Made by a program: the position numbers and the translations under genes. The notes beneath the pieces were generated by a model. The model was not told where the DNA came from. It was given only the letters and a program-made list of their open reading frames with translations, and searched no databases. Shown piece by piece: positions 1 to 64,000 of a stretch of DNA of 64,000 bases (position 1 is its first letter; every line of letters begins with the position of its first letter). Source of the stretch: a virus; IMG/VR virus record IMGVR_UViG_3300033145_002388, positions 8,132 through 72,131 of that record; one strand, written 5' to 3'.

Positions 1-654
1 AAATGTTTTACTTTTACTAATATAGGAAGAAACATGCAACGCAAACAATTAGCTTTAGGCTTAATTGCTTTATCTAAACTTAAGTTAAAGGATGTAAAAA
101 ATCATAAAATGTATATTCATGCTCAACCAGATGAATTCGGAATATCACTTTTTAAAATTGCTAAATCATTAGGATTAAAATATGGGTTTTTAGATGATGA
201 TGGAAATTATGATGTACTATTTCCTGAGTTTGGATTTACAGAACATAAAGGAATTTCTGATAAAGAATTAAATAAAGTTTATAATGAAGCAGATTGTTTT
301 TTTTCAACTACAGTTGGCGAAGGGTGGGGGCTTCCATTACTTGAAGCTGCTGCCTGTAAAAAACTTCTTCTGGTTCCAGAAATAGAACCATTAATAGAAA
401 ATTTAAAAGATCGTGCAATTTTTTATAAGACTAATGGCTGTGTAACTTTTGAAAGTGATTTATCATTAATAAGACCTATTCCAGACATAGATGATTTAAC
501 AAATAAAATGGAATCTATATTGCGTAATTCAAAAAAATATGATAAATTAAAGCAGAATGCTTATGACTGGGCTCAAAGTTTAAGTTGGGAAAAAGTTTTT
601 CAAAATTATTGGCTTAAAATATTTAAAAAAATTTATGACTTATATGGATTATAA
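1..654 (+). CDS. GT-B (GT4-like) glycosyltransferase, 5'-truncated by the window edge
   Basis: Frame is open from base 1 (KCFTFTNIGRNMQRK). Contains the GT4 signature YNEADCFFSTTVGEGWGLPLLEAAAC (E-x7-E). Confidence 0.85.
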   Translation, partial: KCFTFTNIGRNMQRKQLALGLIALSKLKLKDVKNHKMYIHAQPDEFGISLFKIAKSLGLKYGFLDDDGNYDVLFPEFGFTEHKGISDKELNKVYNEADCFFSTTVGEGWGLPLLEAAACKKLLLVPEIEPLIENLKDRAIFYKTNGCVTFESDLSLIRPIPDIDDLTNKMESILRNSKKYDKLKQNAYDWAQSLSWEKVFQNYWLKIFKKIYDLYGL

Positions 655-907
655 AACTACAGATCTTAATCTTGCTACGTCCTTGACAGTAGTTGGAGTT
701 CAAATTAAGGAAGTTACCTATGAAGATTCTCAACGAGTTTGTTTTCATTTTGAATTTACTCAAGAATTAAAAAAATTAGTTAGTGATTTTCGTTTAGACA
801 AATTAATGCTTCCAGCTCAAAGTCTTTTAATTAAATATCGTCAGCTTAAGGCAATAGTTAAGGAAATTAAAAAAGAAGAAATGAATTTTAATCATTCTCG
901 GAAATAA
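635..907 (+). CDS. DUF5659-like small protein
   Basis: YKTTDLNLATSL...RVCFHFE pattern resembles DUF5659 (recognised by eye). Confidence 0.6.
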   Translation: MTYMDYKTTDLNLATSLTVVGVQIKEVTYEDSQRVCFHFEFTQELKKLVSDFRLDKLMLPAQSLLIKYRQLKAIVKEIKKEEMNFNHSRK

Positions 908-914
908 TTTCCGA
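898..914. repeat. 17-bp palindrome, copy 1 (TCGGAAATAATTTCCGA)
   Basis: Perfect 8-1-8 inverted repeat overlapping the stop codon of 635..907; recurs at 13669, 20762, 34208 and 58518. Confidence 0.9.
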
Positions 915-930
915 ATTTTAAAATTAAAAT

Positions 931-3651
931 ATGTTTGAAGAAGAAGATGAAATTTATTTAGAAATATTAAATTCTCCAATAGATTCTGGTCCTAAACCTA
1001 AAGATTTAATTAAGATCAAAGCAAAAGAATTATCAGAAAAATTTGGAACTGTAGATATTATTTTTGTTAGATTTAATCTAAAAGAAGTTGAAGAAAAAGC
1101 TTTAGTAGAATTGAAAAAAAATACTATCTATCCTTTTAATTTAATTGATCATGATAATTATAAAAAGAAAGAAAAACTGTCTTCTTTATGGAATCGACTA
1201 ATTAAAAACTCTAAAGCAAAATATATTTGTCTTTTAAATACTGATGCTTTTGTTACCGAAGGTTGGCTTACAGAAATAATGGAAGCTTTTAATGATGATA
1301 AAGTAGCTGCAGTTGGGCCGTCAGGAGATAAGGTGGGTGGGATTCAACGCACTTTAAGAACACTTCAAGATGCTAATGAGCATAAAAATTCATATGTAGA
1401 ACTTAAAGGAAGAGACAATTTATCGGGTTTTTGTTTTGTTCTTAAGAAAAGTGTGTCTGATGAAATAGGGGGATTTCCAAAAGAAGTACCGTTTTATGGT
1501 GGAGAACATGCTTGGGACATTAAAGCAAAAGAAGCTGGTTATAAATTAATTTGGGCTCAAGGCGCATTTGTTTATCATCTTTCAGAAGCTTCTGCAAAAA
1601 ATGAAGGAATTGATAAAAAATTAAGAGACGAAGCTGCTCAACAATATTTAAAATGGATAGTAAAAAGAATTCCTATTTTAATGGTTACTTATAATCGTTT
1701 AGCATATACTAAACAAAGTCTTAAAACTTTAATTAAATTTTATCCAAAAAATCAAATAATAATTTGGGATAATCATTCTACAGATGGAACAATTAAATGG
1801 TTAAGGGGTCAAGCCAAGATTCATAAAAATTTAAAAGTTTTTTATTCTAAGAAAAATTTTGGCTCTGCCTATGCCACTAATGAATTTATAAAAAAATTTA
1901 AAAATAAAGAGTTTTTTGCAATTCTTAATAATGATACTCTGATTTATAAAGACTGGTTAAAAAATTTAGCTATCATTATGATTAATGATAAAGTAGATAT
2001 TTTATCTCCTATTCATGAAGATCTTATTGGAGAGCAATCTTTTGAAAATAAAAAGAAAAATTTTAGAAAAACAAATAGAATAATTTTTACAGATTATGTT
2101 TCAGGAACTGGATCTTTAATAAGAGGCTGTGTTTTAGAAGGCAAAATTCCAGAATCTGAATTTGGTTTTTGTGATTGGAAACAGTATTTTAGGAATAATC
2201 CTAATATTCTCAGAGGCTATGCATTTAAAGAACGAGTAAAATTATTAGACATGAAAGATAATTACTTGCCAGATTATAAAAAATTTCCATCTTATTATAA
2301 AGCAACTGGAAAAATTGAATCTAAAATGAATAGAACAGTTTCTACTGAAGTTACTTTTAATACAATTAAAGAAGGTTTGAATAAAGATAGGTTTGCTTAT
2401 TTAAGATTTGGAGATGGGGAACTTTTAATGATAGATGATCCAAATTTTAAAGGAACAAAGCGGTGCCAATATAAATCAAATCGTTTAGTAGAAGAACTAA
2501 CAGAATCATTTAAAATTAAAAGTGATAATTATTTAATAGGAAATATGGCTGGAGTAATTAATGAACCGAATATGGAACCGGGACTATTTGCTAGTTTTGA
2601 TACTAATGATTTTTTAAAAAAGATAACTTCAAAATTTCATAAAAATAAAAAGTTTTATAATCCAATAACATTACATTATTATTCAGTATTTAAACAAGAT
2701 GAATTTATTAATCTAGTTAATTTAATTAATACTAAAAAAGTTGGTTTTGTTGGTTCGATTAAAATTGATCAATTAATAGATATTTTTAAAATTGAAGAAT
2801 TTGTAAAAATTCCTCCTACTCAATCATATAATACTTTTGAAACATGGTATCCTAAAGTAGAAGCAATGGCTGAAAAGGTAGATATTATTTTATTTAGCGC
2901 GGGGATGTCAGCTAATGTTGCTCAGAAAAGATTATGGAAAAAAAATATTCCTATTATTACGCTTGATTTAGGAAGTGTTATCGAAGCTTTGATTCTTACT
3001 AGTGCTGATGAACACACTTGGCTAAAAAAAGCCAAATCACAAATAGATCGATTAAGATCTAAATTTAAAAAAACTCCCCTTGTTTCAATTCTAATTCCTA
3101 ATAAGAAAGGAAGAGAAATAACTAGCATTGGTTCAATCAAGGCTCAATCATATAAGAATATAGAATTTGTAGTTTCTGTTGATGGGGGCCATGGAAAGAA
3201 TTGGGCTATTAATCAGAAACAACCTTTGCTTAGTGGAAAATATTTATTTGTTTGCGATGATGATATAATCCTTAACCATGATTGTATTGAAAAGATGGTT
3301 AAAGTTTTAGAACAAAATGAAAATATTTCCTTTGTTTACTGTGATTATATCAGATTAGGTTCTAAATCAGGAATTTTAAAATCTGAGCCTTTTTCAGTTG
3401 AACAATTAAAAAATCATAATTATATTAGTGAAATGTCTTTGGTAAGAATGAAAGATACGGTAATAAGAGATGAATCAATTAAAAAGTATACTGATTGGGA
3501 TTTTTGGAGAACCCTAGTTGATAATGGAAAAATAGGTTATTATATTCCCGAAACATTATTTGCAGCATATTATGGAAAAGATTGTCTTTCTAATATGTCA
3601 AAGGAAGAAACTAAAAAATGGTTTGATATTATACAATTAAAACATAATTAG
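931..3651 (+). CDS. Multidomain glycosyltransferase: GT2 + GT2 + GT-D fold (DUF1792-like) + GT2
   Basis: YICLLNTDAF, IIIWDNHSTDGT...ILNNDT and LFVCDDD mark GT-A domains; central AYLRFGDGELLMI...LDLGS is the GT-D/DUF1792 signature. Confidence 0.8.
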   Translation: MFEEEDEIYLEILNSPIDSGPKPKDLIKIKAKELSEKFGTVDIIFVRFNLKEVEEKALVELKKNTIYPFNLIDHDNYKKKEKLSSLWNRLIKNSKAKYICLLNTDAFVTEGWLTEIMEAFNDDKVAAVGPSGDKVGGIQRTLRTLQDANEHKNSYVELKGRDNLSGFCFVLKKSVSDEIGGFPKEVPFYGGEHAWDIKAKEAGYKLIWAQGAFVYHLSEASAKNEGIDKKLRDEAAQQYLKWIVKRIPILMVTYNRLAYTKQSLKTLIKFYPKNQIIIWDNHSTDGTIKWLRGQAKIHKNLKVFYSKKNFGSAYATNEFIKKFKNKEFFAILNNDTLIYKDWLKNLAIIMINDKVDILSPIHEDLIGEQSFENKKKNFRKTNRIIFTDYVSGTGSLIRGCVLEGKIPESEFGFCDWKQYFRNNPNILRGYAFKERVKLLDMKDNYLPDYKKFPSYYKATGKIESKMNRTVSTEVTFNTIKEGLNKDRFAYLRFGDGELLMIDDPNFKGTKRCQYKSNRLVEELTESFKIKSDNYLIGNMAGVINEPNMEPGLFASFDTNDFLKKITSKFHKNKKFYNPITLHYYSVFKQDEFINLVNLINTKKVGFVGSIKIDQLIDIFKIEEFVKIPPTQSYNTFETWYPKVEAMAEKVDIILFSAGMSANVAQKRLWKKNIPIITLDLGSVIEALILTSADEHTWLKKAKSQIDRLRSKFKKTPLVSILIPNKKGREITSIGSIKAQSYKNIEFVVSVDGGHGKNWAINQKQPLLSGKYLFVCDDDIILNHDCIEKMVKVLEQNENISFVYCDYIRLGSKSGILKSEPFSVEQLKNHNYISEMSLVRMKDTVIRDESIKKYTDWDFWRTLVDNGKIGYYIPETLFAAYYGKDCLSNMSKEETKKWFDIIQLKHN

Positions 3652-3710
3652 AAAAAAAATCCAAATGCTTTAAAATTTTGGAATAAAGTTAAATTATTTA
3701 AATAAATAAA

Positions 3711-4328
3711 ATGGAAGAATTAAAACAAAGTAATCAATTAGAATGGACAGGTGAACGAGTTATTGAAGAAAAAATGCAAGATAAGGATCCAATAGAAAAT
3801 GCTCGTTTAAAAAAAATCCTATATCAACACTTGGCTCGATATCATTTTGCAGCTAGTTATTGTTTTGAAAAATCTATATTAGATGCTGCTTGCGGAAGTG
3901 GTTATGGAACTGAATTGTTAGGAAAACTTTCCTCTAAAATATTAGGAGTGGATAATGATGAAAAAACAATTGAATACGCAGAAAATTATAGAACAAGTAA
4001 AGTTAAATTTGAAGTTTGTGATTTAGAAAAAGATTTTCCCCAAGGAGAATTCGATACCATAATTTCATTTGAAACAATAGAACATTTAAAAGACCCTAAT
4101 TTATTTTTATCAAACGTAGCTAAACATTGTAAAACTTTTATATTTTCTATTCCACTTAATAATAAAAGTCAATTTCATCTTGGAGTATATAATTTAATCG
4201 AGGCTCAAGAACTAATTGGAAAATATTTTAAAAATGTTACTTGGTATAAACAATCAGATATTATTATAGAATCTTTGTCTGAACCTACAGATAAGTGTAG
4301 ATTTTTAATTGGTGTAACTAAAATATAA
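3711..4328 (+). CDS. Class I SAM-dependent methyltransferase
   Basis: WTGER...HLARYHFA...ILDAACGSGYG...FDTIISFETIEH. Confidence 0.9.
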   Translation: MEELKQSNQLEWTGERVIEEKMQDKDPIENARLKKILYQHLARYHFAASYCFEKSILDAACGSGYGTELLGKLSSKILGVDNDEKTIEYAENYRTSKVKFEVCDLEKDFPQGEFDTIISFETIEHLKDPNLFLSNVAKHCKTFIFSIPLNNKSQFHLGVYNLIEAQELIGKYFKNVTWYKQSDIIIESLSEPTDKCRFLIGVTKI

Positions 4329-4867
4329 TGGCATTAAGAAGATTATTGGGTTATTCTCATGGAACCTTTTTGGGTGGAGAGCTTTGTTGTTCTCAGGCTG
4401 AATTAAATTTATGGGAGAAAATTTTAACTAAGTATGATTTTAAAAGAATCTTAAATTTTGGAACATGGAAAGGCGAACATGCTCTATTCCTTTTATTATT
4501 TTGTATTAAGAAAAAAGCTGAATTTTTAACTTATGATAATCTATCTGGTGGAAATTATATTGATTGTCCAGTTAAACAAGTTTTAGATTTTAAAAAGCAT
4601 ACAGTAATTGTAGATATATTTGCAGAGATTGGAAAAGAAAAGCAACCAATTCGAGATAAGATAAAAGAACCAGGCAGAACAATTTTATTTTGTGATGATG
4701 GAAATAAAACTTCAGAATTTCGTTTATTTTCCCCCCATCTTAAAATAAATGATATAGTAGCAATTCATGATTGGAAACAACAAGTAGATCCAGAAGTAGT
4801 AGATACTTCTAATTTTAGAGAGATAGGATCAGTAGACAAAGTCATATTCTTTTTAAAAATAAAATAA
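4328..4867 (+). CDS. Methyltransferase-like protein (CmcI/Methyltransf_24-like)
   Basis: RILNFGTWKGE, ILFCDDGNK and IVAIHDW motifs; translationally coupled to the upstream methyltransferase. Confidence 0.55.
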   Translation: MALRRLLGYSHGTFLGGELCCSQAELNLWEKILTKYDFKRILNFGTWKGEHALFLLLFCIKKKAEFLTYDNLSGGNYIDCPVKQVLDFKKHTVIVDIFAEIGKEKQPIRDKIKEPGRTILFCDDGNKTSEFRLFSPHLKINDIVAIHDWKQQVDPEVVDTSNFREIGSVDKVIFFLKIK

Positions 4868-4875
4868 CTTAAATT

Positions 4876-5130
4876 ATGAAATTTACTTTAGAAGAAAAAA
4901 ATCAAATTAAATTAGAACTTTTAAAAGCTTTCTGGAAAGAAGTAAATGCTATACATATCCGTAATAAAGTTGAGTTTAGACAATTAAGTCAGGATTCAAT
5001 GGTAATTTCAGATTCTGAAGCTCTTAAAGGCTTAGTAGAAAGAAAATCTAGAGCAAGAATCGCAAAAGAAACTACTGCAACGACCTTAAAATTAATCGAA
5101 GACGAAATCGAAAATTTATTTAAAGTCTAA
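4876..5130 (+). CDS. Hypothetical coiled-coil protein
   Basis: ORF in operon position, ending just before a terminator. Confidence 0.6.
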   Translation: MKFTLEEKNQIKLELLKAFWKEVNAIHIRNKVEFRQLSQDSMVISDSEALKGLVERKSRARIAKETTATTLKLIEDEIENLFKV

Positions 5131-5154
5131 AGTAGCGAAAGCTACGTCGCCATT

Positions 5155-5189
5155 AGAACCATCCCCCTCCAGATGGTTCTTTTGGTTTT
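5155..5189 (+). terminator. Intrinsic terminator
   Basis: Stem AGAACCATC (5155-5163) / GATGGTTCT (5172-5180) followed by TTTGGTTTT; preceded by a GTAGC-GAAA-GCTAC hairpin at 5132-5145. Confidence 0.75.
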
Positions 5190-5229
5190 CCCCCTTCTTC
5201 TAACTAATAGGATTAGTATAAGATTAATT

Positions 5230-5321
5230 AATTACTCTGGTAGGGGGGTGAGCAAAAACTGACAATTACTGGCAGGGGCGAGTAATTACTGGTAATTATT
5301 GATAATTACTGGCAGGGGCGA
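5230..5321. repeat. Phased direct repeats AATTACTGGCAGGGGCGA
   Basis: Exact 18-mer at 5264-5281 and 5304-5321, partial AATTACTGG at 5284, AATTATTG at 5294 and a variant at 5230; offsets from 5264 to 5304 are multiples of 10 bp. Confidence 0.8.
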
Positions 5322-5525
5322 ATACTCTATCAATTATTTATATATAGGGGTCTGGGGGGGAATTTATTTTGAGAAAGTAGAATATTAATATATATATTAC
5401 AGGGCCCGGCCTCTACGGATTATCTTGCCATCTGCTCCATTCCATTCCGCAGATTGGCTCGCTATCCTTTAAAGAACTATGGTGATACACATAAAGTTGA
5501 ATTTAATTTATTTAACTTTAATCTT

Positions 5526-5717
5526 ATGACATTCTTTATTTTTCTCGACCGTAAATATATCGGCAAGAGTAGGACTTGGGAGGAAGCGGAAATGAACGTT
5601 AGGTTTAGTATCTATGCAAAGTTTTTGAACGGTACATACAAAGGAACTATTCCCAAGTCAAAAGAAGAATTTAATAGCTTTTTCAGAAATAAGGGCTATG
5701 AAATTTTTTGCTATTAA
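5526..5717 (+). CDS. Hypothetical early protein
   Basis: ATG at 5526 after an AT-rich leader; preferred over the track's TTG start at 5454. Confidence 0.55.
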   Translation: MTFFIFLDRKYIGKSRTWEEAEMNVRFSIYAKFLNGTYKGTIPKSKEEFNSFFRNKGYEIFCY

Positions 5718-5736
5718 TTTGTTTAAATAATTGCTT

Positions 5737-5958
5737 ATGAAGCTAGAGTTTATGCCTGAACCGCTTAAAGATGCTCCTCTTCAAGCGGTGGGTAAGATCA
5801 AGGTTAGAGACAATTATGACTCTGACAAGCCTATTTTATTAGGTGAGGGGAACCTGCCCCAAGGATTAGTCACCTTGGAAGGCGGGGAAAAGTTTCAAGT
5901 TTTTATCCTATCAGATAAAATTATCTTGGAGCTTTATGATAATAAAAAAAGTTTATGA
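5737..5958 (+). CDS. Hypothetical protein
   Basis: ORF overlapping the next gene by ATGA-type coupling region; ATG at 5737. Confidence 0.55.
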   Translation: MKLEFMPEPLKDAPLQAVGKIKVRDNYDSDKPILLGEGNLPQGLVTLEGGEKFQVFILSDKIILELYDNKKSL

Positions 5959-6218
5959 AGTTAAATTTTAGTTCTTCAAAAAAAGATTCTTGGGTTAGAG
6001 TTGGTTCAGGTTGGGACCATAGAATGGACGGTAAAGCAATTGCACAGGATGGAATTAGTATTACTATCGGGAATGGTTTAGAAGCGGACAAGAAAACTCC
6101 TAAAAAATGTGAGCTTATTTTAAAGGAAGGTGACAGATTAATGGTATTTAAGAATTCTAATGTCACAGGAAAAGGCCCCACTCATAGATTAATGGTAAAT
6201 ACTGAGTCAAAGAAATAG
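5955..6218 (+). CDS. Hypothetical small beta-rich protein, possibly an ssDNA-binding DUF736-like fold
   Basis: WVRVGSGW...LMVFKN...KGPTHRL pattern; followed by a terminator. Confidence 0.5.
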   Translation: MKLNFSSSKKDSWVRVGSGWDHRMDGKAIAQDGISITIGNGLEADKKTPKKCELILKEGDRLMVFKNSNVTGKGPTHRLMVNTESKK

Positions 6219-6225
6219 ATTTATA

Positions 6226-6275
6226 GGGGGGAAAGCGATAAAGTTTCGTTTTCCTCCCATATTTCTTCTTTTATT
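6226..6275 (+). terminator. Intrinsic terminator
   Basis: GGGGGGAAAGCGA (6226-6238) pairs with TCGTTTTCCTCCC (6246-6258), including two G-U pairs; T-rich tail follows. Confidence 0.7.
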
Positions 6276-6389
6276 TCTATTTAAAAGGATTCCCTTTCAC
6301 TACGTATGAGAACTATTCCGTTCCACTCAAACTTGAAAATAAACTTCTTACGCTAGTCGAACGTAAGTTTTAAGTAATCTTAATACTAT

Positions 6390-6602
6390 ATGCTTATGAA
6401 AAATAAGTTTTGGCCTCTTTTAAATGATAAAGAGGTAGGAAGGCGCGCAGCAATAGAGAATGTACGTGCAGGTTTTGGGCTGCACGATAAGCCCAAGCAT
6501 CTAAAGCATAGAAAGAGTTTGGCTAGATGGTGTTTTGACGGGTTTTATCTGTGTTGTTTGTTGATTCTTTTATTGTTTTTGTTTGTTGCTTTCATGCTAT
6601 GA
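6390..6602 (+). CDS. Small membrane protein
   Basis: C-terminal hydrophobic stretch LCCLLILLLFLFVAFML. Confidence 0.45.
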   Translation: MLMKNKFWPLLNDKEVGRRAAIENVRAGFGLHDKPKHLKHRKSLARWCFDGFYLCCLLILLLFLFVAFML

Positions 6603-6748
6603 TGTGTAGTTTAAGGGTTTTTTGTACCGTCCACGTACATACAAGTAAGTTCTTTCTAATTAATTTATTAATATTATCTCTTTATATGGGATGGTAAAGA
6701 AAAGAGGGGAAAATTACTCTATATAGGAGATAATAAGGGGAAAAATGT

Positions 6749-6964
6749 ATGGAAATTATTATTTTTATTTTGGTACTAATTCTGCTTCGTGTAAGTAGAT
6801 TAACCTACACGAAGTATATGAAGTTAATGTTTTATCGTCTTCTTGACACTGCTAAGATGGAAGCGGGAGAAAAAACTTGTATACGATATCAAGTTAGTCG
6901 GCTTGATACTCGTTTTAAAGATTTAATTAGTTACAAAAAATGGAGAAAATGGAAGAAAAAATAA
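6749..6964 (+). CDS. Hypothetical protein with N-terminal TM segment
   Basis: MEIIIFILVLILL. Confidence 0.5.
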   Translation: MEIIIFILVLILLRVSRLTYTKYMKLMFYRLLDTAKMEAGEKTCIRYQVSRLDTRFKDLISYKKWRKWKKK

Positions 6965-7353
6965 CTCAACAAGAAGTCCAAATTTGGTTAGCAAGTATTG
7001 GTGTAAATACGCCTATGGATAATTGGAATTTAAGTAATCGAGCAATTGTTAAAGCTATTTATGTTGATTATTTGTATGGGAGAAAACAAATTTTTAAGCT
7101 AGAAAATTTAATGGCAGAGGTAAGAGTTAGATTAATAAGAGAAATTGGATTTAGTAGTCTTAAAAATGTGTATTATGACTGGAGAGGTATAGTTTTTGAT
7201 ACGCCTCAGGAGAATCTGAAGCCTCGTTATAGAGAGTTTTGGGATATTTGCGCACATTATGGTGTTTCTGATGAAAAACAGCTGAAAAGGGATGAAAATA
7301 ATCAAATTAATCTTAAAGCTAATGACTATTTCAAAAAAATTAAGAGAACTTAG
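6940..7353 (+). CDS. Hypothetical protein
   Basis: ORF in tight operon packing. Confidence 0.6.
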   Translation: MEKMEEKITQQEVQIWLASIGVNTPMDNWNLSNRAIVKAIYVDYLYGRKQIFKLENLMAEVRVRLIREIGFSSLKNVYYDWRGIVFDTPQENLKPRYREFWDICAHYGVSDEKQLKRDENNQINLKANDYFKKIKRT

Positions 7354-7891
7354 GGACGAGGTTACAGCTTGTAAAATGTGTAAAGCTAGTAAGTATCGAA
7401 TTAAGCCCGTAATGGGACAAGGTTCGCACGCTCCTAGGGTTATTTTTATAGGAGAAAGTCCAAGTCGAGAAGAAAATTTATCAGGTTTTTGTTCGGTACT
7501 TAAAAATCAAGTAAAAGAAACTAATTGTTATCTCTGTTATGCTATTAAATGTTTTATTCCTCAATGCCATAATTTAACAGATGAAGTAGAAAATTGTTCT
7601 GTTTATCTACATTTTCAAATTGAACTGTTAAAACCAGATTTTATAGTTACTTTAGGTATAAATGGTATGAAAGCAATTCTTAAATTATATTCTGATTTAG
7701 AACCTGATTTGGAAAAAGATCATGGGAAAATATTTGATTTGAAATTAGATGGGGGAAAATTTGTTAAGTATATTCCTATGAAAAGGTCTAAGATTAAAAA
7801 AGGGGGGCTAAATTTAATTTATGAAAACAAAAGGATTAGAGAAAAATTTAAAGCCGAAAAAAGGACAACCGACAACAGTAATTACAAATAA
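7322..7891 (+). CDS. Family-4 uracil-DNA glycosylase-like protein, degenerate
   Basis: CKMC...IFIGESPSREE...IKC...C..YL..QIELLKPDFIVTLG present; the PFVG segment and the C-terminal HP motif are absent. Confidence 0.75.
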   Translation: MTISKKLRELRDEVTACKMCKASKYRIKPVMGQGSHAPRVIFIGESPSREENLSGFCSVLKNQVKETNCYLCYAIKCFIPQCHNLTDEVENCSVYLHFQIELLKPDFIVTLGINGMKAILKLYSDLEPDLEKDHGKIFDLKLDGGKFVKYIPMKRSKIKKGGLNLIYENKRIREKFKAEKRTTDNSNYK

Positions 7892-7962
7892 TAAAGGAAA
7901 AAGAATAGAAGCAGATTTTTTGGAGGTTTTACTTAATCTTAATAAATTAACTAAATAAGCAT

Positions 7963-8100
7963 ATGAAAAAAACAATTATTAAAATTATTTCTGGCATATT
8001 AACATTTTATGGAATATATTTACTTATTTCAGGTAATTTAACAAACGGATTATTAGCTATAATAGCTGGTGAAATATCTGATATTCCAAAAAATAAATAA
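7963..8100 (+). CDS. 45-aa two-TM membrane protein (not in ORF track)
   Basis: MKKTIIKIISGILTFYGIYLLISGNLTNGLLAIIAGEISDIPKNK; genome-typical AT-rich leader. Confidence 0.55.
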   Translation: MKKTIIKIISGILTFYGIYLLISGNLTNGLLAIIAGEISDIPKNK

Positions 8101-8113
8101 ATAATTCTAATTT

Positions 8114-8326
8114 ATGAAAATATTTACATTTCATATTGATACTACTGCTTCTGTTGAGGCAAAAAATAAACAAGAAGCAAGAAGTATTATTCAAAATGCT
8201 ATTGAAAATAACAAAGAAGCAGTAAATGACGAAGCAATTATTATTGATGAAATTATTTCTGGATCACAAGTTGGAGAACTTATAAATTGGAAGGCTATCA
8301 TAATTAATTTAACTAAAAATTCATGA
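8114..8326 (+). CDS. Small DpnD/PcfM-like protein
   Basis: VEAKNKQEA motif; paralogue of the next gene. Confidence 0.5.
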   Translation: MKIFTFHIDTTASVEAKNKQEARSIIQNAIENNKEAVNDEAIIIDEIISGSQVGELINWKAIIINLTKNS

Positions 8327-8508
8327 AACAAAAATTAAAAATGTTTACTATTAATTATTATTTTAATGGAAATGGTAAGGTTAATGTTAAAGCAAAAAAT
8401 GAAGAAGAAGCAAGAGAATTATTTTTTGAGGGAAATTTTGAAAATGAAGAAGAATGGGGAGATCAATATCAAATTGACAACATTAAAACAATTAAAGGTC
8501 TAAACTAA
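8323..8508 (+). CDS. Small DpnD/PcfM-like protein
   Basis: VNVKAKNEEEARE motif. Confidence 0.5.
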   Translation: MKQKLKMFTINYYFNGNGKVNVKAKNEEEARELFFEGNFENEEEWGDQYQIDNIKTIKGLN

Positions 8509-8527
8509 TTAGCTTAACTAAAAATTT

Positions 8528-8695
8528 ATGAAATACATAAAAAATTTAAGCACAGGAAAAGATTTTAATGTACAAGACGGTTGGACAAATAAAAAAATTA
8601 TTATAAGAGAAATCCCCTGGTGGTGTTGGAAACCAATAATTTCTAAAAAAATTATTACTTGGGGTTGTTGGCAAATAATTTTACCTCATAAATAA
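8528..8695 (+). CDS. 55-aa hypothetical protein (not in ORF track)
   Basis: TTAACTAAAAATTTATG leader; internal duplication KKIII..WWCW / KKIITWGCW. Confidence 0.45.
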   Translation: MKYIKNLSTGKDFNVQDGWTNKKIIIREIPWWCWKPIISKKIITWGCWQIILPHK

Positions 8696-8703
8696 AGTTA
8701 ATT

Positions 8704-8871
8704 ATGAAAAAAATAAATAAAGTTTTATATCAAACAGGAAGAAAATATGAAAGTAAAAGATACCCAATGATAAGAATTGCAAATAATCATTTATTAGAAG
8801 CAGGATTTAAATATGGAAACTCAATAGAAATTAATTATAAAAAAGATATAATAATTATAAAAAAGTATTAA
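8704..8871 (+). CDS. SymE-like (AbrB-fold) small protein (not in ORF track)
   Basis: MKKINKVLYQTGRKYESKRYPMIRIANNHLLEAGFKYGNSIEINYKKDIIIIKKY matches the SymE pattern P-x-I-x-h-x3-[WH]L-x2-AGF-x2-G-x2-h-x-h. Confidence 0.65.
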   Translation: MKKINKVLYQTGRKYESKRYPMIRIANNHLLEAGFKYGNSIEINYKKDIIIIKKY

Positions 8872-8885
8872 CTAATTTAAAATTT

Positions 8886-9098
8886 ATGAAAAGATTAGCA
8901 ACAATTAAAGAACTTAAAGGGAGAAAAATTTTATATTTATTAGCTATTGGACATTTAAAGCTCTATTTAAAAGAACTTTTAAGGGGAAATTCAAAACATA
9001 AAGGATCAGAGGGAAAAATGTATACTCATTTAGAATTAGCAAAAGCTAATTTTTCTCAATGGATTTTTCCTCCTCATTATAAAGATAGATTAAATTAA
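8886..9098 (+). CDS. Hypothetical protein
   Basis: ORF with AATTTATG leader. Confidence 0.5.
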   Translation: MKRLATIKELKGRKILYLLAIGHLKLYLKELLRGNSKHKGSEGKMYTHLELAKANFSQWIFPPHYKDRLN

Positions 9099-9102
9099 AT
9101 TT

Positions 9103-9312
9103 ATGGAAAATAAAAATTTTAAACAATTTATTGTTAAAACAATATGTCGTGCTGATTTAATTAATTATTTATCAACTAAACAAATTGATAAACTTGATGA
9201 TGATGATATGCAAGCTCTTGCAAGTAAAATTGGAGATAGTTTATCTGAATCTTATTGGGTTTCAGTTAAAACATTAGTAGATGAGTGTGATATTTTTGAT
9301 TTAAAAGGTTAA
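9103..9312 (+). CDS. Hypothetical protein
   Basis: ORF with AATTTATG leader; ICRADL...LDDDDMQALASKIGD. Confidence 0.55.
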   Translation: MENKNFKQFIVKTICRADLINYLSTKQIDKLDDDDMQALASKIGDSLSESYWVSVKTLVDECDIFDLKG

Positions 9313-9322
9313 CTTTATATTT

Positions 9323-9583
9323 ATGAAATTATTTAAAGTAAAATTTAATTCTAGATTATTTGATGAAATGAAATTACAGAAAATTCTTGAAAGAAATTCT
9401 AATCTTAAATTAGATATTTCTAGGATTAAGAATATAACTTTACAAATTGATCCTGCTTATCGATCAGGTATTTTAATTTGTAAAAATAAAAATAAAGTCG
9501 AAGTAGTCAGAGAGCGATGTGTTCCAGTTGGTTTAGATGATATTGATAGTGATTTTGAATTGCTTTGTGAATATGAGGTATAA
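9323..9583 (+). CDS. Hypothetical protein
   Basis: ORF directly upstream of rtcB. Confidence 0.55.
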   Translation: MKLFKVKFNSRLFDEMKLQKILERNSNLKLDISRIKNITLQIDPAYRSGILICKNKNKVEVVRERCVPVGLDDIDSDFELLCEYEV

Positions 9584-9584
9584 T

Positions 9585-10772
9585 ATGAAAAAAGTTTTAG
9601 TTTTACAAAAAAAATTAATAAAACTTTGGTCTGAAAATATTGAAGAAGGCGCATTAATTCAGCTAAAAAATCTTGCTAATTTACCATTTATTTTTAAGTG
9701 GATTTGTGCTATGCCAGATTGTCATCAAGGTTATGGTATGCCTATTGGTGGCGTAATGGCAACACAAGATGTTATAGTTCCTAATTGTGTAGGAGTTGAT
9801 ATTGGATGTGGTATATGTGCTGTAAGGACTTTTTTAACTGAAATAAATACTGATACTCTTAAGGAAATAATAGGGAAAATTAGGGAAGTTATACCAGTTG
9901 GGTTTAACAAACATAAAGAAAAATTACATTCAGGATTTTTACCAACTTATAAATTTGATACTGATTCAAAAACTTGTCCAATAGTTTATCAAGAATGGGA
10001 TAATGCTAGAAAATCTATCGGAACTCTTGGAGGAGGAAATCATTTTATAGAAATTCAAAAAGGCTCTGATGGATATATTTGGATTATGATACATAGTGGT
10101 TCAAGAAATTTAGGATATAAAGTAGCTAAACATTATAACGAAATTGCAAAGAAACTAAATAAAGAATGGTTTAGTTCGGTTCCAGAAAAATATGAATTAG
10201 CATTTTTACCCATTAAGAGTAAAGAAGGAAAAGCATATTTAAGAGAGATGAAATATTGTATCGAATTTGCTTTTGCTAATAGAAAGTTAATGATGCAACG
10301 AATTATAGAAATATTTTGTAATCAATTTAATATAGAAAATGTTGAAGATAGTTTTGATAAGTTAATAAACATAGCTCATAATTATGTTTCATTAGAAAAT
10401 CATTTTGGAAAAAATGTTTGGGTTCATAGAAAGGGCGCAACACTTGCCAAGAAAGGAACAATAGGAATAATTCCAGGAAGTCAGGGAACTAAATCATATA
10501 TTGTGGAGGGTCTTGGAAATCCAGATAGTTTTATGTCTTGTTCTCATGGAGCTGGAAGAATTATGGGAAGAAATCAAGCTAGAAAAGATTTAAATTTAAA
10601 AGAACAACAAGATAAATTAGATAAACAGGGTATTATTCATTCAATTAGAGGAATTGAGGATTTAGATGAAGCTCCTGATGCTTATAAAGATATTTCACAA
10701 GTAATGGAAAATCAAAAAGATTTAGTGAAAGTTTTGGTCGAGCTTTCACCATTAGCAGTTATTAAAGGTTAA
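9585..10772 (+). CDS. rtcB: RtcB-family RNA ligase (3'-phosphate or 2',3'-cyclic phosphate to 5'-OH)
   Basis: All hallmark motifs: MPDCHQGYGMPIGG, VGVDIGCG, GTLGGGNHFIE, HSGSR, HRKGAT, IIPGSQG, SHGAGR, DEAPDAYKDI. ATG at 9585 directly follows the upstream stop. Confidence 0.95.
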   Translation: MKKVLVLQKKLIKLWSENIEEGALIQLKNLANLPFIFKWICAMPDCHQGYGMPIGGVMATQDVIVPNCVGVDIGCGICAVRTFLTEINTDTLKEIIGKIREVIPVGFNKHKEKLHSGFLPTYKFDTDSKTCPIVYQEWDNARKSIGTLGGGNHFIEIQKGSDGYIWIMIHSGSRNLGYKVAKHYNEIAKKLNKEWFSSVPEKYELAFLPIKSKEGKAYLREMKYCIEFAFANRKLMMQRIIEIFCNQFNIENVEDSFDKLINIAHNYVSLENHFGKNVWVHRKGATLAKKGTIGIIPGSQGTKSYIVEGLGNPDSFMSCSHGAGRIMGRNQARKDLNLKEQQDKLDKQGIIHSIRGIEDLDEAPDAYKDISQVMENQKDLVKVLVELSPLAVIKG

Positions 10773-10773
10773 A

Positions 10774-11310
10774 ATGAAAAAAGTAAAATGTTTTAAGTGT
10801 AATAAAAAAGGAAATGCTAGAGAGTTTACTCATGTTTTTACTCTTAGTGTTTCAGATTTAAAACACTTAAAAGAATTAAAAAAGAATTATAATGGACAAA
10901 TTTTGAATTATCAAGAGATAAAGAAACAATTTAATGATGAGAGTAAAGCAAGAAAACAATTAAAGAAAACTAATTTCAATTTTCATATGTCTGATGTTGC
11001 TTATGAATTACATATTACCAATTTAATGAAATTACAAAGACTAATTAAAGAAAAAAAGCTTAAGATAAGAGGAAAAATTTGGAAAGCAAAAGATTTTAAG
11101 AATATTGGTCCTTCGGGTTTAAAAATTGATTTTAAGCGCTGTATTTGGATTTGTAAGAAATGTTTTGAACATACTTGTAAAAGATGTTCGATAGGTTTGT
11201 CTAATGAATGGCGTTGTCGATGTGAGGTTTATCATGGAGAATTTTATCCCAAGCATCCTAATTATTGTAAGAAATGTTGGGATGAAATGAAGCATGAGAA
11301 AAAAACTTAA
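10774..11310 (+). CDS. Cys-rich zinc-finger protein
   Basis: CFKC, CKKC, CKRC, CRC and CKKC. Confidence 0.6.
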   Translation: MKKVKCFKCNKKGNAREFTHVFTLSVSDLKHLKELKKNYNGQILNYQEIKKQFNDESKARKQLKKTNFNFHMSDVAYELHITNLMKLQRLIKEKKLKIRGKIWKAKDFKNIGPSGLKIDFKRCIWICKKCFEHTCKRCSIGLSNEWRCRCEVYHGEFYPKHPNYCKKCWDEMKHEKKT

Positions 11311-11336
11311 AGATTTAATTAATTAAAAAAATTTAT

Positions 11337-11654
11337 ATGAAAGAACTTAAAAAAACTATTGAAGAAATAGTTAAACATGGTGATGCTAGTAAGATTACTG
11401 AAAGAATTATGAAAGTAATTAAGGATTTGCCAAAATTTAATAGTTATTCTTCTATTTCAGATATAAAAAATAGAAGTATTTCTGCTAGAGTTGCCTTAAG
11501 GGCAGCAATAAATGCTTGGGATAAAATAGATACCACTAATTTAAAGAATGTTCAAGAATTAGCAAATGATTATTATGTTTGGCTTAGAGTTAAACAAGAA
11601 GCAGGAATGCTTAAAGAGGTTACTAAAGAGATAAATAAAATTGAACCTTTTTAA
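11337..11654 (+). CDS. Hypothetical protein
   Basis: ORF with AATTTATATG leader. Confidence 0.6.
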   Translation: MKELKKTIEEIVKHGDASKITERIMKVIKDLPKFNSYSSISDIKNRSISARVALRAAINAWDKIDTTNLKNVQELANDYYVWLRVKQEAGMLKEVTKEINKIEPF

Positions 11655-11699
11655 GAGATGAATTTAGTCTTATATAATTAAGTTAATAAAAAAAAGCTT

Positions 11700-12818
11700 A
11701 TGTATCCAGTAAATTTAAAGCAACTTAATGAGTTGCTTCCTTATTATTACAAGTTAAACAAACCTTTGTATTTATGGGGAAAACCAAGTACTGCAAAGTC
11801 TTCTATTATTAGACAATTTGCACAAGAAGAAGCGGTTAGACAAAAATTAAAATATTCTGAAGATGAATTTGGTCCAGATATCTTTACATGTAAAGTAATT
11901 CCTTTATCACAATTTGATGCTCCAGATTTAAGAGGAATGCCAGAAATAAAAAACAATACAACTGTATTTATTCCAGGAGCAGAACTTCCTCGGGATGGCC
12001 AAGGAATTATTTTCTTTGATGAAATGAATTTAGCTGATGAAATTGTTCGTAAGAGTATGTATATGTATATTTTAGAGGGAAGATATTCTAACCTTCCTCC
12101 TGTTGTAGACAAAGAAGGTAAATTAAAATATTGGAGAATTGCTGCTAGTAATGATGAAAGTGATTTTAGTAATGTTGGAAGATTAAGATTAGCTTTACTT
12201 AGAAGATTTCATCATTTAGAAGTGGTACCTGACTCAAAAGAAATTACAGATTATTTTTCTAAGATAGGGGGAAATCCAATGGTGATTGCTTTTTTACTTA
12301 ATTATCCATCTGAATTATTTCCTCAACCTTATGATGAAAAGATGCTTGAATTAAAAGCTAATCCTTTTCCATGTATGTGGGAATCAATATCTGATTTTAT
12401 GAATGCAAATCCAAAAATTAAATCTTCTCAATTAAGAATATTTGTTTCTTCTGCGGTTGGTAATGGCGCAGGCGCAAAATTTATAGGATTTATTACACTA
12501 GCTTCTAAATTAAAAATAGATGATTTAATAAAGAATCCGAAATTAGAAATTGAAAAAATATCTAAAGAACCTGAAAAAATTTCATTGCTGTATGCAGTAA
12601 TTGCTACTTTACAAGATAGATGGAATCATAATAAATTAACTCCAGCTCAAGTCGAAGGAGTTATAACATTCCTAGATTTAGAATTTCAAACTGCTTTTTT
12701 GAAAATGTTAATAGGAAATAGTAAAGGAAAAAGAAGATTGCCGAAACTTTTAGAATGTCCAAAAATTGTTAAGATAATGGAAAATTTAGGAGTCTATTTT
12801 GGTGATGATAATGAATAA
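11700..12818 (+). CDS. MoxR-like AAA+ ATPase
   Basis: Walker A variant LWGKPSTAKS, DLRGMP, Walker B IIFFDEMN, sensor AASN and Arg finger ALLRRF. Confidence 0.85.
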   Translation: MYPVNLKQLNELLPYYYKLNKPLYLWGKPSTAKSSIIRQFAQEEAVRQKLKYSEDEFGPDIFTCKVIPLSQFDAPDLRGMPEIKNNTTVFIPGAELPRDGQGIIFFDEMNLADEIVRKSMYMYILEGRYSNLPPVVDKEGKLKYWRIAASNDESDFSNVGRLRLALLRRFHHLEVVPDSKEITDYFSKIGGNPMVIAFLLNYPSELFPQPYDEKMLELKANPFPCMWESISDFMNANPKIKSSQLRIFVSSAVGNGAGAKFIGFITLASKLKIDDLIKNPKLEIEKISKEPEKISLLYAVIATLQDRWNHNKLTPAQVEGVITFLDLEFQTAFLKMLIGNSKGKRRLPKLLECPKIVKIMENLGVYFGDDNE

Positions 12819-14010
12819 AGAAAGATTTATGAAAGCAAAAATTCAAATGTTAGTTGATCAACCTTTCTTTGGACAGCTAGCTTCTTATTTAATTCCTATT
12901 GTAAATGATAAAATTTGTCCAACAATGGGTGTTAATCAATTGGGAGAATTATTTGTAAATTCTAAATGGGTTGATGCTTTAGCTTTTAATGAATTGAAAG
13001 GAGTTCTTATGCATGAAATATTACATTTAGCTTTCTTGCATCCTGTAAGATCAAAAGTTTTTGATAAGAAATTATATAATATTGCTGCTGATTTAAAAAT
13101 AAATGATTTGTTATTAAATGGAGAAAAATATAAAGTAAATTTGCCGAAGGATGGATTTCTTCCTAATTATAATCATAGTTGGGAAATGGATAAAATTAAA
13201 ATAGAAAAAATTGACGAGAAAACTACTGAACAAATTTATTATGAATTAGAAAAAGTTTATGAGACTTTGAAAGATAAAAAATATAGACAAGATTTAATAA
13301 TTGTTTCTGATAGAGATCAAAATAAGGAGTCTAAATCAGGATCTAAGTCACAATCAAAAAAGTATTCAGAAATTTCAGCAGAAAAATTACAACAAGCTAA
13401 AGATTTATGGACCGATAGAGTTAATTCAATTAAGATTCAAGGACTTTTACCAGGAGAAATTTCAAGAGCTTTAAATTCTTTAAGAGCGCATAAAATTACT
13501 TGGAATTCTTGGTTACACGGAAGATTTGCTCGATTAATTAAAGAAAGATCTTGGAGTCGTCCAAGTAAACGTTGGCTTCCTTGGTATTTTCCTGCTTCTA
13601 CTAAAGTTAAAGGCTTACGTTGTGTAATAGGAGTTGATACTTCAGGTTCAATTTCAGATAAAGAATATTCGGAAATTATTTCCGAACTTTATGGAATCTA
13701 TGTTGATTACAGAGGTGCTGTTGAAATGATTGTACTTGGTTGTGATTCTAAAGTACATAATGTTTATAATTTCAAAGATAATGAACAGGAGAAATTAAAG
13801 AAGATTAAAATGACTGGAGGAGGAGGAACAGATTTTCGTCCAGTATTTAATTGGATTAAAACAAAATTAAGACAACCAGTCGATTGTCTTATATATTTTA
13901 CAGATGGGTGTGGAAGTTTTCCTCAAAATTCTAATTTACCTTTTGAGGTGATTTGGGTTATTACTTCAAATATTGAGCCCCCATTTGGAAAAAGATTAAG
14001 TCTAAAATAA
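12811..14010 (+). CDS. DUF2201-type metallopeptidase + vWA domain protein
   Basis: PFFG...PTMGV...HEILH...NIAADLKIN; MIDAS GVDTSGSIS, GGGGTDFRPVF and YFTDG. Confidence 0.9.
   Translation: MNKERFMKAKIQMLVDQPFFGQLASYLIPIVNDKICPTMGVNQLGELFVNSKWVDALAFNELKGVLMHEILHLAFLHPVRSKVFDKKLYNIAADLKINDLLLNGEKYKVNLPKDGFLPNYNHSWEMDKIKIEKIDEKTTEQIYYELEKVYETLKDKKYRQDLIIVSDRDQNKESKSGSKSQSKKYSEISAEKLQQAKDLWTDRVNSIKIQGLLPGEISRALNSLRAHKITWNSWLHGRFARLIKERSWSRPSKRWLPWYFPASTKVKGLRCVIGVDTSGSISDKEYSEIISELYGIYVDYRGAVEMIVLGCDSKVHNVYNFKDNEQEKLKKIKMTGGGGTDFRPVFNWIKTKLRQPVDCLIYFTDGCGSFPQNSNLPFEVIWVITSNIEPPFGKRLSLK
13669..13685. repeat. 17-bp palindrome, copy 2 (TCGGAAATTATTTCCGA)
   Basis: Inside the vWA gene, encodes SEIISE; extends to a 19-bp palindrome. 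Confidence 0.9.
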
Positions 14011-14015
14011 ATATT

Positions 14016-14252
14016 ATGGCAGAAACAAAAATTAAAGTTCAAAAAGAAATATATGATTTTAAGTTATCATTTTCAATTGATAAAAAAGTAGAAACTCAAG
14101 GTTCGTATTCTCCTGATTATAGATTATTAAGAACGATGGATCAAGGTAGTTTTATTTTTCGTTGTAAAAGTTTAGAAGAAGCAAGAGAGTTTAGTCGGGC
14201 TTTTCTTTCATTATTAAAATTAAATAAAGAAAATGGAAATAAAGAAAAATAA
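14016..14252 (+). CDS. Hypothetical protein
   Basis: ORF in operon. Confidence 0.55.
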   Translation: MAETKIKVQKEIYDFKLSFSIDKKVETQGSYSPDYRLLRTMDQGSFIFRCKSLEEAREFSRAFLSLLKLNKENGNKEK

Positions 14253-15267
14253 AATTGAAAAATTTAAACTTCCTTTAAAATCAGATATTCTAAAATATTT
14301 TGAAGAATTAAAGGAAATAGATCTTAGAATAGAAAAGGAACAACAAGAAGTAGAAAATAAGTATTCTACACAAAAACTTAATGCACAATTTAAATTAGCA
14401 AAAGAAAAAATAAAATTTCATTTAAATTTAGAAAGAGAATTAAGAAAGAAAAAATATTTAGAAGCTTTTAATCTTTTAAAAGTAGTTAAAAGATTTCAAT
14501 CTAATTTGAATTATGCATTATATTTTGCTTGTGTAAAATTAGAAAGGATAGTTATAGATGGTTTTACTTTTCGTCCATATATTTCTTGGGATTCAAAAGT
14601 AGGAGCTGATTTTTTTCATTATAAATGTCAGCTTCCCTTAAAAAAATTAATAGCACTTTTTGATAAAGATCTTAAAATTTATCAAGAAAATAACAAATGG
14701 TTTTTGAATAAATTAGATTTATCAGTAATTTATGAACATCCAGCGGTAAATAAAGCTCTATTTTTAAAGCTCCTGAAAATTAAGAAAAAAATTCAAGATG
14801 TAATTGAGGAACTCGATCTTTATAATGTTTGTGGTTATAATTCAATTATGATTAACTTACCTGAATCTAATTTTGAAATTACTGAAAATGCTATTATATG
14901 CAGAGTGGGATCTTATTATAATGTAGAATCTTTTAAATTTTTATTTTCGAAAGATAATAATGAAGTATCCAGACTTGATCCTAAATTCAGATTTGAATTG
15001 GTTTATAAAGAAATAGATAATTTTTTATTGTTAAATTATGATGAAGCGATTAAAAAATATCCTGTTTTTGATTTTATAGATTCATTAAAGTATGATCTTT
15101 GCAAAGAAGATAAGATAACAAATTTACTTTCTGCTTTACAAAGTAATATTTTAATTAATACTCTTGATAAAATTAGAAGGCTTATTGATGTAATAAATGT
15201 AGAAGCTGAAAAATTATCTTGTTATGAGAAAAGGTCATTAAGTTTAATTAAATTACTTAAAAAATAA
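14233..15267 (+). CDS. Hypothetical protein
   Basis: 344-aa ORF with helical termini; no motif recognised. Confidence 0.65.
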   Translation: MEIKKNKIEKFKLPLKSDILKYFEELKEIDLRIEKEQQEVENKYSTQKLNAQFKLAKEKIKFHLNLERELRKKKYLEAFNLLKVVKRFQSNLNYALYFACVKLERIVIDGFTFRPYISWDSKVGADFFHYKCQLPLKKLIALFDKDLKIYQENNKWFLNKLDLSVIYEHPAVNKALFLKLLKIKKKIQDVIEELDLYNVCGYNSIMINLPESNFEITENAIICRVGSYYNVESFKFLFSKDNNEVSRLDPKFRFELVYKEIDNFLLLNYDEAIKKYPVFDFIDSLKYDLCKEDKITNLLSALQSNILINTLDKIRRLIDVINVEAEKLSCYEKRSLSLIKLLKK

Positions 15268-15271
15268 TTGT

Positions 15272-16234
15272 ATGGAAAAAAATATCTTTGAAGAAGCAGA
15301 TAAATCATTAAAGAAGATTATTAAACTACAACAATCTGATTTTAAATTAAGAGTAAAATTAATAGAAACTATTTCGAATCATCCAGTAATTAAACTAATG
15401 AGTAGAGTTCAGAAAATAATCTGGAATGAATCTAATAATATGGATTATCTGGTTAGATCAATTCCATATCCTCTTAGGGTTCCCTTAGTTGTAGTAAAAA
15501 GTTCTATTTCTAATTATAATAATCTTAAAAATCCTATTTTTCATAGAAACTTTGGAATAAAAGGTAAGTCATCTTATGATTCTTTTAATCAATTTAGTTT
15601 ATTAATTGAAAGTTCTAAGCTTATTAAAGATAATCAGCTTTTTCTTAATTCAGAGGATTTGATTATAGATTTAGAACCTGCTTTATATTCTGCTAAAAAA
15701 ATTAATCATAGTAATTTAGATTTATTAATAACTTTAATTAAACATTTTAATTCTGATTATAAAATGTATTGGGAGTTTCCTTTTAAATGTGAAAATGAAA
15801 TGGGATTTTTAAAGTTTGATTTTTCTAGATCATTATCATTAAAATCTGGTGAACCAACTCTTAATTTAGAATTTGGTTCTAAGGTTTCCAGTAATTATCG
15901 AAATAAAATAGGATTTTTTGATTTCTTTGGTTATTCTATATCAAGAATCTGTAGAGGAATTTTAGGTAATGGATATTCTCTTTCTTCTTCTGATTATTTT
16001 TCAATTGATTATCGTTATGAATTAAATATTAAAAAGAAAATTGATGATTTTGAAAGATTAGAAAAATATGAAACTCAACTTAGAGGATTCCTAAGTAAAT
16101 GGAATGAAATTGATAAAAGTCTTAATGATTTTTATAGATCAAATAAATTTAAATTTGATTTGATTTTATCAGATTATGAAAAGTTTACTAAAAAAATTAA
16201 GTCTTATGAATTATTACAGAAATTAAAAAAATGA
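15272..16234 (+). CDS. Hypothetical protein
   Basis: 320-aa ORF; no motif recognised. Confidence 0.65.
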   Translation: MEKNIFEEADKSLKKIIKLQQSDFKLRVKLIETISNHPVIKLMSRVQKIIWNESNNMDYLVRSIPYPLRVPLVVVKSSISNYNNLKNPIFHRNFGIKGKSSYDSFNQFSLLIESSKLIKDNQLFLNSEDLIIDLEPALYSAKKINHSNLDLLITLIKHFNSDYKMYWEFPFKCENEMGFLKFDFSRSLSLKSGEPTLNLEFGSKVSSNYRNKIGFFDFFGYSISRICRGILGNGYSLSSSDYFSIDYRYELNIKKKIDDFERLEKYETQLRGFLSKWNEIDKSLNDFYRSNKFKFDLILSDYEKFTKKIKSYELLQKLKK

Positions 16235-16734
16235 TAAATAAAATTAAAAACTTTTCTTTACAAAGTTTAAATTTACCTAGTTACTTTGATGTAGTAAAAA
16301 GTCTTTTAACGTATGAAGAATCTGATTGTTGGAGTATTAATCATGAATTAGTTTTTGGTTATAAAAAGAATTCTAAAAAGAGTTGGGAAGAAATACAATT
16401 AATTATTGCGCATGAAATTATGCATTTAATTCTTTTGCATCCTTTTATTAAAAAACCTGATTGTGAATTTCTGTTTCAGAAAGCTTGTGATTATGTTGTG
16501 AATGGAATGTTAATTAATAAATATGGCTTAAAGGATTTAAAGAAATATGCAATATATAAACCTGATGAAAAATGGAATGTTAAGGAATGTAATAAATTGA
16601 TTTGTATTAAAAATTTATCAAGTATTGAATTATTTTTTAAATTTTGTAAACTTAATAATAGAAAAGAATTCAAGATAGATTTTTTAATTTTAGAAATGGC
16701 TAATTTTATTTCTCAATGTAAAGAAAAAGTTTAG
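16231..16734 (+). CDS. Stand-alone DUF2201_N-like HExxH metallopeptidase
   Basis: IIAHEIMHLILLHP...QKACDYVVN parallels VLMHEILHLAFLHP...NIAADLKIN in 12811..14010. Confidence 0.7.
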   Translation: MINKIKNFSLQSLNLPSYFDVVKSLLTYEESDCWSINHELVFGYKKNSKKSWEEIQLIIAHEIMHLILLHPFIKKPDCEFLFQKACDYVVNGMLINKYGLKDLKKYAIYKPDEKWNVKECNKLICIKNLSSIELFFKFCKLNNRKEFKIDFLILEMANFISQCKEKV

Positions 16735-16742
16735 GATTCATG

Positions 16743-16794
16743 AAAAAAAAGTTAGGACTCTGGCTTTTATTGCCAGGGTCTTGACTTTTTTTTT
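16743..16794. terminator. Bidirectional-type intrinsic terminator
   Basis: A8-GTTAGGACTCTGGC / GCCAGGGTCTTGAC-T9, with G-U pairs. Confidence 0.85.
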
Positions 16795-16813
16795 CTTTTA
16801 TCTAAAATATAAT
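16781..16813 (+). promoter_or_regulatory. Candidate sigma-70 promoter for the head operon
   Basis: TTGACT at 16781 and TAAAAT at 16803 (16-bp spacer); TATAAT at 16808. Confidence 0.5.
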
Positions 16814-16830
16814 TAAATTTCCTACGTATT

Positions 16831-17130
16831 ATGATTTTACCTAAATTAGTTAAAGTTTTATTTAGAATTCATTTAAATCTTTTTGAAAATAAACATCAAT
16901 GTTGGGTTGATAATAAACCGTTTGTTTTGAATAAAATTAAAATTCGTGGGACTGGAAAAGATTTGCGTTATTATTTATTTGGTTCTTATATGTTAATAGA
17001 ACAAAACCCTTATAAGAATACTCAAGAAGCTAAGTTAGCCAGAAAGGGGGAGAAAATTACTTGGTTAATCGAAACTAAAACTGATAAATATTTATATAGA
17101 ATTAATCAAAATAAAATTAAAAAATTATGA
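16831..17130 (+). CDS. Hypothetical protein
   Basis: EQNPYKNTQEAKLARKGEKITW motif; first gene of the head operon. Confidence 0.6.
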   Translation: MILPKLVKVLFRIHLNLFENKHQCWVDNKPFVLNKIKIRGTGKDLRYYLFGSYMLIEQNPYKNTQEAKLARKGEKITWLIETKTDKYLYRINQNKIKKL

Positions 17131-17429
17131 TTACTCAATTAAAGGAGGTAAAAAAAGAAGAGATTAAAAAACCATCGGTAGTAATTCCCCCTTTAGATTC
17201 AGAGAAAAAAGAAAAATCAAACTGTTATCAAGATTATCCTCATATAAAAACATTAGGAAGATTTAGTAAATTTATTATTATTAGTTGTTCTTTATCTATA
17301 TTTTTTTTAGCAGGGACAATTTTTATTTCAAATTTAAATACTGCTTTAAGTTTTAAAATAATTTCGGTAATCACTTTATTTTTATTTGTATTTGATCTTT
17401 TACATTCTTATAAATTCTTTTTTAAATAA
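17127..17429 (+). CDS. Two-TM membrane protein
   Basis: Two hydrophobic segments in the C-terminal half. Confidence 0.6.
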   Translation: MITQLKEVKKEEIKKPSVVIPPLDSEKKEKSNCYQDYPHIKTLGRFSKFIIISCSLSIFFLAGTIFISNLNTALSFKIISVITLFLFVFDLLHSYKFFFK

Positions 17430-17430
17430 T

Positions 17431-19053
17431 ATGAATAGATTGAAAAAAAAAGATACTGCCATTTTTAAATGGTTAGACGATACTGGTATTTTAACTGATA
17501 GGGGAATGCCATTTGAATTTAAAGATCATGCTTTTATTAGGGACTTATTTAGTAATTTCAACAAAAAAATTGTAGTTAAAAAATGTTCTCAGATTGGTGT
17601 TTCATTAGCATTACTTTGTAAGATTCTTTATTTATCTGATGTAATGGCAAAAAGAACTTCAACTCTTTATACTTTACCAACTGATGATGATGTTAAAGAT
17701 TTTGTTAGAACTAAATTTGATCCGATTGTTTTAGGTTCTAATCTTAGTAGATTTGCTGAAGGTGTTAGAAAAGAAGATAAAGTTTATTCTATTCAATTAA
17801 AAAAGATTGCTGATTCATTCTTTTATTTTAGAGGTTCAAGGTCAATGTCTAGAGCTTTAAGTGTTTCAATTGATATCTGGATAGGAGACGAATGGGATTA
17901 TCAGGAACAGGGAATTAAAGAAATGTATACCGAAAGATTAAAAGGTTCGGATTCTTTAAGAATAAATTGGATGGTAGGTAATCCTACAATTCCTAATTAT
18001 GGAATAGCAAAAGAGTTTGAAGATTCAACTCAGAATTATTGGTATGTTACTTGTCCTATTTGCAAGCATGTTCAACGTTTGGTTTGGCCAGACTCAATTG
18101 ATAAGGAAAGAAAAACATTTGTATGTCGTAGCTGTAATCGTCCACTTTCAGATGATGATAGAAGAAAAGGATTTTGGAAACCCGTTTATCCCGATAGAGA
18201 AATGGTAGGTTATTCTTTTAATCGTTTAATGGCTCCATGGTTTTCTGCACAAGATATTTTAGATGATTTTCAAAATAAAAAGAAGGAAAATTTTTATAGA
18301 TTTGTTTTGGGTGAAGCTTATGAAGGAAGTGGGATTGATGTTAAGTCTAAATTTAAAACCTTTTTGACTGATTCTAAATTAAAAGAAGGAAAACGGATTA
18401 TGGGTATAGACCAAGGAGATAAATTTTTTGTGACTAGCGGGATTGCCGGAAAGTCATTTAGGATTATAGATTATAATGCTGAAACTGAATTGCCTGCTGA
18501 TATTAATGATATGATTTCGACATTAAAACCTGATTTAATTGTAATGGATGCGCTTCCAAATAAACATTTAGGGAGGATTTTTCAAAAGCAATATAGTAAA
18601 ACTAAATTCCTTTTGGCTAATGAAAGAGATAGATCTCTAAAAGTTTCTGAACCAATAATAGTTGATTATAAAACTGGAATTGTTAGCGCAGACAGGACTA
18701 TGATTTTAGATGATATGTTTGAAACTTTAGAGAAAGGAATTTTAAAAATAAATAAAAGCGTTTCTCATCAAGATCTTTTTAAAAAGCATCTTGGAAATAT
18801 AATACCAGAGGAAAAAGAAGTTAATGGGAGTTTTAAAAGAAGATATAAGAAAATAGGTGAGGATCATTATGCATTTGCTTTATCATTTTTTACTATTGGT
18901 GCATCACTTTTAATGCCAATTAAAATTGAAAAAAAGGAAATTAAAAAAGAGGAAGAAAAGAAAGTAAAAACTTTTATGGAAGATCCCGATTTCATAAAAG
19001 CATTAAGAAGAAACAAAGATTCTGAATCGTGGGATTTAATTAAAGAGATTTAA
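17431..19053 (+). CDS. terL: Terminase large subunit, lambda GpA-like ATPase
   Basis: KKCSQIGVS Walker A variant, IWIGDEWD Walker B, GNPTIP, zinc ribbon CPIC...CRSC, VLGEAY and nuclease IMGIDQG. Confidence 0.9.
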   Translation: MNRLKKKDTAIFKWLDDTGILTDRGMPFEFKDHAFIRDLFSNFNKKIVVKKCSQIGVSLALLCKILYLSDVMAKRTSTLYTLPTDDDVKDFVRTKFDPIVLGSNLSRFAEGVRKEDKVYSIQLKKIADSFFYFRGSRSMSRALSVSIDIWIGDEWDYQEQGIKEMYTERLKGSDSLRINWMVGNPTIPNYGIAKEFEDSTQNYWYVTCPICKHVQRLVWPDSIDKERKTFVCRSCNRPLSDDDRRKGFWKPVYPDREMVGYSFNRLMAPWFSAQDILDDFQNKKKENFYRFVLGEAYEGSGIDVKSKFKTFLTDSKLKEGKRIMGIDQGDKFFVTSGIAGKSFRIIDYNAETELPADINDMISTLKPDLIVMDALPNKHLGRIFQKQYSKTKFLLANERDRSLKVSEPIIVDYKTGIVSADRTMILDDMFETLEKGILKINKSVSHQDLFKKHLGNIIPEEKEVNGSFKRRYKKIGEDHYAFALSFFTIGASLLMPIKIEKKEIKKEEEKKVKTFMEDPDFIKALRRNKDSESWDLIKEI

Positions 19054-19057
19054 ATTT

Positions 19058-22000
19058 ATGGAGATTAAAGATTTCTCAAGTCAAATTAGTGCAGCTCATG
19101 AAGTTCATAATAATTTTTTGACTGCAACTGAAAAAAATATTTCTTATTTTTTTTGGGGTAAAGATCAGGAAATTATTTCTTATAATCAGGGAAGATATGC
19201 ATATGGAGATTTTATTAGTTCTATGGAATCAGTTACTCCTTCTGCATTTAATTCTTGTTTAATTCCTTTACAAGTAATGTTTCAAGAAATGGGAAATACG
19301 ATGATATCTGTTAAGGTTGATCCAGTTGGCGCAATACGAAAAATTAAAGGAAGTGAAGAGTTTGCGAATATGCTTTCAAAAAAACTTTCTGATCTCTTTA
19401 AAAATTTTTCTTCATTGGGACTTTCTTCATTATTTGAAATGATAAATCATTCTTACTCGGTTTTTTATTTAGATCCGATATTGAAAAGATTTTATTCTTT
19501 ATCAGCTTCAGATTTTATTCCTGGGAATCCGGAGATAGCCAATATTCAAGATCAGCCTTTTTTAATTCGTTTAACTTTTCCATCCAAGGCTGATCTATTA
19601 AAAGGAATTGCTTCTCCAGCTTCAGATCCCAGAGTTAACAGTAAAGTTTATTCTGATATTCAAAAATTAGAAGATTGTACTTCAATTAGAATTCAAGATC
19701 TATGGAGTAAAGATTTAAATTCTAGAATTTTAACTGTTCCAACTGGAGAAGTTTTATTTAAAGATCAGTTTCCCGAACCTTTTATTTATCCTTTTTTTAA
19801 AGTCAATGAATCTTTAAGTCAATCTCAGTTTTATGCTTTGCCTTTAATGAGTAAAGCCATTCCTTTAATGGAAAAATATAAAAAGATAACCTTGTCAATT
19901 GATCATGCTTCTCATGCTCAAGCTAGAGCTTTGTTAGTCTATGACAAGGAAGCACAGATAGATATCAATAGACTTAAATCTGAGCTTCAAGAAGGAGATA
20001 AAAATATTATTGTGGGTAAAAGTGAAATAGGAGATATTAGTTATAAACAACCAGCACAGCTTCCTGAGTATGTTTTAATCCATCAACAAAATTTACTTAA
20101 TCAAATTTTACAATTATTTGGAACTGGTTCAATTGCAAGGGTTGGATCAGTTCGTGAGAAAGGTGCAGTAGAAGCTATGATTAGAGCATCACTTCGTCAA
20201 TTTGTTTTTTATTCAAATCGAATTAAAGATGCGTTAGAAAACTTAGCTGATTATTATTTAAAATATATACAGACTCATCGATTACAATTTATAAAAGAAT
20301 TTGATTCACTTTCATCTTCTGTTTTAAGAGAAGGAACTTTTAAATCTACTATAGAATTACTTCCTTCTTCTTCTTCCAGGACTATGATGGAACAAACATT
20401 TATTTTAAGGAAAAGAAAAGAAGGCCTGATTTCTAGAAAACAATCATTAAAAGAATTAGGTTATCCCAATCCAAATAGAATTAGAGATGAAATAGAAACT
20501 GAGATGCTTGAGCAAAGAGACTTAGCAGAAAAATTAAAACAACAACCTTTAAGTCTTAATCAAAAGATTTCTCAAACTCTTTCATCAGTTTTGGATTATA
20601 CTCCTGATATTATTTTATCTGGTTCAGACAAAGCGGTTGTTCAAGTCAAAGAAAAAGATGTTGAAAAAACTAGATTTCTTTTATCTGATTTGGAAGAGAG
20701 AATTTATATAGATGGAACTAGATCTGAAAGTGCTCCAAATATTATAGAGTCTGAACCAAAACCGGAAATAATTTCCGAACCTAAAAAAGAAAAGGAAATT
20801 GAAAAGCCAGAACAAAAAGAAGAAGTAAAAAAAGAAAGTTCAATTGTAAAAAAATCTTCGCAGGCTCCAGAAGTTTCTAAATTTAAACAGATTTTAGAAA
20901 AACTTATTGAATTATCTAAGATGGGAATTAAAAAGGAATCGGTTGGAAAGTTTATTCAAAAATATCCTGGACTTTATTTAGTAGATCCCCATGCTCCAGA
21001 TATTTATTCTGGAAAAAAATTAATGATTATCAAGTCTCGTTTATTTGATATTATAGATAAACCTCAAATATTACTTGGTTCTAAATATGCTTATGGAATT
21101 TTAATTCCTAGAATAGTATTTAAGATTGGGCCTAAGCGATTTAAAGAAACTGAAAAGTATCATTTAATTTCTGATGAACAAAGAAAAAAATGGTGGGATG
21201 AAAAGACTTTATATGGATACTTATTTGAGTTTCACAAATTTGAAGAACCAGTTGAATGGGAAAGGAAACCTGGTATTAAAAATTTTGTAAAAGCTCCTAT
21301 TCCTTTACGAACAGAACATACTGGAGTTCCTTATACTGGAGATTTAAAACCAGTTTCTTTAAGTCCTTTTAAGCTTCCTCCTCCAGCTAAACCAGAAAAG
21401 AAAGCTTTTCAACCTTATGAAATTTTTTCTCCTGCTAGATTAAAAGAAATTATTCCTGCTGGAACTTATAATGTTTCAGAAAAAATAGATGGAATAAGAA
21501 CTTTTTGTTGGAAAGATAATGAAACTATAAAGTTTTTTACTGATACGGGAAATGAAATTAATGCACAAAAATTAATTTTGGTAGCCGATTCAATTCGTAA
21601 TTTATTCAAAACTCAAAGTGTTTTATTAGATGGTGAACTTTCTTTAAAAGGAGTTAAACATGAAAATGTTACAGGTTTTATTCATAAAAAATCTCCTGTT
21701 TCAAATGAAGAAAAAAAAGCTTTAGAGTTTGTGGTCTGGGATATTCTTTATCTTAATGGAAAATCTTTAGCTGATAAACCTTTTATAGATAGATATAGAT
21801 TACTTAATTTAAAAATTAAACCCGGACAGACAAAAGGAAAAATTCGTAGAGTAAAAACTACTAATGCTTCTCGAGATCAGTTAGCTAAAGCTAGTAAATT
21901 AGTAACTTCTAATGAAGGAGTAGTTATTAGAGATATTGATGCTGCTTATTGGGCAACTCATTCTATGTATAAATGTGCTCATGGTGATACTTATATCTTT

Positions 22001-23395
22001 ACAGATCGTGGAATGGTAAGAGCAAAGAATATAAAGGCTGATGATAAAATTTTAAATGGTCAAGGAAAATTTGTGGGAATTAAAAACATAATGAAAAGAA
22101 AAGTAACTTCATTAGATAAAATAATGGAACTAAAAACTTTTGGAACTTTCCCTGTTAAATTTACTTCTGATCATTTAATTAAATCAGGCAAAAAATGGAT
22201 TGAATTGGATAAACTTAGGTTTAAAAGGGGGGCTTTAAGAGAAAATTATGTTAGAAAAGCTAATGACTTTTTAAGTCTTCCTATTTATAAGCGATTAAAA
22301 GGAAAAATTAAAAGTATTAAATTAAGCAGAGTTCCAAAGTATGAAAAGGAAATAAAACTTTCAAAAGATTTTTGGTGGCTAGTTGGATTAATTTTAGCAG
22401 AGGGAAGTTGGAATAAGTCTGTATTTATATCTAACAAAAATTTATCTCTTTTAAAGAAAGCTCAACAGATAGCGATCCAGACCCTGGGAATAGAAGAAGG
22501 AAAAATTATTAAGATGAAGAATGATTGTTATGTTTTAACTATATTTGATATGGGATTTGCTAACTGGCTTGCTCAAAATTTCTCACAAGGAAAAAGAAAT
22601 GGTTGGCATATAGGACATACTAAAATTCTCCCCCAGTTTATAGATTATTTAACTAAAGAGGAATTTCAATCTTTATTTGATGGATGGTGGATAGGAGATA
22701 AAGGATGTTCTATTGATAATCCATTAATTATGAAATTCTATTTATTAGGAAGAAGCCATGGAATGCCTTTAAGTATAAGCTTTTATGATTCTAAATATAA
22801 GAACAAGTCTTTCATTTATTGGAAAATTAGAATTCTAGATAAAATGTATAAGAAAAATTGGGGACGAATTAGATCTATTGTTACTTATAATAAGCATTCA
22901 GAATTTCTTTATGACTTTGAATTAGAGGGTGAATGTCCAGAAATTGCTTCTGCTATAATAGTTCATAATTGCAAGAAAACAGCTGATTTAGATGTTAAGG
23001 TTATAGCTGTGGAAAAAACTAAAAATAATCTTCCTATTTTTCATTGTGTTTTGAGAGATGGAACTTATATGGGACAAACTTATGCACAAGGAGAAGTAAA
23101 GGCCAAGCCAGGTGACACCATTAGAGTTATGGTTGATCACTTTACTTTAAGACCAGATGGAGCTTTGGGTTGGTTTGCGCCTCGTCCTAAAGATATAAAA
23201 GGAAAACTTGGGGCTACAACTTCTTTAAAACAAAAGGGAATTTCTGGACCTGATACTTTAGCATTTGTTAAGGAACATTATCTTTCTCATGGTGGCACTG
23301 AGGCGACCTGGAAAGAATGGTTGCCTAAACATGCTGCTTGGAAGGTCAAAGAAAATAAAAGATTAATTGCTAATGTTAAAAAAGTTTATGGCTAA
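19058..23395 (+). CDS. Portal protein fused to an ASCH-like domain and an intein-containing ATP-dependent ligase
   Basis: Directly after terL; aa ~1-495 portal-like (FYALPLMSKAIPL; GLISRKQSLKELGYPNPNRIRDEIETE). P/E/K-rich linker. aa ~638-745 ASCH-like (GLYLVDPHAPDIYSGKKLMIIKSR). Ligase motifs SEKIDG (K809), LLDGEL, FVVWDILY, EGVVIR and YK|CK, followed by an OB-fold-like region. Confidence 0.8.
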   Translation: MEIKDFSSQISAAHEVHNNFLTATEKNISYFFWGKDQEIISYNQGRYAYGDFISSMESVTPSAFNSCLIPLQVMFQEMGNTMISVKVDPVGAIRKIKGSEEFANMLSKKLSDLFKNFSSLGLSSLFEMINHSYSVFYLDPILKRFYSLSASDFIPGNPEIANIQDQPFLIRLTFPSKADLLKGIASPASDPRVNSKVYSDIQKLEDCTSIRIQDLWSKDLNSRILTVPTGEVLFKDQFPEPFIYPFFKVNESLSQSQFYALPLMSKAIPLMEKYKKITLSIDHASHAQARALLVYDKEAQIDINRLKSELQEGDKNIIVGKSEIGDISYKQPAQLPEYVLIHQQNLLNQILQLFGTGSIARVGSVREKGAVEAMIRASLRQFVFYSNRIKDALENLADYYLKYIQTHRLQFIKEFDSLSSSVLREGTFKSTIELLPSSSSRTMMEQTFILRKRKEGLISRKQSLKELGYPNPNRIRDEIETEMLEQRDLAEKLKQQPLSLNQKISQTLSSVLDYTPDIILSGSDKAVVQVKEKDVEKTRFLLSDLEERIYIDGTRSESAPNIIESEPKPEIISEPKKEKEIEKPEQKEEVKKESSIVKKSSQAPEVSKFKQILEKLIELSKMGIKKESVGKFIQKYPGLYLVDPHAPDIYSGKKLMIIKSRLFDIIDKPQILLGSKYAYGILIPRIVFKIGPKRFKETEKYHLISDEQRKKWWDEKTLYGYLFEFHKFEEPVEWERKPGIKNFVKAPIPLRTEHTGVPYTGDLKPVSLSPFKLPPPAKPEKKAFQPYEIFSPARLKEIIPAGTYNVSEKIDGIRTFCWKDNETIKFFTDTGNEINAQKLILVADSIRNLFKTQSVLLDGELSLKGVKHENVTGFIHKKSPVSNEEKKALEFVVWDILYLNGKSLADKPFIDRYRLLNLKIKPGQTKGKIRRVKTTNASRDQLAKASKLVTSNEGVVIRDIDAAYWATHSMYKCAHGDTYIFTDRGMVRAKNIKADDKILNGQGKFVGIKNIMKRKVTSLDKIMELKTFGTFPVKFTSDHLIKSGKKWIELDKLRFKRGALRENYVRKANDFLSLPIYKRLKGKIKSIKLSRVPKYEKEIKLSKDFWWLVGLILAEGSWNKSVFISNKNLSLLKKAQQIAIQTLGIEEGKIIKMKNDCYVLTIFDMGFANWLAQNFSQGKRNGWHIGHTKILPQFIDYLTKEEFQSLFDGWWIGDKGCSIDNPLIMKFYLLGRSHGMPLSISFYDSKYKNKSFIYWKIRILDKMYKKNWGRIRSIVTYNKHSEFLYDFELEGECPEIASAIIVHNCKKTADLDVKVIAVEKTKNNLPIFHCVLRDGTYMGQTYAQGEVKAKPGDTIRVMVDHFTLRPDGALGWFAPRPKDIKGKLGATTSLKQKGISGPDTLAFVKEHYLSHGGTEATWKEWLPKHAAWKVKENKRLIANVKKVYG
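20762..20778. repeat. 17-bp palindrome, copy 3 (CCGGAAATAATTTCCGA, one mismatch)
   Basis: In the portal-ASCH linker; encodes PEIISE. Confidence 0.85.
21974..22969 (+). mobile_element. Intein (332 aa) with LAGLIDADG homing endonuclease, inserted in ligase motif V
   Basis: N-terminal C(AHGDTYIFT), block B FTSDH, LAGLIDADG-like WLVGLILAEGS and SLFDGWWIGDK, block F LYDFEL, C-terminal VHN followed by Cys(+1). Splicing restores MYK-CKKTADLDVKV. Confidence 0.92.
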
Positions 23396-24062
23396 TTATA
23401 CTAAATTTTATATCAAAGGAGAACGAGATGGAAAACCAACTCGTATCTTCGAATCCAATCTTAATAAAGCTATTAAAGCTGCTAGAAAAATTGGAATGAA
23501 ACCAACCTCTAAAGATGCTTATGGCTATGATGCAAAAAAAAAGAAATGGGTTCCTCTGTTAAAGGCTTCAGATCCTCGTAGAGCAACTGCTAAATCTTTT
23601 GCTATAAAGGATTATTTTGATAAGATAGCAAATCCTCGTAGCGTAACTGCTAAATCTTTATTGAAAAAAACTCCAGTCTTATTAAAGAAACAATATGAAA
23701 AAAAAGATTTAATTAAAAGTAGAGGAAAAAAAACTTCTAAGTATTTGATGCCAATTGTTAAATTAATGGGTGAAAAAATTAAAACGGCTAAGTCAGAGAC
23801 TGAAGCTAATCAAGCACGTAAAGCATTATTAAAAAGATTTTCTAAAGATTTGCCATCTACAATAATGGGAAGGAAAAATTATAATACTGCGGTTAAGAAT
23901 ATTGATAATTACTTAAAGAAAGGAAATTATGTAGGAGCCTCTAATTATATGGTAGGACAATTGTTTAAATTAGAAAATCAATTAAGGGGAACCGGAAGTT
24001 ATAAATATGTGGCAGACAAACTTGGTGATTGGTATGGAACTCATTTAAAATTTGATGAATAA
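23388..24062 (+). CDS. Highly basic protein, possibly a DNA-binding core protein
   Basis: Lys/Ala-rich; internal 60-nt-period duplication DPRRATAKSF / NPRSVTAKSL (23572 and 23632). Confidence 0.6.
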   Translation: MANYTKFYIKGERDGKPTRIFESNLNKAIKAARKIGMKPTSKDAYGYDAKKKKWVPLLKASDPRRATAKSFAIKDYFDKIANPRSVTAKSLLKKTPVLLKKQYEKKDLIKSRGKKTSKYLMPIVKLMGEKIKTAKSETEANQARKALLKRFSKDLPSTIMGRKNYNTAVKNIDNYLKKGNYVGASNYMVGQLFKLENQLRGTGSYKYVADKLGDWYGTHLKFDE

Positions 24063-24063
24063 T

Positions 24064-24378
24064 ATGAATAAAAAAATTTTTCTCCTCACTTCTGTAGTGA
24101 GAAGGTTAGCAAATTTAAAAGGAAATAGAGATAAGATTTTTGTAGTGGGAGGATTGGTTACTCAGGGAAGATCTAGTCATGATATTGATATCTGTATTAA
24201 AGATCAAAAAGATATTCCAATTGTTAAAGATATTCTTGGTCCTTATCATAAAGATGTACATTTTTCAATTCTCAAAGGTAATCGGCCCAGTTCTAAAATT
24301 TATCTTACAATTGATAAAAAAAATTTAGAATTGGGATCTAAAGGAATGTATAATGAAAATAGAAACAATAAAACCTAA
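24064..24378 (+). CDS. Minimal Pol-beta-superfamily nucleotidyltransferase
   Basis: KIFVVGGLVTQGRSSHDIDICI fits hG[GS]-x(n)-DhDh. Confidence 0.75.
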   Translation: MNKKIFLLTSVVRRLANLKGNRDKIFVVGGLVTQGRSSHDIDICIKDQKDIPIVKDILGPYHKDVHFSILKGNRPSSKIYLTIDKKNLELGSKGMYNENRNNKT

Positions 24379-25270
24379 AAGTGGAACTCATTTTAAAACT
24401 TATAAAGGAACAAAAAGAATACCAACTAAAGCAGAGTTTTTGAGACGAGCTTTAAAGAAAGCTCACGGACCTTTAGATGTCCATGAAGAATGGATTGAGT
24501 TTATTCCTGGAAAATTTACTGTTCAATTACATGGATGGTTTGATGAGGGAAGTTATGGAAAGGGAAAAGAAGCCTTGACAAAAATTCAGTCAATTGTTAA
24601 GATGGCATTGAAGAATCATGAAGATCCAATTATTCATTTAACTAAAGGAAAGTTTCATTATGATATTAGAATTTTAAAAAAGGGATCCTTAACTTGGTTT
24701 GGTTTTACAACATTTAGGTTGCCGTGGACTGGAACTCTTGAAGATAAAGTGATGGGAACCGTTAAAGGCTATCAGTCCTTAGTTAAAGGATCTAAAGCTC
24801 TTAATAAATTTTTAAGAGAGAAAGCTGAAATTGCTTTGACTAAAGAAGGAACCGCTGAAAGAAGAGATCGTCCTAAATGGCTTAGAATTAAAGCAGAATA
24901 TTGGAAACCTCCTGGGATTGGAACCCCCAGTGGACAACCGGGAATAATGATTGCATTAGAATCTTTACAACCTTGTATAGTTCACAGAAGAGAATTAGAT
25001 TTTTTAGATATAACTTTTATAGGAAAATATTTTAATGGAAGATATTTTGATAGATTAGTAGAAAGAAAAATAGCTAAAAAATTTATTCTTGGATTTTATT
25101 TATGGCGAGCAAAGAAAGCTTTTGATATTTCTAAAATGAAAAATATTAGTATTGGAAAACAAAAGCATGAACCAATTGAAGTTAGATTTCAAGATAATTA
25201 TTTAAAGATTCAATCTCCTTTAAAGCCTTCATGGAAATTTAAACGCGGGGGGAAAATCTTAACAACATAA
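24353..25270 (+). CDS. LigD-type 3'-phosphoesterase (LigD_N/PE)-like protein
   Basis: FTVQLH...HYDIRI (metal ligands H, H, D plus R) and C-terminal ITFIGKYFNGRY strand motif; ~40-aa insert between the two His motifs. Confidence 0.7.
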   Translation: MKIETIKPKSGTHFKTYKGTKRIPTKAEFLRRALKKAHGPLDVHEEWIEFIPGKFTVQLHGWFDEGSYGKGKEALTKIQSIVKMALKNHEDPIIHLTKGKFHYDIRILKKGSLTWFGFTTFRLPWTGTLEDKVMGTVKGYQSLVKGSKALNKFLREKAEIALTKEGTAERRDRPKWLRIKAEYWKPPGIGTPSGQPGIMIALESLQPCIVHRRELDFLDITFIGKYFNGRYFDRLVERKIAKKFILGFYLWRAKKAFDISKMKNISIGKQKHEPIEVRFQDNYLKIQSPLKPSWKFKRGGKILTT

Positions 25271-25291
25271 CTAATTTACTAATTAAATTTT

Positions 25292-25540
25292 ATGGCTAAA
25301 ATTACTTTGGTTTGTCCTAAATGCGGAGCGAAGGTTAACGTTGAACCTGAGAAAGCAAAAGGACTTAAATGTGCTAAATGTGGGGTTGCATTATTGACTC
25401 CCGAAAAAGCTGCGGTTTATGCTAAAGCATATGCTGCTGCAAAAAAAAGAAAAAAAAGAAGAACTGCGGCTGGTAGTTTAATTAAGAAAACTTTGCCAGC
25501 TAACTATGGTTATGGTGGAGAAAAAGAAGAATCAAAATAA
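25292..25540 (+). CDS. Small basic zinc-ribbon protein
   Basis: CPKC...CAKC, then KKRKKRR. Confidence 0.7.
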   Translation: MAKITLVCPKCGAKVNVEPEKAKGLKCAKCGVALLTPEKAAVYAKAYAAAKKRKKRRTAAGSLIKKTLPANYGYGGEKEESK

Positions 25541-25561
25541 TTAATTAATTAATTTTATTTT

Positions 25562-26353
25562 ATGAAAATTAAATTTGGGGAAAAAAAAGATCCTGAAAAT
25601 ACAGAAAATAAAGATGTTAAAGAAACTGAAACTATAGATTCTGATAATGTGAAAGAAAAAGATTCTACAGAAATTAAAGAAGATCCTATAAAAACAGTAG
25701 TTGAAACTGTTAGAAATATTCAAAAATCTGTAGAAGAAATAAAAGAATCTAATTCTGGGTTGAAGTCTAGACTTGATTTATTTGAAGAAGAAAAAGAAGA
25801 ATCATTTAATTCTTCTGGTGATGATTTATTTAATGAAGCTGAAAAAGAAGTTGTTGAGGAAGAAAAAATTAAATCTGAACCAATTGAGTCTGATAAAAAA
25901 GAAGATGGAATTGATGAAGCAATTAAACAAGATCAAGATTTTAGAGATTCAATTACTGAAAAGCAAAAGAAAATTATTGAAAGACAGGAAATGATTGAAA
26001 AAAAAATTGATGAAGATAATTTGAATAGAGAAGTTAATGAAGCAATAAAAGAATTTCCTTCTATTAACAAAACTGATATTTTAAGAGAAATTGAAAATGA
26101 TCCAAGTAAAACAGCATCTGAGATTGCAGAATCTTTAGATGCGCAACGTATAAAAGATCGCGCTGCTATGCGTGATGAGATAAAAAAGGAAATAGAAGAA
26201 GAGCTTACTAAAGAGCAAAAAGGAAATGTCTCTGTACCTCAAGCTTCTGGTTCCTCTAATCCCAACTCTTCTACTCAAAATCCAGCTGAACCTGAGGGCG
26301 ATCCTTGGGAAGAAGCTAGGAATAAAGCTAAGTCGGAGATAACAGAAGAGTAA
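25562..26353 (+). CDS. Capsid scaffolding protein
   Basis: Very acidic coiled coil with a short C-terminal helix after a flexible linker; immediately upstream of the major capsid gene. Confidence 0.75.
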   Translation: MKIKFGEKKDPENTENKDVKETETIDSDNVKEKDSTEIKEDPIKTVVETVRNIQKSVEEIKESNSGLKSRLDLFEEEKEESFNSSGDDLFNEAEKEVVEEEKIKSEPIESDKKEDGIDEAIKQDQDFRDSITEKQKKIIERQEMIEKKIDEDNLNREVNEAIKEFPSINKTDILREIENDPSKTASEIAESLDAQRIKDRAAMRDEIKKEIEEELTKEQKGNVSVPQASGSSNPNSSTQNPAEPEGDPWEEARNKAKSEITEE

Positions 26354-26381
26354 TTGTTTAATTAAAACTTTATAGTCTTGT

Positions 26382-27371
26382 ATGTCCTTAATAGCTGAAC
26401 TTAATTCTGCGACTTTAAAGTATTATTCTCCGGTAGTCGTTGATCAGATCTTTAAATATTCTCCTTTACTCTATCGCATTTTTAAAATTGCGAAAGAAGG
26501 TAATTGGGGGATGGCTCAGACAACTAGTGGTGGACGAAAAATTGCTGAACCCCTTGAATATCAAGAAGCTGCGCAAGCCAGTAATTCTCATGGTTCTTAT
26601 GATTCAAGTGATACTTGGGCTGCTGATGATCAAGATGTATTGACTCTAGCTGAATACAGTTGGAAGCAATATCATTCAACCATCAAAATTCCAAATCTCA
26701 CTGTTTCAGAGAATGCTGGTAAAGCTAGAATTTTTGATATTGCTGCAATCAAGTTGAAGAATGCTGCTAAAACTTTGAGAAAAGATTTGGCAACTGATCT
26801 TTTTGGAGATAATACTGGTGAAAGTGGAAAAAATATTTTAGGCTTACAAGCACTAGTCGCTGCAACAGGTACTGTTGGTGGAATTGATAAAAGTAGTTAT
26901 TCTTGGTGGCAGGGAAAGGTAAATACAACTGGCGGAATTCTTGACTGGTCGATCTTAAATGATCTCTATGTTGGGACAAAACGCTATGGTGATGGAGTTC
27001 CTCTTTCTATTATTGTATGCTCAGATGGAGTTATGCAAAAATATGAAGATACTTATTCCAAAGTTGTGTCTGCTACTAATTCAGGAGTTAGATTAACCCT
27101 AGGTAGTAAAGTTTTAGATGGTGGTTTTCGCGCTTTTTCTTTTAAAGGTATTCCAATCGTAAGTGATCCATTCTGTGGTTCTGGGCTTTTGTTCGGATTA
27201 ACAGAACAATTCTTGCATGCTAGAATTTTAAAACAATTCGGAACCCAAGGTTGGAAATCAATTGAAGATCAAGGCAAAGATTATCTTCAAGCAACTTATA
27301 AAGGTTATTTGGCCTTTACTTCAAGTTGTGCTAGAAAGCAGTCAATGGCTAGTGGCTTGACAGAAGCATAG
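26382..27371 (+). CDS. Major capsid protein (HK97 fold)
   Basis: LKYYSPVVVDQIF, GGRKIAEPLEY, AEYSWKQY, GGIDKSSYSWWQ and GFRAFSFKGIPIVSDPFC; followed by a strong terminator. Confidence 0.88.
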   Translation: MSLIAELNSATLKYYSPVVVDQIFKYSPLLYRIFKIAKEGNWGMAQTTSGGRKIAEPLEYQEAAQASNSHGSYDSSDTWAADDQDVLTLAEYSWKQYHSTIKIPNLTVSENAGKARIFDIAAIKLKNAAKTLRKDLATDLFGDNTGESGKNILGLQALVAATGTVGGIDKSSYSWWQGKVNTTGGILDWSILNDLYVGTKRYGDGVPLSIIVCSDGVMQKYEDTYSKVVSATNSGVRLTLGSKVLDGGFRAFSFKGIPIVSDPFCGSGLLFGLTEQFLHARILKQFGTQGWKSIEDQGKDYLQATYKGYLAFTSSCARKQSMASGLTEA

Positions 27372-27389
27372 ACATAATCTGAATTTGAT

Positions 27390-27427
27390 AAGGAGACAAG
27401 ACTTTATGTACTTGTCTCCTTTGTTTT
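27390..27427 (+). terminator. Intrinsic terminator after the major capsid gene
   Basis: AAGGAGACAAG / CTTGTCTCCTT stem followed by TGTTTT. Confidence 0.85.
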
Positions 27428-27910
27428 ATGAAAAGAAAAAATTATTGTTATATAACTTGGTATCATCCAAATTTAAAGAATAGACAAGATCTATTAAACT
27501 TAAAAAATTTATTTGTTCTTTTTCAAAATAATCATCAGAGTTTAGTTAATTTTAAATGTAAAAAATTTTTAACTTTAATAGAGGATAAATCTGTAGCTAT
27601 GAATACTCTTATGAATTATTTAAAGGAACAATATTTTTGGGCTATTATATTTCATCCTAATGTTAAAGTTGATTTATCAAAAGTAGAATTTCCTAAAGTT
27701 TCCAGAGTTTTTTATTCTAATGGTTTAGATTGGCAAAATTTTTCTCGAGAATTTAATGCATTACATTTTGCATTTGTTACTAGAACACAAGGTTTTTTGC
27801 CATGGAATTCATTTAAATTTCAATCTGATTCACAAGATAGTTTAATAACTTCAATTAAATATTCTAAGATGGCTAAGAGAATAGATCCATTTTGGAAATT
27901 AATTAATTAA
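27428..27910 (+). CDS. Hypothetical protein
   Basis: ORF only. Confidence 0.55.
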   Translation: MKRKNYCYITWYHPNLKNRQDLLNLKNLFVLFQNNHQSLVNFKCKKFLTLIEDKSVAMNTLMNYLKEQYFWAIIFHPNVKVDLSKVEFPKVSRVFYSNGLDWQNFSREFNALHFAFVTRTQGFLPWNSFKFQSDSQDSLITSIKYSKMAKRIDPFWKLIN

Positions 27911-27919
27911 AAAAATCTT

Positions 27920-28381
27920 ATGATAAATGTATTTATATTTCCTACTAATAAAGAAAGTTCTAAATTTTTTAAGGAATATTTAAAAACTAAAAAGATTAAT
28001 ATTGTTACTCCTTCATTTAAGAAAATTCATGTTATTCATTTTTTTAATTGTAGATTGGGAGAAATAGTAAAACAAATTAAAATTCATAAACCTAATTTAG
28101 TTGTTTTACATTCTAAACATTATCCAAGAATAGCTTATAATATTCCTTATATTTATATGCCAATTACTAAGAAAAAACATTTTTATAATTTAGTTACTGT
28201 TTATACTAATAATAAGTCTCTGTCCACCCTCTACTTAAATAAATTACAGATTACTTATAATTTAAAAATGTTTACTTCAGAAGCAACTTATTCTAAAAAT
28301 TTTAGATTAGTTCTTTTAAATATTTCTAAAAATTTTAAATCCAAATTATATAAATTTAAAAGTAAGCTTTTAATAGCATGA
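27920..28381 (+). CDS. Hypothetical basic protein
   Basis: ORF only; weak resemblance to a GT-B N-terminal fragment. Confidence 0.5.
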   Translation: MINVFIFPTNKESSKFFKEYLKTKKINIVTPSFKKIHVIHFFNCRLGEIVKQIKIHKPNLVVLHSKHYPRIAYNIPYIYMPITKKKHFYNLVTVYTNNKSLSTLYLNKLQITYNLKMFTSEATYSKNFRLVLLNISKNFKSKLYKFKSKLLIA

Positions 28382-29049
28382 GAGGTTCATATGAAATTGT
28401 TCTTTATATAGACGAAGATAAATTTTATATAAAGAGATGGATTAAATGTTTTCATAATATTCGATATTTAAGTATTAAAGAAAGGATTAAATATATTAGA
28501 TCTTGGGGGACTCCATCAATTAGTATTCTATTTAAGAATGCAGATTTAAATAGATTTAGTTGGATAATAAGAAAGTATAAATTTTATCCTAGTTATGTTA
28601 GAATTTATTTTGGGGTTACTTTAGCAGATTTTATAACAGATAAATTATTTAGTCCTCGAACCAAAGCAATTTTATTTATTCAAGCTCCAGTAAAATTTGC
28701 TAGTTCAAATCAGGATAGTCTAATTAAAGCTTCTCATTTTTTTTCTTGTATAATGTTTCCATTATTTAGAAGAAATTGGAGAAGTGCTAAATCTAAATAT
28801 CCCGAGCTTGACGCAATTTATAATGGTGGTAAGATAGATAATGATAATTGTTTTGAAGAAGTAGGAAAGAAATTAGGATTATCTTGTTGTTATTTTCAAT
28901 CTGATTATAAAAAATTAATTCCAAAAAAACCATATTGTTTTGCAATTTGTAGAAGTGAATTAAAAAATTTAAAGTTAAATCTAGATGGTACTATAACACC
29001 AACTAAAAATAAAAGAGTTTTACTAGATAATTTTTATGACGTTATTTAA
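28378..29049 (+). CDS. Hypothetical protein
   Basis: ORF overlapping both neighbours. Confidence 0.55.
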   Translation: MRGSYEIVLYIDEDKFYIKRWIKCFHNIRYLSIKERIKYIRSWGTPSISILFKNADLNRFSWIIRKYKFYPSYVRIYFGVTLADFITDKLFSPRTKAILFIQAPVKFASSNQDSLIKASHFFSCIMFPLFRRNWRSAKSKYPELDAIYNGGKIDNDNCFEEVGKKLGLSCCYFQSDYKKLIPKKPYCFAICRSELKNLKLNLDGTITPTKNKRVLLDNFYDVI

Positions 29050-32000
29050 GTTGTTTAAAGAACAAAACTTGAGTCTACCTTCAGTAGAAAGAAGGAAACA
29101 GCTATACTCAAGATATAAGCTAGGCACAGATTATAAAGGATCTTTTGAACAGAATACTTTACTTTCTAAAGCTATTAAAAAAGATCCAAGAGAATTTAAT
29201 ATTTTTGTTAATGCTTTAAAGTTTCCTTTAGCTCCAACTATAATTAAATCATCTCCTGTTAAGTCTAAAGTTAAATCTGTAGCAAAACTAGAACCTGTAA
29301 AGATTTCTAAATCCTTAAAGAAAGAATCATTTGAATATGATCGTTTGACTCCTGGTAAAACCGTAGGAGATTGGCTTAAAGCAAAGAAAATAAAATTTGA
29401 GGACTTTCAAAAACTTAATCCCGCTTATAAAACCCAGGATTTTAAAGTTGAGAGTCCTTTTAAAGTTAAGATTCCTAAATTAGATTCTGTTTTAATTAAA
29501 GAATTTCCAAAAGTAAAAGAAATTCTTGATAAAAAATCAGGAGAAATTAAAGATCCTGCTGATATTCAGAAGATTTTAAGACAATCAATATCCAATTTAT
29601 TAATAGGTGGCATTAAAGCATTGCCAGAAATTATTGTTAAGGGAAAAAATTTACTTCCAGCTTATACTAAAAATATTTCTGAGGGTATTAAACAAACTAA
29701 AATATCTGTTGATAAAAAAAATTTAGCTACTGATCTTGGTCAAAAAGAAAAAGCTTATGCTGCTAATTGGGATCCTGTTAAAATATTAGACACAACAGCG
29801 AAAACTGTTATTTCTTTGTCAGTTATGAAGAAAGGTTTCCGACCGATTTCCAGTGATTTAATTTCATTAATTAAAAAATCACAAAAATTAAAATTAAAGG
29901 AAAAGCAAGAAAAAGAAAGAAAATTAGTAATTCCTTCCGTTGAAGATTTTTTAGCTGGGGAAAAAATAGATTTATCTTCAGAAGAAAAAAAGATTATTAC
30001 TAAACCAAAAGAAGAAAATGAAAGTCCAGAATATACTACTGCTAGATTAAAAAATATTATTTCTAAATTAGATTCTATTAAAAAAGATATTCAATTACAA
30101 CAATCAAATTTAAAAGCCGAAGATAGTTCCATTATTGGCCTTATTAACAAGGAGGGAAAATTTTTACCTTGGGAAACTTTAGAAAAAGATACAGGATTGG
30201 CAAAAAATCTTCAATCTGAAATAGAAGCAATGAGTAAAAAAATTGGTCCTGCTACTAATAGAATGCAAGAGAATACTAATGAATCTATTAAGTGGCAAAA
30301 TATTCTTTTTAAAAATTTAGATAAATATTCTGATGTTATATTTAATTTAATTTCAGATCCAGAAGTTATAAAGGATCCAACAATTTTAACAAAGGTTCAG
30401 ACATGGTTTCCAAATCGTGAAAGTTTTTTATTGGGAGTAACTAAATCTCCCACTGATGTTTTGGTTTCTACGCCTGAAGTTAAGAAATTACAAAAAGAAA
30501 TGGAGAGTCTTTTAACACCAGAGATGAAAGAAATTATTGATAATGCTTCTAAATTAGATCCTGAAAATGATGAACAAGCTGATAAATTTTGGTTAGGATT
30601 AAGTTTGGATCAACAAAAATCCTATCAGAGATTAATGACTCTGAATCGTTTAATTGGGGAAAAAGATGATGCAACCAAACTTCAAAAAACCTGGGCTTTA
30701 TTAGAAGATCCTTATTTTCAAAAAACAATTTTAGAAAGTGCTAAATATTTATCTGAAGATCAAAAGAAAATTATCCAGCCTGTTATAGAAATTGCTAAGT
30801 TAAATGCAGAAAGAACTATCTTATGGCCAAAAGTAGATAATGAAATGAAATCTCAAACAGAAGAAATAAAAAATAAATATACTGAGTATCAAAAATTAGT
30901 TGAAGGAATTAATCAAAGAATAGTAGCTTTGGGTGATCCTAAAAAACAGGGCACACTTGCTCATTGGTTAGTTGATTACGGTGATGCTATTCATGAGTAT
31001 CAAAAAAGTTTATTAAAAGCTGAACTTAAGTCAGAAAAAAAAGTTGCTGAATTTCAGGATGCATATATTGAAGCTAGAAGTTTTAAATCTGTATCTAGGA
31101 ATTTCATGAATGCAATTACTTCTTTCTTGAAGAATCATAGTTGGGAAATAAAAGCTGAAGATGAAAAAGGTTTCTTTTTAAAACTTAGAAAAAGTCAAGA
31201 AGAAATTTTAGCCAAGGATAAATTAAAAATAATGAGTCAAGTTGTTTTTCCTACTGGTTTTAAAAATTATTTTATAGAAGGAGGCTATAAATATGATCTT
31301 CCTATAGCCATTACTCCAATTGGATATGAAGTCACAAAGAATGCTTTTTCTGGATTACAATGGATCTGGGATAGAACCTTGCCAGCTGCTGAGGTTGCTG
31401 TTACTGCTTTATCTCAAATAGGTTCAACTTTTTATCAAACAGTTTTAGAAGAAACGGGGGATTTGTGGGGTATGGAAAGAAAAAAAGTAGAAGAGTTAAC
31501 TACAATTGGAGAATTTCCTTTTAAAGAAAAAAATTTAGTAAGTAAATTATGGAATTTAAATTGTTTTAATTTTTTTAATTTATATGATGCTGCCAATTTA
31601 ACTGATTTACAAAAGATTGCACCTGGTAAACGATTTGAAATTCAAAATCTTCCTAAATGGATAGATTTAAAAAAGGGCGGTTATCTTCCAACTCTTTATT
31701 CAAATTATAGACATCCTCGTTCTTATCAAGAAATTATGATAAAAAGCAGAATGAAAGCAGTTGAGGTTTTACCTTCTGAATTTAAAATTATTCAAGAAGA
31801 ATTTTTAAGCTTAAATAATCTGAACAAGGATAGTGTTCTTAGTATTGGCGATAGGATTTTAATTCCAACTCAGGGTTATATTGCGCCTAGAAATTTAATT
31901 AAACCTAATGAAAGAACAAAAATGGAGCAAACATCAGATGGTAGATTAGCTTTGCTTGCAATAGATTTTATAGGATGGGGCTTTCTTGACCCTACTTCAA

Positions 32001-35000
32001 TTTTTTGGACTAGAATAGGATCCTTGTCTAAATCAATTTTTAAAAATATTTGTCCTCAACTTTATAATCAATTAAAGACTCGTAAAGATTTATATAAATT
32101 TGCAAATGAATATTCTAGGGCTAGTGATTTAGCAGAGGATTTAATGAGTTTTGCTTCTTTAGATGCCATACCTGGGGGCAAATTTAAAGAAATGTTTCCC
32201 TCTTTGATTAATAGTCGTAAAGCTTTTATGAGCTTAAAAGTTTTAGATAATTTAGATCCAAAAGTTTTAGCTAAGATTGAGAAGTATGCGCAAGAAGGAG
32301 AATTATGGAGAAGTGGATATTTTTCAAAGTTGTTTATTGACAATGTAAAAACTAAAGTTGGGAAGGACAAACTTAAAACATTTCAAGATTCTTTAAGGGC
32401 TTTAATGTTAGAAGGAAAGATTCCTGCTGCTTCTGATAATTTAGTTTGGGAAGTTTTAAATCAATTTGGTGGTAACGGATTTGATTTAATTAAACAGATT
32501 GCAAATAATGGTCCGAAAGCTTTAGAGATTGGTTTGAATAAAGTTGTAAAAAATTATCATTCAGCAAGGTTAAGAGAATATTTACTTAAGAAAAATTTAG
32601 ATAAAACTTTATATGGACTTTCTCCGTTAGAAAGAAATCAGGTTTTAAATTTATCTCAGAAGACTGAAGCTCAAATTACTAAAGAATTAAATTTAATGAG
32701 AGAACTTGGGAAGGGAAAAACATTTAAAGAAAGATTTCTTATTCGGCCAGAATTTACCCCCAAATCTATAAATAAAATTGAGCAAGCTGTTAAGCAAACT
32801 AAAATAAATTTACTCAATGCAGAAAAGATTTTAAAGGAAAGTAAGGTTACTATTAATTTACCTGATAGCTATAAGATTTTATATAATCTTAAGAAAGAAG
32901 GGAAAAATTATTTTGATATAGTTAATAAGCAATTTGTAGTAGAACAGTTAGGAAAGAGAGGGGTACCGGGCTTAATTAAGGATTGGTATAGTCAAGTTGG
33001 TACAAAGTTAGTAACTTATCTTGATAATATTACAGGTTATTTTTCTGAAAGTACTTTAATGGCTAGAAAAAATTTAACTTATTCTGAAATAGTTAATGGT
33101 ATTAAACAAGGGCATGGTGGCTTAGGTTTACGATTATTAGATACAGTTAGATTTAAAGATAAGGATATGACAGTTAGAGCTTTAATGAAAGAATTAGAAA
33201 AAGTAGCAAAGGGCCAAAAGTCAAAAGCTACATTTCTTTCTACTAAATGGCCTATTAAAATTCCATTACAAAAGAAACAATCTTCTTCTTTACTTGATGC
33301 AATTTATAAAAGTATAAAGTTTGATTCATTTAAAAATAAAGATTGGGTTGGAATGAATTCTTATAGTTTTAAAGAATTATTAGGTAAGGTTCAAAAGTTA
33401 GATAAAAATTTTGTGCCTGTTTCAAAAACTAAAGATGTTTATAATACTTTACCTTTGCAATGGTTTAATGCTAATAAAAATACTCAGGGCTATGCTGTAT
33501 TTGGCGGACTTCCATCTCGTCATGGAATGTCTAAAATAATTAAAGTAAAATCTAAAGAAAAATTAATTATTCAAGATCCAAAAGATTTTAAAGCTTATTT
33601 TGAAGAAGCAGTAAATCTTTATTTTTTACAAAAATATTCTCCATTAGAATATAAGCGTTATCAAGATGATTTAGTTCAGATGGTAAAAAGACAAACTGAT
33701 AAACAATTAAAAGCTTGGTTAACCCCTCAAGATAGAATTGCTTTACTTATTTTTGAAAATGAGAAAAAGGGAATTGCTTCTCTACCCAATTCTATTATAG
33801 ATTTATTTGAATCTTTAACAGGTAGCGCTGATGATATTAAAAGATCTATAACTTTATTTTTAAATAAAAGAATGGGATTAGAAAAAGAACAAATCCTTGC
33901 TTCAAAAAAAGCTGAATTAATTAAATCTTTTAAAGCTCATGGAATTAAAGAACCAGAAAGAGAATGGTTACTTTATAGAAGACGTTGGAATTTTGATTTA
34001 GTTATTAATCCTCAAGTTGAAGAGTTTGCAACAATTCATAATTTACTTTCAAAGTTTCCTATTTTAAGTTTCAAAAAAACTTCTAAATTAATTCCTGCTA
34101 AATATGTTACTAGATTAGAAAAAAATAGTTATCCATTTAGAAGCAGATATCCTAGTGAAATTGATAGATTGTTTTATGAAATTCAACAGGGGGGTCGAAA
34201 AAGATTCTCGGAAATTATTTCCGAAAAAAAATCTTTACCTCAGAAAATAGAAGAGATAAAGAATATCAAAGCTGAAACCTTAAATATTCAAGCTAATAAT
34301 TTTTTATTTTGTCCTTCTGCTTCCAAACTTCATACTGATAGAGATATTAGATTAGCTGTACAAAAATATGGAAGTCGTGGGAATTTTATTATTCCAGGTG
34401 ATTATAAAAATGCTGAGTATGCTAGAAAGAAATTTGAAACTTATTTGCCACAAGGAAGAGCTAAAGTACTAAAAAAAGATTTTCAAAAAGGTAGTCAAAC
34501 TCAGTTTGTTTTAAATCAACCTCAATTTATAGATGATCTTAAAAATGTAAATCAATTAGATGAAATGACTTTGGGAGGAGTAATTCCTGAAAAAAAGTTA
34601 GCTGAATTTTGGGCTCAAATTCCAGAAGATCTTCCTAGCAGAAAAATTTTTAAAACTGGAAAATATTATCCCTCAGAAACTATTGGTGCTGGGGTTAGGG
34701 CTAGTAAATTAAAAAAACTTGAAGACCAATTTGGAAAAAAAATTGCTAAACAAAAAATGGCAGATATTGAAAAAACAATGGCTGAACAAAAAAAATATTG
34801 GCTTCCTCAAAAAAAGTACAGTCTTGGTTATGATTATGATGCAATAGATGATATTCAAAAGAATATAAATTTTGTAATGAAAGATGTTAATGATCCAATA
34901 GCTAAAGAATTTAAAAGTTGGATTAGATACGAAGAATTAGAAGAGTTAGAAAAAAATCATAAAGGAATGGTTATAGAAATATTTGAAATACTAAGTGCAA

Positions 35001-38000
35001 AAAAACGAGTTCTTAATTCCATTTTTTCTTCTAAAGAATTTTATGTACAAAAAAATAATATAGTCTTTACTTCATTAAAAGGAGTACCGCTTGATACCAC
35101 AATCGCAATCGGTTTTACTAAGGGCAAAGTTTTAGGAAAACCTAGAGCTTTAATGGCTAACCAGGTTAAAGCTTATGTAAAAGATATTGCTTATAAGAAT
35201 AATTTATCTAAAGCTGAATGGCCAAAAGATATGAGTTTCAATAAAGTTTCTGATGATATTAAGAAAGCTTTTTATTTGAATAAATACAATACTAGAGAGC
35301 AATTTAGAAAAGGATTTAAAGAAGTTATTAAACCAGTTAAAAAAGGAAAAACAGACAAAGCATTAAATAAATTAATGAGAGATTTAGATTTAGAAAAAAA
35401 AGGAATTGTTTATTCTAAATTAGATAGATATTTTACAGATCAAGTTAAAAATTTATATACTATAGAAGAGAGAGGAAGTTTTCTTGGAACAATTAAAACT
35501 GAATTAGAATTAGCTAAGAAAAATCTTAACTTTTTAAATTTAGGTTATAAGAAATTAATTTCTGCTAAAAAATCTGGAAAGAAATATATCTATTTAAAAA
35601 AACAAAATGTTTGGGTTAAGGGTGAAAAACCTGGCCCGATTATGAAAGATTATGTTAAAGATGAAAGTATACTTTGGAAACCAACTCAAACTTTAATTCC
35701 CGAAGGTTTTCAATCGAGGGGAGAAATTACTTCTAAGATGTTAATGTCTGAAAATATTTTAACTAAATCTAGAGGCACTGAAAAAATTAGTATTGATAAT
35801 GCAATTAAAAGTATAGCAATTGATTTACAAAAACAAAGACAATATGTTCCTAAAGTAGAAAGTCTGGAAAGAGTCTTTGGATTATTTAATTTTAAATCTG
35901 AATATATTAAAAATTTGGATGATTTTATAGATGCTTTGTGGGATATTTCACATAAGAATCCTTCATCTAAAGCAACTGGTTTAGTTGGGGAATGGAGAAC
36001 TAACTTTATAATTAATTCAAGAGGACCAAATGTTTTAAGACCTAGTCTTATAGATTTAAAGAAACATAAATTAAAAATAGCTGAGATTAAAGCTTATCCA
36101 ATTCCAAAACTTACAAAATTTATTGAGTCTCAACAAATAGCAAATGTTAAATTTCCGATTTCTATGAGTAAAGAAGCTGCATCTCTTAAGACTCTTAGAC
36201 ATTTTAATACTAATATTATAGTTGCAGTAGATTTAAAAATTCCTATAGAAATTTCAAGTAAATATAAAACTATTTGGAAATCAAATTCTAGAAACTTTTT
36301 TCCTATTGGCTCTAAGTTCGCTACTAAAGAAGAAATTAATTTAACTCGAAAAGTTAGAGATGCTTTTTTTAATAAAAAGAAGGTAGTTTTTGTAGGAGAA
36401 AATGCTGATTTAGTTAGATTAAGAGTCTTGTCTTTATTTCCTCCAGAGGAATTTGCTACATATAAAGGATTGTTTACTTTAAAAAGAATTCCAGCAATGA
36501 GAACTAAAACTTATCCTGGTTATACGTGGGAATTTAGAAAAGGAAAGAGACCAATTTTAATGAATGAAACAGAAAAGAAATTGTTAACTGAAATTCTTCC
36601 AAAAAAAGATTGGGATGATTTAGTTAGTTACCTTAAAAGTCCTGGCATTCCTAGAACAGTTGAAGAGATTCCTGCCGAACAAACAAAGAGATTGGTTGCA
36701 GATTTCTTATCTGATCTAGAAAACTCTATTAAAATTTCTCCTGATTATAATAAGTTTTGGATTAGTAAAACCAGGAAAGCAATTGGCAGTAAAGTTAAAC
36801 ATGTTAAGGTTGAATTACCCACAATGTTATCTTTTTCTGATATTGAAAATCTAGGTTTACTTAAAAATGCTGGAGTAAATTTATATATTGAAAGAGTTTC
36901 AGGAATGAGAGAAGCTGCTCTAAAACAATTAAGACATGAAGGAATAAATCCTAAATTAATTAGCTCAGCTAAAGCAAAACAAATTCATTATTCTTATGTT
37001 AAAGGAAAAAAGGGAGCTGGTCAAATTTACGAAAAAATTCAAGGTTTAAAATCAAATGTTTTTGATGGAATAAAAAAAGATCTTAATATTTTTTTTAAGG
37101 ATTTTAAAAAAGTTATTCCTGTTTCTGCTATTGATCGTGGAACTTTAAGAAAAAGCACATATGAATGGTTAGATAATGCTTATGCATTAAAAGGAAAAAA
37201 GGATTTAATAACTCAATGGAAAGGAACTTCAAAAATTCTTACTAGAGAATTTCGAGATAATTTAGAAAATGTCTTATTAAAAGAATTTGGAACTTTAAAT
37301 AATAAGGTTGCTCAAAATATCTTAGCTAGAAAGATGTCTAAGTTTGATGATTATCTTAAATTAGCAGAAGAAATGAAATTAGGTTTTGGGGGTCAGAAAA
37401 GATTATCTTTTTACTCTATCGGAAATAAACTTAAAGCTTTAATCAATTCAGGATTTGAATGGGTTGCAGAAAAAAAAGTTGGTACTCCTTTAACTATGGG
37501 GGAAAAAGGAATGATTTTAACCCTACAAGCATTGGATAAAACTATAAAAACTACTGATTTAATGATATCACTTCCACTTAGAACCTTAAGAACTATGTGG
37601 ATATGGGGAGTTTTATTTTTAAGACCTGGTTGGCATTTAAATAATATGTTGGGAGATAGTTTAAGGGGTACCATGGCCTCACATGACCTTAAATATTTTA
37701 TAGATTCATCTAGACAATTTAGTTTATTAACAACATCTTATCTTAAATTTTTAGGAAGAGATATTCGTAGTTTATTTTATCCTCTTTATCGAAATTTTAT
37801 TCCAACCAAATTAAGAAAGTTTAATTTATTTAAAGATCCTTTAAAGGTTAGTAGGAATGAAATGAGGAAAGTTTTAAAGCAAACTGTTGCTCCTAATACT
37901 GTTAAGAATAAGAGAAGATTAAAACTTTTGTTAAAGAATTATGATCTTACTTTTAATCCTAAAACCATTAGATTACTTCATGCAAAAAGTCCAATAAGCT

Positions 38001-41000
38001 GGGCACCTAAAAAAGTTTTTAAAAGTTTATCTAGTCCGCAATACTGGTCTAGAAAATATAAGATTCCCATGAGTTCAGTAGAACAAGCTGCTCATATGGG
38101 AATGTTAACTGCGTTAGAAGATCCTATTTATGCTTCAAAATTATGGAAGTTAATGGCAGAAACTGGAATCAAATCAGCTATTAAGAAACGTGCTACATTA
38201 TTAAAATTAGATATAACTCTTTATGCAAATATAAACGAGAAGATGCGAAGACTTTTATTGCTAGATAGTTTAATGAAAAATAAAGCAATGAGTTTAGCCA
38301 AGGCTTCTATGCGAGTTAAAAGTTATATTTTTGATTATTCTCATTTATCTCGAGCAGAAAGAGTTTTTAGAATTATTTGTCCATTTTGGTCATTTAGTAG
38401 ATTTAGTGTTGAGCTTTATACTAAAATACTTTTAAAAGAAGGCCCAAAATTTTATTGGGCTGGAAAGTTTTTTATTGAAGCTTTAGATGAAGTTTCTAAA
38501 AATTTACCAGAGCAATTTAAAAACAGAATTCCTATTCCATTTACTGGAACCTTTGCTTATTTGCCTTTTGGTATAATTGATTATTGGAGAATGATGGCTA
38601 ATCCCAAAGAAGAACTTTTAAGATTTGTAGATAATCCATTACAAATGCCTTTTGGATTAGGAATGGATCCTATGCTTGGTACAACTACTGCGTTATTAAT
38701 TAAAAGAAAATGGTATGAAACTTCTAGAATTTTAAAAGATAATACTGGATGGACTGATGAACAAATAAAAAAAGAAATGGATAAATTTGGAGCTCCTAAT
38801 TTAAATATGTTAATTGATTTTCCTACCTTTCTTTCTAATTATTTTCCACCTGCAGCAATTGCCGGGATAGTGTTTCCTAGTTTATTTAAAGTTGATCGTG
38901 CTACTATAGAAGATGAATTTTCTGTAATTCAATCTACTACGCTTAGATCATTATTTAAATGGTTTGGTTTTAATATTTTAAAAGAAGAACCTTGGATGGA
39001 ATTTGGAAATCTCTATGAAAAAACCGCGCCCCATCTTAGACCTTTCCTTATAGAAAAAACTAAGAAAGAAAATCCTTTTATATATGAAGCTTGGGAGAAT
39101 TTTATAGCTAAGACTAAGATGCTTAATCTTTTAAATGCTAGGACTCCCGATGAAAAAGTTCTTGCTATGCATGATTTAGAAAAGTTTGAGGTAGTTTCAA
39201 AGTATTATGAACTTGAAGAACAACATAAGGGCTATGGTACTAGATGGATAGAATCAATGGCGGCCAAAGGAAATATGGGTCCAAAGGCTTTACTTCAAGA
39301 ACACTTTAATTATGATATTAATGAAAGTAGCTGGCGGAGAGAACAAAAAGCTAAGTATGATAAAATGCAAGCTAAGATTTTCATGAAACAAGTAGAAAAA
39401 GAATTTGTTGCAAAAATTACTCCTACTACCGGAGCCGCGATGGATGTTTTAAATATTCCTCATCCTGATGTAGGATTTAAAGAAGCATTTGAATCACAGA
39501 TTTATGATGGGTATGGTAATGTACGTTTTGATACAGTTGATGAAGCAATTCAAGCTTCTAAAGAAATGGCTGAAAAATATAATTTAGATAATTTAGTTCC
39601 AGAAGAAATTAAAAGTAGAATAAATCAAGAATCTCAAGAGTGGAAATTAAGAAGTTGGGAAGCTAAAGAGCAAAAAAAATTAGAAGATTCAAAATATTAT
39701 GCTCAATTAGGAGTTGCTTATTCATATATTCCTGAAAATATTGATAAGCTTTCAGCTGAACAACAACGATTAGTTTACGCTAAACGAGATAAATATATTT
39801 CTGGAATGTCAAAAGAATTTCAATCAAGATGGAAAGAATCTCAACCAGAATATATACAACATTATAAGGAACTTTTAAATACTGCTTATGATCGAATTGG
39901 TTCTATCTATAAAAAATGTCAAATTTCTCCTTATGATAAAAATTATTATGTAGAATTTGAGAAGCTTCCTGAGTGGATAAAAAATTTACATTTTGTTTAT
40001 CATCCTGAAGACAAAGACATTATTCCATTTAAAGCGGAATTATTTAGAAGATTTCAAATAGATAGAAAACAAAATTTAAAAGGTTATAGCTCAAATAAAA
40101 GGGATAGTTTTTATTTTTCTAATGATTTAATTGCTATTAAGGGCAGAAAAGCAATAGCTAAAGATGATCCCGTGGCTTATGAATTTTCTAAATTAAGTCA
40201 GGATCTAAGTTATAAGGTTGATTTAAGTTATCAATCAGGTTCCTTGGTTGGTTATTATACTTTATTTAATACAATGCCAGCATGGTGGAAAGATAGATTT
40301 TGGGAGTTAAAAGAAGAGTCTGTTAAATCAGGTTGGTTATCAGAAGAAGATTATGATATGTCTAAAAAATGGTTTGAATTTAATTCTAGATTAGAAAAAG
40401 CTAAAATTAAAGATAGAGAAAATTTAGAAAATGGAATTATTTCTAATTTAAATGAAAAGATTTGGTTTGAAAAAAAATATAATGATGTTAAAAATTGGAA
40501 TGAAAAGAATGAAATGAATAAGGGATATAAACTTTATACTAGACTTCAATTTCAATTTAATAGGAAAGTAGAAAAAGAAGGTCCACAAAATTATTATTTA
40601 TTTGTAAAAAATCTTCCCGAAGAAGCTAAGCTATATTATTTGCGCCATCATTTAGACTCAATTCAGTATATTGATTTTATGGCTAAGTATAATCAGTTAT
40701 TTTTTGATAAGGAATTTATTGAAGATAGTGATGCTAAAGCTAATGATTTCTTTTGGGCTCCTGAAAATACTATTGCTAGAAATGTCTATTTTCAAACTCA
40801 TCCAAATGAAGAATATTATAGAAAGGAAAGAGAGCGAATTTTCGCTCTAGCTAATACTGCGGGAGAATATTATGATTTAATTCTTTCTGCTCCTCAAAAA
40901 TTTCAAGATATATATTTTAAAAAGCATCCATTAGCTAAACTCTATTTGTCAGAAGTTCAGAAATATTTTAAAGCTATTTCTATTGATGAAGAAAATAAAA

Positions 41001-42769
41001 GAAAAGGAATTAAATCAAATTTAGCTAAGGAAGTTTTTAAAAGTAAATCTTTTCAATCTGCACTTAAGATTTGGGATAAAGCAGATAAAGGAGTTTATGA
41101 TTATTATACTGGATGGTTTGAGATTTCAGAATTAGTTGATAAAAAAGGAGTAGATAAATGGGGTGAAATTTATGAACAATATATTAAATCACATTTAGCT
41201 TTTAAAGAACAATTAAAATTAAGACAACCAAAAAAATATAAAATTCTTTATCCTTTTAAAATAGAAATGGGAAAATTATCTCCAGATAAAGCACAAGAAT
41301 TTTTCTTAGCTGATAAGAATGCTGAGGCTAGAAAGATGATGGAAGCTGAAGATCCTGGAATTATTGCTTATTATAAATTTTGGCAAAATCTTTCTAGTCT
41401 TGCAGATAAGGGACATTGGCAACGTTATTTTAGATATTATTTTAGTGATCAAAATAAAGCAAATAGATTACGTCATTGGGATAAGCATCCTGAAGCTAAA
41501 AAAACTTTTCCTGCTTGGATGAAATATCAATTAATGCCAGCAAATAATTGGGAAGAAAGAAAGAAAAAATCTGATTACCTAGAAAGTAATTTAGATCTTA
41601 AGAAATTTTTTCAAAAAGATTTAACAGTTAAAGATTTAGAATTACGAAAAAAGATTGATGATTATTTTAAAATAAGACAATCGGTTAAAGAATATGGTAC
41701 AGATTTAGATTACTTTTTTGATTGGAGAAAAAAAGGAATTTTAGCAAATAAATATTTGGAAAAAAATCCTGAGGTTTTAGAATATTTACAGAGTCATTCT
41801 AAACAATATGGTGATGAACAAAAAGGATTAATTCAAGAATTATCTGAGACTTATGATAAATTAGAAACTTGGACTGAAAAGGATAGGTTTATAGATAAAC
41901 ATCCTGAATTTTTAGAATTTTTAATTAGGTATTCTCCGCCTGGAATTAGAAAAGTGATTAAACTTCAAAGACAGTATTTTAATTTTGAAGCTGAAGATTG
42001 GGATTCTAAAAATAAATTTCTTAATAATTTTCCTGAATTAAAAAATTATTGGGAAATAAAATCTTATCCTGAAATCTTTTTTACAAATTCAATTATTCGT
42101 AAAAAATATTTAGATATTGACAAAAAAGTATTAGATTATTATAATGAGATTAAGAGTTCTTCGTGGGCTAAAGCTGAATTGCTTAGAAAGAATTTGCCAA
42201 GTTTTTATAATCAACCTGGATCTGGAAAAATTGCTGAATGGTTTATTCCTCGTATTTATAGAGAAGCTATGTCTGCTTGGTCTAGCCTTTTAAAAAGAAA
42301 TAAAATTGGTGGAATAGCTTTTTTTAGACAATTACCAAGTTGGATAAGAGATAAATATTTAAAAGCTAATCCACAATACAATTTGATTTCTAAATATTCT
42401 CTTGAAAGATTTTTAGAAGAACCATTAAGATTAGATTTATTAGCAAAGTCTAAGCTTAGAACTTATTTAGCTGAAAAGATTCATTATAAATATTCTTCTA
42501 ATGTTCCATATAAACTTCAAGATAAGATTAGAAAAGAATTTATAAGAGCAGGTATCTGGAAATCAAGAGCGCATTGGCAAAAAGCAGATTGGCAAAATTA
42601 TTATTTAAAAAGAGCTATAGAAAAAAATAATTTAATAGCTTTAGATTTATATTATAATCCTTTGTTAAGAAAAGAATTAGAAAGACTTTCAAAACTTTGG
42701 TTAACAAGAGGTAGAATTATTCCATTTAAAAGAAGAATAGTTCCTCATGAGGTAAAGTTAATTGATTAA
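29036..42769 (+). CDS. Giant (4577 aa) putative internal virion / DNA-ejection protein
   Basis: Lies between capsid and tail genes. N-terminal LPSVERRKQLY...YKGSFEQN (DUF3597-like) and LysM-like segments; LRPGWHLNNMLGD and FDYSHLSRAERVFRIICPFWSF motifs typical of large podovirus virion proteins; C-terminal helical repeats. Confidence 0.7.
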   Translation: MTLFKLFKEQNLSLPSVERRKQLYSRYKLGTDYKGSFEQNTLLSKAIKKDPREFNIFVNALKFPLAPTIIKSSPVKSKVKSVAKLEPVKISKSLKKESFEYDRLTPGKTVGDWLKAKKIKFEDFQKLNPAYKTQDFKVESPFKVKIPKLDSVLIKEFPKVKEILDKKSGEIKDPADIQKILRQSISNLLIGGIKALPEIIVKGKNLLPAYTKNISEGIKQTKISVDKKNLATDLGQKEKAYAANWDPVKILDTTAKTVISLSVMKKGFRPISSDLISLIKKSQKLKLKEKQEKERKLVIPSVEDFLAGEKIDLSSEEKKIITKPKEENESPEYTTARLKNIISKLDSIKKDIQLQQSNLKAEDSSIIGLINKEGKFLPWETLEKDTGLAKNLQSEIEAMSKKIGPATNRMQENTNESIKWQNILFKNLDKYSDVIFNLISDPEVIKDPTILTKVQTWFPNRESFLLGVTKSPTDVLVSTPEVKKLQKEMESLLTPEMKEIIDNASKLDPENDEQADKFWLGLSLDQQKSYQRLMTLNRLIGEKDDATKLQKTWALLEDPYFQKTILESAKYLSEDQKKIIQPVIEIAKLNAERTILWPKVDNEMKSQTEEIKNKYTEYQKLVEGINQRIVALGDPKKQGTLAHWLVDYGDAIHEYQKSLLKAELKSEKKVAEFQDAYIEARSFKSVSRNFMNAITSFLKNHSWEIKAEDEKGFFLKLRKSQEEILAKDKLKIMSQVVFPTGFKNYFIEGGYKYDLPIAITPIGYEVTKNAFSGLQWIWDRTLPAAEVAVTALSQIGSTFYQTVLEETGDLWGMERKKVEELTTIGEFPFKEKNLVSKLWNLNCFNFFNLYDAANLTDLQKIAPGKRFEIQNLPKWIDLKKGGYLPTLYSNYRHPRSYQEIMIKSRMKAVEVLPSEFKIIQEEFLSLNNLNKDSVLSIGDRILIPTQGYIAPRNLIKPNERTKMEQTSDGRLALLAIDFIGWGFLDPTSIFWTRIGSLSKSIFKNICPQLYNQLKTRKDLYKFANEYSRASDLAEDLMSFASLDAIPGGKFKEMFPSLINSRKAFMSLKVLDNLDPKVLAKIEKYAQEGELWRSGYFSKLFIDNVKTKVGKDKLKTFQDSLRALMLEGKIPAASDNLVWEVLNQFGGNGFDLIKQIANNGPKALEIGLNKVVKNYHSARLREYLLKKNLDKTLYGLSPLERNQVLNLSQKTEAQITKELNLMRELGKGKTFKERFLIRPEFTPKSINKIEQAVKQTKINLLNAEKILKESKVTINLPDSYKILYNLKKEGKNYFDIVNKQFVVEQLGKRGVPGLIKDWYSQVGTKLVTYLDNITGYFSESTLMARKNLTYSEIVNGIKQGHGGLGLRLLDTVRFKDKDMTVRALMKELEKVAKGQKSKATFLSTKWPIKIPLQKKQSSSLLDAIYKSIKFDSFKNKDWVGMNSYSFKELLGKVQKLDKNFVPVSKTKDVYNTLPLQWFNANKNTQGYAVFGGLPSRHGMSKIIKVKSKEKLIIQDPKDFKAYFEEAVNLYFLQKYSPLEYKRYQDDLVQMVKRQTDKQLKAWLTPQDRIALLIFENEKKGIASLPNSIIDLFESLTGSADDIKRSITLFLNKRMGLEKEQILASKKAELIKSFKAHGIKEPEREWLLYRRRWNFDLVINPQVEEFATIHNLLSKFPILSFKKTSKLIPAKYVTRLEKNSYPFRSRYPSEIDRLFYEIQQGGRKRFSEIISEKKSLPQKIEEIKNIKAETLNIQANNFLFCPSASKLHTDRDIRLAVQKYGSRGNFIIPGDYKNAEYARKKFETYLPQGRAKVLKKDFQKGSQTQFVLNQPQFIDDLKNVNQLDEMTLGGVIPEKKLAEFWAQIPEDLPSRKIFKTGKYYPSETIGAGVRASKLKKLEDQFGKKIAKQKMADIEKTMAEQKKYWLPQKKYSLGYDYDAIDDIQKNINFVMKDVNDPIAKEFKSWIRYEELEELEKNHKGMVIEIFEILSAKKRVLNSIFSSKEFYVQKNNIVFTSLKGVPLDTTIAIGFTKGKVLGKPRALMANQVKAYVKDIAYKNNLSKAEWPKDMSFNKVSDDIKKAFYLNKYNTREQFRKGFKEVIKPVKKGKTDKALNKLMRDLDLEKKGIVYSKLDRYFTDQVKNLYTIEERGSFLGTIKTELELAKKNLNFLNLGYKKLISAKKSGKKYIYLKKQNVWVKGEKPGPIMKDYVKDESILWKPTQTLIPEGFQSRGEITSKMLMSENILTKSRGTEKISIDNAIKSIAIDLQKQRQYVPKVESLERVFGLFNFKSEYIKNLDDFIDALWDISHKNPSSKATGLVGEWRTNFIINSRGPNVLRPSLIDLKKHKLKIAEIKAYPIPKLTKFIESQQIANVKFPISMSKEAASLKTLRHFNTNIIVAVDLKIPIEISSKYKTIWKSNSRNFFPIGSKFATKEEINLTRKVRDAFFNKKKVVFVGENADLVRLRVLSLFPPEEFATYKGLFTLKRIPAMRTKTYPGYTWEFRKGKRPILMNETEKKLLTEILPKKDWDDLVSYLKSPGIPRTVEEIPAEQTKRLVADFLSDLENSIKISPDYNKFWISKTRKAIGSKVKHVKVELPTMLSFSDIENLGLLKNAGVNLYIERVSGMREAALKQLRHEGINPKLISSAKAKQIHYSYVKGKKGAGQIYEKIQGLKSNVFDGIKKDLNIFFKDFKKVIPVSAIDRGTLRKSTYEWLDNAYALKGKKDLITQWKGTSKILTREFRDNLENVLLKEFGTLNNKVAQNILARKMSKFDDYLKLAEEMKLGFGGQKRLSFYSIGNKLKALINSGFEWVAEKKVGTPLTMGEKGMILTLQALDKTIKTTDLMISLPLRTLRTMWIWGVLFLRPGWHLNNMLGDSLRGTMASHDLKYFIDSSRQFSLLTTSYLKFLGRDIRSLFYPLYRNFIPTKLRKFNLFKDPLKVSRNEMRKVLKQTVAPNTVKNKRRLKLLLKNYDLTFNPKTIRLLHAKSPISWAPKKVFKSLSSPQYWSRKYKIPMSSVEQAAHMGMLTALEDPIYASKLWKLMAETGIKSAIKKRATLLKLDITLYANINEKMRRLLLLDSLMKNKAMSLAKASMRVKSYIFDYSHLSRAERVFRIICPFWSFSRFSVELYTKILLKEGPKFYWAGKFFIEALDEVSKNLPEQFKNRIPIPFTGTFAYLPFGIIDYWRMMANPKEELLRFVDNPLQMPFGLGMDPMLGTTTALLIKRKWYETSRILKDNTGWTDEQIKKEMDKFGAPNLNMLIDFPTFLSNYFPPAAIAGIVFPSLFKVDRATIEDEFSVIQSTTLRSLFKWFGFNILKEEPWMEFGNLYEKTAPHLRPFLIEKTKKENPFIYEAWENFIAKTKMLNLLNARTPDEKVLAMHDLEKFEVVSKYYELEEQHKGYGTRWIESMAAKGNMGPKALLQEHFNYDINESSWRREQKAKYDKMQAKIFMKQVEKEFVAKITPTTGAAMDVLNIPHPDVGFKEAFESQIYDGYGNVRFDTVDEAIQASKEMAEKYNLDNLVPEEIKSRINQESQEWKLRSWEAKEQKKLEDSKYYAQLGVAYSYIPENIDKLSAEQQRLVYAKRDKYISGMSKEFQSRWKESQPEYIQHYKELLNTAYDRIGSIYKKCQISPYDKNYYVEFEKLPEWIKNLHFVYHPEDKDIIPFKAELFRRFQIDRKQNLKGYSSNKRDSFYFSNDLIAIKGRKAIAKDDPVAYEFSKLSQDLSYKVDLSYQSGSLVGYYTLFNTMPAWWKDRFWELKEESVKSGWLSEEDYDMSKKWFEFNSRLEKAKIKDRENLENGIISNLNEKIWFEKKYNDVKNWNEKNEMNKGYKLYTRLQFQFNRKVEKEGPQNYYLFVKNLPEEAKLYYLRHHLDSIQYIDFMAKYNQLFFDKEFIEDSDAKANDFFWAPENTIARNVYFQTHPNEEYYRKERERIFALANTAGEYYDLILSAPQKFQDIYFKKHPLAKLYLSEVQKYFKAISIDEENKRKGIKSNLAKEVFKSKSFQSALKIWDKADKGVYDYYTGWFEISELVDKKGVDKWGEIYEQYIKSHLAFKEQLKLRQPKKYKILYPFKIEMGKLSPDKAQEFFLADKNAEARKMMEAEDPGIIAYYKFWQNLSSLADKGHWQRYFRYYFSDQNKANRLRHWDKHPEAKKTFPAWMKYQLMPANNWEERKKKSDYLESNLDLKKFFQKDLTVKDLELRKKIDDYFKIRQSVKEYGTDLDYFFDWRKKGILANKYLEKNPEVLEYLQSHSKQYGDEQKGLIQELSETYDKLETWTEKDRFIDKHPEFLEFLIRYSPPGIRKVIKLQRQYFNFEAEDWDSKNKFLNNFPELKNYWEIKSYPEIFFTNSIIRKKYLDIDKKVLDYYNEIKSSSWAKAELLRKNLPSFYNQPGSGKIAEWFIPRIYREAMSAWSSLLKRNKIGGIAFFRQLPSWIRDKYLKANPQYNLISKYSLERFLEEPLRLDLLAKSKLRTYLAEKIHYKYSSNVPYKLQDKIRKEFIRAGIWKSRAHWQKADWQNYYLKRAIEKNNLIALDLYYNPLLRKELERLSKLWLTRGRIIPFKRRIVPHEVKLID
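34208..34224. repeat. 17-bp palindrome, copy 4 (TCGGAAATTATTTCCGA)
   Basis: Inside the giant gene; encodes SEIISE. Confidence 0.9.
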
Positions 42770-42778
42770 TATTTTAAA

Positions 42779-43402
42779 ATGACTACAGCAAATTTTATAA
42801 AAGAATTAGCAGGTTCTTTTTCTGATTCTAATTTCCAATTATTTTCTCCCGAAGATTGGAAAGAAATAATTAATTTTCAATTAAAAGAACTAGCAATTGA
42901 TATAGCTATTAAGACTACTACTGAAGTAACTTATGATTCTTCTACTTTACAAATAGATTTATCTGCTAGTACCTTTGATGATTTAATAAGTGTAAATGCA
43001 ATTTTATTAGAAGCAACTAATGGAAGATTAGTTGAATATGATCATTGGTGTTATCTTCCAGAGAAAAAAATAGTTGATCTTAATCCAGATTCCTATAAAG
43101 ATCCTCAAAAAAATATTGCTGACTATTCTAAAACTTATGTTAGGTGGTCTCATTATGCTACTGAATTAACAGATGAAAATGATGAAATTCCTATTGAAAT
43201 GAAAAACATTGGTTTCCTTAAAAAACTTTGTCGAAAGGAAGCTTTATCTAGAATCTTAATGGATAAAACTAAATTTAAACGTTATCAGGTTTATGCAGGA
43301 AATGTCTCGCATTTTTTTATTTTAAGTTGTATTAAAGATATTAGTAATGAAATTTTAAGTGATAAAATGCTTCAACGTCAAAATCAAGTTGATACTTTTT
43401 AA
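42779..43402 (+). CDS. Putative head-tail adaptor
   Basis: ~200 aa, helix-beta-helix layout, located before the nozzle-like gene. Confidence 0.55.
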   Translation: MTTANFIKELAGSFSDSNFQLFSPEDWKEIINFQLKELAIDIAIKTTTEVTYDSSTLQIDLSASTFDDLISVNAILLEATNGRLVEYDHWCYLPEKKIVDLNPDSYKDPQKNIADYSKTYVRWSHYATELTDENDEIPIEMKNIGFLKKLCRKEALSRILMDKTKFKRYQVYAGNVSHFFILSCIKDISNEILSDKMLQRQNQVDTF

Positions 43403-43404
43403 GT

Positions 43405-45954
43405 ATGGAAAATATAAATTTAGATCAAAAATATGATATAGAACTGGATTATTATGGATATTTAATTGATCCAGGTTCTTTTAGGACCGTACCTGCTTCA
43501 TTATTTGGAACTCGATTTTCTCAAGGTAGACCTGAATATTCTAATTTAGATTTGTGGCAAATTGGCGCGCTCACTGATTTTTCTAAAGGTTTAGGTCAAG
43601 ATTTTTTAGTTGATCCATCTCGCTTTTATTTCTCTACTGGAATTGATATTACAACTCCAGGAGAAATTAAGATTGAAAAAGATTTAGTTGCAATCCCAGC
43701 AGATAAATATCCAACTTCTAAGGGAAAGGTAAGTGCACATTATCGTACTTCTTCGGCTCTTTATTTAGGAACTGAAGATGGAAATATTTTAAAATCTACT
43801 GATGGTGAAACTTTTACTTTAGTTAAAGCTACAGGAACTGGAAAAATTTATCAGTTTTTTGAAACAGATAATTTTTTATTTGCTAGTAAGGGTGCAAATA
43901 CAACTTGGATATATTCTACTTGGGATAAGATTTTTAGTTATCCTTATTCTAATTGGTCAGGTGCAGATTTGCCTGGTAATAAATACAAATATGGACAAAC
44001 TTTTACTACAACTAATACTAAATATAAGATAAGAATGATTAAGACAATGATGAGAGCTTTAGCAGGTGTTGCTACAGGAAATGTAGAGTGTGCAATTTAT
44101 AATGTTAATAATGATCATGAGCCTTATGGTGATGCTATTGCGACTGCGGAACACGGCCCTCTCTGTAATTTTGGAGATGATAATGCTAGTGAAAATAATT
44201 ATAGATGGGTAACATTTCATTTTTCAGAAGATATTGTTTTGAAAAAAGAAGAAGAATATGCTTTTGTTATTAGTGTAATTGGAGGAGCTGATCAATCAAC
44301 TATTATGGCAAAAGACACATTAAACCCCACAGATCCAGGTTATGCAGTTTCATATGATGGAACAAATTGGACAGCAACTGATACTAGTGCTTTCATTTAT
44401 GAAATCTGGAATAAGGAAGGTTCTGAAATTTGGGCTGAAATTGGACCTGAGAATTTATATTTTGTTTCAGTAGAAAGTCAAATAATTTATGGATATTTTA
44501 ATGATGGGATTCGTCAATCAGAAGATGGAATAGTTTGGATTCCTGAACCACCAGACCCTTTGTGGGCTGTTCCTTCTGGAGATGGAATTCCAATTAATGC
44601 TTTAACAATCCCAAGAGGATTTTTATTAGGAACTTCTAGGGGTTTATGGATGTTAAGCGCTGGTTCTTCTGGTTATGCAATAAGAGATTTTAGTGGCCAA
44701 GCATCAACTAGTAATTTTAAAGGCTTTGCTAAGTATGATTATTTTGGATTATTTTCTATTGAAAATGAGGGAATTTTTTATACTGATGGCAAATCTTCTT
44801 TTGTTACCAATATAGATTCTCAATCAAAAGCTTTTCCATTTAAATCATGCGCAGGAATAGAAAGTCTTGGTCAAGATATTTTTGTTTTAATAAAGAATTC
44901 AAGTAATGAGTGGTATTTAGCTCGATCAAATCAACGTTATTTTTCTAATCCAACTCATTTTACTATGGTTAAAAAATTGTCAAAAGAACCTTCTCACCTT
45001 TCTTCTTTTGGTTCTTCTACAATTAAAAAAGTATTTGTTCATTATGCAGATGAAACAACTGATGTATTGGATTTAATTAATGGTGCTTATCAAACTTCGG
45101 GCTATTTGATTACTTCAAAAATAGATGAAAATTTAATTCGACTCCAAAAACTTTACAAAAATATTTCTGTAATTCTTTCTGAATCTCCAGCTTCTTCTTT
45201 AGTTTCAATTGCTTATGCTTTAAATAATGATAGTATCGGTTCTTATTCAGATACTATTTTAACTGCATCTTCTTTTCAAGTAGATAAGGAATTAAGTAAT
45301 GGAACTACTGGAAATAGAATAACAATTAAAATAAAGCTAACTAAAACAGGATCTTTAACTCCTGTAGTTACTGATCTTACTTGGAAGTTTTTTCTAGAAA
45401 GACCATTAGAAGAAACTGAAGCTAAGAAAAGTTTTAGTATGACAATTTTAGCTGAAGATAATTTGGAAGCTAAAAATGGTTCTGATTTTCCTTATACAAG
45501 AAGAGAAATTTTAGATCATATTTGGGAAACAAAATCTAAAAAACAATTATTAAATTTTGTAGGTCAAGATAATATTGAAACAGATGCAATTAAATTTAGT
45601 CATGATTCAGCATTTAGTGTAACGATTGATCAAACAGATAATTTAATTAAATTTTATGATGCATCTGGAATACTACAACATTCTATTTCTTCTAATCAAA
45701 CTTTATCTGCAATTCAAATTGCTGTAGATGCGTTAAGTGGTTATTCAGCTGAGCTTTCACCAGATGCTGATGAAACTGTTTCAGGAAAAAATCTTATGCC
45801 AGTTTCTTTAAGCTCAATTAAAGGAGGTAAAATATTTAAACTTGGAACATCAGTTCATAAAGTTTTAATTACCTCAGGAACTCCTATTGAAACAACAATA
45901 GATCCTGAGGGTGCGGGTTCCAGTAGGATTAATTTAGTTTTAAGAGAAGTTTAA
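43405..45954 (+). CDS. Putative tail nozzle / stabilisation protein (beta-propeller)
   Basis: TDFSKGLG...RFYFSTGIDI, repeated beta motifs (LYLGTEDG, STDG, SYDG, SEDG) and YQTSGYLITS...KLYKNI. Confidence 0.65.
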   Translation: MENINLDQKYDIELDYYGYLIDPGSFRTVPASLFGTRFSQGRPEYSNLDLWQIGALTDFSKGLGQDFLVDPSRFYFSTGIDITTPGEIKIEKDLVAIPADKYPTSKGKVSAHYRTSSALYLGTEDGNILKSTDGETFTLVKATGTGKIYQFFETDNFLFASKGANTTWIYSTWDKIFSYPYSNWSGADLPGNKYKYGQTFTTTNTKYKIRMIKTMMRALAGVATGNVECAIYNVNNDHEPYGDAIATAEHGPLCNFGDDNASENNYRWVTFHFSEDIVLKKEEEYAFVISVIGGADQSTIMAKDTLNPTDPGYAVSYDGTNWTATDTSAFIYEIWNKEGSEIWAEIGPENLYFVSVESQIIYGYFNDGIRQSEDGIVWIPEPPDPLWAVPSGDGIPINALTIPRGFLLGTSRGLWMLSAGSSGYAIRDFSGQASTSNFKGFAKYDYFGLFSIENEGIFYTDGKSSFVTNIDSQSKAFPFKSCAGIESLGQDIFVLIKNSSNEWYLARSNQRYFSNPTHFTMVKKLSKEPSHLSSFGSSTIKKVFVHYADETTDVLDLINGAYQTSGYLITSKIDENLIRLQKLYKNISVILSESPASSLVSIAYALNNDSIGSYSDTILTASSFQVDKELSNGTTGNRITIKIKLTKTGSLTPVVTDLTWKFFLERPLEETEAKKSFSMTILAEDNLEAKNGSDFPYTRREILDHIWETKSKKQLLNFVGQDNIETDAIKFSHDSAFSVTIDQTDNLIKFYDASGILQHSISSNQTLSAIQIAVDALSGYSAELSPDADETVSGKNLMPVSLSSIKGGKIFKLGTSVHKVLITSGTPIETTIDPEGAGSSRINLVLREV

Positions 45955-46038
45955 TATGAAATGTGGGTTTCAAATATGAAATATAACATAAGGAATGGAC
46001 AAAGAAAAGTTAAAATTTTAATTAAATAAACTAAAAAA

Positions 46039-46206
46039 ATGCAAGAAGTAAAGTGTTATTGCGTTAAATGTAAGAAGATTATGCCTATGGTTAATCCAAC
46101 TAGACTAGTAAAGAAAACCAAAGGAGGAAAAAAAATGGTTTTTCTTAGAGGAAAATGTAAAGCATGCGGAACCGGAATGGCAAAAATGCTTCCAATAAAA
46201 AAATAA
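46039..46206 (+). CDS. DUF5679-like zinc-ribbon protein (not in ORF track)
   Basis: MQEVKCYCVKCKKIMPMVNP...RGKCKACGTGMAKML. Confidence 0.75.
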   Translation: MQEVKCYCVKCKKIMPMVNPTRLVKKTKGGKKMVFLRGKCKACGTGMAKMLPIKK

Positions 46207-46207
46207 A

Positions 46208-46921
46208 ATGGCTAAATCATTAAAGTATAGAAGATTACGTGCTTTAGAAGAAAGACGTTATAATAACTTTGACTATATTAATACTCAGATTAAGAGCAAA
46301 GAATTTGCTTGGTCTAGTATTACTCCTAATATTCCAGGAAGTGTACCAGAAAAAATGATTTATGATTATCTAGTAAAATTAGGTTTACATTTCCAATTTC
46401 AATACCATTTAAAAGATGAACCTGAAACTTATACTGCTGAAAATAGATGGATACCAGATTTTATTCTTCCAGAATATGATGTTATAATTGAAGTTTATGG
46501 AGTCTATTGGCATTCAATGCCAGAAACAGAAGACAAAGATCAAATTAAAGCTTTGTATATGTTGAATAAAGGTTATACTAGATACATGAGAGGAATCCCT
46601 ATATATCCAACTGGAGGGTATCAAGGTAAACGATTAATTGTTTGGACTGATATGGAAATTTATTTGGGCGTTGCTCAATTATTTGCTAGAGATTTGCCAG
46701 ATATTATATTTAGTCCAATACGAAGAGGAATGCCTGATCAGTATTTAAAAGATAAAGAAGCAGAATTACTTAGAATCGAAAGACAAAAAGATGCTCAAGC
46801 TGCACGTAGAATCCTTCCTAAAATTTATCCACGTAAACAAAATATAGTTTCTAAATATAAAAAACATGTTAACAAAATTTCCAAAAAATTACACCCAGGA
46901 TCCGTGTCTAGAGCCTTATGA
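46208..46921 (+). CDS. PD-(D/E)XK endonuclease (Vsr/DUF559-like)
   Basis: PEKMIYDYL...FQFQY...WIPDFILPEYDVIIEVYGVYWH...KD. Confidence 0.75.
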   Translation: MAKSLKYRRLRALEERRYNNFDYINTQIKSKEFAWSSITPNIPGSVPEKMIYDYLVKLGLHFQFQYHLKDEPETYTAENRWIPDFILPEYDVIIEVYGVYWHSMPETEDKDQIKALYMLNKGYTRYMRGIPIYPTGGYQGKRLIVWTDMEIYLGVAQLFARDLPDIIFSPIRRGMPDQYLKDKEAELLRIERQKDAQAARRILPKIYPRKQNIVSKYKKHVNKISKKLHPGSVSRAL

Positions 46922-49793
46922 TCCTCAGAAAGCTGAAATATTAAGAGATTCTCAACAGAATGCTGTTATTCAAATGGGAAGAAAATCTGTAATTAGATTA
47001 GCTACCTTGCCTGGATCAACTAAAGTAAGAGGCGGAACTATCGGAATGAATGAAGGTCAAACACGACCCGAAGATATTTCTTCTGGAATTTTTGAAAATG
47101 TTTTAGATTTAGGTCATGATTCCCTTGTTAAACTTAGTAATGAGGGAATTTTAATTGGGCCAAATGTTGGAATTAGTGGAGGAGGTTGGGCTATGGGACA
47201 CCAGGGTTTGTTTGGATATGCAGATGCTTCCTTACGTTTTAGATTATACTTAGAACAAACTGAGTCAATAGAGCCAGGTACCTGTATTATTGGAGATTTA
47301 GAAAATGATCAGTATGCTATGTGGGATCAAGCCAATGCTCAGTTTATAGTTAAAGGAACTTTTTATGCAACTGCGGGTGTAATTGGTGGATGGAGCATAT
47401 CTTCTGATGCACTTTATAAAGATGATGGAGTTAATTCTGCGGGAATGGTACCTAGTGACTATGCTTTCTATGCTGGAGATACTTTTGTTAATAGAGCTTC
47501 AGCTCCCTTTAGGGTTTATAAAGATGGAAGCGCAGTAATTTCTAATGCAAATGTAACTGGAACTATTGTTGCATCTAGTGGCCAAATAGGAGGTTGGATT
47601 ATTAGTGGAAGACAATTAGTTAGTTATAACAATGCAATTGAATTAGATCCCGCACAAGCTACTTTGAGTGGAACTGCTGATGCAACTGAAACAAAAAAAC
47701 TCCATGATGCAAATGGAGAATTTGATAAAGGCTTAGTAGGTTCAATTGTTCATAATACTACTGATGATACTTACGCACAAATTCTTGGTTATGTTGATAG
47801 TGGAGAATTGGATTTGTCTGCAGATATTTTTACTAGTGGAGAAAATTATACTATTGATGTTAGTGCTCATATTAAAATTTATTCTGAAGGTAGCGCTAAT
47901 TCTAATGATTTTGCTCAGATAACTGGAGCAGAAGATCTTAATGATGCAAATATTGGTGTTCCAAGATTAGATATTTATAGAGATATTATTGAGACAGGTG
48001 GAAATGTTAGAACTCAATATGGAAAAATTCTTTGGTTTAATACTAAATATCAGATTGATTCTTACTATCCTTGTCCCTTTGTTCAGATTTGGACAAAAGA
48101 TGGTAAAGAATATAATGAAGAGTTTGGAACTTCGTTACCAGAAAAAGATGGAATTTCAATATGGGCTTTATTTATGAAATCTGCTGGTGATGGTAGCAGT
48201 GTTGTAAAGTCTGCAATTCAATTTTATGGTTATACTGCTCAATCTGGTTCCACGGGAGAAATAGGTTTAACTGGTCAAGTAATTGCTCCTCAAACTACAA
48301 TGCGACTTGGAGATTATAATGCTAAGTTTTCTCAGTTATATTTAGATCAATTAGTAAGCGATCCAGTAGGAGATTATTTAGCTGAGGGAGTTATATTTGC
48401 TAGAGATAATCACCATTTATATTTCTATAATGGAACTTCTTTAATTCAATTAGATGATGCAGCTTCTGGAATTTATTTACCATTAGCAGGTGGAACAATG
48501 TCTGGTGAAATTGCAATGGGAAATAATTTAATAACTGGTTTAGCAACTCCTATTTTTAATACAGACGCTGCTACCAAAGGCTATATAGATTCTGCTTTAA
48601 CTAGTTTTTTAGCATTATCGGGAGGAACTATGACTGGTGAAATTGCTATGAGCAATCACAAAATAACAGGATTAGCAACTCCTGTTGCTTCTGATGATGC
48701 TGCTACTAAAGATTATATTGATAACGCAGCTTTTCTTGCTGAAGTAAAAGATGATTCTACGCCTCAATTAGGAGGAAATTTAGATTGTCAATCACTTTAT
48801 AAGATTTATAATATGACAACTCCTACTGATTCTGCAGATGGGACTACTAAAGGTTATGTTGATGATTTAGTTTCTGATTATCTTTCTCTTGCTGGAGGAA
48901 CTATGACAGGAGAAATAGCAATGGGTAATCATAAAATAACAGGATTAGCAACTCCAGTAGTGGACACAGATGCTTCTACTAAAGGTTATATAGATTCTGC
49001 CTTAACTTCATATTTAGGATTAAGTGGAGGAACAATGACAGGAAATATCAATATGGGTGGTAACTCAATTACTAATGCTAATACGGCAACATTCAGCCAA
49101 GCTATAACAGTTGGGACACCTACAAACGTGGGACATGCTGCGACAAAAGGATATGTAGATGATAATTTCTTATCAACAGCGGGCGGAACAATGGATGCAG
49201 GAATAGATATGGATTCTAACCCTATTATTGATGTAAGTTATGTTTTGTTTGATGCGATTGCTACTCCAGGAACACCAATAAATGGTATGTTATTTAATTG
49301 GTCTGGCGACGGACATTTATATTATAGATTTGATGATGATTGGGTTGGACCAATAGACGGAAGCTTTTTGCCATTATCGGGCGGAGTTATGAACGGAAAT
49401 ATCAATATGGATCGTAATAACATTTCTAATATTACTGATTGTGAAATAGAAGGATTGGCATATATAGGAACATTACAAGTTGGCGCGTCTGGTACTGGCA
49501 ATCTAATCAATGCTAATCTTAGTATGACAAATCATAATATAACTAATTTAGCAGTTCCAGTAGATGCTACTTGTGCTGCAACAAAAGGATATGTGGACGA
49601 CAATTTCTTATCGTTAGCAGGCGGTAGTATGGATGGCAATAGAATTACAGATGTATTACCGGTATTAGAAAGTCTTGCTTCTGATCCAGGAACACCAGCA
49701 AATGGTTTAATGTATTATAACACAACAAATGACGAGGTAAGGGTTTATCTTGGAGGTAATTGGTGGAGATTTGATTTAACACTTATAATATGA
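46866..49793 (+). CDS. Tail fibre protein
   Basis: Gly-rich G.IGGW.I segments; six ATK.Y.D / L.GG.M.G repeats. Confidence 0.8.
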   Translation: MLTKFPKNYTQDPCLEPYDPQKAEILRDSQQNAVIQMGRKSVIRLATLPGSTKVRGGTIGMNEGQTRPEDISSGIFENVLDLGHDSLVKLSNEGILIGPNVGISGGGWAMGHQGLFGYADASLRFRLYLEQTESIEPGTCIIGDLENDQYAMWDQANAQFIVKGTFYATAGVIGGWSISSDALYKDDGVNSAGMVPSDYAFYAGDTFVNRASAPFRVYKDGSAVISNANVTGTIVASSGQIGGWIISGRQLVSYNNAIELDPAQATLSGTADATETKKLHDANGEFDKGLVGSIVHNTTDDTYAQILGYVDSGELDLSADIFTSGENYTIDVSAHIKIYSEGSANSNDFAQITGAEDLNDANIGVPRLDIYRDIIETGGNVRTQYGKILWFNTKYQIDSYYPCPFVQIWTKDGKEYNEEFGTSLPEKDGISIWALFMKSAGDGSSVVKSAIQFYGYTAQSGSTGEIGLTGQVIAPQTTMRLGDYNAKFSQLYLDQLVSDPVGDYLAEGVIFARDNHHLYFYNGTSLIQLDDAASGIYLPLAGGTMSGEIAMGNNLITGLATPIFNTDAATKGYIDSALTSFLALSGGTMTGEIAMSNHKITGLATPVASDDAATKDYIDNAAFLAEVKDDSTPQLGGNLDCQSLYKIYNMTTPTDSADGTTKGYVDDLVSDYLSLAGGTMTGEIAMGNHKITGLATPVVDTDASTKGYIDSALTSYLGLSGGTMTGNINMGGNSITNANTATFSQAITVGTPTNVGHAATKGYVDDNFLSTAGGTMDAGIDMDSNPIIDVSYVLFDAIATPGTPINGMLFNWSGDGHLYYRFDDDWVGPIDGSFLPLSGGVMNGNINMDRNNISNITDCEIEGLAYIGTLQVGASGTGNLINANLSMTNHNITNLAVPVDATCAATKGYVDDNFLSLAGGSMDGNRITDVLPVLESLASDPGTPANGLMYYNTTNDEVRVYLGGNWWRFDLTLII
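48471..49640 (+). repeat. Tail-fibre shaft repeats (L.LAGGTMTG.I.M.N.KIT.LATP....AATKGY.D)
   Basis: Six TK(G/D)Y(I/V)D motifs read directly from the translation. Confidence 0.85.
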
Positions 49794-50149
49794 TAAAAAA
49801 GATTTTAGAAAAAATGATAATTATTTCGGGGATTGTAATCTTGGTTTGTTTAATATTTTTAATTAGAACAAAAAAAATAGAACAGCCACAAACTTTTTAT
49901 CAATTAAAAAGTTATCAATTAGCAAAATATAGCATAGGAACTTGGGGGGGGATATGCTATGAATATGCTAACAGAATGAAACGATTATTCCCTGAAGTTC
50001 AAAAAGAACATATAATAATTAAATATAGAGGTTTTGACACTTTAGCACATTACAGAATAATACTTTTTGAAAATGATAATTTAATAATCTATACTGATAG
50101 TAATTATATGGGATATCAAATAATTAGAACTTGGTTTGAATGGAAATAA
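49790..50149 (+). CDS. Membrane-anchored protein, possibly with a transglutaminase-like Cys-His-Asp triad
   Basis: N-terminal TM segment; GGICYEYA, AHYRII and YTDSN. Confidence 0.45.
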   Translation: MIKKILEKMIIISGIVILVCLIFLIRTKKIEQPQTFYQLKSYQLAKYSIGTWGGICYEYANRMKRLFPEVQKEHIIIKYRGFDTLAHYRIILFENDNLIIYTDSNYMGYQIIRTWFEWK

Positions 50150-50152
50150 CTA

Positions 50153-50180
50153 TTGACAAATTATTTAATTTATTTAATAT
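50153..50180 (+). promoter_or_regulatory. Candidate sigma-70 promoter
   Basis: TTGACA at 50153 and TAATAT at 50175. Confidence 0.5.
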
Positions 50181-50186
50181 GTAGAC

Positions 50187-50423
50187 ATGATAAAAGCAAT
50201 TTTTAAAGGTTCAAGAAATATAAAATCTTATCAGACAAAAGAATTTGATGCCAGTCATGGCAATACTGTTTTTATGTCTGAAGAAATTTGGATGGAGATT
50301 AAGAACAGGGGTGATGCTAAGCTTTTTAAAAAGGTCGTGAGTGATGCAAAAAAATTTCCCCCTTATAGAAATGTATCTCCAGGAGTGCCTTTTGATAGGG
50401 CAAAAATTAAACAATCTAATTAA
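50187..50423 (+). CDS. Hypothetical protein
   Basis: ORF only. Confidence 0.55.
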   Translation: MIKAIFKGSRNIKSYQTKEFDASHGNTVFMSEEIWMEIKNRGDAKLFKKVVSDAKKFPPYRNVSPGVPFDRAKIKQSN

Positions 50424-50428
50424 AATTT

Positions 50429-50935
50429 ATGGCCGCTACAATAAAACTAATGTGTTGTAATGGTGTTGATGCAGGATCAGAAACAGACATTACTGGAGCA
50501 GGAATTGATTATATTACCGCAGATAATGCAATCAACTCTTCAGCAAATAGAGAAGCTTATCCAATTACAATTCCAGCAGTAGGCACAGCTTACTCCTATG
50601 AAAAATGGTTAAGATGGAAATGTACTGTTGTTCCAGATACTCAATGTACGAATTTTAAATTCTGGGGTCCGAATTCTGCTCCCGGAACGGGAATTGTAAT
50701 TTATGTTGGAACTACTGATACGGGGCTTACTCCAGTTGTAACAGATTCTTCCATTGCCGACACTCAACAAGATACAAATTATTATGATACAGATCATCAA
50801 TTAAGTATTTCTGGCACACTTACTTCAGAAAATGATGAAACAGATTATTTGGTAATGCAAATGGATGTCAGTCCTACAGCTAATCAAGGAAATATGGCTC
50901 AACAAACCTATAATTATAGTTATGATGAAAATTGA
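50429..50935 (+). CDS. Virion structural protein (beta-sandwich)
   Basis: Thr/Asp/Gly-rich; YSYEKWLR, NFKFW, YLVMQM and terminal YSYDE. Confidence 0.65.
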   Translation: MAATIKLMCCNGVDAGSETDITGAGIDYITADNAINSSANREAYPITIPAVGTAYSYEKWLRWKCTVVPDTQCTNFKFWGPNSAPGTGIVIYVGTTDTGLTPVVTDSSIADTQQDTNYYDTDHQLSISGTLTSENDETDYLVMQMDVSPTANQGNMAQQTYNYSYDEN

Positions 50936-50948
50936 TATAACTTCCTAT

Positions 50949-50979
50949 TTGACAAGAATTAAATTAGATTACTATAACT
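50949..50979 (+). promoter_or_regulatory. Candidate sigma-70 promoter
   Basis: TTGACA at 50949 and TATAAC at 50973. Confidence 0.4.
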
Positions 50980-50998
50980 TAATGTGCTAAGTTAAAAT

Positions 50999-51436
50999 AT
51001 GAAATTAACAAATTATTATAAATATAAACTAATATTAGATTCTTCAAAAATTATTGAACAAAAGGAACCAGGTGAAAGTACAGGCTTTAAATTTAATTCT
51101 TCTAATCCAGATTTTTTTAAGATAAGATACTTTCAATTAATTCCTATAAAAGAAGGAGTAAATTTACCACATTTATTAATAAAAATTCCCCTTAAAGCAA
51201 GATTGATTTGGTTTACTAGGACTGTTGTACACCAAGGTAAAACAGCTTTTAAAATGCATGTTTATATGATAGGATGGCAAACAACTATAAAACGGCTTGG
51301 TTTAAAAAAAGATGTAAATATTAAACAGATTTCTTACTTTTATCCTGATGGAACAATAGAAAACTCTACGGGGGAACCTACCTTGCTAGATATGAAAATT
51401 AATGCTATAGAAACCGGGATTTTAAATAAAGCTTAA
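50999..51436 (+). CDS. Hypothetical protein
   Basis: RLIWFTR...YMIGWQ...YPDG. Confidence 0.6.
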   Translation: MKLTNYYKYKLILDSSKIIEQKEPGESTGFKFNSSNPDFFKIRYFQLIPIKEGVNLPHLLIKIPLKARLIWFTRTVVHQGKTAFKMHVYMIGWQTTIKRLGLKKDVNIKQISYFYPDGTIENSTGEPTLLDMKINAIETGILNKA

Positions 51437-51445
51437 TTTTTTAAT

Positions 51446-51664
51446 ATGTCGAGTACATTTTTGGAAAAAAAGAATGGAGCAAAATCTCTTATAGAAAATG
51501 ATCCTCTTGCTAGTGATGCAATCCAAGCTACAATAACTACTGGAGAAAATATTAAATTTCCCCAAACGGGATTATTTAGAGTAACCATTTGGGATTTAAA
51601 TACTTATTCTGATCCTAATGATGATCCCAATATGGAAGAGCTAGAGAGGGAACCCCAGAAGTAG
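51446..51664 (+). pseudogene. N-terminal fragment of the downstream tail fibre (frameshift near 51636)
   Basis: FPQTGLFRVTIWD...DPNME in this frame; RAREGTPEVEHAKGS continues in the -1 frame, which is open into 51712..54258. Confidence 0.7.
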
Positions 51665-51711
51665 AACATGCTAAAGGTTCTGCTTTTCGTATTTTAGTTT
51701 CAACTGGTCAA

Positions 51712-54258
51712 ATGGAAGAATATGAAACCGCAATTAATAATTTAGAAGATGTAAAAGATTATGCCGATAGTCCAATGGTAATTTCTGGTGGAGAGATTTC
51801 AAAAGGTTCAGACCAAGAGACATATCCGGGTTCATTTAAAGTTGCCGCATTAACCGCTTTATTAAGAAAAACAAATAGTTCAACGGGAGAATTAGTCAAG
51901 GTTTCTTTAGATGAACAAGATAATCAAACAATAACTGCCGCTGATACAACTTATATTGTATGTCTAAATTATAATGATGGCTCGCCAACAATTTCTTTAT
52001 CAGAAACAAATCCTTATGATTCTGATAAAAGAAATATACCTATTGGAGAAGTAGCGAAAGACAGCTCAGATAATGTTCACTTTATTTCTGGTGGTTTTAA
52101 TTTTCAAGATGGAGTTGAAAAGCTTCATATGAGAGCAAGAACATTAAGAGAATTAGAGCTTAATGATGGCTCGGCTATTGCTTATTCTGGCACAAATAAT
52201 TTTACAATGGAAGAAGGTATTGCTTATGGTGGAATAAATAAATTTCCCCTGAGTTCTTATGATAGCTCTATAACTCAATTTACAGGACTTAGAGGAGATG
52301 GTGCTGGTGGCTGGACAGAAACACTTTCAAATGTTATTGATTTTGCTCATTATGATGATGGAGCAGGTGGATTAGGAAATATAGGAAATAATAAATACGG
52401 TTGTCATTGGGTTTATAAACATATAGACGACGATGATGTCTATGTTAGATTGGGCGTAGGAAGTTATACATTAGCGGAAGCTATGCTTGCCCAAGAACCA
52501 ACAAAACCAGCTCATTTAACAGATTTTGGGGTTTTAATAGGGAAAATTATTGCACCTCAAAGCGGTAGTTCATTTACCGCGGTTCAAATGGTGACAGAAA
52601 GATTTTTTACAGGAACGGCTGTTTCTGACCACGGTAACCTTACTGGTTTAAGTGATGATGACCATACCCAATACGCTTTATTGGCTGGAAGGGCGGGTGG
52701 ACAAACATTAATAGGTGGGACAGCAAGCGGTGAAGACTTAACTTTACAATCAAGTTCAGACGCGACAAAAGGAAATATATATTTAGGTGCTGCTCAAACT
52801 TCTTATTTTGACGAAGACAATGAGAATTTAAAAATAAATGGTGCTATAACAATTGGTAGTGCAGATACCGAAGCGCCTTTGAATTTTATTTTACCAGGAG
52901 CAGGAGACCAAACCGTAATTAAATTTCAAAATACAGAAACTACTGCAGACGCTGCTATTTCTTTTGATGGTAGTAGTGTTGGTTCAGATTTACTTTTTGG
53001 TTCAAATCTATATTTCTTGGGCTCTTCAATTACTCGATATAATACATCTAAAGCATCAAGTGCTATTTGGCTTAAAGAAACAGGAGAATTTTCAATTTAT
53101 ACGGGTGATACTGAAGCAATTGCTACTCAACGTTTAGCAATTAGTAGTGCGGGTGCTTTTGACTTCAAATCTAATAATGTGTCTGGTATGGGAACTCTTG
53201 GTTGTGGTGCTATAACAAGTAGTGGAAATTTTCAAACAAATGGTGGTTATATTTATATCAATAGAAATGGGGATGCAGTAAATGCCCAATTTTATATAGC
53301 ATCTGATAATGATAAGATTTGTGAAATAAATTTTGGTGACCCACAAGATGGAGATATTGGTAGAATATGGTACGACCATTCTGACAATAGTATGAAATTA
53401 TATACTAGTGCAACATTAGCCCTAACCATAGATAGTTCCCAAAATGCTACTTTTGCTGGAGATATTGAATGTGGTGCTATAACAGCAACTTCTTATGATG
53501 GTGTTTTAGCTGCTAATTTACTTGATAAGACTGTTAATGAAGTTATTACTGGGATTTGGAGTTTTAAGGGAGATGATTGGAACCCAATAACAATACAAAG
53601 GAGTAAAGATAGCATTGGTGCTGCATATTTTGTAGGATATAAATCAAGGGGTTCCGTCGGTAGTGAAACTGCTATTGTAAGTGGAGATGTTCTTGGTGGT
53701 TTTCAATTTAGGGGATACGATGGCACAGGTTTTGATGAGAGTGCAAGGATTGATGTAGTATCAGAGGGAACAATAGCAACTGGTCAAATTCCAACAAAAT
53801 GGGTTTTTAAAACTTCTAATAGTTCAGGAACATTAACTGATGAATCAAGTGCAAGAGCATATTTAAGCACTGACCAAACTATTCCAACTGGAACATATAC
53901 AACACTTGCATTGGATACCGAAGAATGGGACACTCAATCAGAATTTGATACCAGTACTCATACATTTACGGCAAAAAAAGCGGGTTATTATTTGGTTATA
54001 GTAAGGATAAAGTGGTCTACCAACACAACAACGAGTTGGAGAAGGTTAAGAGTTATAACACCCGATAACACAAATGAGTATATTTATACTGAAGCTGGTA
54101 CTCAACCCACGGGACATTGGAGTCAAGGAGTTAGTGGTATTGTTTATTTAGGTGCAAATCATAGAGTATATGCTCAAGTATACCAAGCTTCTGGCGAAGA
54201 TTTATCTATTTTTGGAGATAAAACTATGAGTTTTATGGCAATTCATAAATTAAACTAA
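51712..54258 (+). CDS. Tail fibre / receptor-binding protein with C-terminal C1q-like domain
   Basis: DHGNLTGLSDDDHTQY, GGTASGEDLTLQS; C-terminal ARAYLSTDQTI...DTEEWDT...FDTSTHTFTAKKAGYYLV. Confidence 0.8.
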   Translation: MEEYETAINNLEDVKDYADSPMVISGGEISKGSDQETYPGSFKVAALTALLRKTNSSTGELVKVSLDEQDNQTITAADTTYIVCLNYNDGSPTISLSETNPYDSDKRNIPIGEVAKDSSDNVHFISGGFNFQDGVEKLHMRARTLRELELNDGSAIAYSGTNNFTMEEGIAYGGINKFPLSSYDSSITQFTGLRGDGAGGWTETLSNVIDFAHYDDGAGGLGNIGNNKYGCHWVYKHIDDDDVYVRLGVGSYTLAEAMLAQEPTKPAHLTDFGVLIGKIIAPQSGSSFTAVQMVTERFFTGTAVSDHGNLTGLSDDDHTQYALLAGRAGGQTLIGGTASGEDLTLQSSSDATKGNIYLGAAQTSYFDEDNENLKINGAITIGSADTEAPLNFILPGAGDQTVIKFQNTETTADAAISFDGSSVGSDLLFGSNLYFLGSSITRYNTSKASSAIWLKETGEFSIYTGDTEAIATQRLAISSAGAFDFKSNNVSGMGTLGCGAITSSGNFQTNGGYIYINRNGDAVNAQFYIASDNDKICEINFGDPQDGDIGRIWYDHSDNSMKLYTSATLALTIDSSQNATFAGDIECGAITATSYDGVLAANLLDKTVNEVITGIWSFKGDDWNPITIQRSKDSIGAAYFVGYKSRGSVGSETAIVSGDVLGGFQFRGYDGTGFDESARIDVVSEGTIATGQIPTKWVFKTSNSSGTLTDESSARAYLSTDQTIPTGTYTTLALDTEEWDTQSEFDTSTHTFTAKKAGYYLVIVRIKWSTNTTTSWRRLRVITPDNTNEYIYTEAGTQPTGHWSQGVSGIVYLGANHRVYAQVYQASGEDLSIFGDKTMSFMAIHKLN

Positions 54259-54349
54259 TGAACATCCAAACTCTAACAATTATTCTCGCAGGGCTGGCTA
54301 ATAAAATGTTAAATAAATAAAAAAGAGATAATTAACTAATTAAAATTTT

Positions 54350-54757
54350 ATGACTAATGAAAAAAACATTAAAAAAGAAAAAGATGAAGAACCTAAATCT
54401 TATGTTCTTACTTTAACCGAAATAGCTTCTCGAGATCGAAAAGGAAAGGAACTAAAAGATTTAAAAGGAAATTTAATTTACAGACAATCTGATGCTTTTG
54501 CATTTAATCAAATTCTTGGCGCAATCGATACCGCTAACTATGATATTGATTCATTAAGGATTTTAGGAAAGCTTCAAGATAGATTTGAAGATGCATGGAA
54601 AAATGAAAAAACTAAAGTCGAGTTAAATCTAGATATGGTTTCATTTTTAAAAGAATTCTATAAAGATTATAGAAAAAAACTCAGAAGGGATGCAATTATA
54701 AATACATTTTTATCACGAACTTTAGTGGATATTGCAGATCAAATAGCAAAATTTTAA
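54350..54757 (+). CDS. Hypothetical helical protein, possible fibre chaperone
   Basis: Located directly after the fibre gene. Confidence 0.5.
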   Translation: MTNEKNIKKEKDEEPKSYVLTLTEIASRDRKGKELKDLKGNLIYRQSDAFAFNQILGAIDTANYDIDSLRILGKLQDRFEDAWKNEKTKVELNLDMVSFLKEFYKDYRKKLRRDAIINTFLSRTLVDIADQIAKF

Positions 54758-54798
54758 TTTATTTTTAGCGATTCAACGCATTTTAATTTAACAATACC

Positions 54799-55818
54799 AT
54801 GTTCAATGTTGGTTTATACAATATTTCTGTTTATAATGCGGCAGGTTGGATTATCAAATCAAATACTTTTACTGGAAATGCTAATCTAAGAAAAAATCTC
54901 GCAAGCTCTTTTACAGGAGATGCAAATTTAAAAAAAGAATTTTCTTCTTCTTATACTGGGGATACAGATTTAAAGAAAACTGTTATAGATTCTTTTAAAG
55001 GTGATAGTAACTTAAAAAAGGTAGGAATTTCTTCTAGTTTTACAGGAGATACTAACCTAAAGAAAAGCCTTGTTTCTCAATATACTGGTGATAGTAATCT
55101 AAAAAAAGTAATTAGTAGTTCATTTAAAGCTGATTCTTGTTTAGTAATAACTGTTCTTAATAGCTTTACTGGAGATAGTGATTTAAAGAAGATAGTTATT
55201 TCTAGTTTTACCGGTGATAGTAATTTAAAAGAAACTCAAATTAATATCTTTACAGGTAATGTTAACTTAAGAAAAAATTTAATAGGATCATTTAAAGGAG
55301 ATTCTAATTTAAAGAAAATAATTAGTAATACTTTTAAAGCTGATTCTTGTTTAGTAAAAACTATCTTAGATTCTTTTACGGGAGATTCCAATTTAAAAAG
55401 TACATTATCTAATCAGTTTTCTGGAGATGCTAATCTGAAAAAAAACATTTCTAGTTCTTATACTGGAGATAGTAATTTTAAGAAGAAATTTAGTTTTACT
55501 TACACTGGTAATAGTAATCTTAAAAAAACAATCTTAAGTTCTTTTAAAGGAGATTCAAATCTTAAAAAAAATATTGCTAATGACTTTAAAGGTGATAGCA
55601 ATTTAAAGAAAACTATTTCTGATTCTTTTAAAGGCGATTGTAATCTTAAGAAAAATATTCTATCTTCATTTACAGGAAATGCTTATTTACTTGCTCCGGG
55701 CTTCTTTTGGAAAGAATTCTATATTAAGATAGACTTAAAAGAATTAAAAACAAAACTAGACTTAAAAGAATTAAAAACACAAATAGATTTAAAAGAATTT
55801 AATACTCAAATCCAATAA
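54799..55818 (+). CDS. Tandem-repeat virion protein
   Basis: Twenty ~14-aa repeats xx[FY][TK]G[DN]x[ND]LKKxxx; C-terminal three 9-aa DLKE repeats. Confidence 0.75.
   Translation: MFNVGLYNISVYNAAGWIIKSNTFTGNANLRKNLASSFTGDANLKKEFSSSYTGDTDLKKTVIDSFKGDSNLKKVGISSSFTGDTNLKKSLVSQYTGDSNLKKVISSSFKADSCLVITVLNSFTGDSDLKKIVISSFTGDSNLKETQINIFTGNVNLRKNLIGSFKGDSNLKKIISNTFKADSCLVKTILDSFTGDSNLKSTLSNQFSGDANLKKNISSSYTGDSNFKKKFSFTYTGNSNLKKTILSSFKGDSNLKKNIANDFKGDSNLKKTISDSFKGDCNLKKNILSSFTGNAYLLAPGFFWKEFYIKIDLKELKTKLDLKELKTQIDLKEFNTQIQ
54862..55689 (+). repeat. ~42-nt coding tandem repeat x20
   Basis: Degenerate at the DNA level, conserved at the protein level. Confidence 0.85.
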
Positions 55819-55819
55819 T

Positions 55820-56087
55820 ATGGCACAAATAAAAATAAAACAATTTGAAAAGGGAAATTCTATTTATTTTCAATGTACTTTTTACACTATCAGGGGAGCA
55901 AAAATTGATCCTACATGGAACCGAAATTAAAACAGGAACTCCAACTAAATCTATGACCGGAGTTTATTATTTTTATTATGCTCCCTCTTCAGAAGGGAAA
56001 TTTGTAATTAAATTTAGTGGGATTATAAATTCTCAAACTGTGATAGGCAGAAATGTATTTGAAATAAAAGAAACTAATACTAATTAA
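55820..56087 (+). pseudogene. Ig-like/BppU-like small structural gene interrupted by a frameshift near 55915
   Basis: ATG 55820 gives MAQIKIKQFEKGNSIYFQCTFYTIRGAKIDPT, stopping at 55930; the +1 frame continues GTEIKTGTPTKSMTGVYYFYY to 56087. Confidence 0.65.
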
Positions 56088-56100
56088 TTTAAATTTATAT

Positions 56101-56448
56101 ATGAATATTGAAGATATTATTAAAGTTTATGGTCACTTTATTTTATTCAAAGCCTATGATAATCGATTAGCGGGTGGAATTCTTATTCCAGAATCAGATA
56201 GAAATCGAACTTTAAGAGTAGGTAATTATGCGATTGGAGAGGTTTTAAAGGTAGGAGAAAAAGTTCAGGATATTAAAAGAGGAGATTACTTTGTCTTTAA
56301 TGAATACTCAGTTGGAAATGCAGATGATCCTAGAGGAATTCAGAATGAACAAATGTACACAATAAAAGATAATGAAATTAAATGTAAACTAAATGGTAAA
56401 CCAAAAAAAGTTTGGAGGAAAAAAAATAAAATTATTATAGAATCATGA
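56101..56448 (+). CDS. groES: GroES-like co-chaperonin
   Basis: AGGILIPES mobile loop; GEVLKVGEKVQDIKRGDYFVFNEYS. Confidence 0.8.
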   Translation: MNIEDIIKVYGHFILFKAYDNRLAGGILIPESDRNRTLRVGNYAIGEVLKVGEKVQDIKRGDYFVFNEYSVGNADDPRGIQNEQMYTIKDNEIKCKLNGKPKKVWRKKNKIIIES

Positions 56449-57104
56449 AAATTTTAGTTATTACGATTACTTGGAATAGATTACATTTAACAGTTCCAGT
56501 ACTAGAAGTTTTTAGACTTAAAGCAAATCATCCTTATAAACATATTATAGTTGATAATAATTCAACTGATGGCACACAAGAATGGCTACAACAATGGGTA
56601 AAAGAGGGACCAGATAGATTTGTTATTCAGAATAAAGAAAATGTAGGAAGGACAGCGGCTTATCTTCAAGCTTTAGAAATTGGAATGAAAGAGCCCTTTG
56701 ATTTTCAAATAGAATTAGGAAATGATATTTATGTTAAATCAGATAATATACTTTCAAAATTAATTGAATTTTATAAATTAGCAGGAGATAATTATGTTGC
56801 TGCGCCCAGAGATTTATTTGTTACTCCTAGATTTAAACCCAGGGAAATAGGACCTCAAGAAAAATTTGGGCCATATACATTTACTCCAACTACACATGCA
56901 GGATTAATGTTAGAAATCCAATCTCCCAGAGCAATAAATGAATTTTTAAAGACTAAGCCTAAACCAACTAGATCAGTATATAGAGCAGATCTGCTTAGAA
57001 AAAAAGGATTTAAAATAGGTTATATAGAAGAAATAGAATATTGTCATATTGGTCCTAAAGATTTTCAAAATTCTTTAAGAGAAAAAGAACAATATAAATA
57101 TTAA
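56445..57104 (+). CDS. GT2 glycosyltransferase
   Basis: ITITWNRLHLT...IIVDNNSTDGTQEWL...NKENVG...GNDI. Confidence 0.85.
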   Translation: MKILVITITWNRLHLTVPVLEVFRLKANHPYKHIIVDNNSTDGTQEWLQQWVKEGPDRFVIQNKENVGRTAAYLQALEIGMKEPFDFQIELGNDIYVKSDNILSKLIEFYKLAGDNYVAAPRDLFVTPRFKPREIGPQEKFGPYTFTPTTHAGLMLEIQSPRAINEFLKTKPKPTRSVYRADLLRKKGFKIGYIEEIEYCHIGPKDFQNSLREKEQYKY

Positions 57105-57105
57105 T

Positions 57106-57444
57106 ATGCCTTATCAAGAATTAATAAAAAATAAAACTTTTACAAATAAACAAATTAAGCAACTTTGGAATGATCTTAGATTAAGAGTAATCTGGCATGG
57201 TTTAGTTATTTCTGGTAAAAGAGTCTATTCAACTAAACAAAAAAAACAAATGACTGAACCTGAAATTATAAGACAATTTGCCAAACTAAGAGCAATTTTG
57301 TGGGCATTAGGTTATGCTTTGAAATCACCTAAAAATAAAAACAAACAAAAGGTTAAAAGGTCAACAATAATTCTTTATAAGAAAGCAATTCCCTTAATTC
57401 ATTCTTATCTTAGACAGATTAGGGGGAAAATAAAAAAGGTTTAA
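57106..57444 (+). CDS. Hypothetical basic helical protein
   Basis: ORF only. Confidence 0.6.
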   Translation: MPYQELIKNKTFTNKQIKQLWNDLRLRVIWHGLVISGKRVYSTKQKKQMTEPEIIRQFAKLRAILWALGYALKSPKNKNKQKVKRSTIILYKKAIPLIHSYLRQIRGKIKKV

Positions 57445-57445
57445 A

Positions 57446-57679
57446 ATGGATTATTTACAATATGGGGGTTTAGGTTTAGCAGCGATTACAATAAGTTTAT
57501 GGGCTAAGTATGTTTTTAATCATCAAAAACATTTACAGCAATCTCATCAAGATTCAATGGATTCTGTATTAAGAGTGGTTGAAAAAAATACAGAAGCAAT
57601 GACAACATTAAATGGTCTTGTTAAACAAGATATTGATACTACTAAAGAATTAAAAAATATTATAATCAATCAAAAATGA
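57446..57679 (+). CDS. Putative holin-like protein (one TM + coiled coil)
   Basis: LQYGGLGLAAITISLW; overlaps the endolysin start. Confidence 0.6.
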   Translation: MDYLQYGGLGLAAITISLWAKYVFNHQKHLQQSHQDSMDSVLRVVEKNTEAMTTLNGLVKQDIDTTKELKNIIINQK

Positions 57680-58302
57680 AACTCAAAAAAATAATTTATT
57701 TAAATGCGGGTCATTTTAATAATGATCCTGGAGCTAAGAAAAATGGATTAATAGAAAGAGAAGAAACAGTTAGAATAAGAGATCTATTAGTTCCAATGCT
57801 TCAAAAGAATTTTGAAGTTATAGTAGTTCCTGACACAGAGAATTTAGAGGACTCTGTAAAGTTTGTAAATGAAAAATCTAAACATCTGAATGATGGAATA
57901 GCTTTATCATTACATCTAAACGCAGGCGGTGGAAAAGGAGCAGAATGTTTTTATCATCGTAGAGCAATTTTTACTGGAAAAAAACAAGCAACTATTTTAA
58001 TGAAACGTTATCATGAAATAACTGGTTTAATTAATAGGGGCGCTAAGCCTGACAATCAATCTGTTAATAAATATCTTTACTGGATTCAAAAAACAAATCC
58101 TTGGGCCTTACTTTTAGAAATGGCTTTTATTGATAATGAGAAGGACATGGTTTACTTTATAAATAACAGACACAGAATTGCAGAAGCAATCTATTTTGGT
58201 ATTTGTGATATTTATAAAATTAAAGTCGAAAATAAAAGTGAAATTAAAAAAAATATTCTTTGGCATTTAAACCAAGGATTAAAATTAGTTCAACAATTAT
58301 GA
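57676..58302 (+). CDS. Endolysin, N-acetylmuramoyl-L-alanine amidase (Amidase_3)
   Basis: LNAGHFNNDPGA, E, SLHLNAGGGKGAE and LLLEMAFIDN. Confidence 0.92.
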   Translation: MKLKKIIYLNAGHFNNDPGAKKNGLIEREETVRIRDLLVPMLQKNFEVIVVPDTENLEDSVKFVNEKSKHLNDGIALSLHLNAGGGKGAECFYHRRAIFTGKKQATILMKRYHEITGLINRGAKPDNQSVNKYLYWIQKTNPWALLLEMAFIDNEKDMVYFINNRHRIAEAIYFGICDIYKIKVENKSEIKKNILWHLNQGLKLVQQL

Positions 58303-58517
58303 ATTATTCAAAAGAACTTTTACTATCAGTCGCAACTATTTTAGTTAGTACTGGTGTTACAATGATTAATACCAAACTTTGGACAGGAATTGCTTGTTTA
58401 ATTTTAGGTGTATTAGTTTTTGTTGGAAGAGGATTTTATAAGAAGTATCTTGAATGTAAACCAGCGAGCCCTAGTCTTCCAAATTCATCAGAAAAACCCT
58501 CTGAACCAATTCAATAA
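58299..58517 (+). CDS. Two-TM membrane protein (holin candidate)
   Basis: Two hydrophobic helices; ATGA overlap with the endolysin stop. Confidence 0.6.
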   Translation: MNYSKELLLSVATILVSTGVTMINTKLWTGIACLILGVLVFVGRGFYKKYLECKPASPSLPNSSEKPSEPIQ

Positions 58518-58534
58518 TCGGAAATTATTTCCGA
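58518..58534. repeat. 17-bp palindrome, copy 5 (TCGGAAATTATTTCCGA)
   Basis: Intergenic, just upstream of the DnaA box and promoter of the replication module. Confidence 0.9.
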
Positions 58535-58541
58535 ATTAATC

Positions 58542-58584
58542 TGTGGAAAACTTTTTTGACAAAAGGTATAATTTGTATTAATAT
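58542..58584 (+). promoter_or_regulatory. DnaA box + sigma-70 promoter
   Basis: TGTGGAAAA (reverse complement TTTTCCACA) at 58542; TTGACA at 58556, 17-bp spacer, TAATAT at 58579. Confidence 0.7.
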
Positions 58585-58602
58585 AAATATGAGGAAATTA
58601 AA

Positions 58603-59310
58603 ATGATAATACAACCCAGAAATTTAAAAGGTTATTATACTATTGATAATGAACCTTATATTTCTGTAACCACTGCTCTTCAAATAATTTATAAAAAAGG
58701 ATTAGATATCTGGAAACAAAAAAAGGTTGCGGAAACCGCGCTATTAGAACCAAATTCTTCTATAGATCAAATTTTAAAAGATGCAAATAAAACAAAAAAT
58801 GCAGCTGCCTCTAAAGGAAGGAAAACGCATAAAGCAATTGAATTATCAAGAGATTTAATTAAGATATCAGAACATCCAATAGAAATTCAGCCTTATTTGA
58901 TAGCTTATAATAAATTTTTAGAATCAATGCGGTTTGGAATTATTGCTCGTGAATTAACATGTTATTCTCAAACATATAAATTTGCCGGAACTGCGGATCT
59001 TCTTATTCAAACTTTTTTTGGAGAAACTTGGTTGATAGATTTTAAGACTTCAAATTATGTTCATGATTCTAATCAACTTCAACTATCAGCTTATAAAGAA
59101 GCAATTGAAGAAATGAAGATTATCAAAATAGATAGATTATTTATATTACATTTAATGAAAGATAAAAATTTTGATCTTTATGAAGCCAAATATGATTTTG
59201 AAACTTTTAAAGCTGTGCTTAAATTAAATAAATGGGCAGATCCCAAAAATATTAAATTATTAAAATCAAATGACAATTCAAAAAAAGAACTTAACATTAG
59301 TAAAAATTAG
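58603..59310 (+). CDS. PD-(D/E)XK exonuclease (RecB/Cas4-like)
   Basis: YISVTT, KGRKTHKAIE, FAGTADLL, LIDFKTS and LQLSAY. Confidence 0.88.
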   Translation: MIIQPRNLKGYYTIDNEPYISVTTALQIIYKKGLDIWKQKKVAETALLEPNSSIDQILKDANKTKNAAASKGRKTHKAIELSRDLIKISEHPIEIQPYLIAYNKFLESMRFGIIARELTCYSQTYKFAGTADLLIQTFFGETWLIDFKTSNYVHDSNQLQLSAYKEAIEEMKIIKIDRLFILHLMKDKNFDLYEAKYDFETFKAVLKLNKWADPKNIKLLKSNDNSKKELNISKN

Positions 59311-59878
59311 AGAAGTTCAAAAAGACACACTTAGTCAAATAATTAAAAGTAAAACTAATTTATCTGCAATTCATCAAAAACTTAAAAATCTTTTAAAAAC
59401 TGTTCTGATTGTTGGACAAATTCAATTTTTAGAAGCAGGAAAAATTTTAGAATATATTAAAAGAAAAAAAACTTTTAAATCAGAAGATCGTAGTAGAAAA
59501 ATATCTTGGGGAGAATTTTGTTCGCAACCAGATTTTCCCCTTCCAGGACCGACCGCTGAAGCAAGAAGACGTAAAGCTGATATGTTAATTAGGGTTTATA
59601 GTGTATTTCAAAAGAAATATAAGATAGATCCTTTTTTGTTAGCAGAAATTGGATATACAAAACTTCACATGATTACTAGTTCTGTTGAAGCTGAACCAAA
59701 AAAAATTAATGAGTGGTTAGATAAATCCCTTAATTTAACTGAATCAGATTTAATGAAAGAAATTTCTGAAGGTGGAAAAAGTCTTAAAGAAATATCTGAT
59801 TGTAAACATTTAAATACCAAGAAAATTATAATTTGGAAATGTTTAGATTGTGGGACTATTTTAACTTCTAAGCCATAA
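59270..59878 (+). CDS. DUF3102-like helical DNA-binding protein with C-terminal zinc ribbon
   Basis: FLEAGKILEYIK...SWGEFC...ADMLIRVY...IGYTKL; CKH...CLDCG. Confidence 0.55.
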   Translation: MTIQKKNLTLVKIREVQKDTLSQIIKSKTNLSAIHQKLKNLLKTVLIVGQIQFLEAGKILEYIKRKKTFKSEDRSRKISWGEFCSQPDFPLPGPTAEARRRKADMLIRVYSVFQKKYKIDPFLLAEIGYTKLHMITSSVEAEPKKINEWLDKSLNLTESDLMKEISEGGKSLKEISDCKHLNTKKIIIWKCLDCGTILTSKP

Positions 59879-59882
59879 AAAG

Positions 59883-59929
59883 TTATCCACAGATTTTTTC
59901 TTGACATTTTTATTATATATCTATATAAT
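59883..59929 (+). promoter_or_regulatory. DnaA box + consensus sigma-70 promoter
   Basis: TTATCCACA at 59883-59891; TTGACA at 59901, 17-bp spacer, TATAAT at 59924. Confidence 0.85.
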
Positions 59930-59959
59930 AAATATAACTAATTAAGTAATTTTAATATT

Positions 59960-60553
59960 ATGCTAGACAAAAAATTGGAAATTAAAACTGACACAGGAAC
60001 TGAATTTGAAATCATTCCAGAAGATACTTACCAAGCAGTTATTGATGGAATTGAATTGGTTGAACAACCAAAATACCGTAAACCTTCTGAAATGGAAGAA
60101 GTAATTGCATTTAGATTTGCATTACTTTCTGAAGATCCAGAAATAAATGGTAGATTAGTTTGGAAAAGAATTAAACCAGTAGTTAATGCAGGATTTAAAA
60201 ATGGCAAAGCTTCAAGTCTTTATTCACTTTTGAAAACAGTTTTTAAAAAAGAACCCGATATGGAAAAAATTTATACAGAAACTGATATTAATTCTATGTT
60301 AGACAAACAATTAAGACTTTTAGTTGAAGTAAAAAAAACTCAAAAAGATGGAAGAGAGTATAATAAAGTTGGAAACTTTTTGGTTTCTAAAACTGATATG
60401 GAAGTTTCTGATGAAATTCTTGAACAACGAAAAAAACTTGATGCTAAGAAAAATGAAAATGATGAAGATATAAATCCTATTACTGGAGCAAAAAAAACAG
60501 AGGAAGTAGCTTCTGATGAATCAATTACTGATGAAGAAATGCATTTTGATTAA
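59960..60553 (+). CDS. Single-stranded DNA-binding protein (DUF669-like OB fold)
   Basis: FEIIPEDTYQAVI...GRLVW...GREYNKV; acidic tail ending in FD. Confidence 0.7.
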   Translation: MLDKKLEIKTDTGTEFEIIPEDTYQAVIDGIELVEQPKYRKPSEMEEVIAFRFALLSEDPEINGRLVWKRIKPVVNAGFKNGKASSLYSLLKTVFKKEPDMEKIYTETDINSMLDKQLRLLVEVKKTQKDGREYNKVGNFLVSKTDMEVSDEILEQRKKLDAKKNENDEDINPITGAKKTEEVASDESITDEEMHFD

Positions 60554-60560
60554 ATATTGA

Positions 60561-60586
60561 CGCTATATTCCTTATAGAATATAGCG
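60561..60586. other. Perfect 10-bp hairpin after the SSB gene
   Basis: CGCTATATTC / GAATATAGCG with no U-tract; overlaps a TTGACG hexamer. Confidence 0.55.
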
Positions 60587-60605
60587 CTAGTACTTAATCT
60601 AAAAA

Positions 60606-61013
60606 ATGGATAAAAAACAATTAATTAAATTTACATCGGCTAATTTATGTGTTTGGACTTTTAGTACTCCTGTTTTAAATGGAGCCTCTTTTTTTATTCT
60701 TGGTTATGATTTAGAAGAAACCTCTAATAAAGCTCGTCAAATAATTATTAATAAATTACAAAAAGAAAATAACAATTATCAAAATATAGGTGCAATTCCA
60801 TTAGGATATATAGGAAAAATTCCTGTTTTAGAAATATTAAATTGTTTGGATGAAAAAATTTTAGAAGAAAAAAAATTAGTTCCAAAAATTAAAGAGCCAA
60901 AAGAATCAATAAATAATTTTATCTGTAATTTAAAATTAACGGCTGAAAAATTTATAAAATCAAAAAAAGATAAAGATGAATTAAATAAAATAATTAGTAA
61001 ACTGGAAAAATAA
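60606..61013 (+). CDS. Hypothetical protein
   Basis: ORF only. Confidence 0.6.
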   Translation: MDKKQLIKFTSANLCVWTFSTPVLNGASFFILGYDLEETSNKARQIIINKLQKENNNYQNIGAIPLGYIGKIPVLEILNCLDEKILEEKKLVPKIKEPKESINNFICNLKLTAEKFIKSKKDKDELNKIISKLEK

Positions 61014-61065
61014 TGTGGTAATTCTAAAAAAGATAATACAGTTTCTAATAAATTAAAAATATTAA

Positions 61066-61806
61066 ATGAAATATAACATTAACATAAATCAATTAGTATT
61101 ATCAAAAACAAGTTTTGATTTAATAGATTGTGCTATTATTGATTATATTTATTATTATTGTAATAGCAAAAATGAAAAAATAGAAAATCAAAGAATTAAG
61201 AATGAAAAGGGTATTTGGACTTGGATAAATTATCAAACGCTTTTAAGGGATATGCCATTGATTAAAATCAAAAGTTTAGGCGCTTTAACTCCAAGAATAA
61301 AAAAAATTGAACAAGAGGGTTATATTAAAACTTTTAGACAGGGAAATCAAAAGCTATTCATTAAATTGAATAGTAAAATTGACGAGCTATTCATAGAAAC
61401 AAACAGAACTGTTCACGAAAATGAACAGAGCTGTTCACCAAAACGAACTAATAATAATACTATAGATAATAATACTAATATAAATATTGCGAAGAAAAAA
61501 TCTTCGCCCCCTAAAAGAAATCCTCTAGAGAAAATAGATTTAAAGGAAGAAATAGATAAATTGTTAAAAAACAAAACTAGACATATTCATATTATAGGAT
61601 TGTGGTTAGAAGAAAATCCCCCATCAGTCTCAACCTATGGAGCCCTTTGTACAACCATTAAAAGAAATCTAAGAGCGGCCCGGGACTTATGTGGCTATCC
61701 TGACGAAATAATATTAAATGGAATAGCATTTGTAAAAGATGATGGGGAAAGAGCAAACTATGATCCCACATTAGAAACTGTAATTAAAAAAATTAATTTA
61801 GTTTAA
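61066..61806 (+). CDS. Replication initiator (lambda O-like, N-terminal winged helix)
   Basis: WTWINYQTLLRDMP...RIKKIEQEGYI, followed by an iteron-coded linker and an Asn-rich AT tract. Confidence 0.75.
   Translation: MKYNININQLVLSKTSFDLIDCAIIDYIYYYCNSKNEKIENQRIKNEKGIWTWINYQTLLRDMPLIKIKSLGALTPRIKKIEQEGYIKTFRQGNQKLFIKLNSKIDELFIETNRTVHENEQSCSPKRTNNNTIDNNTNINIAKKKSSPPKRNPLEKIDLKEEIDKLLKNKTRHIHIIGLWLEENPPSVSTYGALCTTIKRNLRAARDLCGYPDEIILNGIAFVKDDGERANYDPTLETVIKKINLV
61384..61490. repeat. Putative replication origin: three 22-bp iterons plus AT-rich tract
   Basis: GAGCTATTCATAGAAACAAACA / GAACTGTTCACGAAAATGAACA / GAGCTGTTCACCAAAACGAACT at 61384, 61406 and 61428, then AATAATAATACTATAGATAATAATACTAAT. 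Confidence 0.7.
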
Positions 61807-62130
61807 ATGATAAAATCTATAAAAATAATTCCCCAAAAATTTAAAAGCTTAAAATATTATATGGATAGACCAAGAAAAGAATTTTATAATCCTATTTTGG
61901 GATATTTTAGTTCTCAAGAAAAATTAGATAGGGCAATTAAAGAAAGTGGAATCATTCAAAAAAATCATAATTTTTGGGCAATTCCCTTAATAGAATTTAC
62001 TCATAAAGAAACTGAAAGAGGTTTATGGAAAAGGGGAGAAATTGGATTGGGGGTTGATCCACAATTTGAAAACTATAAAAATAATAAAAAAAATAAAATA
62101 GAGATTAAATCTAAACAAATGCATCTATGA
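61807..62130 (+). CDS. Hypothetical protein
   Basis: ORF only. Confidence 0.5.
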   Translation: MIKSIKIIPQKFKSLKYYMDRPRKEFYNPILGYFSSQEKLDRAIKESGIIQKNHNFWAIPLIEFTHKETERGLWKRGEIGLGVDPQFENYKNNKKNKIEIKSKQMHL

Positions 62131-62396
62131 GTTATGAAGGCGATAAATTGATTGATTCAATAAAAAATTCAAGTGATTCTAATGAAACTTTTTTAGTAGG
62201 ATTATATGATTATTTTTGTCGTAGATTTAATAATGAGGATAATTATAATCATGATCCTTATAAAGAAACTATCTTAAGTTTAAAAAATAGAATCATAAAC
62301 ATAGAAACTAATTTAAATAATCTAATGTTATTTAAAGATAAGATTGAAAATTCTGATATTTGGAAAACCTTAAATAGATTAACAAAAGAAAAATGA
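62127..62396 (+). CDS. Hypothetical protein
   Basis: ATGA overlap with the previous gene. Confidence 0.55.
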   Translation: MSYEGDKLIDSIKNSSDSNETFLVGLYDYFCRRFNNEDNYNHDPYKETILSLKNRIINIETNLNNLMLFKDKIENSDIWKTLNRLTKEK

Positions 62397-62489
62397 TTAA
62401 TCACATTTCTAGTAAAGCCATTAAACAAATTAAAAAATGGAAATCCCCCGAAGGGCCAAGAATTTTTAAGAAGCATAAAAAGAAAAAAA

Positions 62490-62717
62490 ATGTCAAGAAA
62501 TAAGTTTAAAAATTTAATAGCTTTTTGTCTTTTAATGCAAAGTGGAAAGGGAATCTTAGAGAAAAGTCCTAGGTATGTGGAAGAAAAATTTAAAAGATAT
62601 TTAAATTCTGGTAATGAAGAATTTAAATGGGGATTAGATTTTTCTAATCAGATTAAATTTAATAAGTATTATGAAAAATGGAAAACATTAATTTATCTTT
62701 TATATGAAAAAAATTAA
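62490..62717 (+). CDS. Hypothetical protein
   Basis: FCLLMQSGKGILEKSPRYVEEK...LDFSN. Confidence 0.6.
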   Translation: MSRNKFKNLIAFCLLMQSGKGILEKSPRYVEEKFKRYLNSGNEEFKWGLDFSNQIKFNKYYEKWKTLIYLLYEKN

Positions 62718-62868
62718 TCGTTGTTTAATTTGTAAGCAACCTCTTTCTAAAATAGAAAATAAGTGTCTTAAGAAAATTTGTTGCATCTGTAATCGTCATT
62801 TTTTAAAGTCAGAAGCATTCCGAAAAAAATATAATAATATATTTAATCAAGTAAAAAAAAATTTATGA
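62704..62868 (+). CDS. 54-aa zinc-finger-like protein (not in ORF track)
   Basis: CLIC...CCIC; overlaps both neighbours. Confidence 0.5.
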   Translation: MKKINRCLICKQPLSKIENKCLKKICCICNRHFLKSEAFRKKYNNIFNQVKKNL

Positions 62869-62984
62869 AAAAAATAAAAGTATGCCCAGGATCTAAAATT
62901 CGTTCTAGAGGAAAAGGACGTGGTTTAGGAAAAGGGAAAGGAAAAGGTCCGATAGGTAGACCCTTCCAAATCAAAGGTAAATAA
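62865..62984 (+). CDS. 39-aa Gly/Lys/Arg-rich miniprotein (not in ORF track)
   Basis: MKKIKVCPGSKIRSRGKGRGLGKGKGKGPIGRPFQIKGK; AATTTATG leader. Confidence 0.55.
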   Translation: MKKIKVCPGSKIRSRGKGRGLGKGKGKGPIGRPFQIKGK

Positions 62985-62989
62985 GAAAA

Positions 62990-63382
62990 ATGAAAAGGAT
63001 TAGAAGAACAAAAAAACAACTAGAAAGACAAAGGTTTATTGATTATCTTGGTTATCAAAGTTTTTTTATTAGAAAATTTTCTTCATTAGATAATTTAATA
63101 GAAGATTATAAACAAATTTTGAAAGCAAAAAAAGCTTACGAGAAAGAATTTTCTAACAAGAAAATTAGTATCCGTAAAAGTTTATATTTTTTTCGAAATG
63201 AAAAAGTTATTTCAAGTAGAGAGTTAAATATAATGTTTCTTTTATATGGATTAGAAAATAAATTTGCCAAACCAAGAACCTTAGATGAAACCGGAAAACT
63301 AATGGGAATTAGTAGAGAAAGAATTAGACAGATCCGACATCGAATTTTAGAAAAAATAAATTCTGATTATGAAAAAAAATAA
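62990..63382 (+). CDS. Sigma-70 region-4 HTH protein
   Basis: ISSRELNIMFLLYGL...PRTLDETGKLMGISRERIRQI. Confidence 0.85.
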   Translation: MKRIRRTKKQLERQRFIDYLGYQSFFIRKFSSLDNLIEDYKQILKAKKAYEKEFSNKKISIRKSLYFFRNEKVISSRELNIMFLLYGLENKFAKPRTLDETGKLMGISRERIRQIRHRILEKINSDYEKK

Positions 63383-63800
63383 AATAAATATTAAAATTCT
63401 AATTTTTTTCCTTATTATTTTTCTATTATTTTGTGGAATCTGTGAAATAATAAAGTGGGGTTTTAGGCAAGAAGAGCTAAAACAACAGAAGAGATTTGAA
63501 GTCTATAAAATGTTAGAAACAAAATTAAAAGAACAAAGAAGGGTTAAAATAGCAATGTTTAGGGAATTAGAAATTATTAGTTGGTGTGAAAGCCGACATA
63601 ATGACGAGGCAAAAAATCCCTATTCTTCTGCTCTTGGTTGTTTTCAGATTATAGATAGCACAAAAGAATTATGCGAGAAACATCTTGGCAGAAAAATTGA
63701 CAGAACAAATAAACAAGATAGCTGGGATTGTGCAATGTGGCTTTACCAAAGGTATGGGACGAAGCCGTGGAACGCAAGTAAACATTGCTGGAATAAATAA
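63369..63800 (+). CDS. Membrane-anchored lytic transglycosylase (SLT-like)
   Basis: N-terminal TM segment; CESRHNDEAKNPYSSALGCFQI...GTKPWNASKHCW. Confidence 0.82.
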   Translation: MKKNKINIKILIFFLIIFLLFCGICEIIKWGFRQEELKQQKRFEVYKMLETKLKEQRRVKIAMFRELEIISWCESRHNDEAKNPYSSALGCFQIIDSTKELCEKHLGRKIDRTNKQDSWDCAMWLYQRYGTKPWNASKHCWNK

Positions 63801-64000
63801 ATAAATTATGGAAAATGAAAAAGAGTTTGAAAAATTGTGGCAAGAAGAAATGGGTAAAATAGAAAAGATATATCCAGTTAATTTTACCTATGTTTATAAA
63901 ATGTGTTATAGAATTACCCAAAACCTTTTAGATAAACAAAGAGAGGAGATAAAGGAAAAGATTGAGAAAAAAGAAAAAGATGTAGAAGTACCAGAACCAA

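Follow-up and report, generated by a model that had tools for sequence, protein, structure and literature searches.

A Phage Portal Protein Joined to an ASCH-like Domain and a Predicted ATP-dependent DNA Ligase

Why should the portal protein of a phage carry a DNA ligase? This question is raised by a single open reading frame in a metagenome-derived virus record (IMG/VR IMGVR_UViG_3300033145_002388) of 72,131 bp, which is estimated to be 73% complete and has no end repeats. The stretch analyzed here, herein referred to as the window, comprises 64,000 nucleotides of this record (positions 8,132 to 72,131), and all coordinates below are window positions. In a preliminary description of the window, a portal protein fused to an ASCH-like domain and an ATP-dependent ligase was proposed, and no characterized fusion of this type was known to its author. 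The literature agrees, since no description of a portal-ligase fusion was found there. All three domain assignments were tested, and all three hold.

Structure of the Fusion Gene

The gene occupies 19058..23395 on the plus strand. It is one open frame of 1445 aa starting 5 nt past the stop codon of the large terminase subunit gene, and thus the fusion is confirmed as it was first described: a single ORF, in the same frame, directly after terL. The protein is predicted to have 1113 aa once an intein is spliced out. The portal and the ASCH-like domain are separated by a low-complexity tether (aa 556-605; 20723..20872, plus strand), whose composition is rich in P, E, and K, as had been claimed. 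Both the length and the sequence of this linker differ between relatives.

Between the window and its relative L001, dN/dS is 0.06 in the ASCH-like domain, 0.04-0.14 across the parts of the ligase, 0.17 in the portal, and 0.62 in the linker. The lowest of the ligase values, 0.04, belongs to a conserved 40-aa N-terminal extension. By this measure, the domains on either side of the junctions are under purifying selection.

The source record is metagenome-derived, and the long ORF might have been created by chimeric assembly, or by reading through from a portal gene into a separate ligase gene; this explanation is extremely improbable, as the same continuous frame was found in L001, in L005-L009, and in 11 database proteins of other origin, and as the purifying selection spans the junctions. 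In total, a search for homologues with the same architecture returned 17 distinct relatives with portal, ASCH-like domain, and ligase in one frame. The recurrence of the fusion in independent contigs makes both a misassembly and an overlooked stop codon in the linker very unlikely.

Portal Domain

The portal domain (aa 1-555; 19058..20722, plus strand) consists of a portal fold and a small conserved alpha/beta unit at aa ~515-555. An AF2 model of this domain (pLDDT 77.8, pTM 0.68) was compared with known structures, and the portal fold expected for the N-terminal region was found. In the Foldseek search against the PDB, 192 matches were obtained at E<=1e-3; the best one was the Pan3 portal (E 6e-14), and among the matches listed every one is a portal entry. 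In the BFVD, the named matches are portals or connectors, with a best E of 1e-17. The overall fold is shared with the solved portals of Pan3, LME-1, T7 (gp8), N4, SU10, KHP30, and SPP1 (gp6) over ~500-600 aligned columns, and the similarity to the solved tailed-phage portals reaches TM 0.45-0.51, with E down to 6e-14. The position behind terL is also common to the fusion gene and to portal genes of tailed phages; the portal gene directly follows terL here and in all nine full-length loci of lineage 1 (L001-L009; see Relatives and Lineages). Unlike the solved portals, the fusion has ~890 additional C-terminal residues (558 after splicing).

Unlike known portals, the fusion protein is also undetected by curated portal families, with no Pfam or PHROG match. 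The nearest to an exception is one relative with a weak Pfam SU10_portal match (E 7.8e-4; 18.4 bits, under the cut-off of 30). A tblastn search with the portal part against 50,697 GenBank phage records gave no match, and no cultured member was found. The preliminary description had seen no other portal candidate in the window. This holds for the window and for the whole 72,131-bp record, 73% complete, in which the portal families PF05136, PF05133, PF04860, and PF23899 have no matches at E <= 10. The fusion is the real and only portal protein of this phage in the 73%-complete record.

ASCH-like Domain

The tether is followed by two helices and an ASCH-like domain, a PUA-like beta-barrel (together aa 606-755; 20873..21322, plus strand). 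The ASCH beta-barrel fold was found by structural match at aa 635-753 (20960-21316), and the ASCH/PUA-like domain first proposed at 20969-21290 (aa 638-745) lies inside this match. The fold is common to the ASCH protein of Zymomonas (5guq, 118 of 143 residues), mouse CXorf40A (6kir, 106 of 157), and E. coli YqfB (9kyf, 92 of 102), with most of each chain aligned. Unlike these named proteins, the domain is located between a portal and a ligase and is missed by the Pfam ASCH family PF04266, for which no match was found at E <= 1 in the protein or at E <= 10 in the record. The fold suggests a putative nucleic-acid-binding domain. In the Atlas, ASCH is annotated on 16% of one neighbouring cluster.

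Ligase Domain and Intein

The segment at 21323..21973 on the plus strand encodes the N-terminal extension of the ligase (aa 756-795) and the nucleotidyltransferase domain (aa 796-972), taken here as far as the first lysine of motif V. The Pfam adenylation domain PF01068 matches aa 806-967 with 69 bits against a cut-off of 26.2; a search of the genome gave 73.1 bits. The nucleotidyltransferase motifs, named as in the ligase literature, are all present (I, III, IIIa, IV, and V). Among the 11 aligned ligase-bearing members, on which the conservation counts are based, K809, D811, G812, G859, E860, D895, E953, G954, R958, K972, and K1306 are invariant. The lysine of the KxDG motif, placed at 21482 in the preliminary description, is indeed encoded there, by the codon of K809.

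The remainder of motif V (C1305, K1306), the OB-fold domain, the C-terminal helices, and the stop codon follow the intein at 22970..23395 on the plus strand. The domain past the intein is beta-rich, with strands at model positions 702-774 and helices at 802-845, and the alignments to 3gde and 1vs0 run on into this OB domain. This C-terminal part is conserved in all 11 ligase-bearing members. All sequence and fold matches of the ligase are DNA ligases. The claim of a complete ligase is thereby supported, with five motifs and a C-terminal OB fold, and the enzyme is predicted to be an active two-domain (nucleotidyltransferase and OB) ATP-dependent DNA ligase. No other DNA ligase was found in the record. 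In one relative, P0014, motif I is degenerate and the sequence ends after motif V; the ligase can therefore decay.

The ligases of Chlorella virus, T7, ASFV, and Rhizobium phage are minimal enzymes. In contrast to these, the ligase found here is fused to a structural protein, has the conserved 40-aa N-terminal extension, ends motif IV in Arg (R958, 11 of 11 members), and is interrupted by an intein in motif V.

The intein (C973-N1304, 332 aa; 21974..22969, plus strand) has a Hint fold and a LAGLIDADG homing endonuclease. It begins with Cys, ends with H1303-N1304, and is followed by C1305 as the +1 residue. The site is empty in a 65%-identical relative, and motif V of L005 is uninterrupted at the same place. 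The "spliced" region of the preliminary description is thus an intein, as its terminal residues and the empty site in L005 indicate. Inteins were found at the same motif V site in the window, L001, and P0012, and at another site, motif I, in P0007. The insertions therefore hit catalytic motifs at two distinct sites. For an active 1113-aa protein, the intein would have to splice out of motif V.

Relatives and Lineages

The relatives belong to two lineages. In lineage 1, the ligase was found in 17 distinct proteins, and only the portal and the ASCH-like domain in eight. One relative mentioned above, L001, has 73% identity to the window in the portal part and also contains the intein. In lineage 2 (L019 and L021; GC about 65%, 0.66), a portal of the Pfam SPP1_portal family (30.1 and 42.2 bits, cut-off 25.5) is joined to the same ligase (38% identity). 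Between the portal and the ligase, the lineage-2 proteins contain a small domain homologous to a separate gene of the window (24052-24378, P0021). The portals of the two lineages have no detectable sequence similarity. Judged from these sequences, lineage 2 is a second, independent portal-ligase fusion, reported here for the first time. That the same ligase is attached to two dissimilar portal families speaks for selection on the portal link itself.

Neighboring Genes

The gene preceding the fusion encodes a gpA-type large terminase subunit (17386..19053, plus strand; PF05876 GpA_ATPase, E 7.2e-24; phrog_675, E 1e-84). Farther upstream, a small DUF2201_N-like putative metallopeptidase is encoded at 16231-16734. 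Four plus-strand genes were considered between the fusion and the major capsid protein gene (26382..27371, plus strand; phrog_9953, E 1.5e-38). The first encodes a 231-aa basic protein (23367..24062) with no Pfam or PHROG family, and its homologues were limited to L001 and L005, both close relatives, apart from a 44-aa piece in L003. The last encodes an acidic protein of 263 aa (25562..26353), for which a scaffold function may be proposed from its composition and its place before the major capsid protein.

The two genes between these co-occur with the ligase. The homology of P0021 (24052..24378, 108 aa) to the domain inserted in lineage 2 shows in BLASTP matches to P0023 and P0024 (E 3e-9 and 4e-10). 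Its GG...DxD pattern (G33-G34...D44-x-D46), invariant in 11 of 11 members, may point to a minimal nucleotidyltransferase of the Pol-beta superfamily. P0021 has no Pfam match, and in the PDB profile search AbiEii NTase (E 0.67) and a CCA-type NTase (E 1.5) were non-significant and ranked below spurious Kelch matches. P0021 is possibly a minimal nucleotidyltransferase.

P0020 (24353..25270, 305 aa) belongs to a conserved family of 42 clusters, none with a Pfam model. It may bear a weak resemblance, if any, to the 3'-phosphoesterase (PE) of LigD. The lineage-2 homologue from L019 has a weak BLASTP match of 19-20 residues to the N-terminal stretch of the PE that is rich in His, Asp, and Arg (E 0.003 and 0.004), with a second, colinear match (E 0.28 and 0.56). 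Pfam PF13298, the LigD 3'-phosphoesterase, gave no matches, the PDB profile search with P0020 gave none, and hhalign against two LigD PE domains gave a probability of 0.8%.

Homologues of both P0021 and P0020 were found in five of the six full-length lineage-1 loci with the ligase and in the lineage-2 loci, and in none of the three loci lacking the ligase. The exception is L009, which has the ligase and lacks both partner genes within the 8 kb covered. This distribution suggests that ligase, P0021, and P0020 form a conserved head-module set. The comparative pattern of two unrelated portals with one ligase, a partner either fused or separate, and parts present or absent together defines a three-part module.

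In bacteria, DNA ligase D combines LIG, POL, and PE activities and acts with Ku in NHEJ, and the mycobacteriophages Omega and Corndog use NHEJ for circularization. In contrast to this system, no AEP-type polymerase was seen here, Ku (PF02735) has no matches at E <= 10 in the 73%-complete record, and the parts are split over the portal fusion and separate head-module genes.

Possible Role of the Portal-Linked Ligase

The best reading of the ligase set, with a probability of roughly 0.55, is a DNA end-processing and end-sealing kit that would be active and would be loaded into the virion. Portals are dodecamers, and therefore up to twelve ligases are expected inside the head. In all solved portals, to our knowledge, the C-terminus is found in the capsid interior; in this protein it would lead through the disordered tether into the ASCH-type domain and the ligase. 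By analogy with this established architecture, each particle probably contains as many as twelve ligases at its DNA gate. Charging of the ligase (as ligase-AMP) would take place in the producer cell, and the enzyme would then work on the genome of the phage itself, presumably at the start of the next infection. Its substrate may be annealed cohesive ends to be sealed or broken ends to be mended. Cohesive ends are assumed only from the gpA type of the terminase, the 73%-complete record having no end repeats. The enzyme might work while tethered, or once clipped off and released; clipping is conjectural because no prohead protease was identified. A folded ligase is too large for the portal or tail channel, so delivery would need release and unfolding, or else action in or at the capsid. 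Bacteria possess their own NAD-dependent ligase, and the need for a phage-borne one is therefore not obvious.

In a stronger and rather doubtful version of the end-sealing proposal, ligase, P0021, and P0020 would form a Ku-independent, AMP-precharged machine in the capsid, which arose on two unrelated portal families. As DNA exits through the portal, this machine would trim the two genome ends, fill them in, and ligate them, or would hold both ends there. Infection would thus begin with a genome already circular and nuclease-proof, with no host enzyme needed.

Tethered ligases might instead seal nicks during packaging, mending DNA that enters the procapsid or the packaged genome, and never be delivered. 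The portal fold would place the ligase by the crown, at the point of DNA entry; a set of twelve at the channel would be well suited to surveying the DNA that passes, and neither protease nor ejection is required. The eight members with portal and ASCH-like domain and no ligase indicate that C-terminal cargo need not exit the capsid to be useful. This role is nevertheless unlikely: the co-varying, end-processing-like partners suggest damaged ends, not simple nicks, and the capsid holds no ATP beyond the pre-adenylated enzyme, which leaves one turnover per ligase. A pre-adenylated ligase with no ATP supply is a single-turnover enzyme.

A role in counter-defence was also considered, in which the portal is a loading anchor and the cleaved ASCH-ligase is ejected with its two partners and the DNA, its targets being breaks that restriction or other nucleases of the host introduce, not natural ends. 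It differs from the end-sealing kit only in the sealing target and otherwise largely overlaps with it. The genes between portal and scaffold occupy the usual place of minor head proteins, the putative metallopeptidase is encoded just upstream of the fusion, and portal/MuF-fused PBECR RNase, 2H phosphoesterase, and InPase were predicted to be injected in the main text of Iyer et al. (2017). On the other hand, the linker is not conserved, and both the cleavage site and the protease are conjectural, which makes this role improbable.

As the only DNA ligase in the record, the enzyme might also serve replication, and the fusion might be one of convenience, with an ordinary replication or repair ligase co-translated with the portal, freed or acting in the cytoplasm on unassembled protein, and having no virion role. 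The recurrence of the ligase on two portal families lacking detectable similarity, the late expression of a structural module, which suits replication poorly, and the eight ligase-less relatives that keep portal and ASCH-like domain make this quite improbable. Finally, the ASCH-like domain could bind RNA while ligase and partners heal and seal RNA, such as tRNA, after its cleavage by anticodon nucleases of the host, but the data lean against such repair, a very remote prospect given that every ligase match is a DNA ligase and that the phage encodes a separate RtcB.

Comparison with Known Systems

Enzymes carried in the particle for the start of infection include the virion RNA polymerase of N4, the core proteins of T7, and Pol X and ligase in the ASFV virion. 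These are separate proteins, in contrast to the portal fusion described here. No phage is known to us in which a DNA ligase has been demonstrated in the virion. Should the ligase indeed be contained in the head, no earlier phage would be known to have a DNA-joining enzyme in its particle, and the portal would be a clear example of a dock onto which large folded cargo is loaded (about 63 kDa x 12). How incoming linear genomes survive and circularize independently of host ligase would then be the question to ask.

Enzymes fused to portal or MuF domains have been described as a class, the "polyvalent proteins" (Iyer et al., 2017; PMC5512222). The cargo named in the main text of that paper, for which its authors predict packaging and delivery, includes PBECR RNase, 2H phosphoesterase, InPase, and lysozyme; the word "ligase" refers there to RNA ligases alone, and "ASCH" does not appear. 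Like the present fusion, these proteins, as described there, attach an enzyme to an anchor for capsid packaging in terminase-portal phages. The cargo here differs from those named in that text in being a DNA-sealing enzyme with an ASCH-like domain. The compact ligase and the two intein insertion sites may also have practical interest as enzymes.

Locus and Portal Domain

The portal–ASCH–ligase protein (1445 aa) is encoded by a single open frame (19058..23395, + strand) that starts 5 nt after the stop codon of the large terminase gene (17386..19053, + strand; PF05876 GpA_ATPase, E 7.2e-24; phrog_675, E 1e-84). The gene for the major capsid protein (26382..27371, + strand; phrog_9953, E 1.5e-38) is located downstream of it, and every gene in the region lies on the + strand. 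The source virus record (IMG/VR) is linear, comprises 72,131 bp, of which the window spans 8132–72131, and has a CheckV completeness of 73%; no terminal repeats were found in it.

Residues 1–560 were recognized by neither Pfam nor PHROGs. For the portal part, a phmmer search against the PDB sequences returned only chance matches to ribosomal S13 (E ≥ 0.16), and a tblastn search of the GenBank phages gave no match. A sub-threshold match to the Pfam family SU10_portal (E 7.8e-4) was found for the relative P0010. The structure model, derived from an alignment of 16 family members (mean pLDDT 77.8, pTM 0.68), had 192 Foldseek matches in the PDB at E ≤ 0.001. Those listed are all portals or portal-containing complexes, including Pan3 (E 6e-14), LME-1, T7, Kp9, KHP30, N4, SU10, and SPP1, with TM-scores of 0.37–0.51 over about 420–710 columns. 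In BFVD, 325 matches were found at E ≤ 0.001, the named ones being portals or head-to-tail connectors except for a small number of rows labelled "uncharacterized" or "virion related". Beyond the crown helices, the model contains a small conserved alpha/beta unit (residues ~515–555).

Among the matches listed, a homologous gene is located after terL in all nine full-length loci of this lineage (L001–L009, from viral and metagenomic contigs). No other portal was found in the whole record (73% complete) with four portal Pfam families. From these results, we conclude that the protein is the portal of this phage. The preliminary description had proposed both a portal-like N-terminus and the lack of another portal candidate; the former is borne out by the model matches and the position after terL, and the latter agrees with the Pfam searches.

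Tether and ASCH-Like Domain

The portal is followed by a tether (aa 556–605) that is rich in P, E, and K and varies in length and sequence among the relatives. In the comparison of the window protein with that of L001, where dS is near saturation, dN/dS is 0.62 for the tether, which evolves almost freely, and 0.06 for the ASCH-like domain, which is strongly constrained. Positions 6–150 in the structure model of aa 600–1445 mostly have pLDDT > 90. For model positions 36–154 (aa 635–753), matched inside this 846-residue model and not as an isolated fold, the only fold listed in an exhaustive structural comparison is of the ASCH type. Pfam ASCH was detected neither in this region nor in the record, and the Atlas provided a lead only, with 16% of one neighbouring cluster carrying ASCH. 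The ASCH-like domain suggested previously thus holds as a modeled fold but not as family membership by sequence. Among the matches listed, the domain was found in every one of the 11 loci of the lineage that cover the region, the three ligase-less ones included.

Ligase Domain

The ligase part matches PF01068 (aa 806–967, E 5.9e-19). Its model had 171 Foldseek matches at E ≤ 0.001, all listed ones being ATP-dependent DNA ligases, and the family profile found 37 PDB sequences at E ≤ 0.01, every one a DNA ligase. All 11 ligase-bearing members compared share eleven invariant residues (K809, D811, G812, G859, E860, D895, E953, G954, R958, K972, and K1306). These results confirm the early assignment of a ligase with its KxDG lysine encoded at 21482, which is the K809 codon. 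When the ASCH and nucleotidyltransferase part was searched against the GenBank phages by tblastn, the only match was a ligase of a Bacillus phage (28% identity). The fused ligase is the sole DNA-ligase match in the record, and no Ku was found there (73% complete).

In the relative P0014 (1042 aa), Arg and Asn replace the Lys and Asp of motif I, and the protein ends right after motif V, having no OB domain. Judging from its sequence, P0014 is an otherwise intact portal–ASCH protein whose ligase has apparently decayed or been truncated.

Distribution of the Fusion

Six proteins of 1146–1515 aa, all with PF01068, were found by a word-based search. When 1.84 billion representatives were searched exhaustively, only 12 relatives were returned; the family is rare. 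This search also found the ligase-less relatives of 786–842 aa that the word-based one had missed. Viral and metagenomic contigs added at least L001–L011, among the matches listed. In total, at least 27 distinct proteins were tabulated (L006, identical to P0009, being counted once): at least 17 portal–ASCH–ligase proteins of the window type, with P0014 counted among them, at least eight portal–ASCH proteins, and at least two of a second lineage. The portal–ASCH proteins end naturally just ahead of the position of the ligase module. One continuous frame recurs in independent samples, which excludes a chimera for practical purposes.

The second lineage is represented by L019 and L021, which encode proteins of 983 and 963 aa and have a GC content of 0.66–0.67 vs. 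0.29 here. Their N-terminal halves belong to Pfam SPP1_portal (30.1 and 42.2 bits; cut-off 25.5), and no BLAST-detectable similarity was found between the window-type and SPP1-type portals. The C-terminal ligase is 38% identical to that of the window, including a conserved 40-aa N-terminal extension. Judged by these sequence comparisons, L019 and L021 form a second, independent portal–ligase lineage. In place of ASCH, they carry a domain of ~100 aa homologous to P0021, the 108-aa protein encoded at 24052–24378 in the window (E 3e-9 and 4e-10). Fusion of this domain between portal and ligase provides a Rosetta-stone link of the 24052–24378 gene to the ligase.

Partner Genes

Two genes downstream of the fusion, encoding P0021 and the 305-aa protein P0020 (24353–25270), recur with the ligase. 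The co-occurrence counts rest on loci returned by two pattern scans and comprise at least these loci. Among the matches listed, P0021 homologs were found as separate genes in nine loci (L001, L005–L008, L010, L013, L014, and L017) and as a fused domain in four (L018–L021), and P0020 homologs were found in 11 (L001, L005–L008, L014, L015, and L019–L022). The ligase-less loci L002–L004 have neither gene in about 9–10 kb of downstream sequence each. The ligase, P0021, and P0020 are a co-varying three-part set with one exception, the ligase-bearing L009, where neither partner was found within its 8 kb.

The P0021 family has G33-G34...D44-x-D46 invariant in 11 of 11 members, which we take to be the Pol-beta-superfamily pattern. 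No Pfam family was found for it, and a PDB profile search matched nucleotidyltransferases only at a non-significant level. Complex prediction for the ligase module (residues 775–1126) and the GG..DxD protein of L005 gave a score of 0.00 and a mark of 0.32, which speaks neither for nor against binding.

The 42 clusters of the P0020 family in the protein collection all lack a Pfam domain. Searches for a LigD phosphoesterase (PE) in P0020 were negative by Pfam, PDB phmmer, PDB profile, and Atlas, and comparison with two LigD PE domains by hhalign gave a probability of 0.8%. By BLASTP, 19–20 residues of the L019 homolog match two plasmid LigD proteins (E 0.003 and 0.004) where the N-terminal part of the PE domain is rich in His, Asp, and Arg; a second match is colinear with this one (E 0.28 and 0.56). 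A third LigD, L027, has no PE domain at its start and was left out of this comparison. Such a short colinear match is no more than suggestive of a link between P0020 and the LigD PE.

Predicted Role of the Portal-Attached Ligase

Portals are 12-mers whose C-terminal crown faces the capsid interior, so up to twelve ASCH–ligase units per head can be inferred; flexible tethers would hold these units, ~63 kDa each, inside every head. The same ligase is attached to two unrelated portals, with the partner fused or separate, which argues that portal attachment is a selected trait and, in turn, that loading into the particle is selected. The gpA-type terminase suggests cohesive ends. The most economical function would be to seal or mend the ends of the phage's own DNA as infection begins, and a ligase already adenylated in the previous host would need no ATP for a single reaction. 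We give this reading of a virion-loaded, end-sealing ligase a probability of roughly 0.55.

The cargo may act while on the tether, at the time of packaging, or once clipped off and ejected. Sealing of nicks at packaging time is an unlikely alternative, and an injected effector directed against nucleases is given the same weight. A fusion of convenience, in which attachment to the portal would have no role of its own, is less probable still given the argument for selection. Repair of RNA by the fused enzyme is very improbable; the phage encodes an RtcB-type RNA ligase (9537–10772; phrog_1075, E 8e-123) and hence has a separate RNA-repair capacity. An artefact is the least credible explanation of all, being contradicted by independent samples that show the same unbroken frame.

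Other enzymes (PBECR, 2H, and InPase) fused to portal or MuF domains have been predicted to be injected (PMC5512222). In that text, "ligase" refers only to RNA ligases and "ASCH" is absent, whereas the cargo described here is ASCH plus a DNA ligase. No description of a portal–ligase or portal–ASCH fusion was found in the full-text literature searched, which included passages of PMC7824862, PMC5512222, and bioRxiv 10.1101/2021.07.29.454249; the supplementary architecture lists of PMC5512222 may hold one. New here are a further portal lineage with this ligase, a partner that is fused in one lineage and separate in the other, the pattern in which the three parts are present or absent, two positions for inteins in the ligase, and selection figures for the individual domains.

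Other Features of the Genome and Inteins

The RtcB gene is followed by a 178-aa ORF without a known family (region 9537–11310). Pfam identified a MoxR-like AAA ATPase, then a DUF2201_N metallopeptidase and VWA-like protein (11700–14010), and a partial DUF2201_N match in a 167-aa ORF (16231–16734) that immediately precedes the small ORFs upstream of terL. PHROGs labels the proteins of 12799–14010 and 16231–16734 "HNH endonuclease", which was rejected, since Pfam supports a DUF2201 metallopeptidase/VWA assignment; the HNH argument for cos packaging was therefore not used. Ten ORFs around the head genes were scanned, and no prohead protease was recognized among them. Either DUF2201_N-matching protein could be a candidate processing peptidase. 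A single ORF of 4577 aa (29036–42769), located after the head-completion genes, occupies one fifth of the window.

The GC content is 23–36%. No Shine-Dalgarno-like motif was found in the 20 nt upstream of any of the nine gene starts inspected between 17386 and 27428, which hints at a host with Shine-Dalgarno-independent initiation. None of the in-frame starts within the linker is preceded by such a motif; this test of internal starts is uninformative because the real genes of the phage also lack it. The P0020 homolog P0036 is encoded on a 94,673-bp contig filed by NCBI under a candidate division WOR-3 bacterium; this may point to the host or may reflect the binning of a phage contig into a MAG.

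The intein of the window protein (C973–N1304) splits ligase motif V. In P0007 (1515 aa), the intein is located in motif I instead of motif V and separates the catalytic Lys from Asp-Gly. The P0020 homolog of L015 (3081–4964; 627 aa) has a LAGLIDADG-type intein-like insert in the invariant G-T-V-K-G-Y motif; as the third intein target in the module, this motif is suggested to be functionally critical. In the terL proteins of the ligase-less L003 (7449–9959, 836 aa) and L004 (7434–9986, 850 aa), the GpA_ATPase domain is preceded by an intein (PF14890, E 9.5e-10 and 5.9e-6). By tblastn, the major capsid protein of the window matches L002, L003, L004, L008, and L009 in two to three pieces, 0.2–1.6 kb apart, so inteins, introns, or inserted genes seem to split the capsid gene in several relatives.
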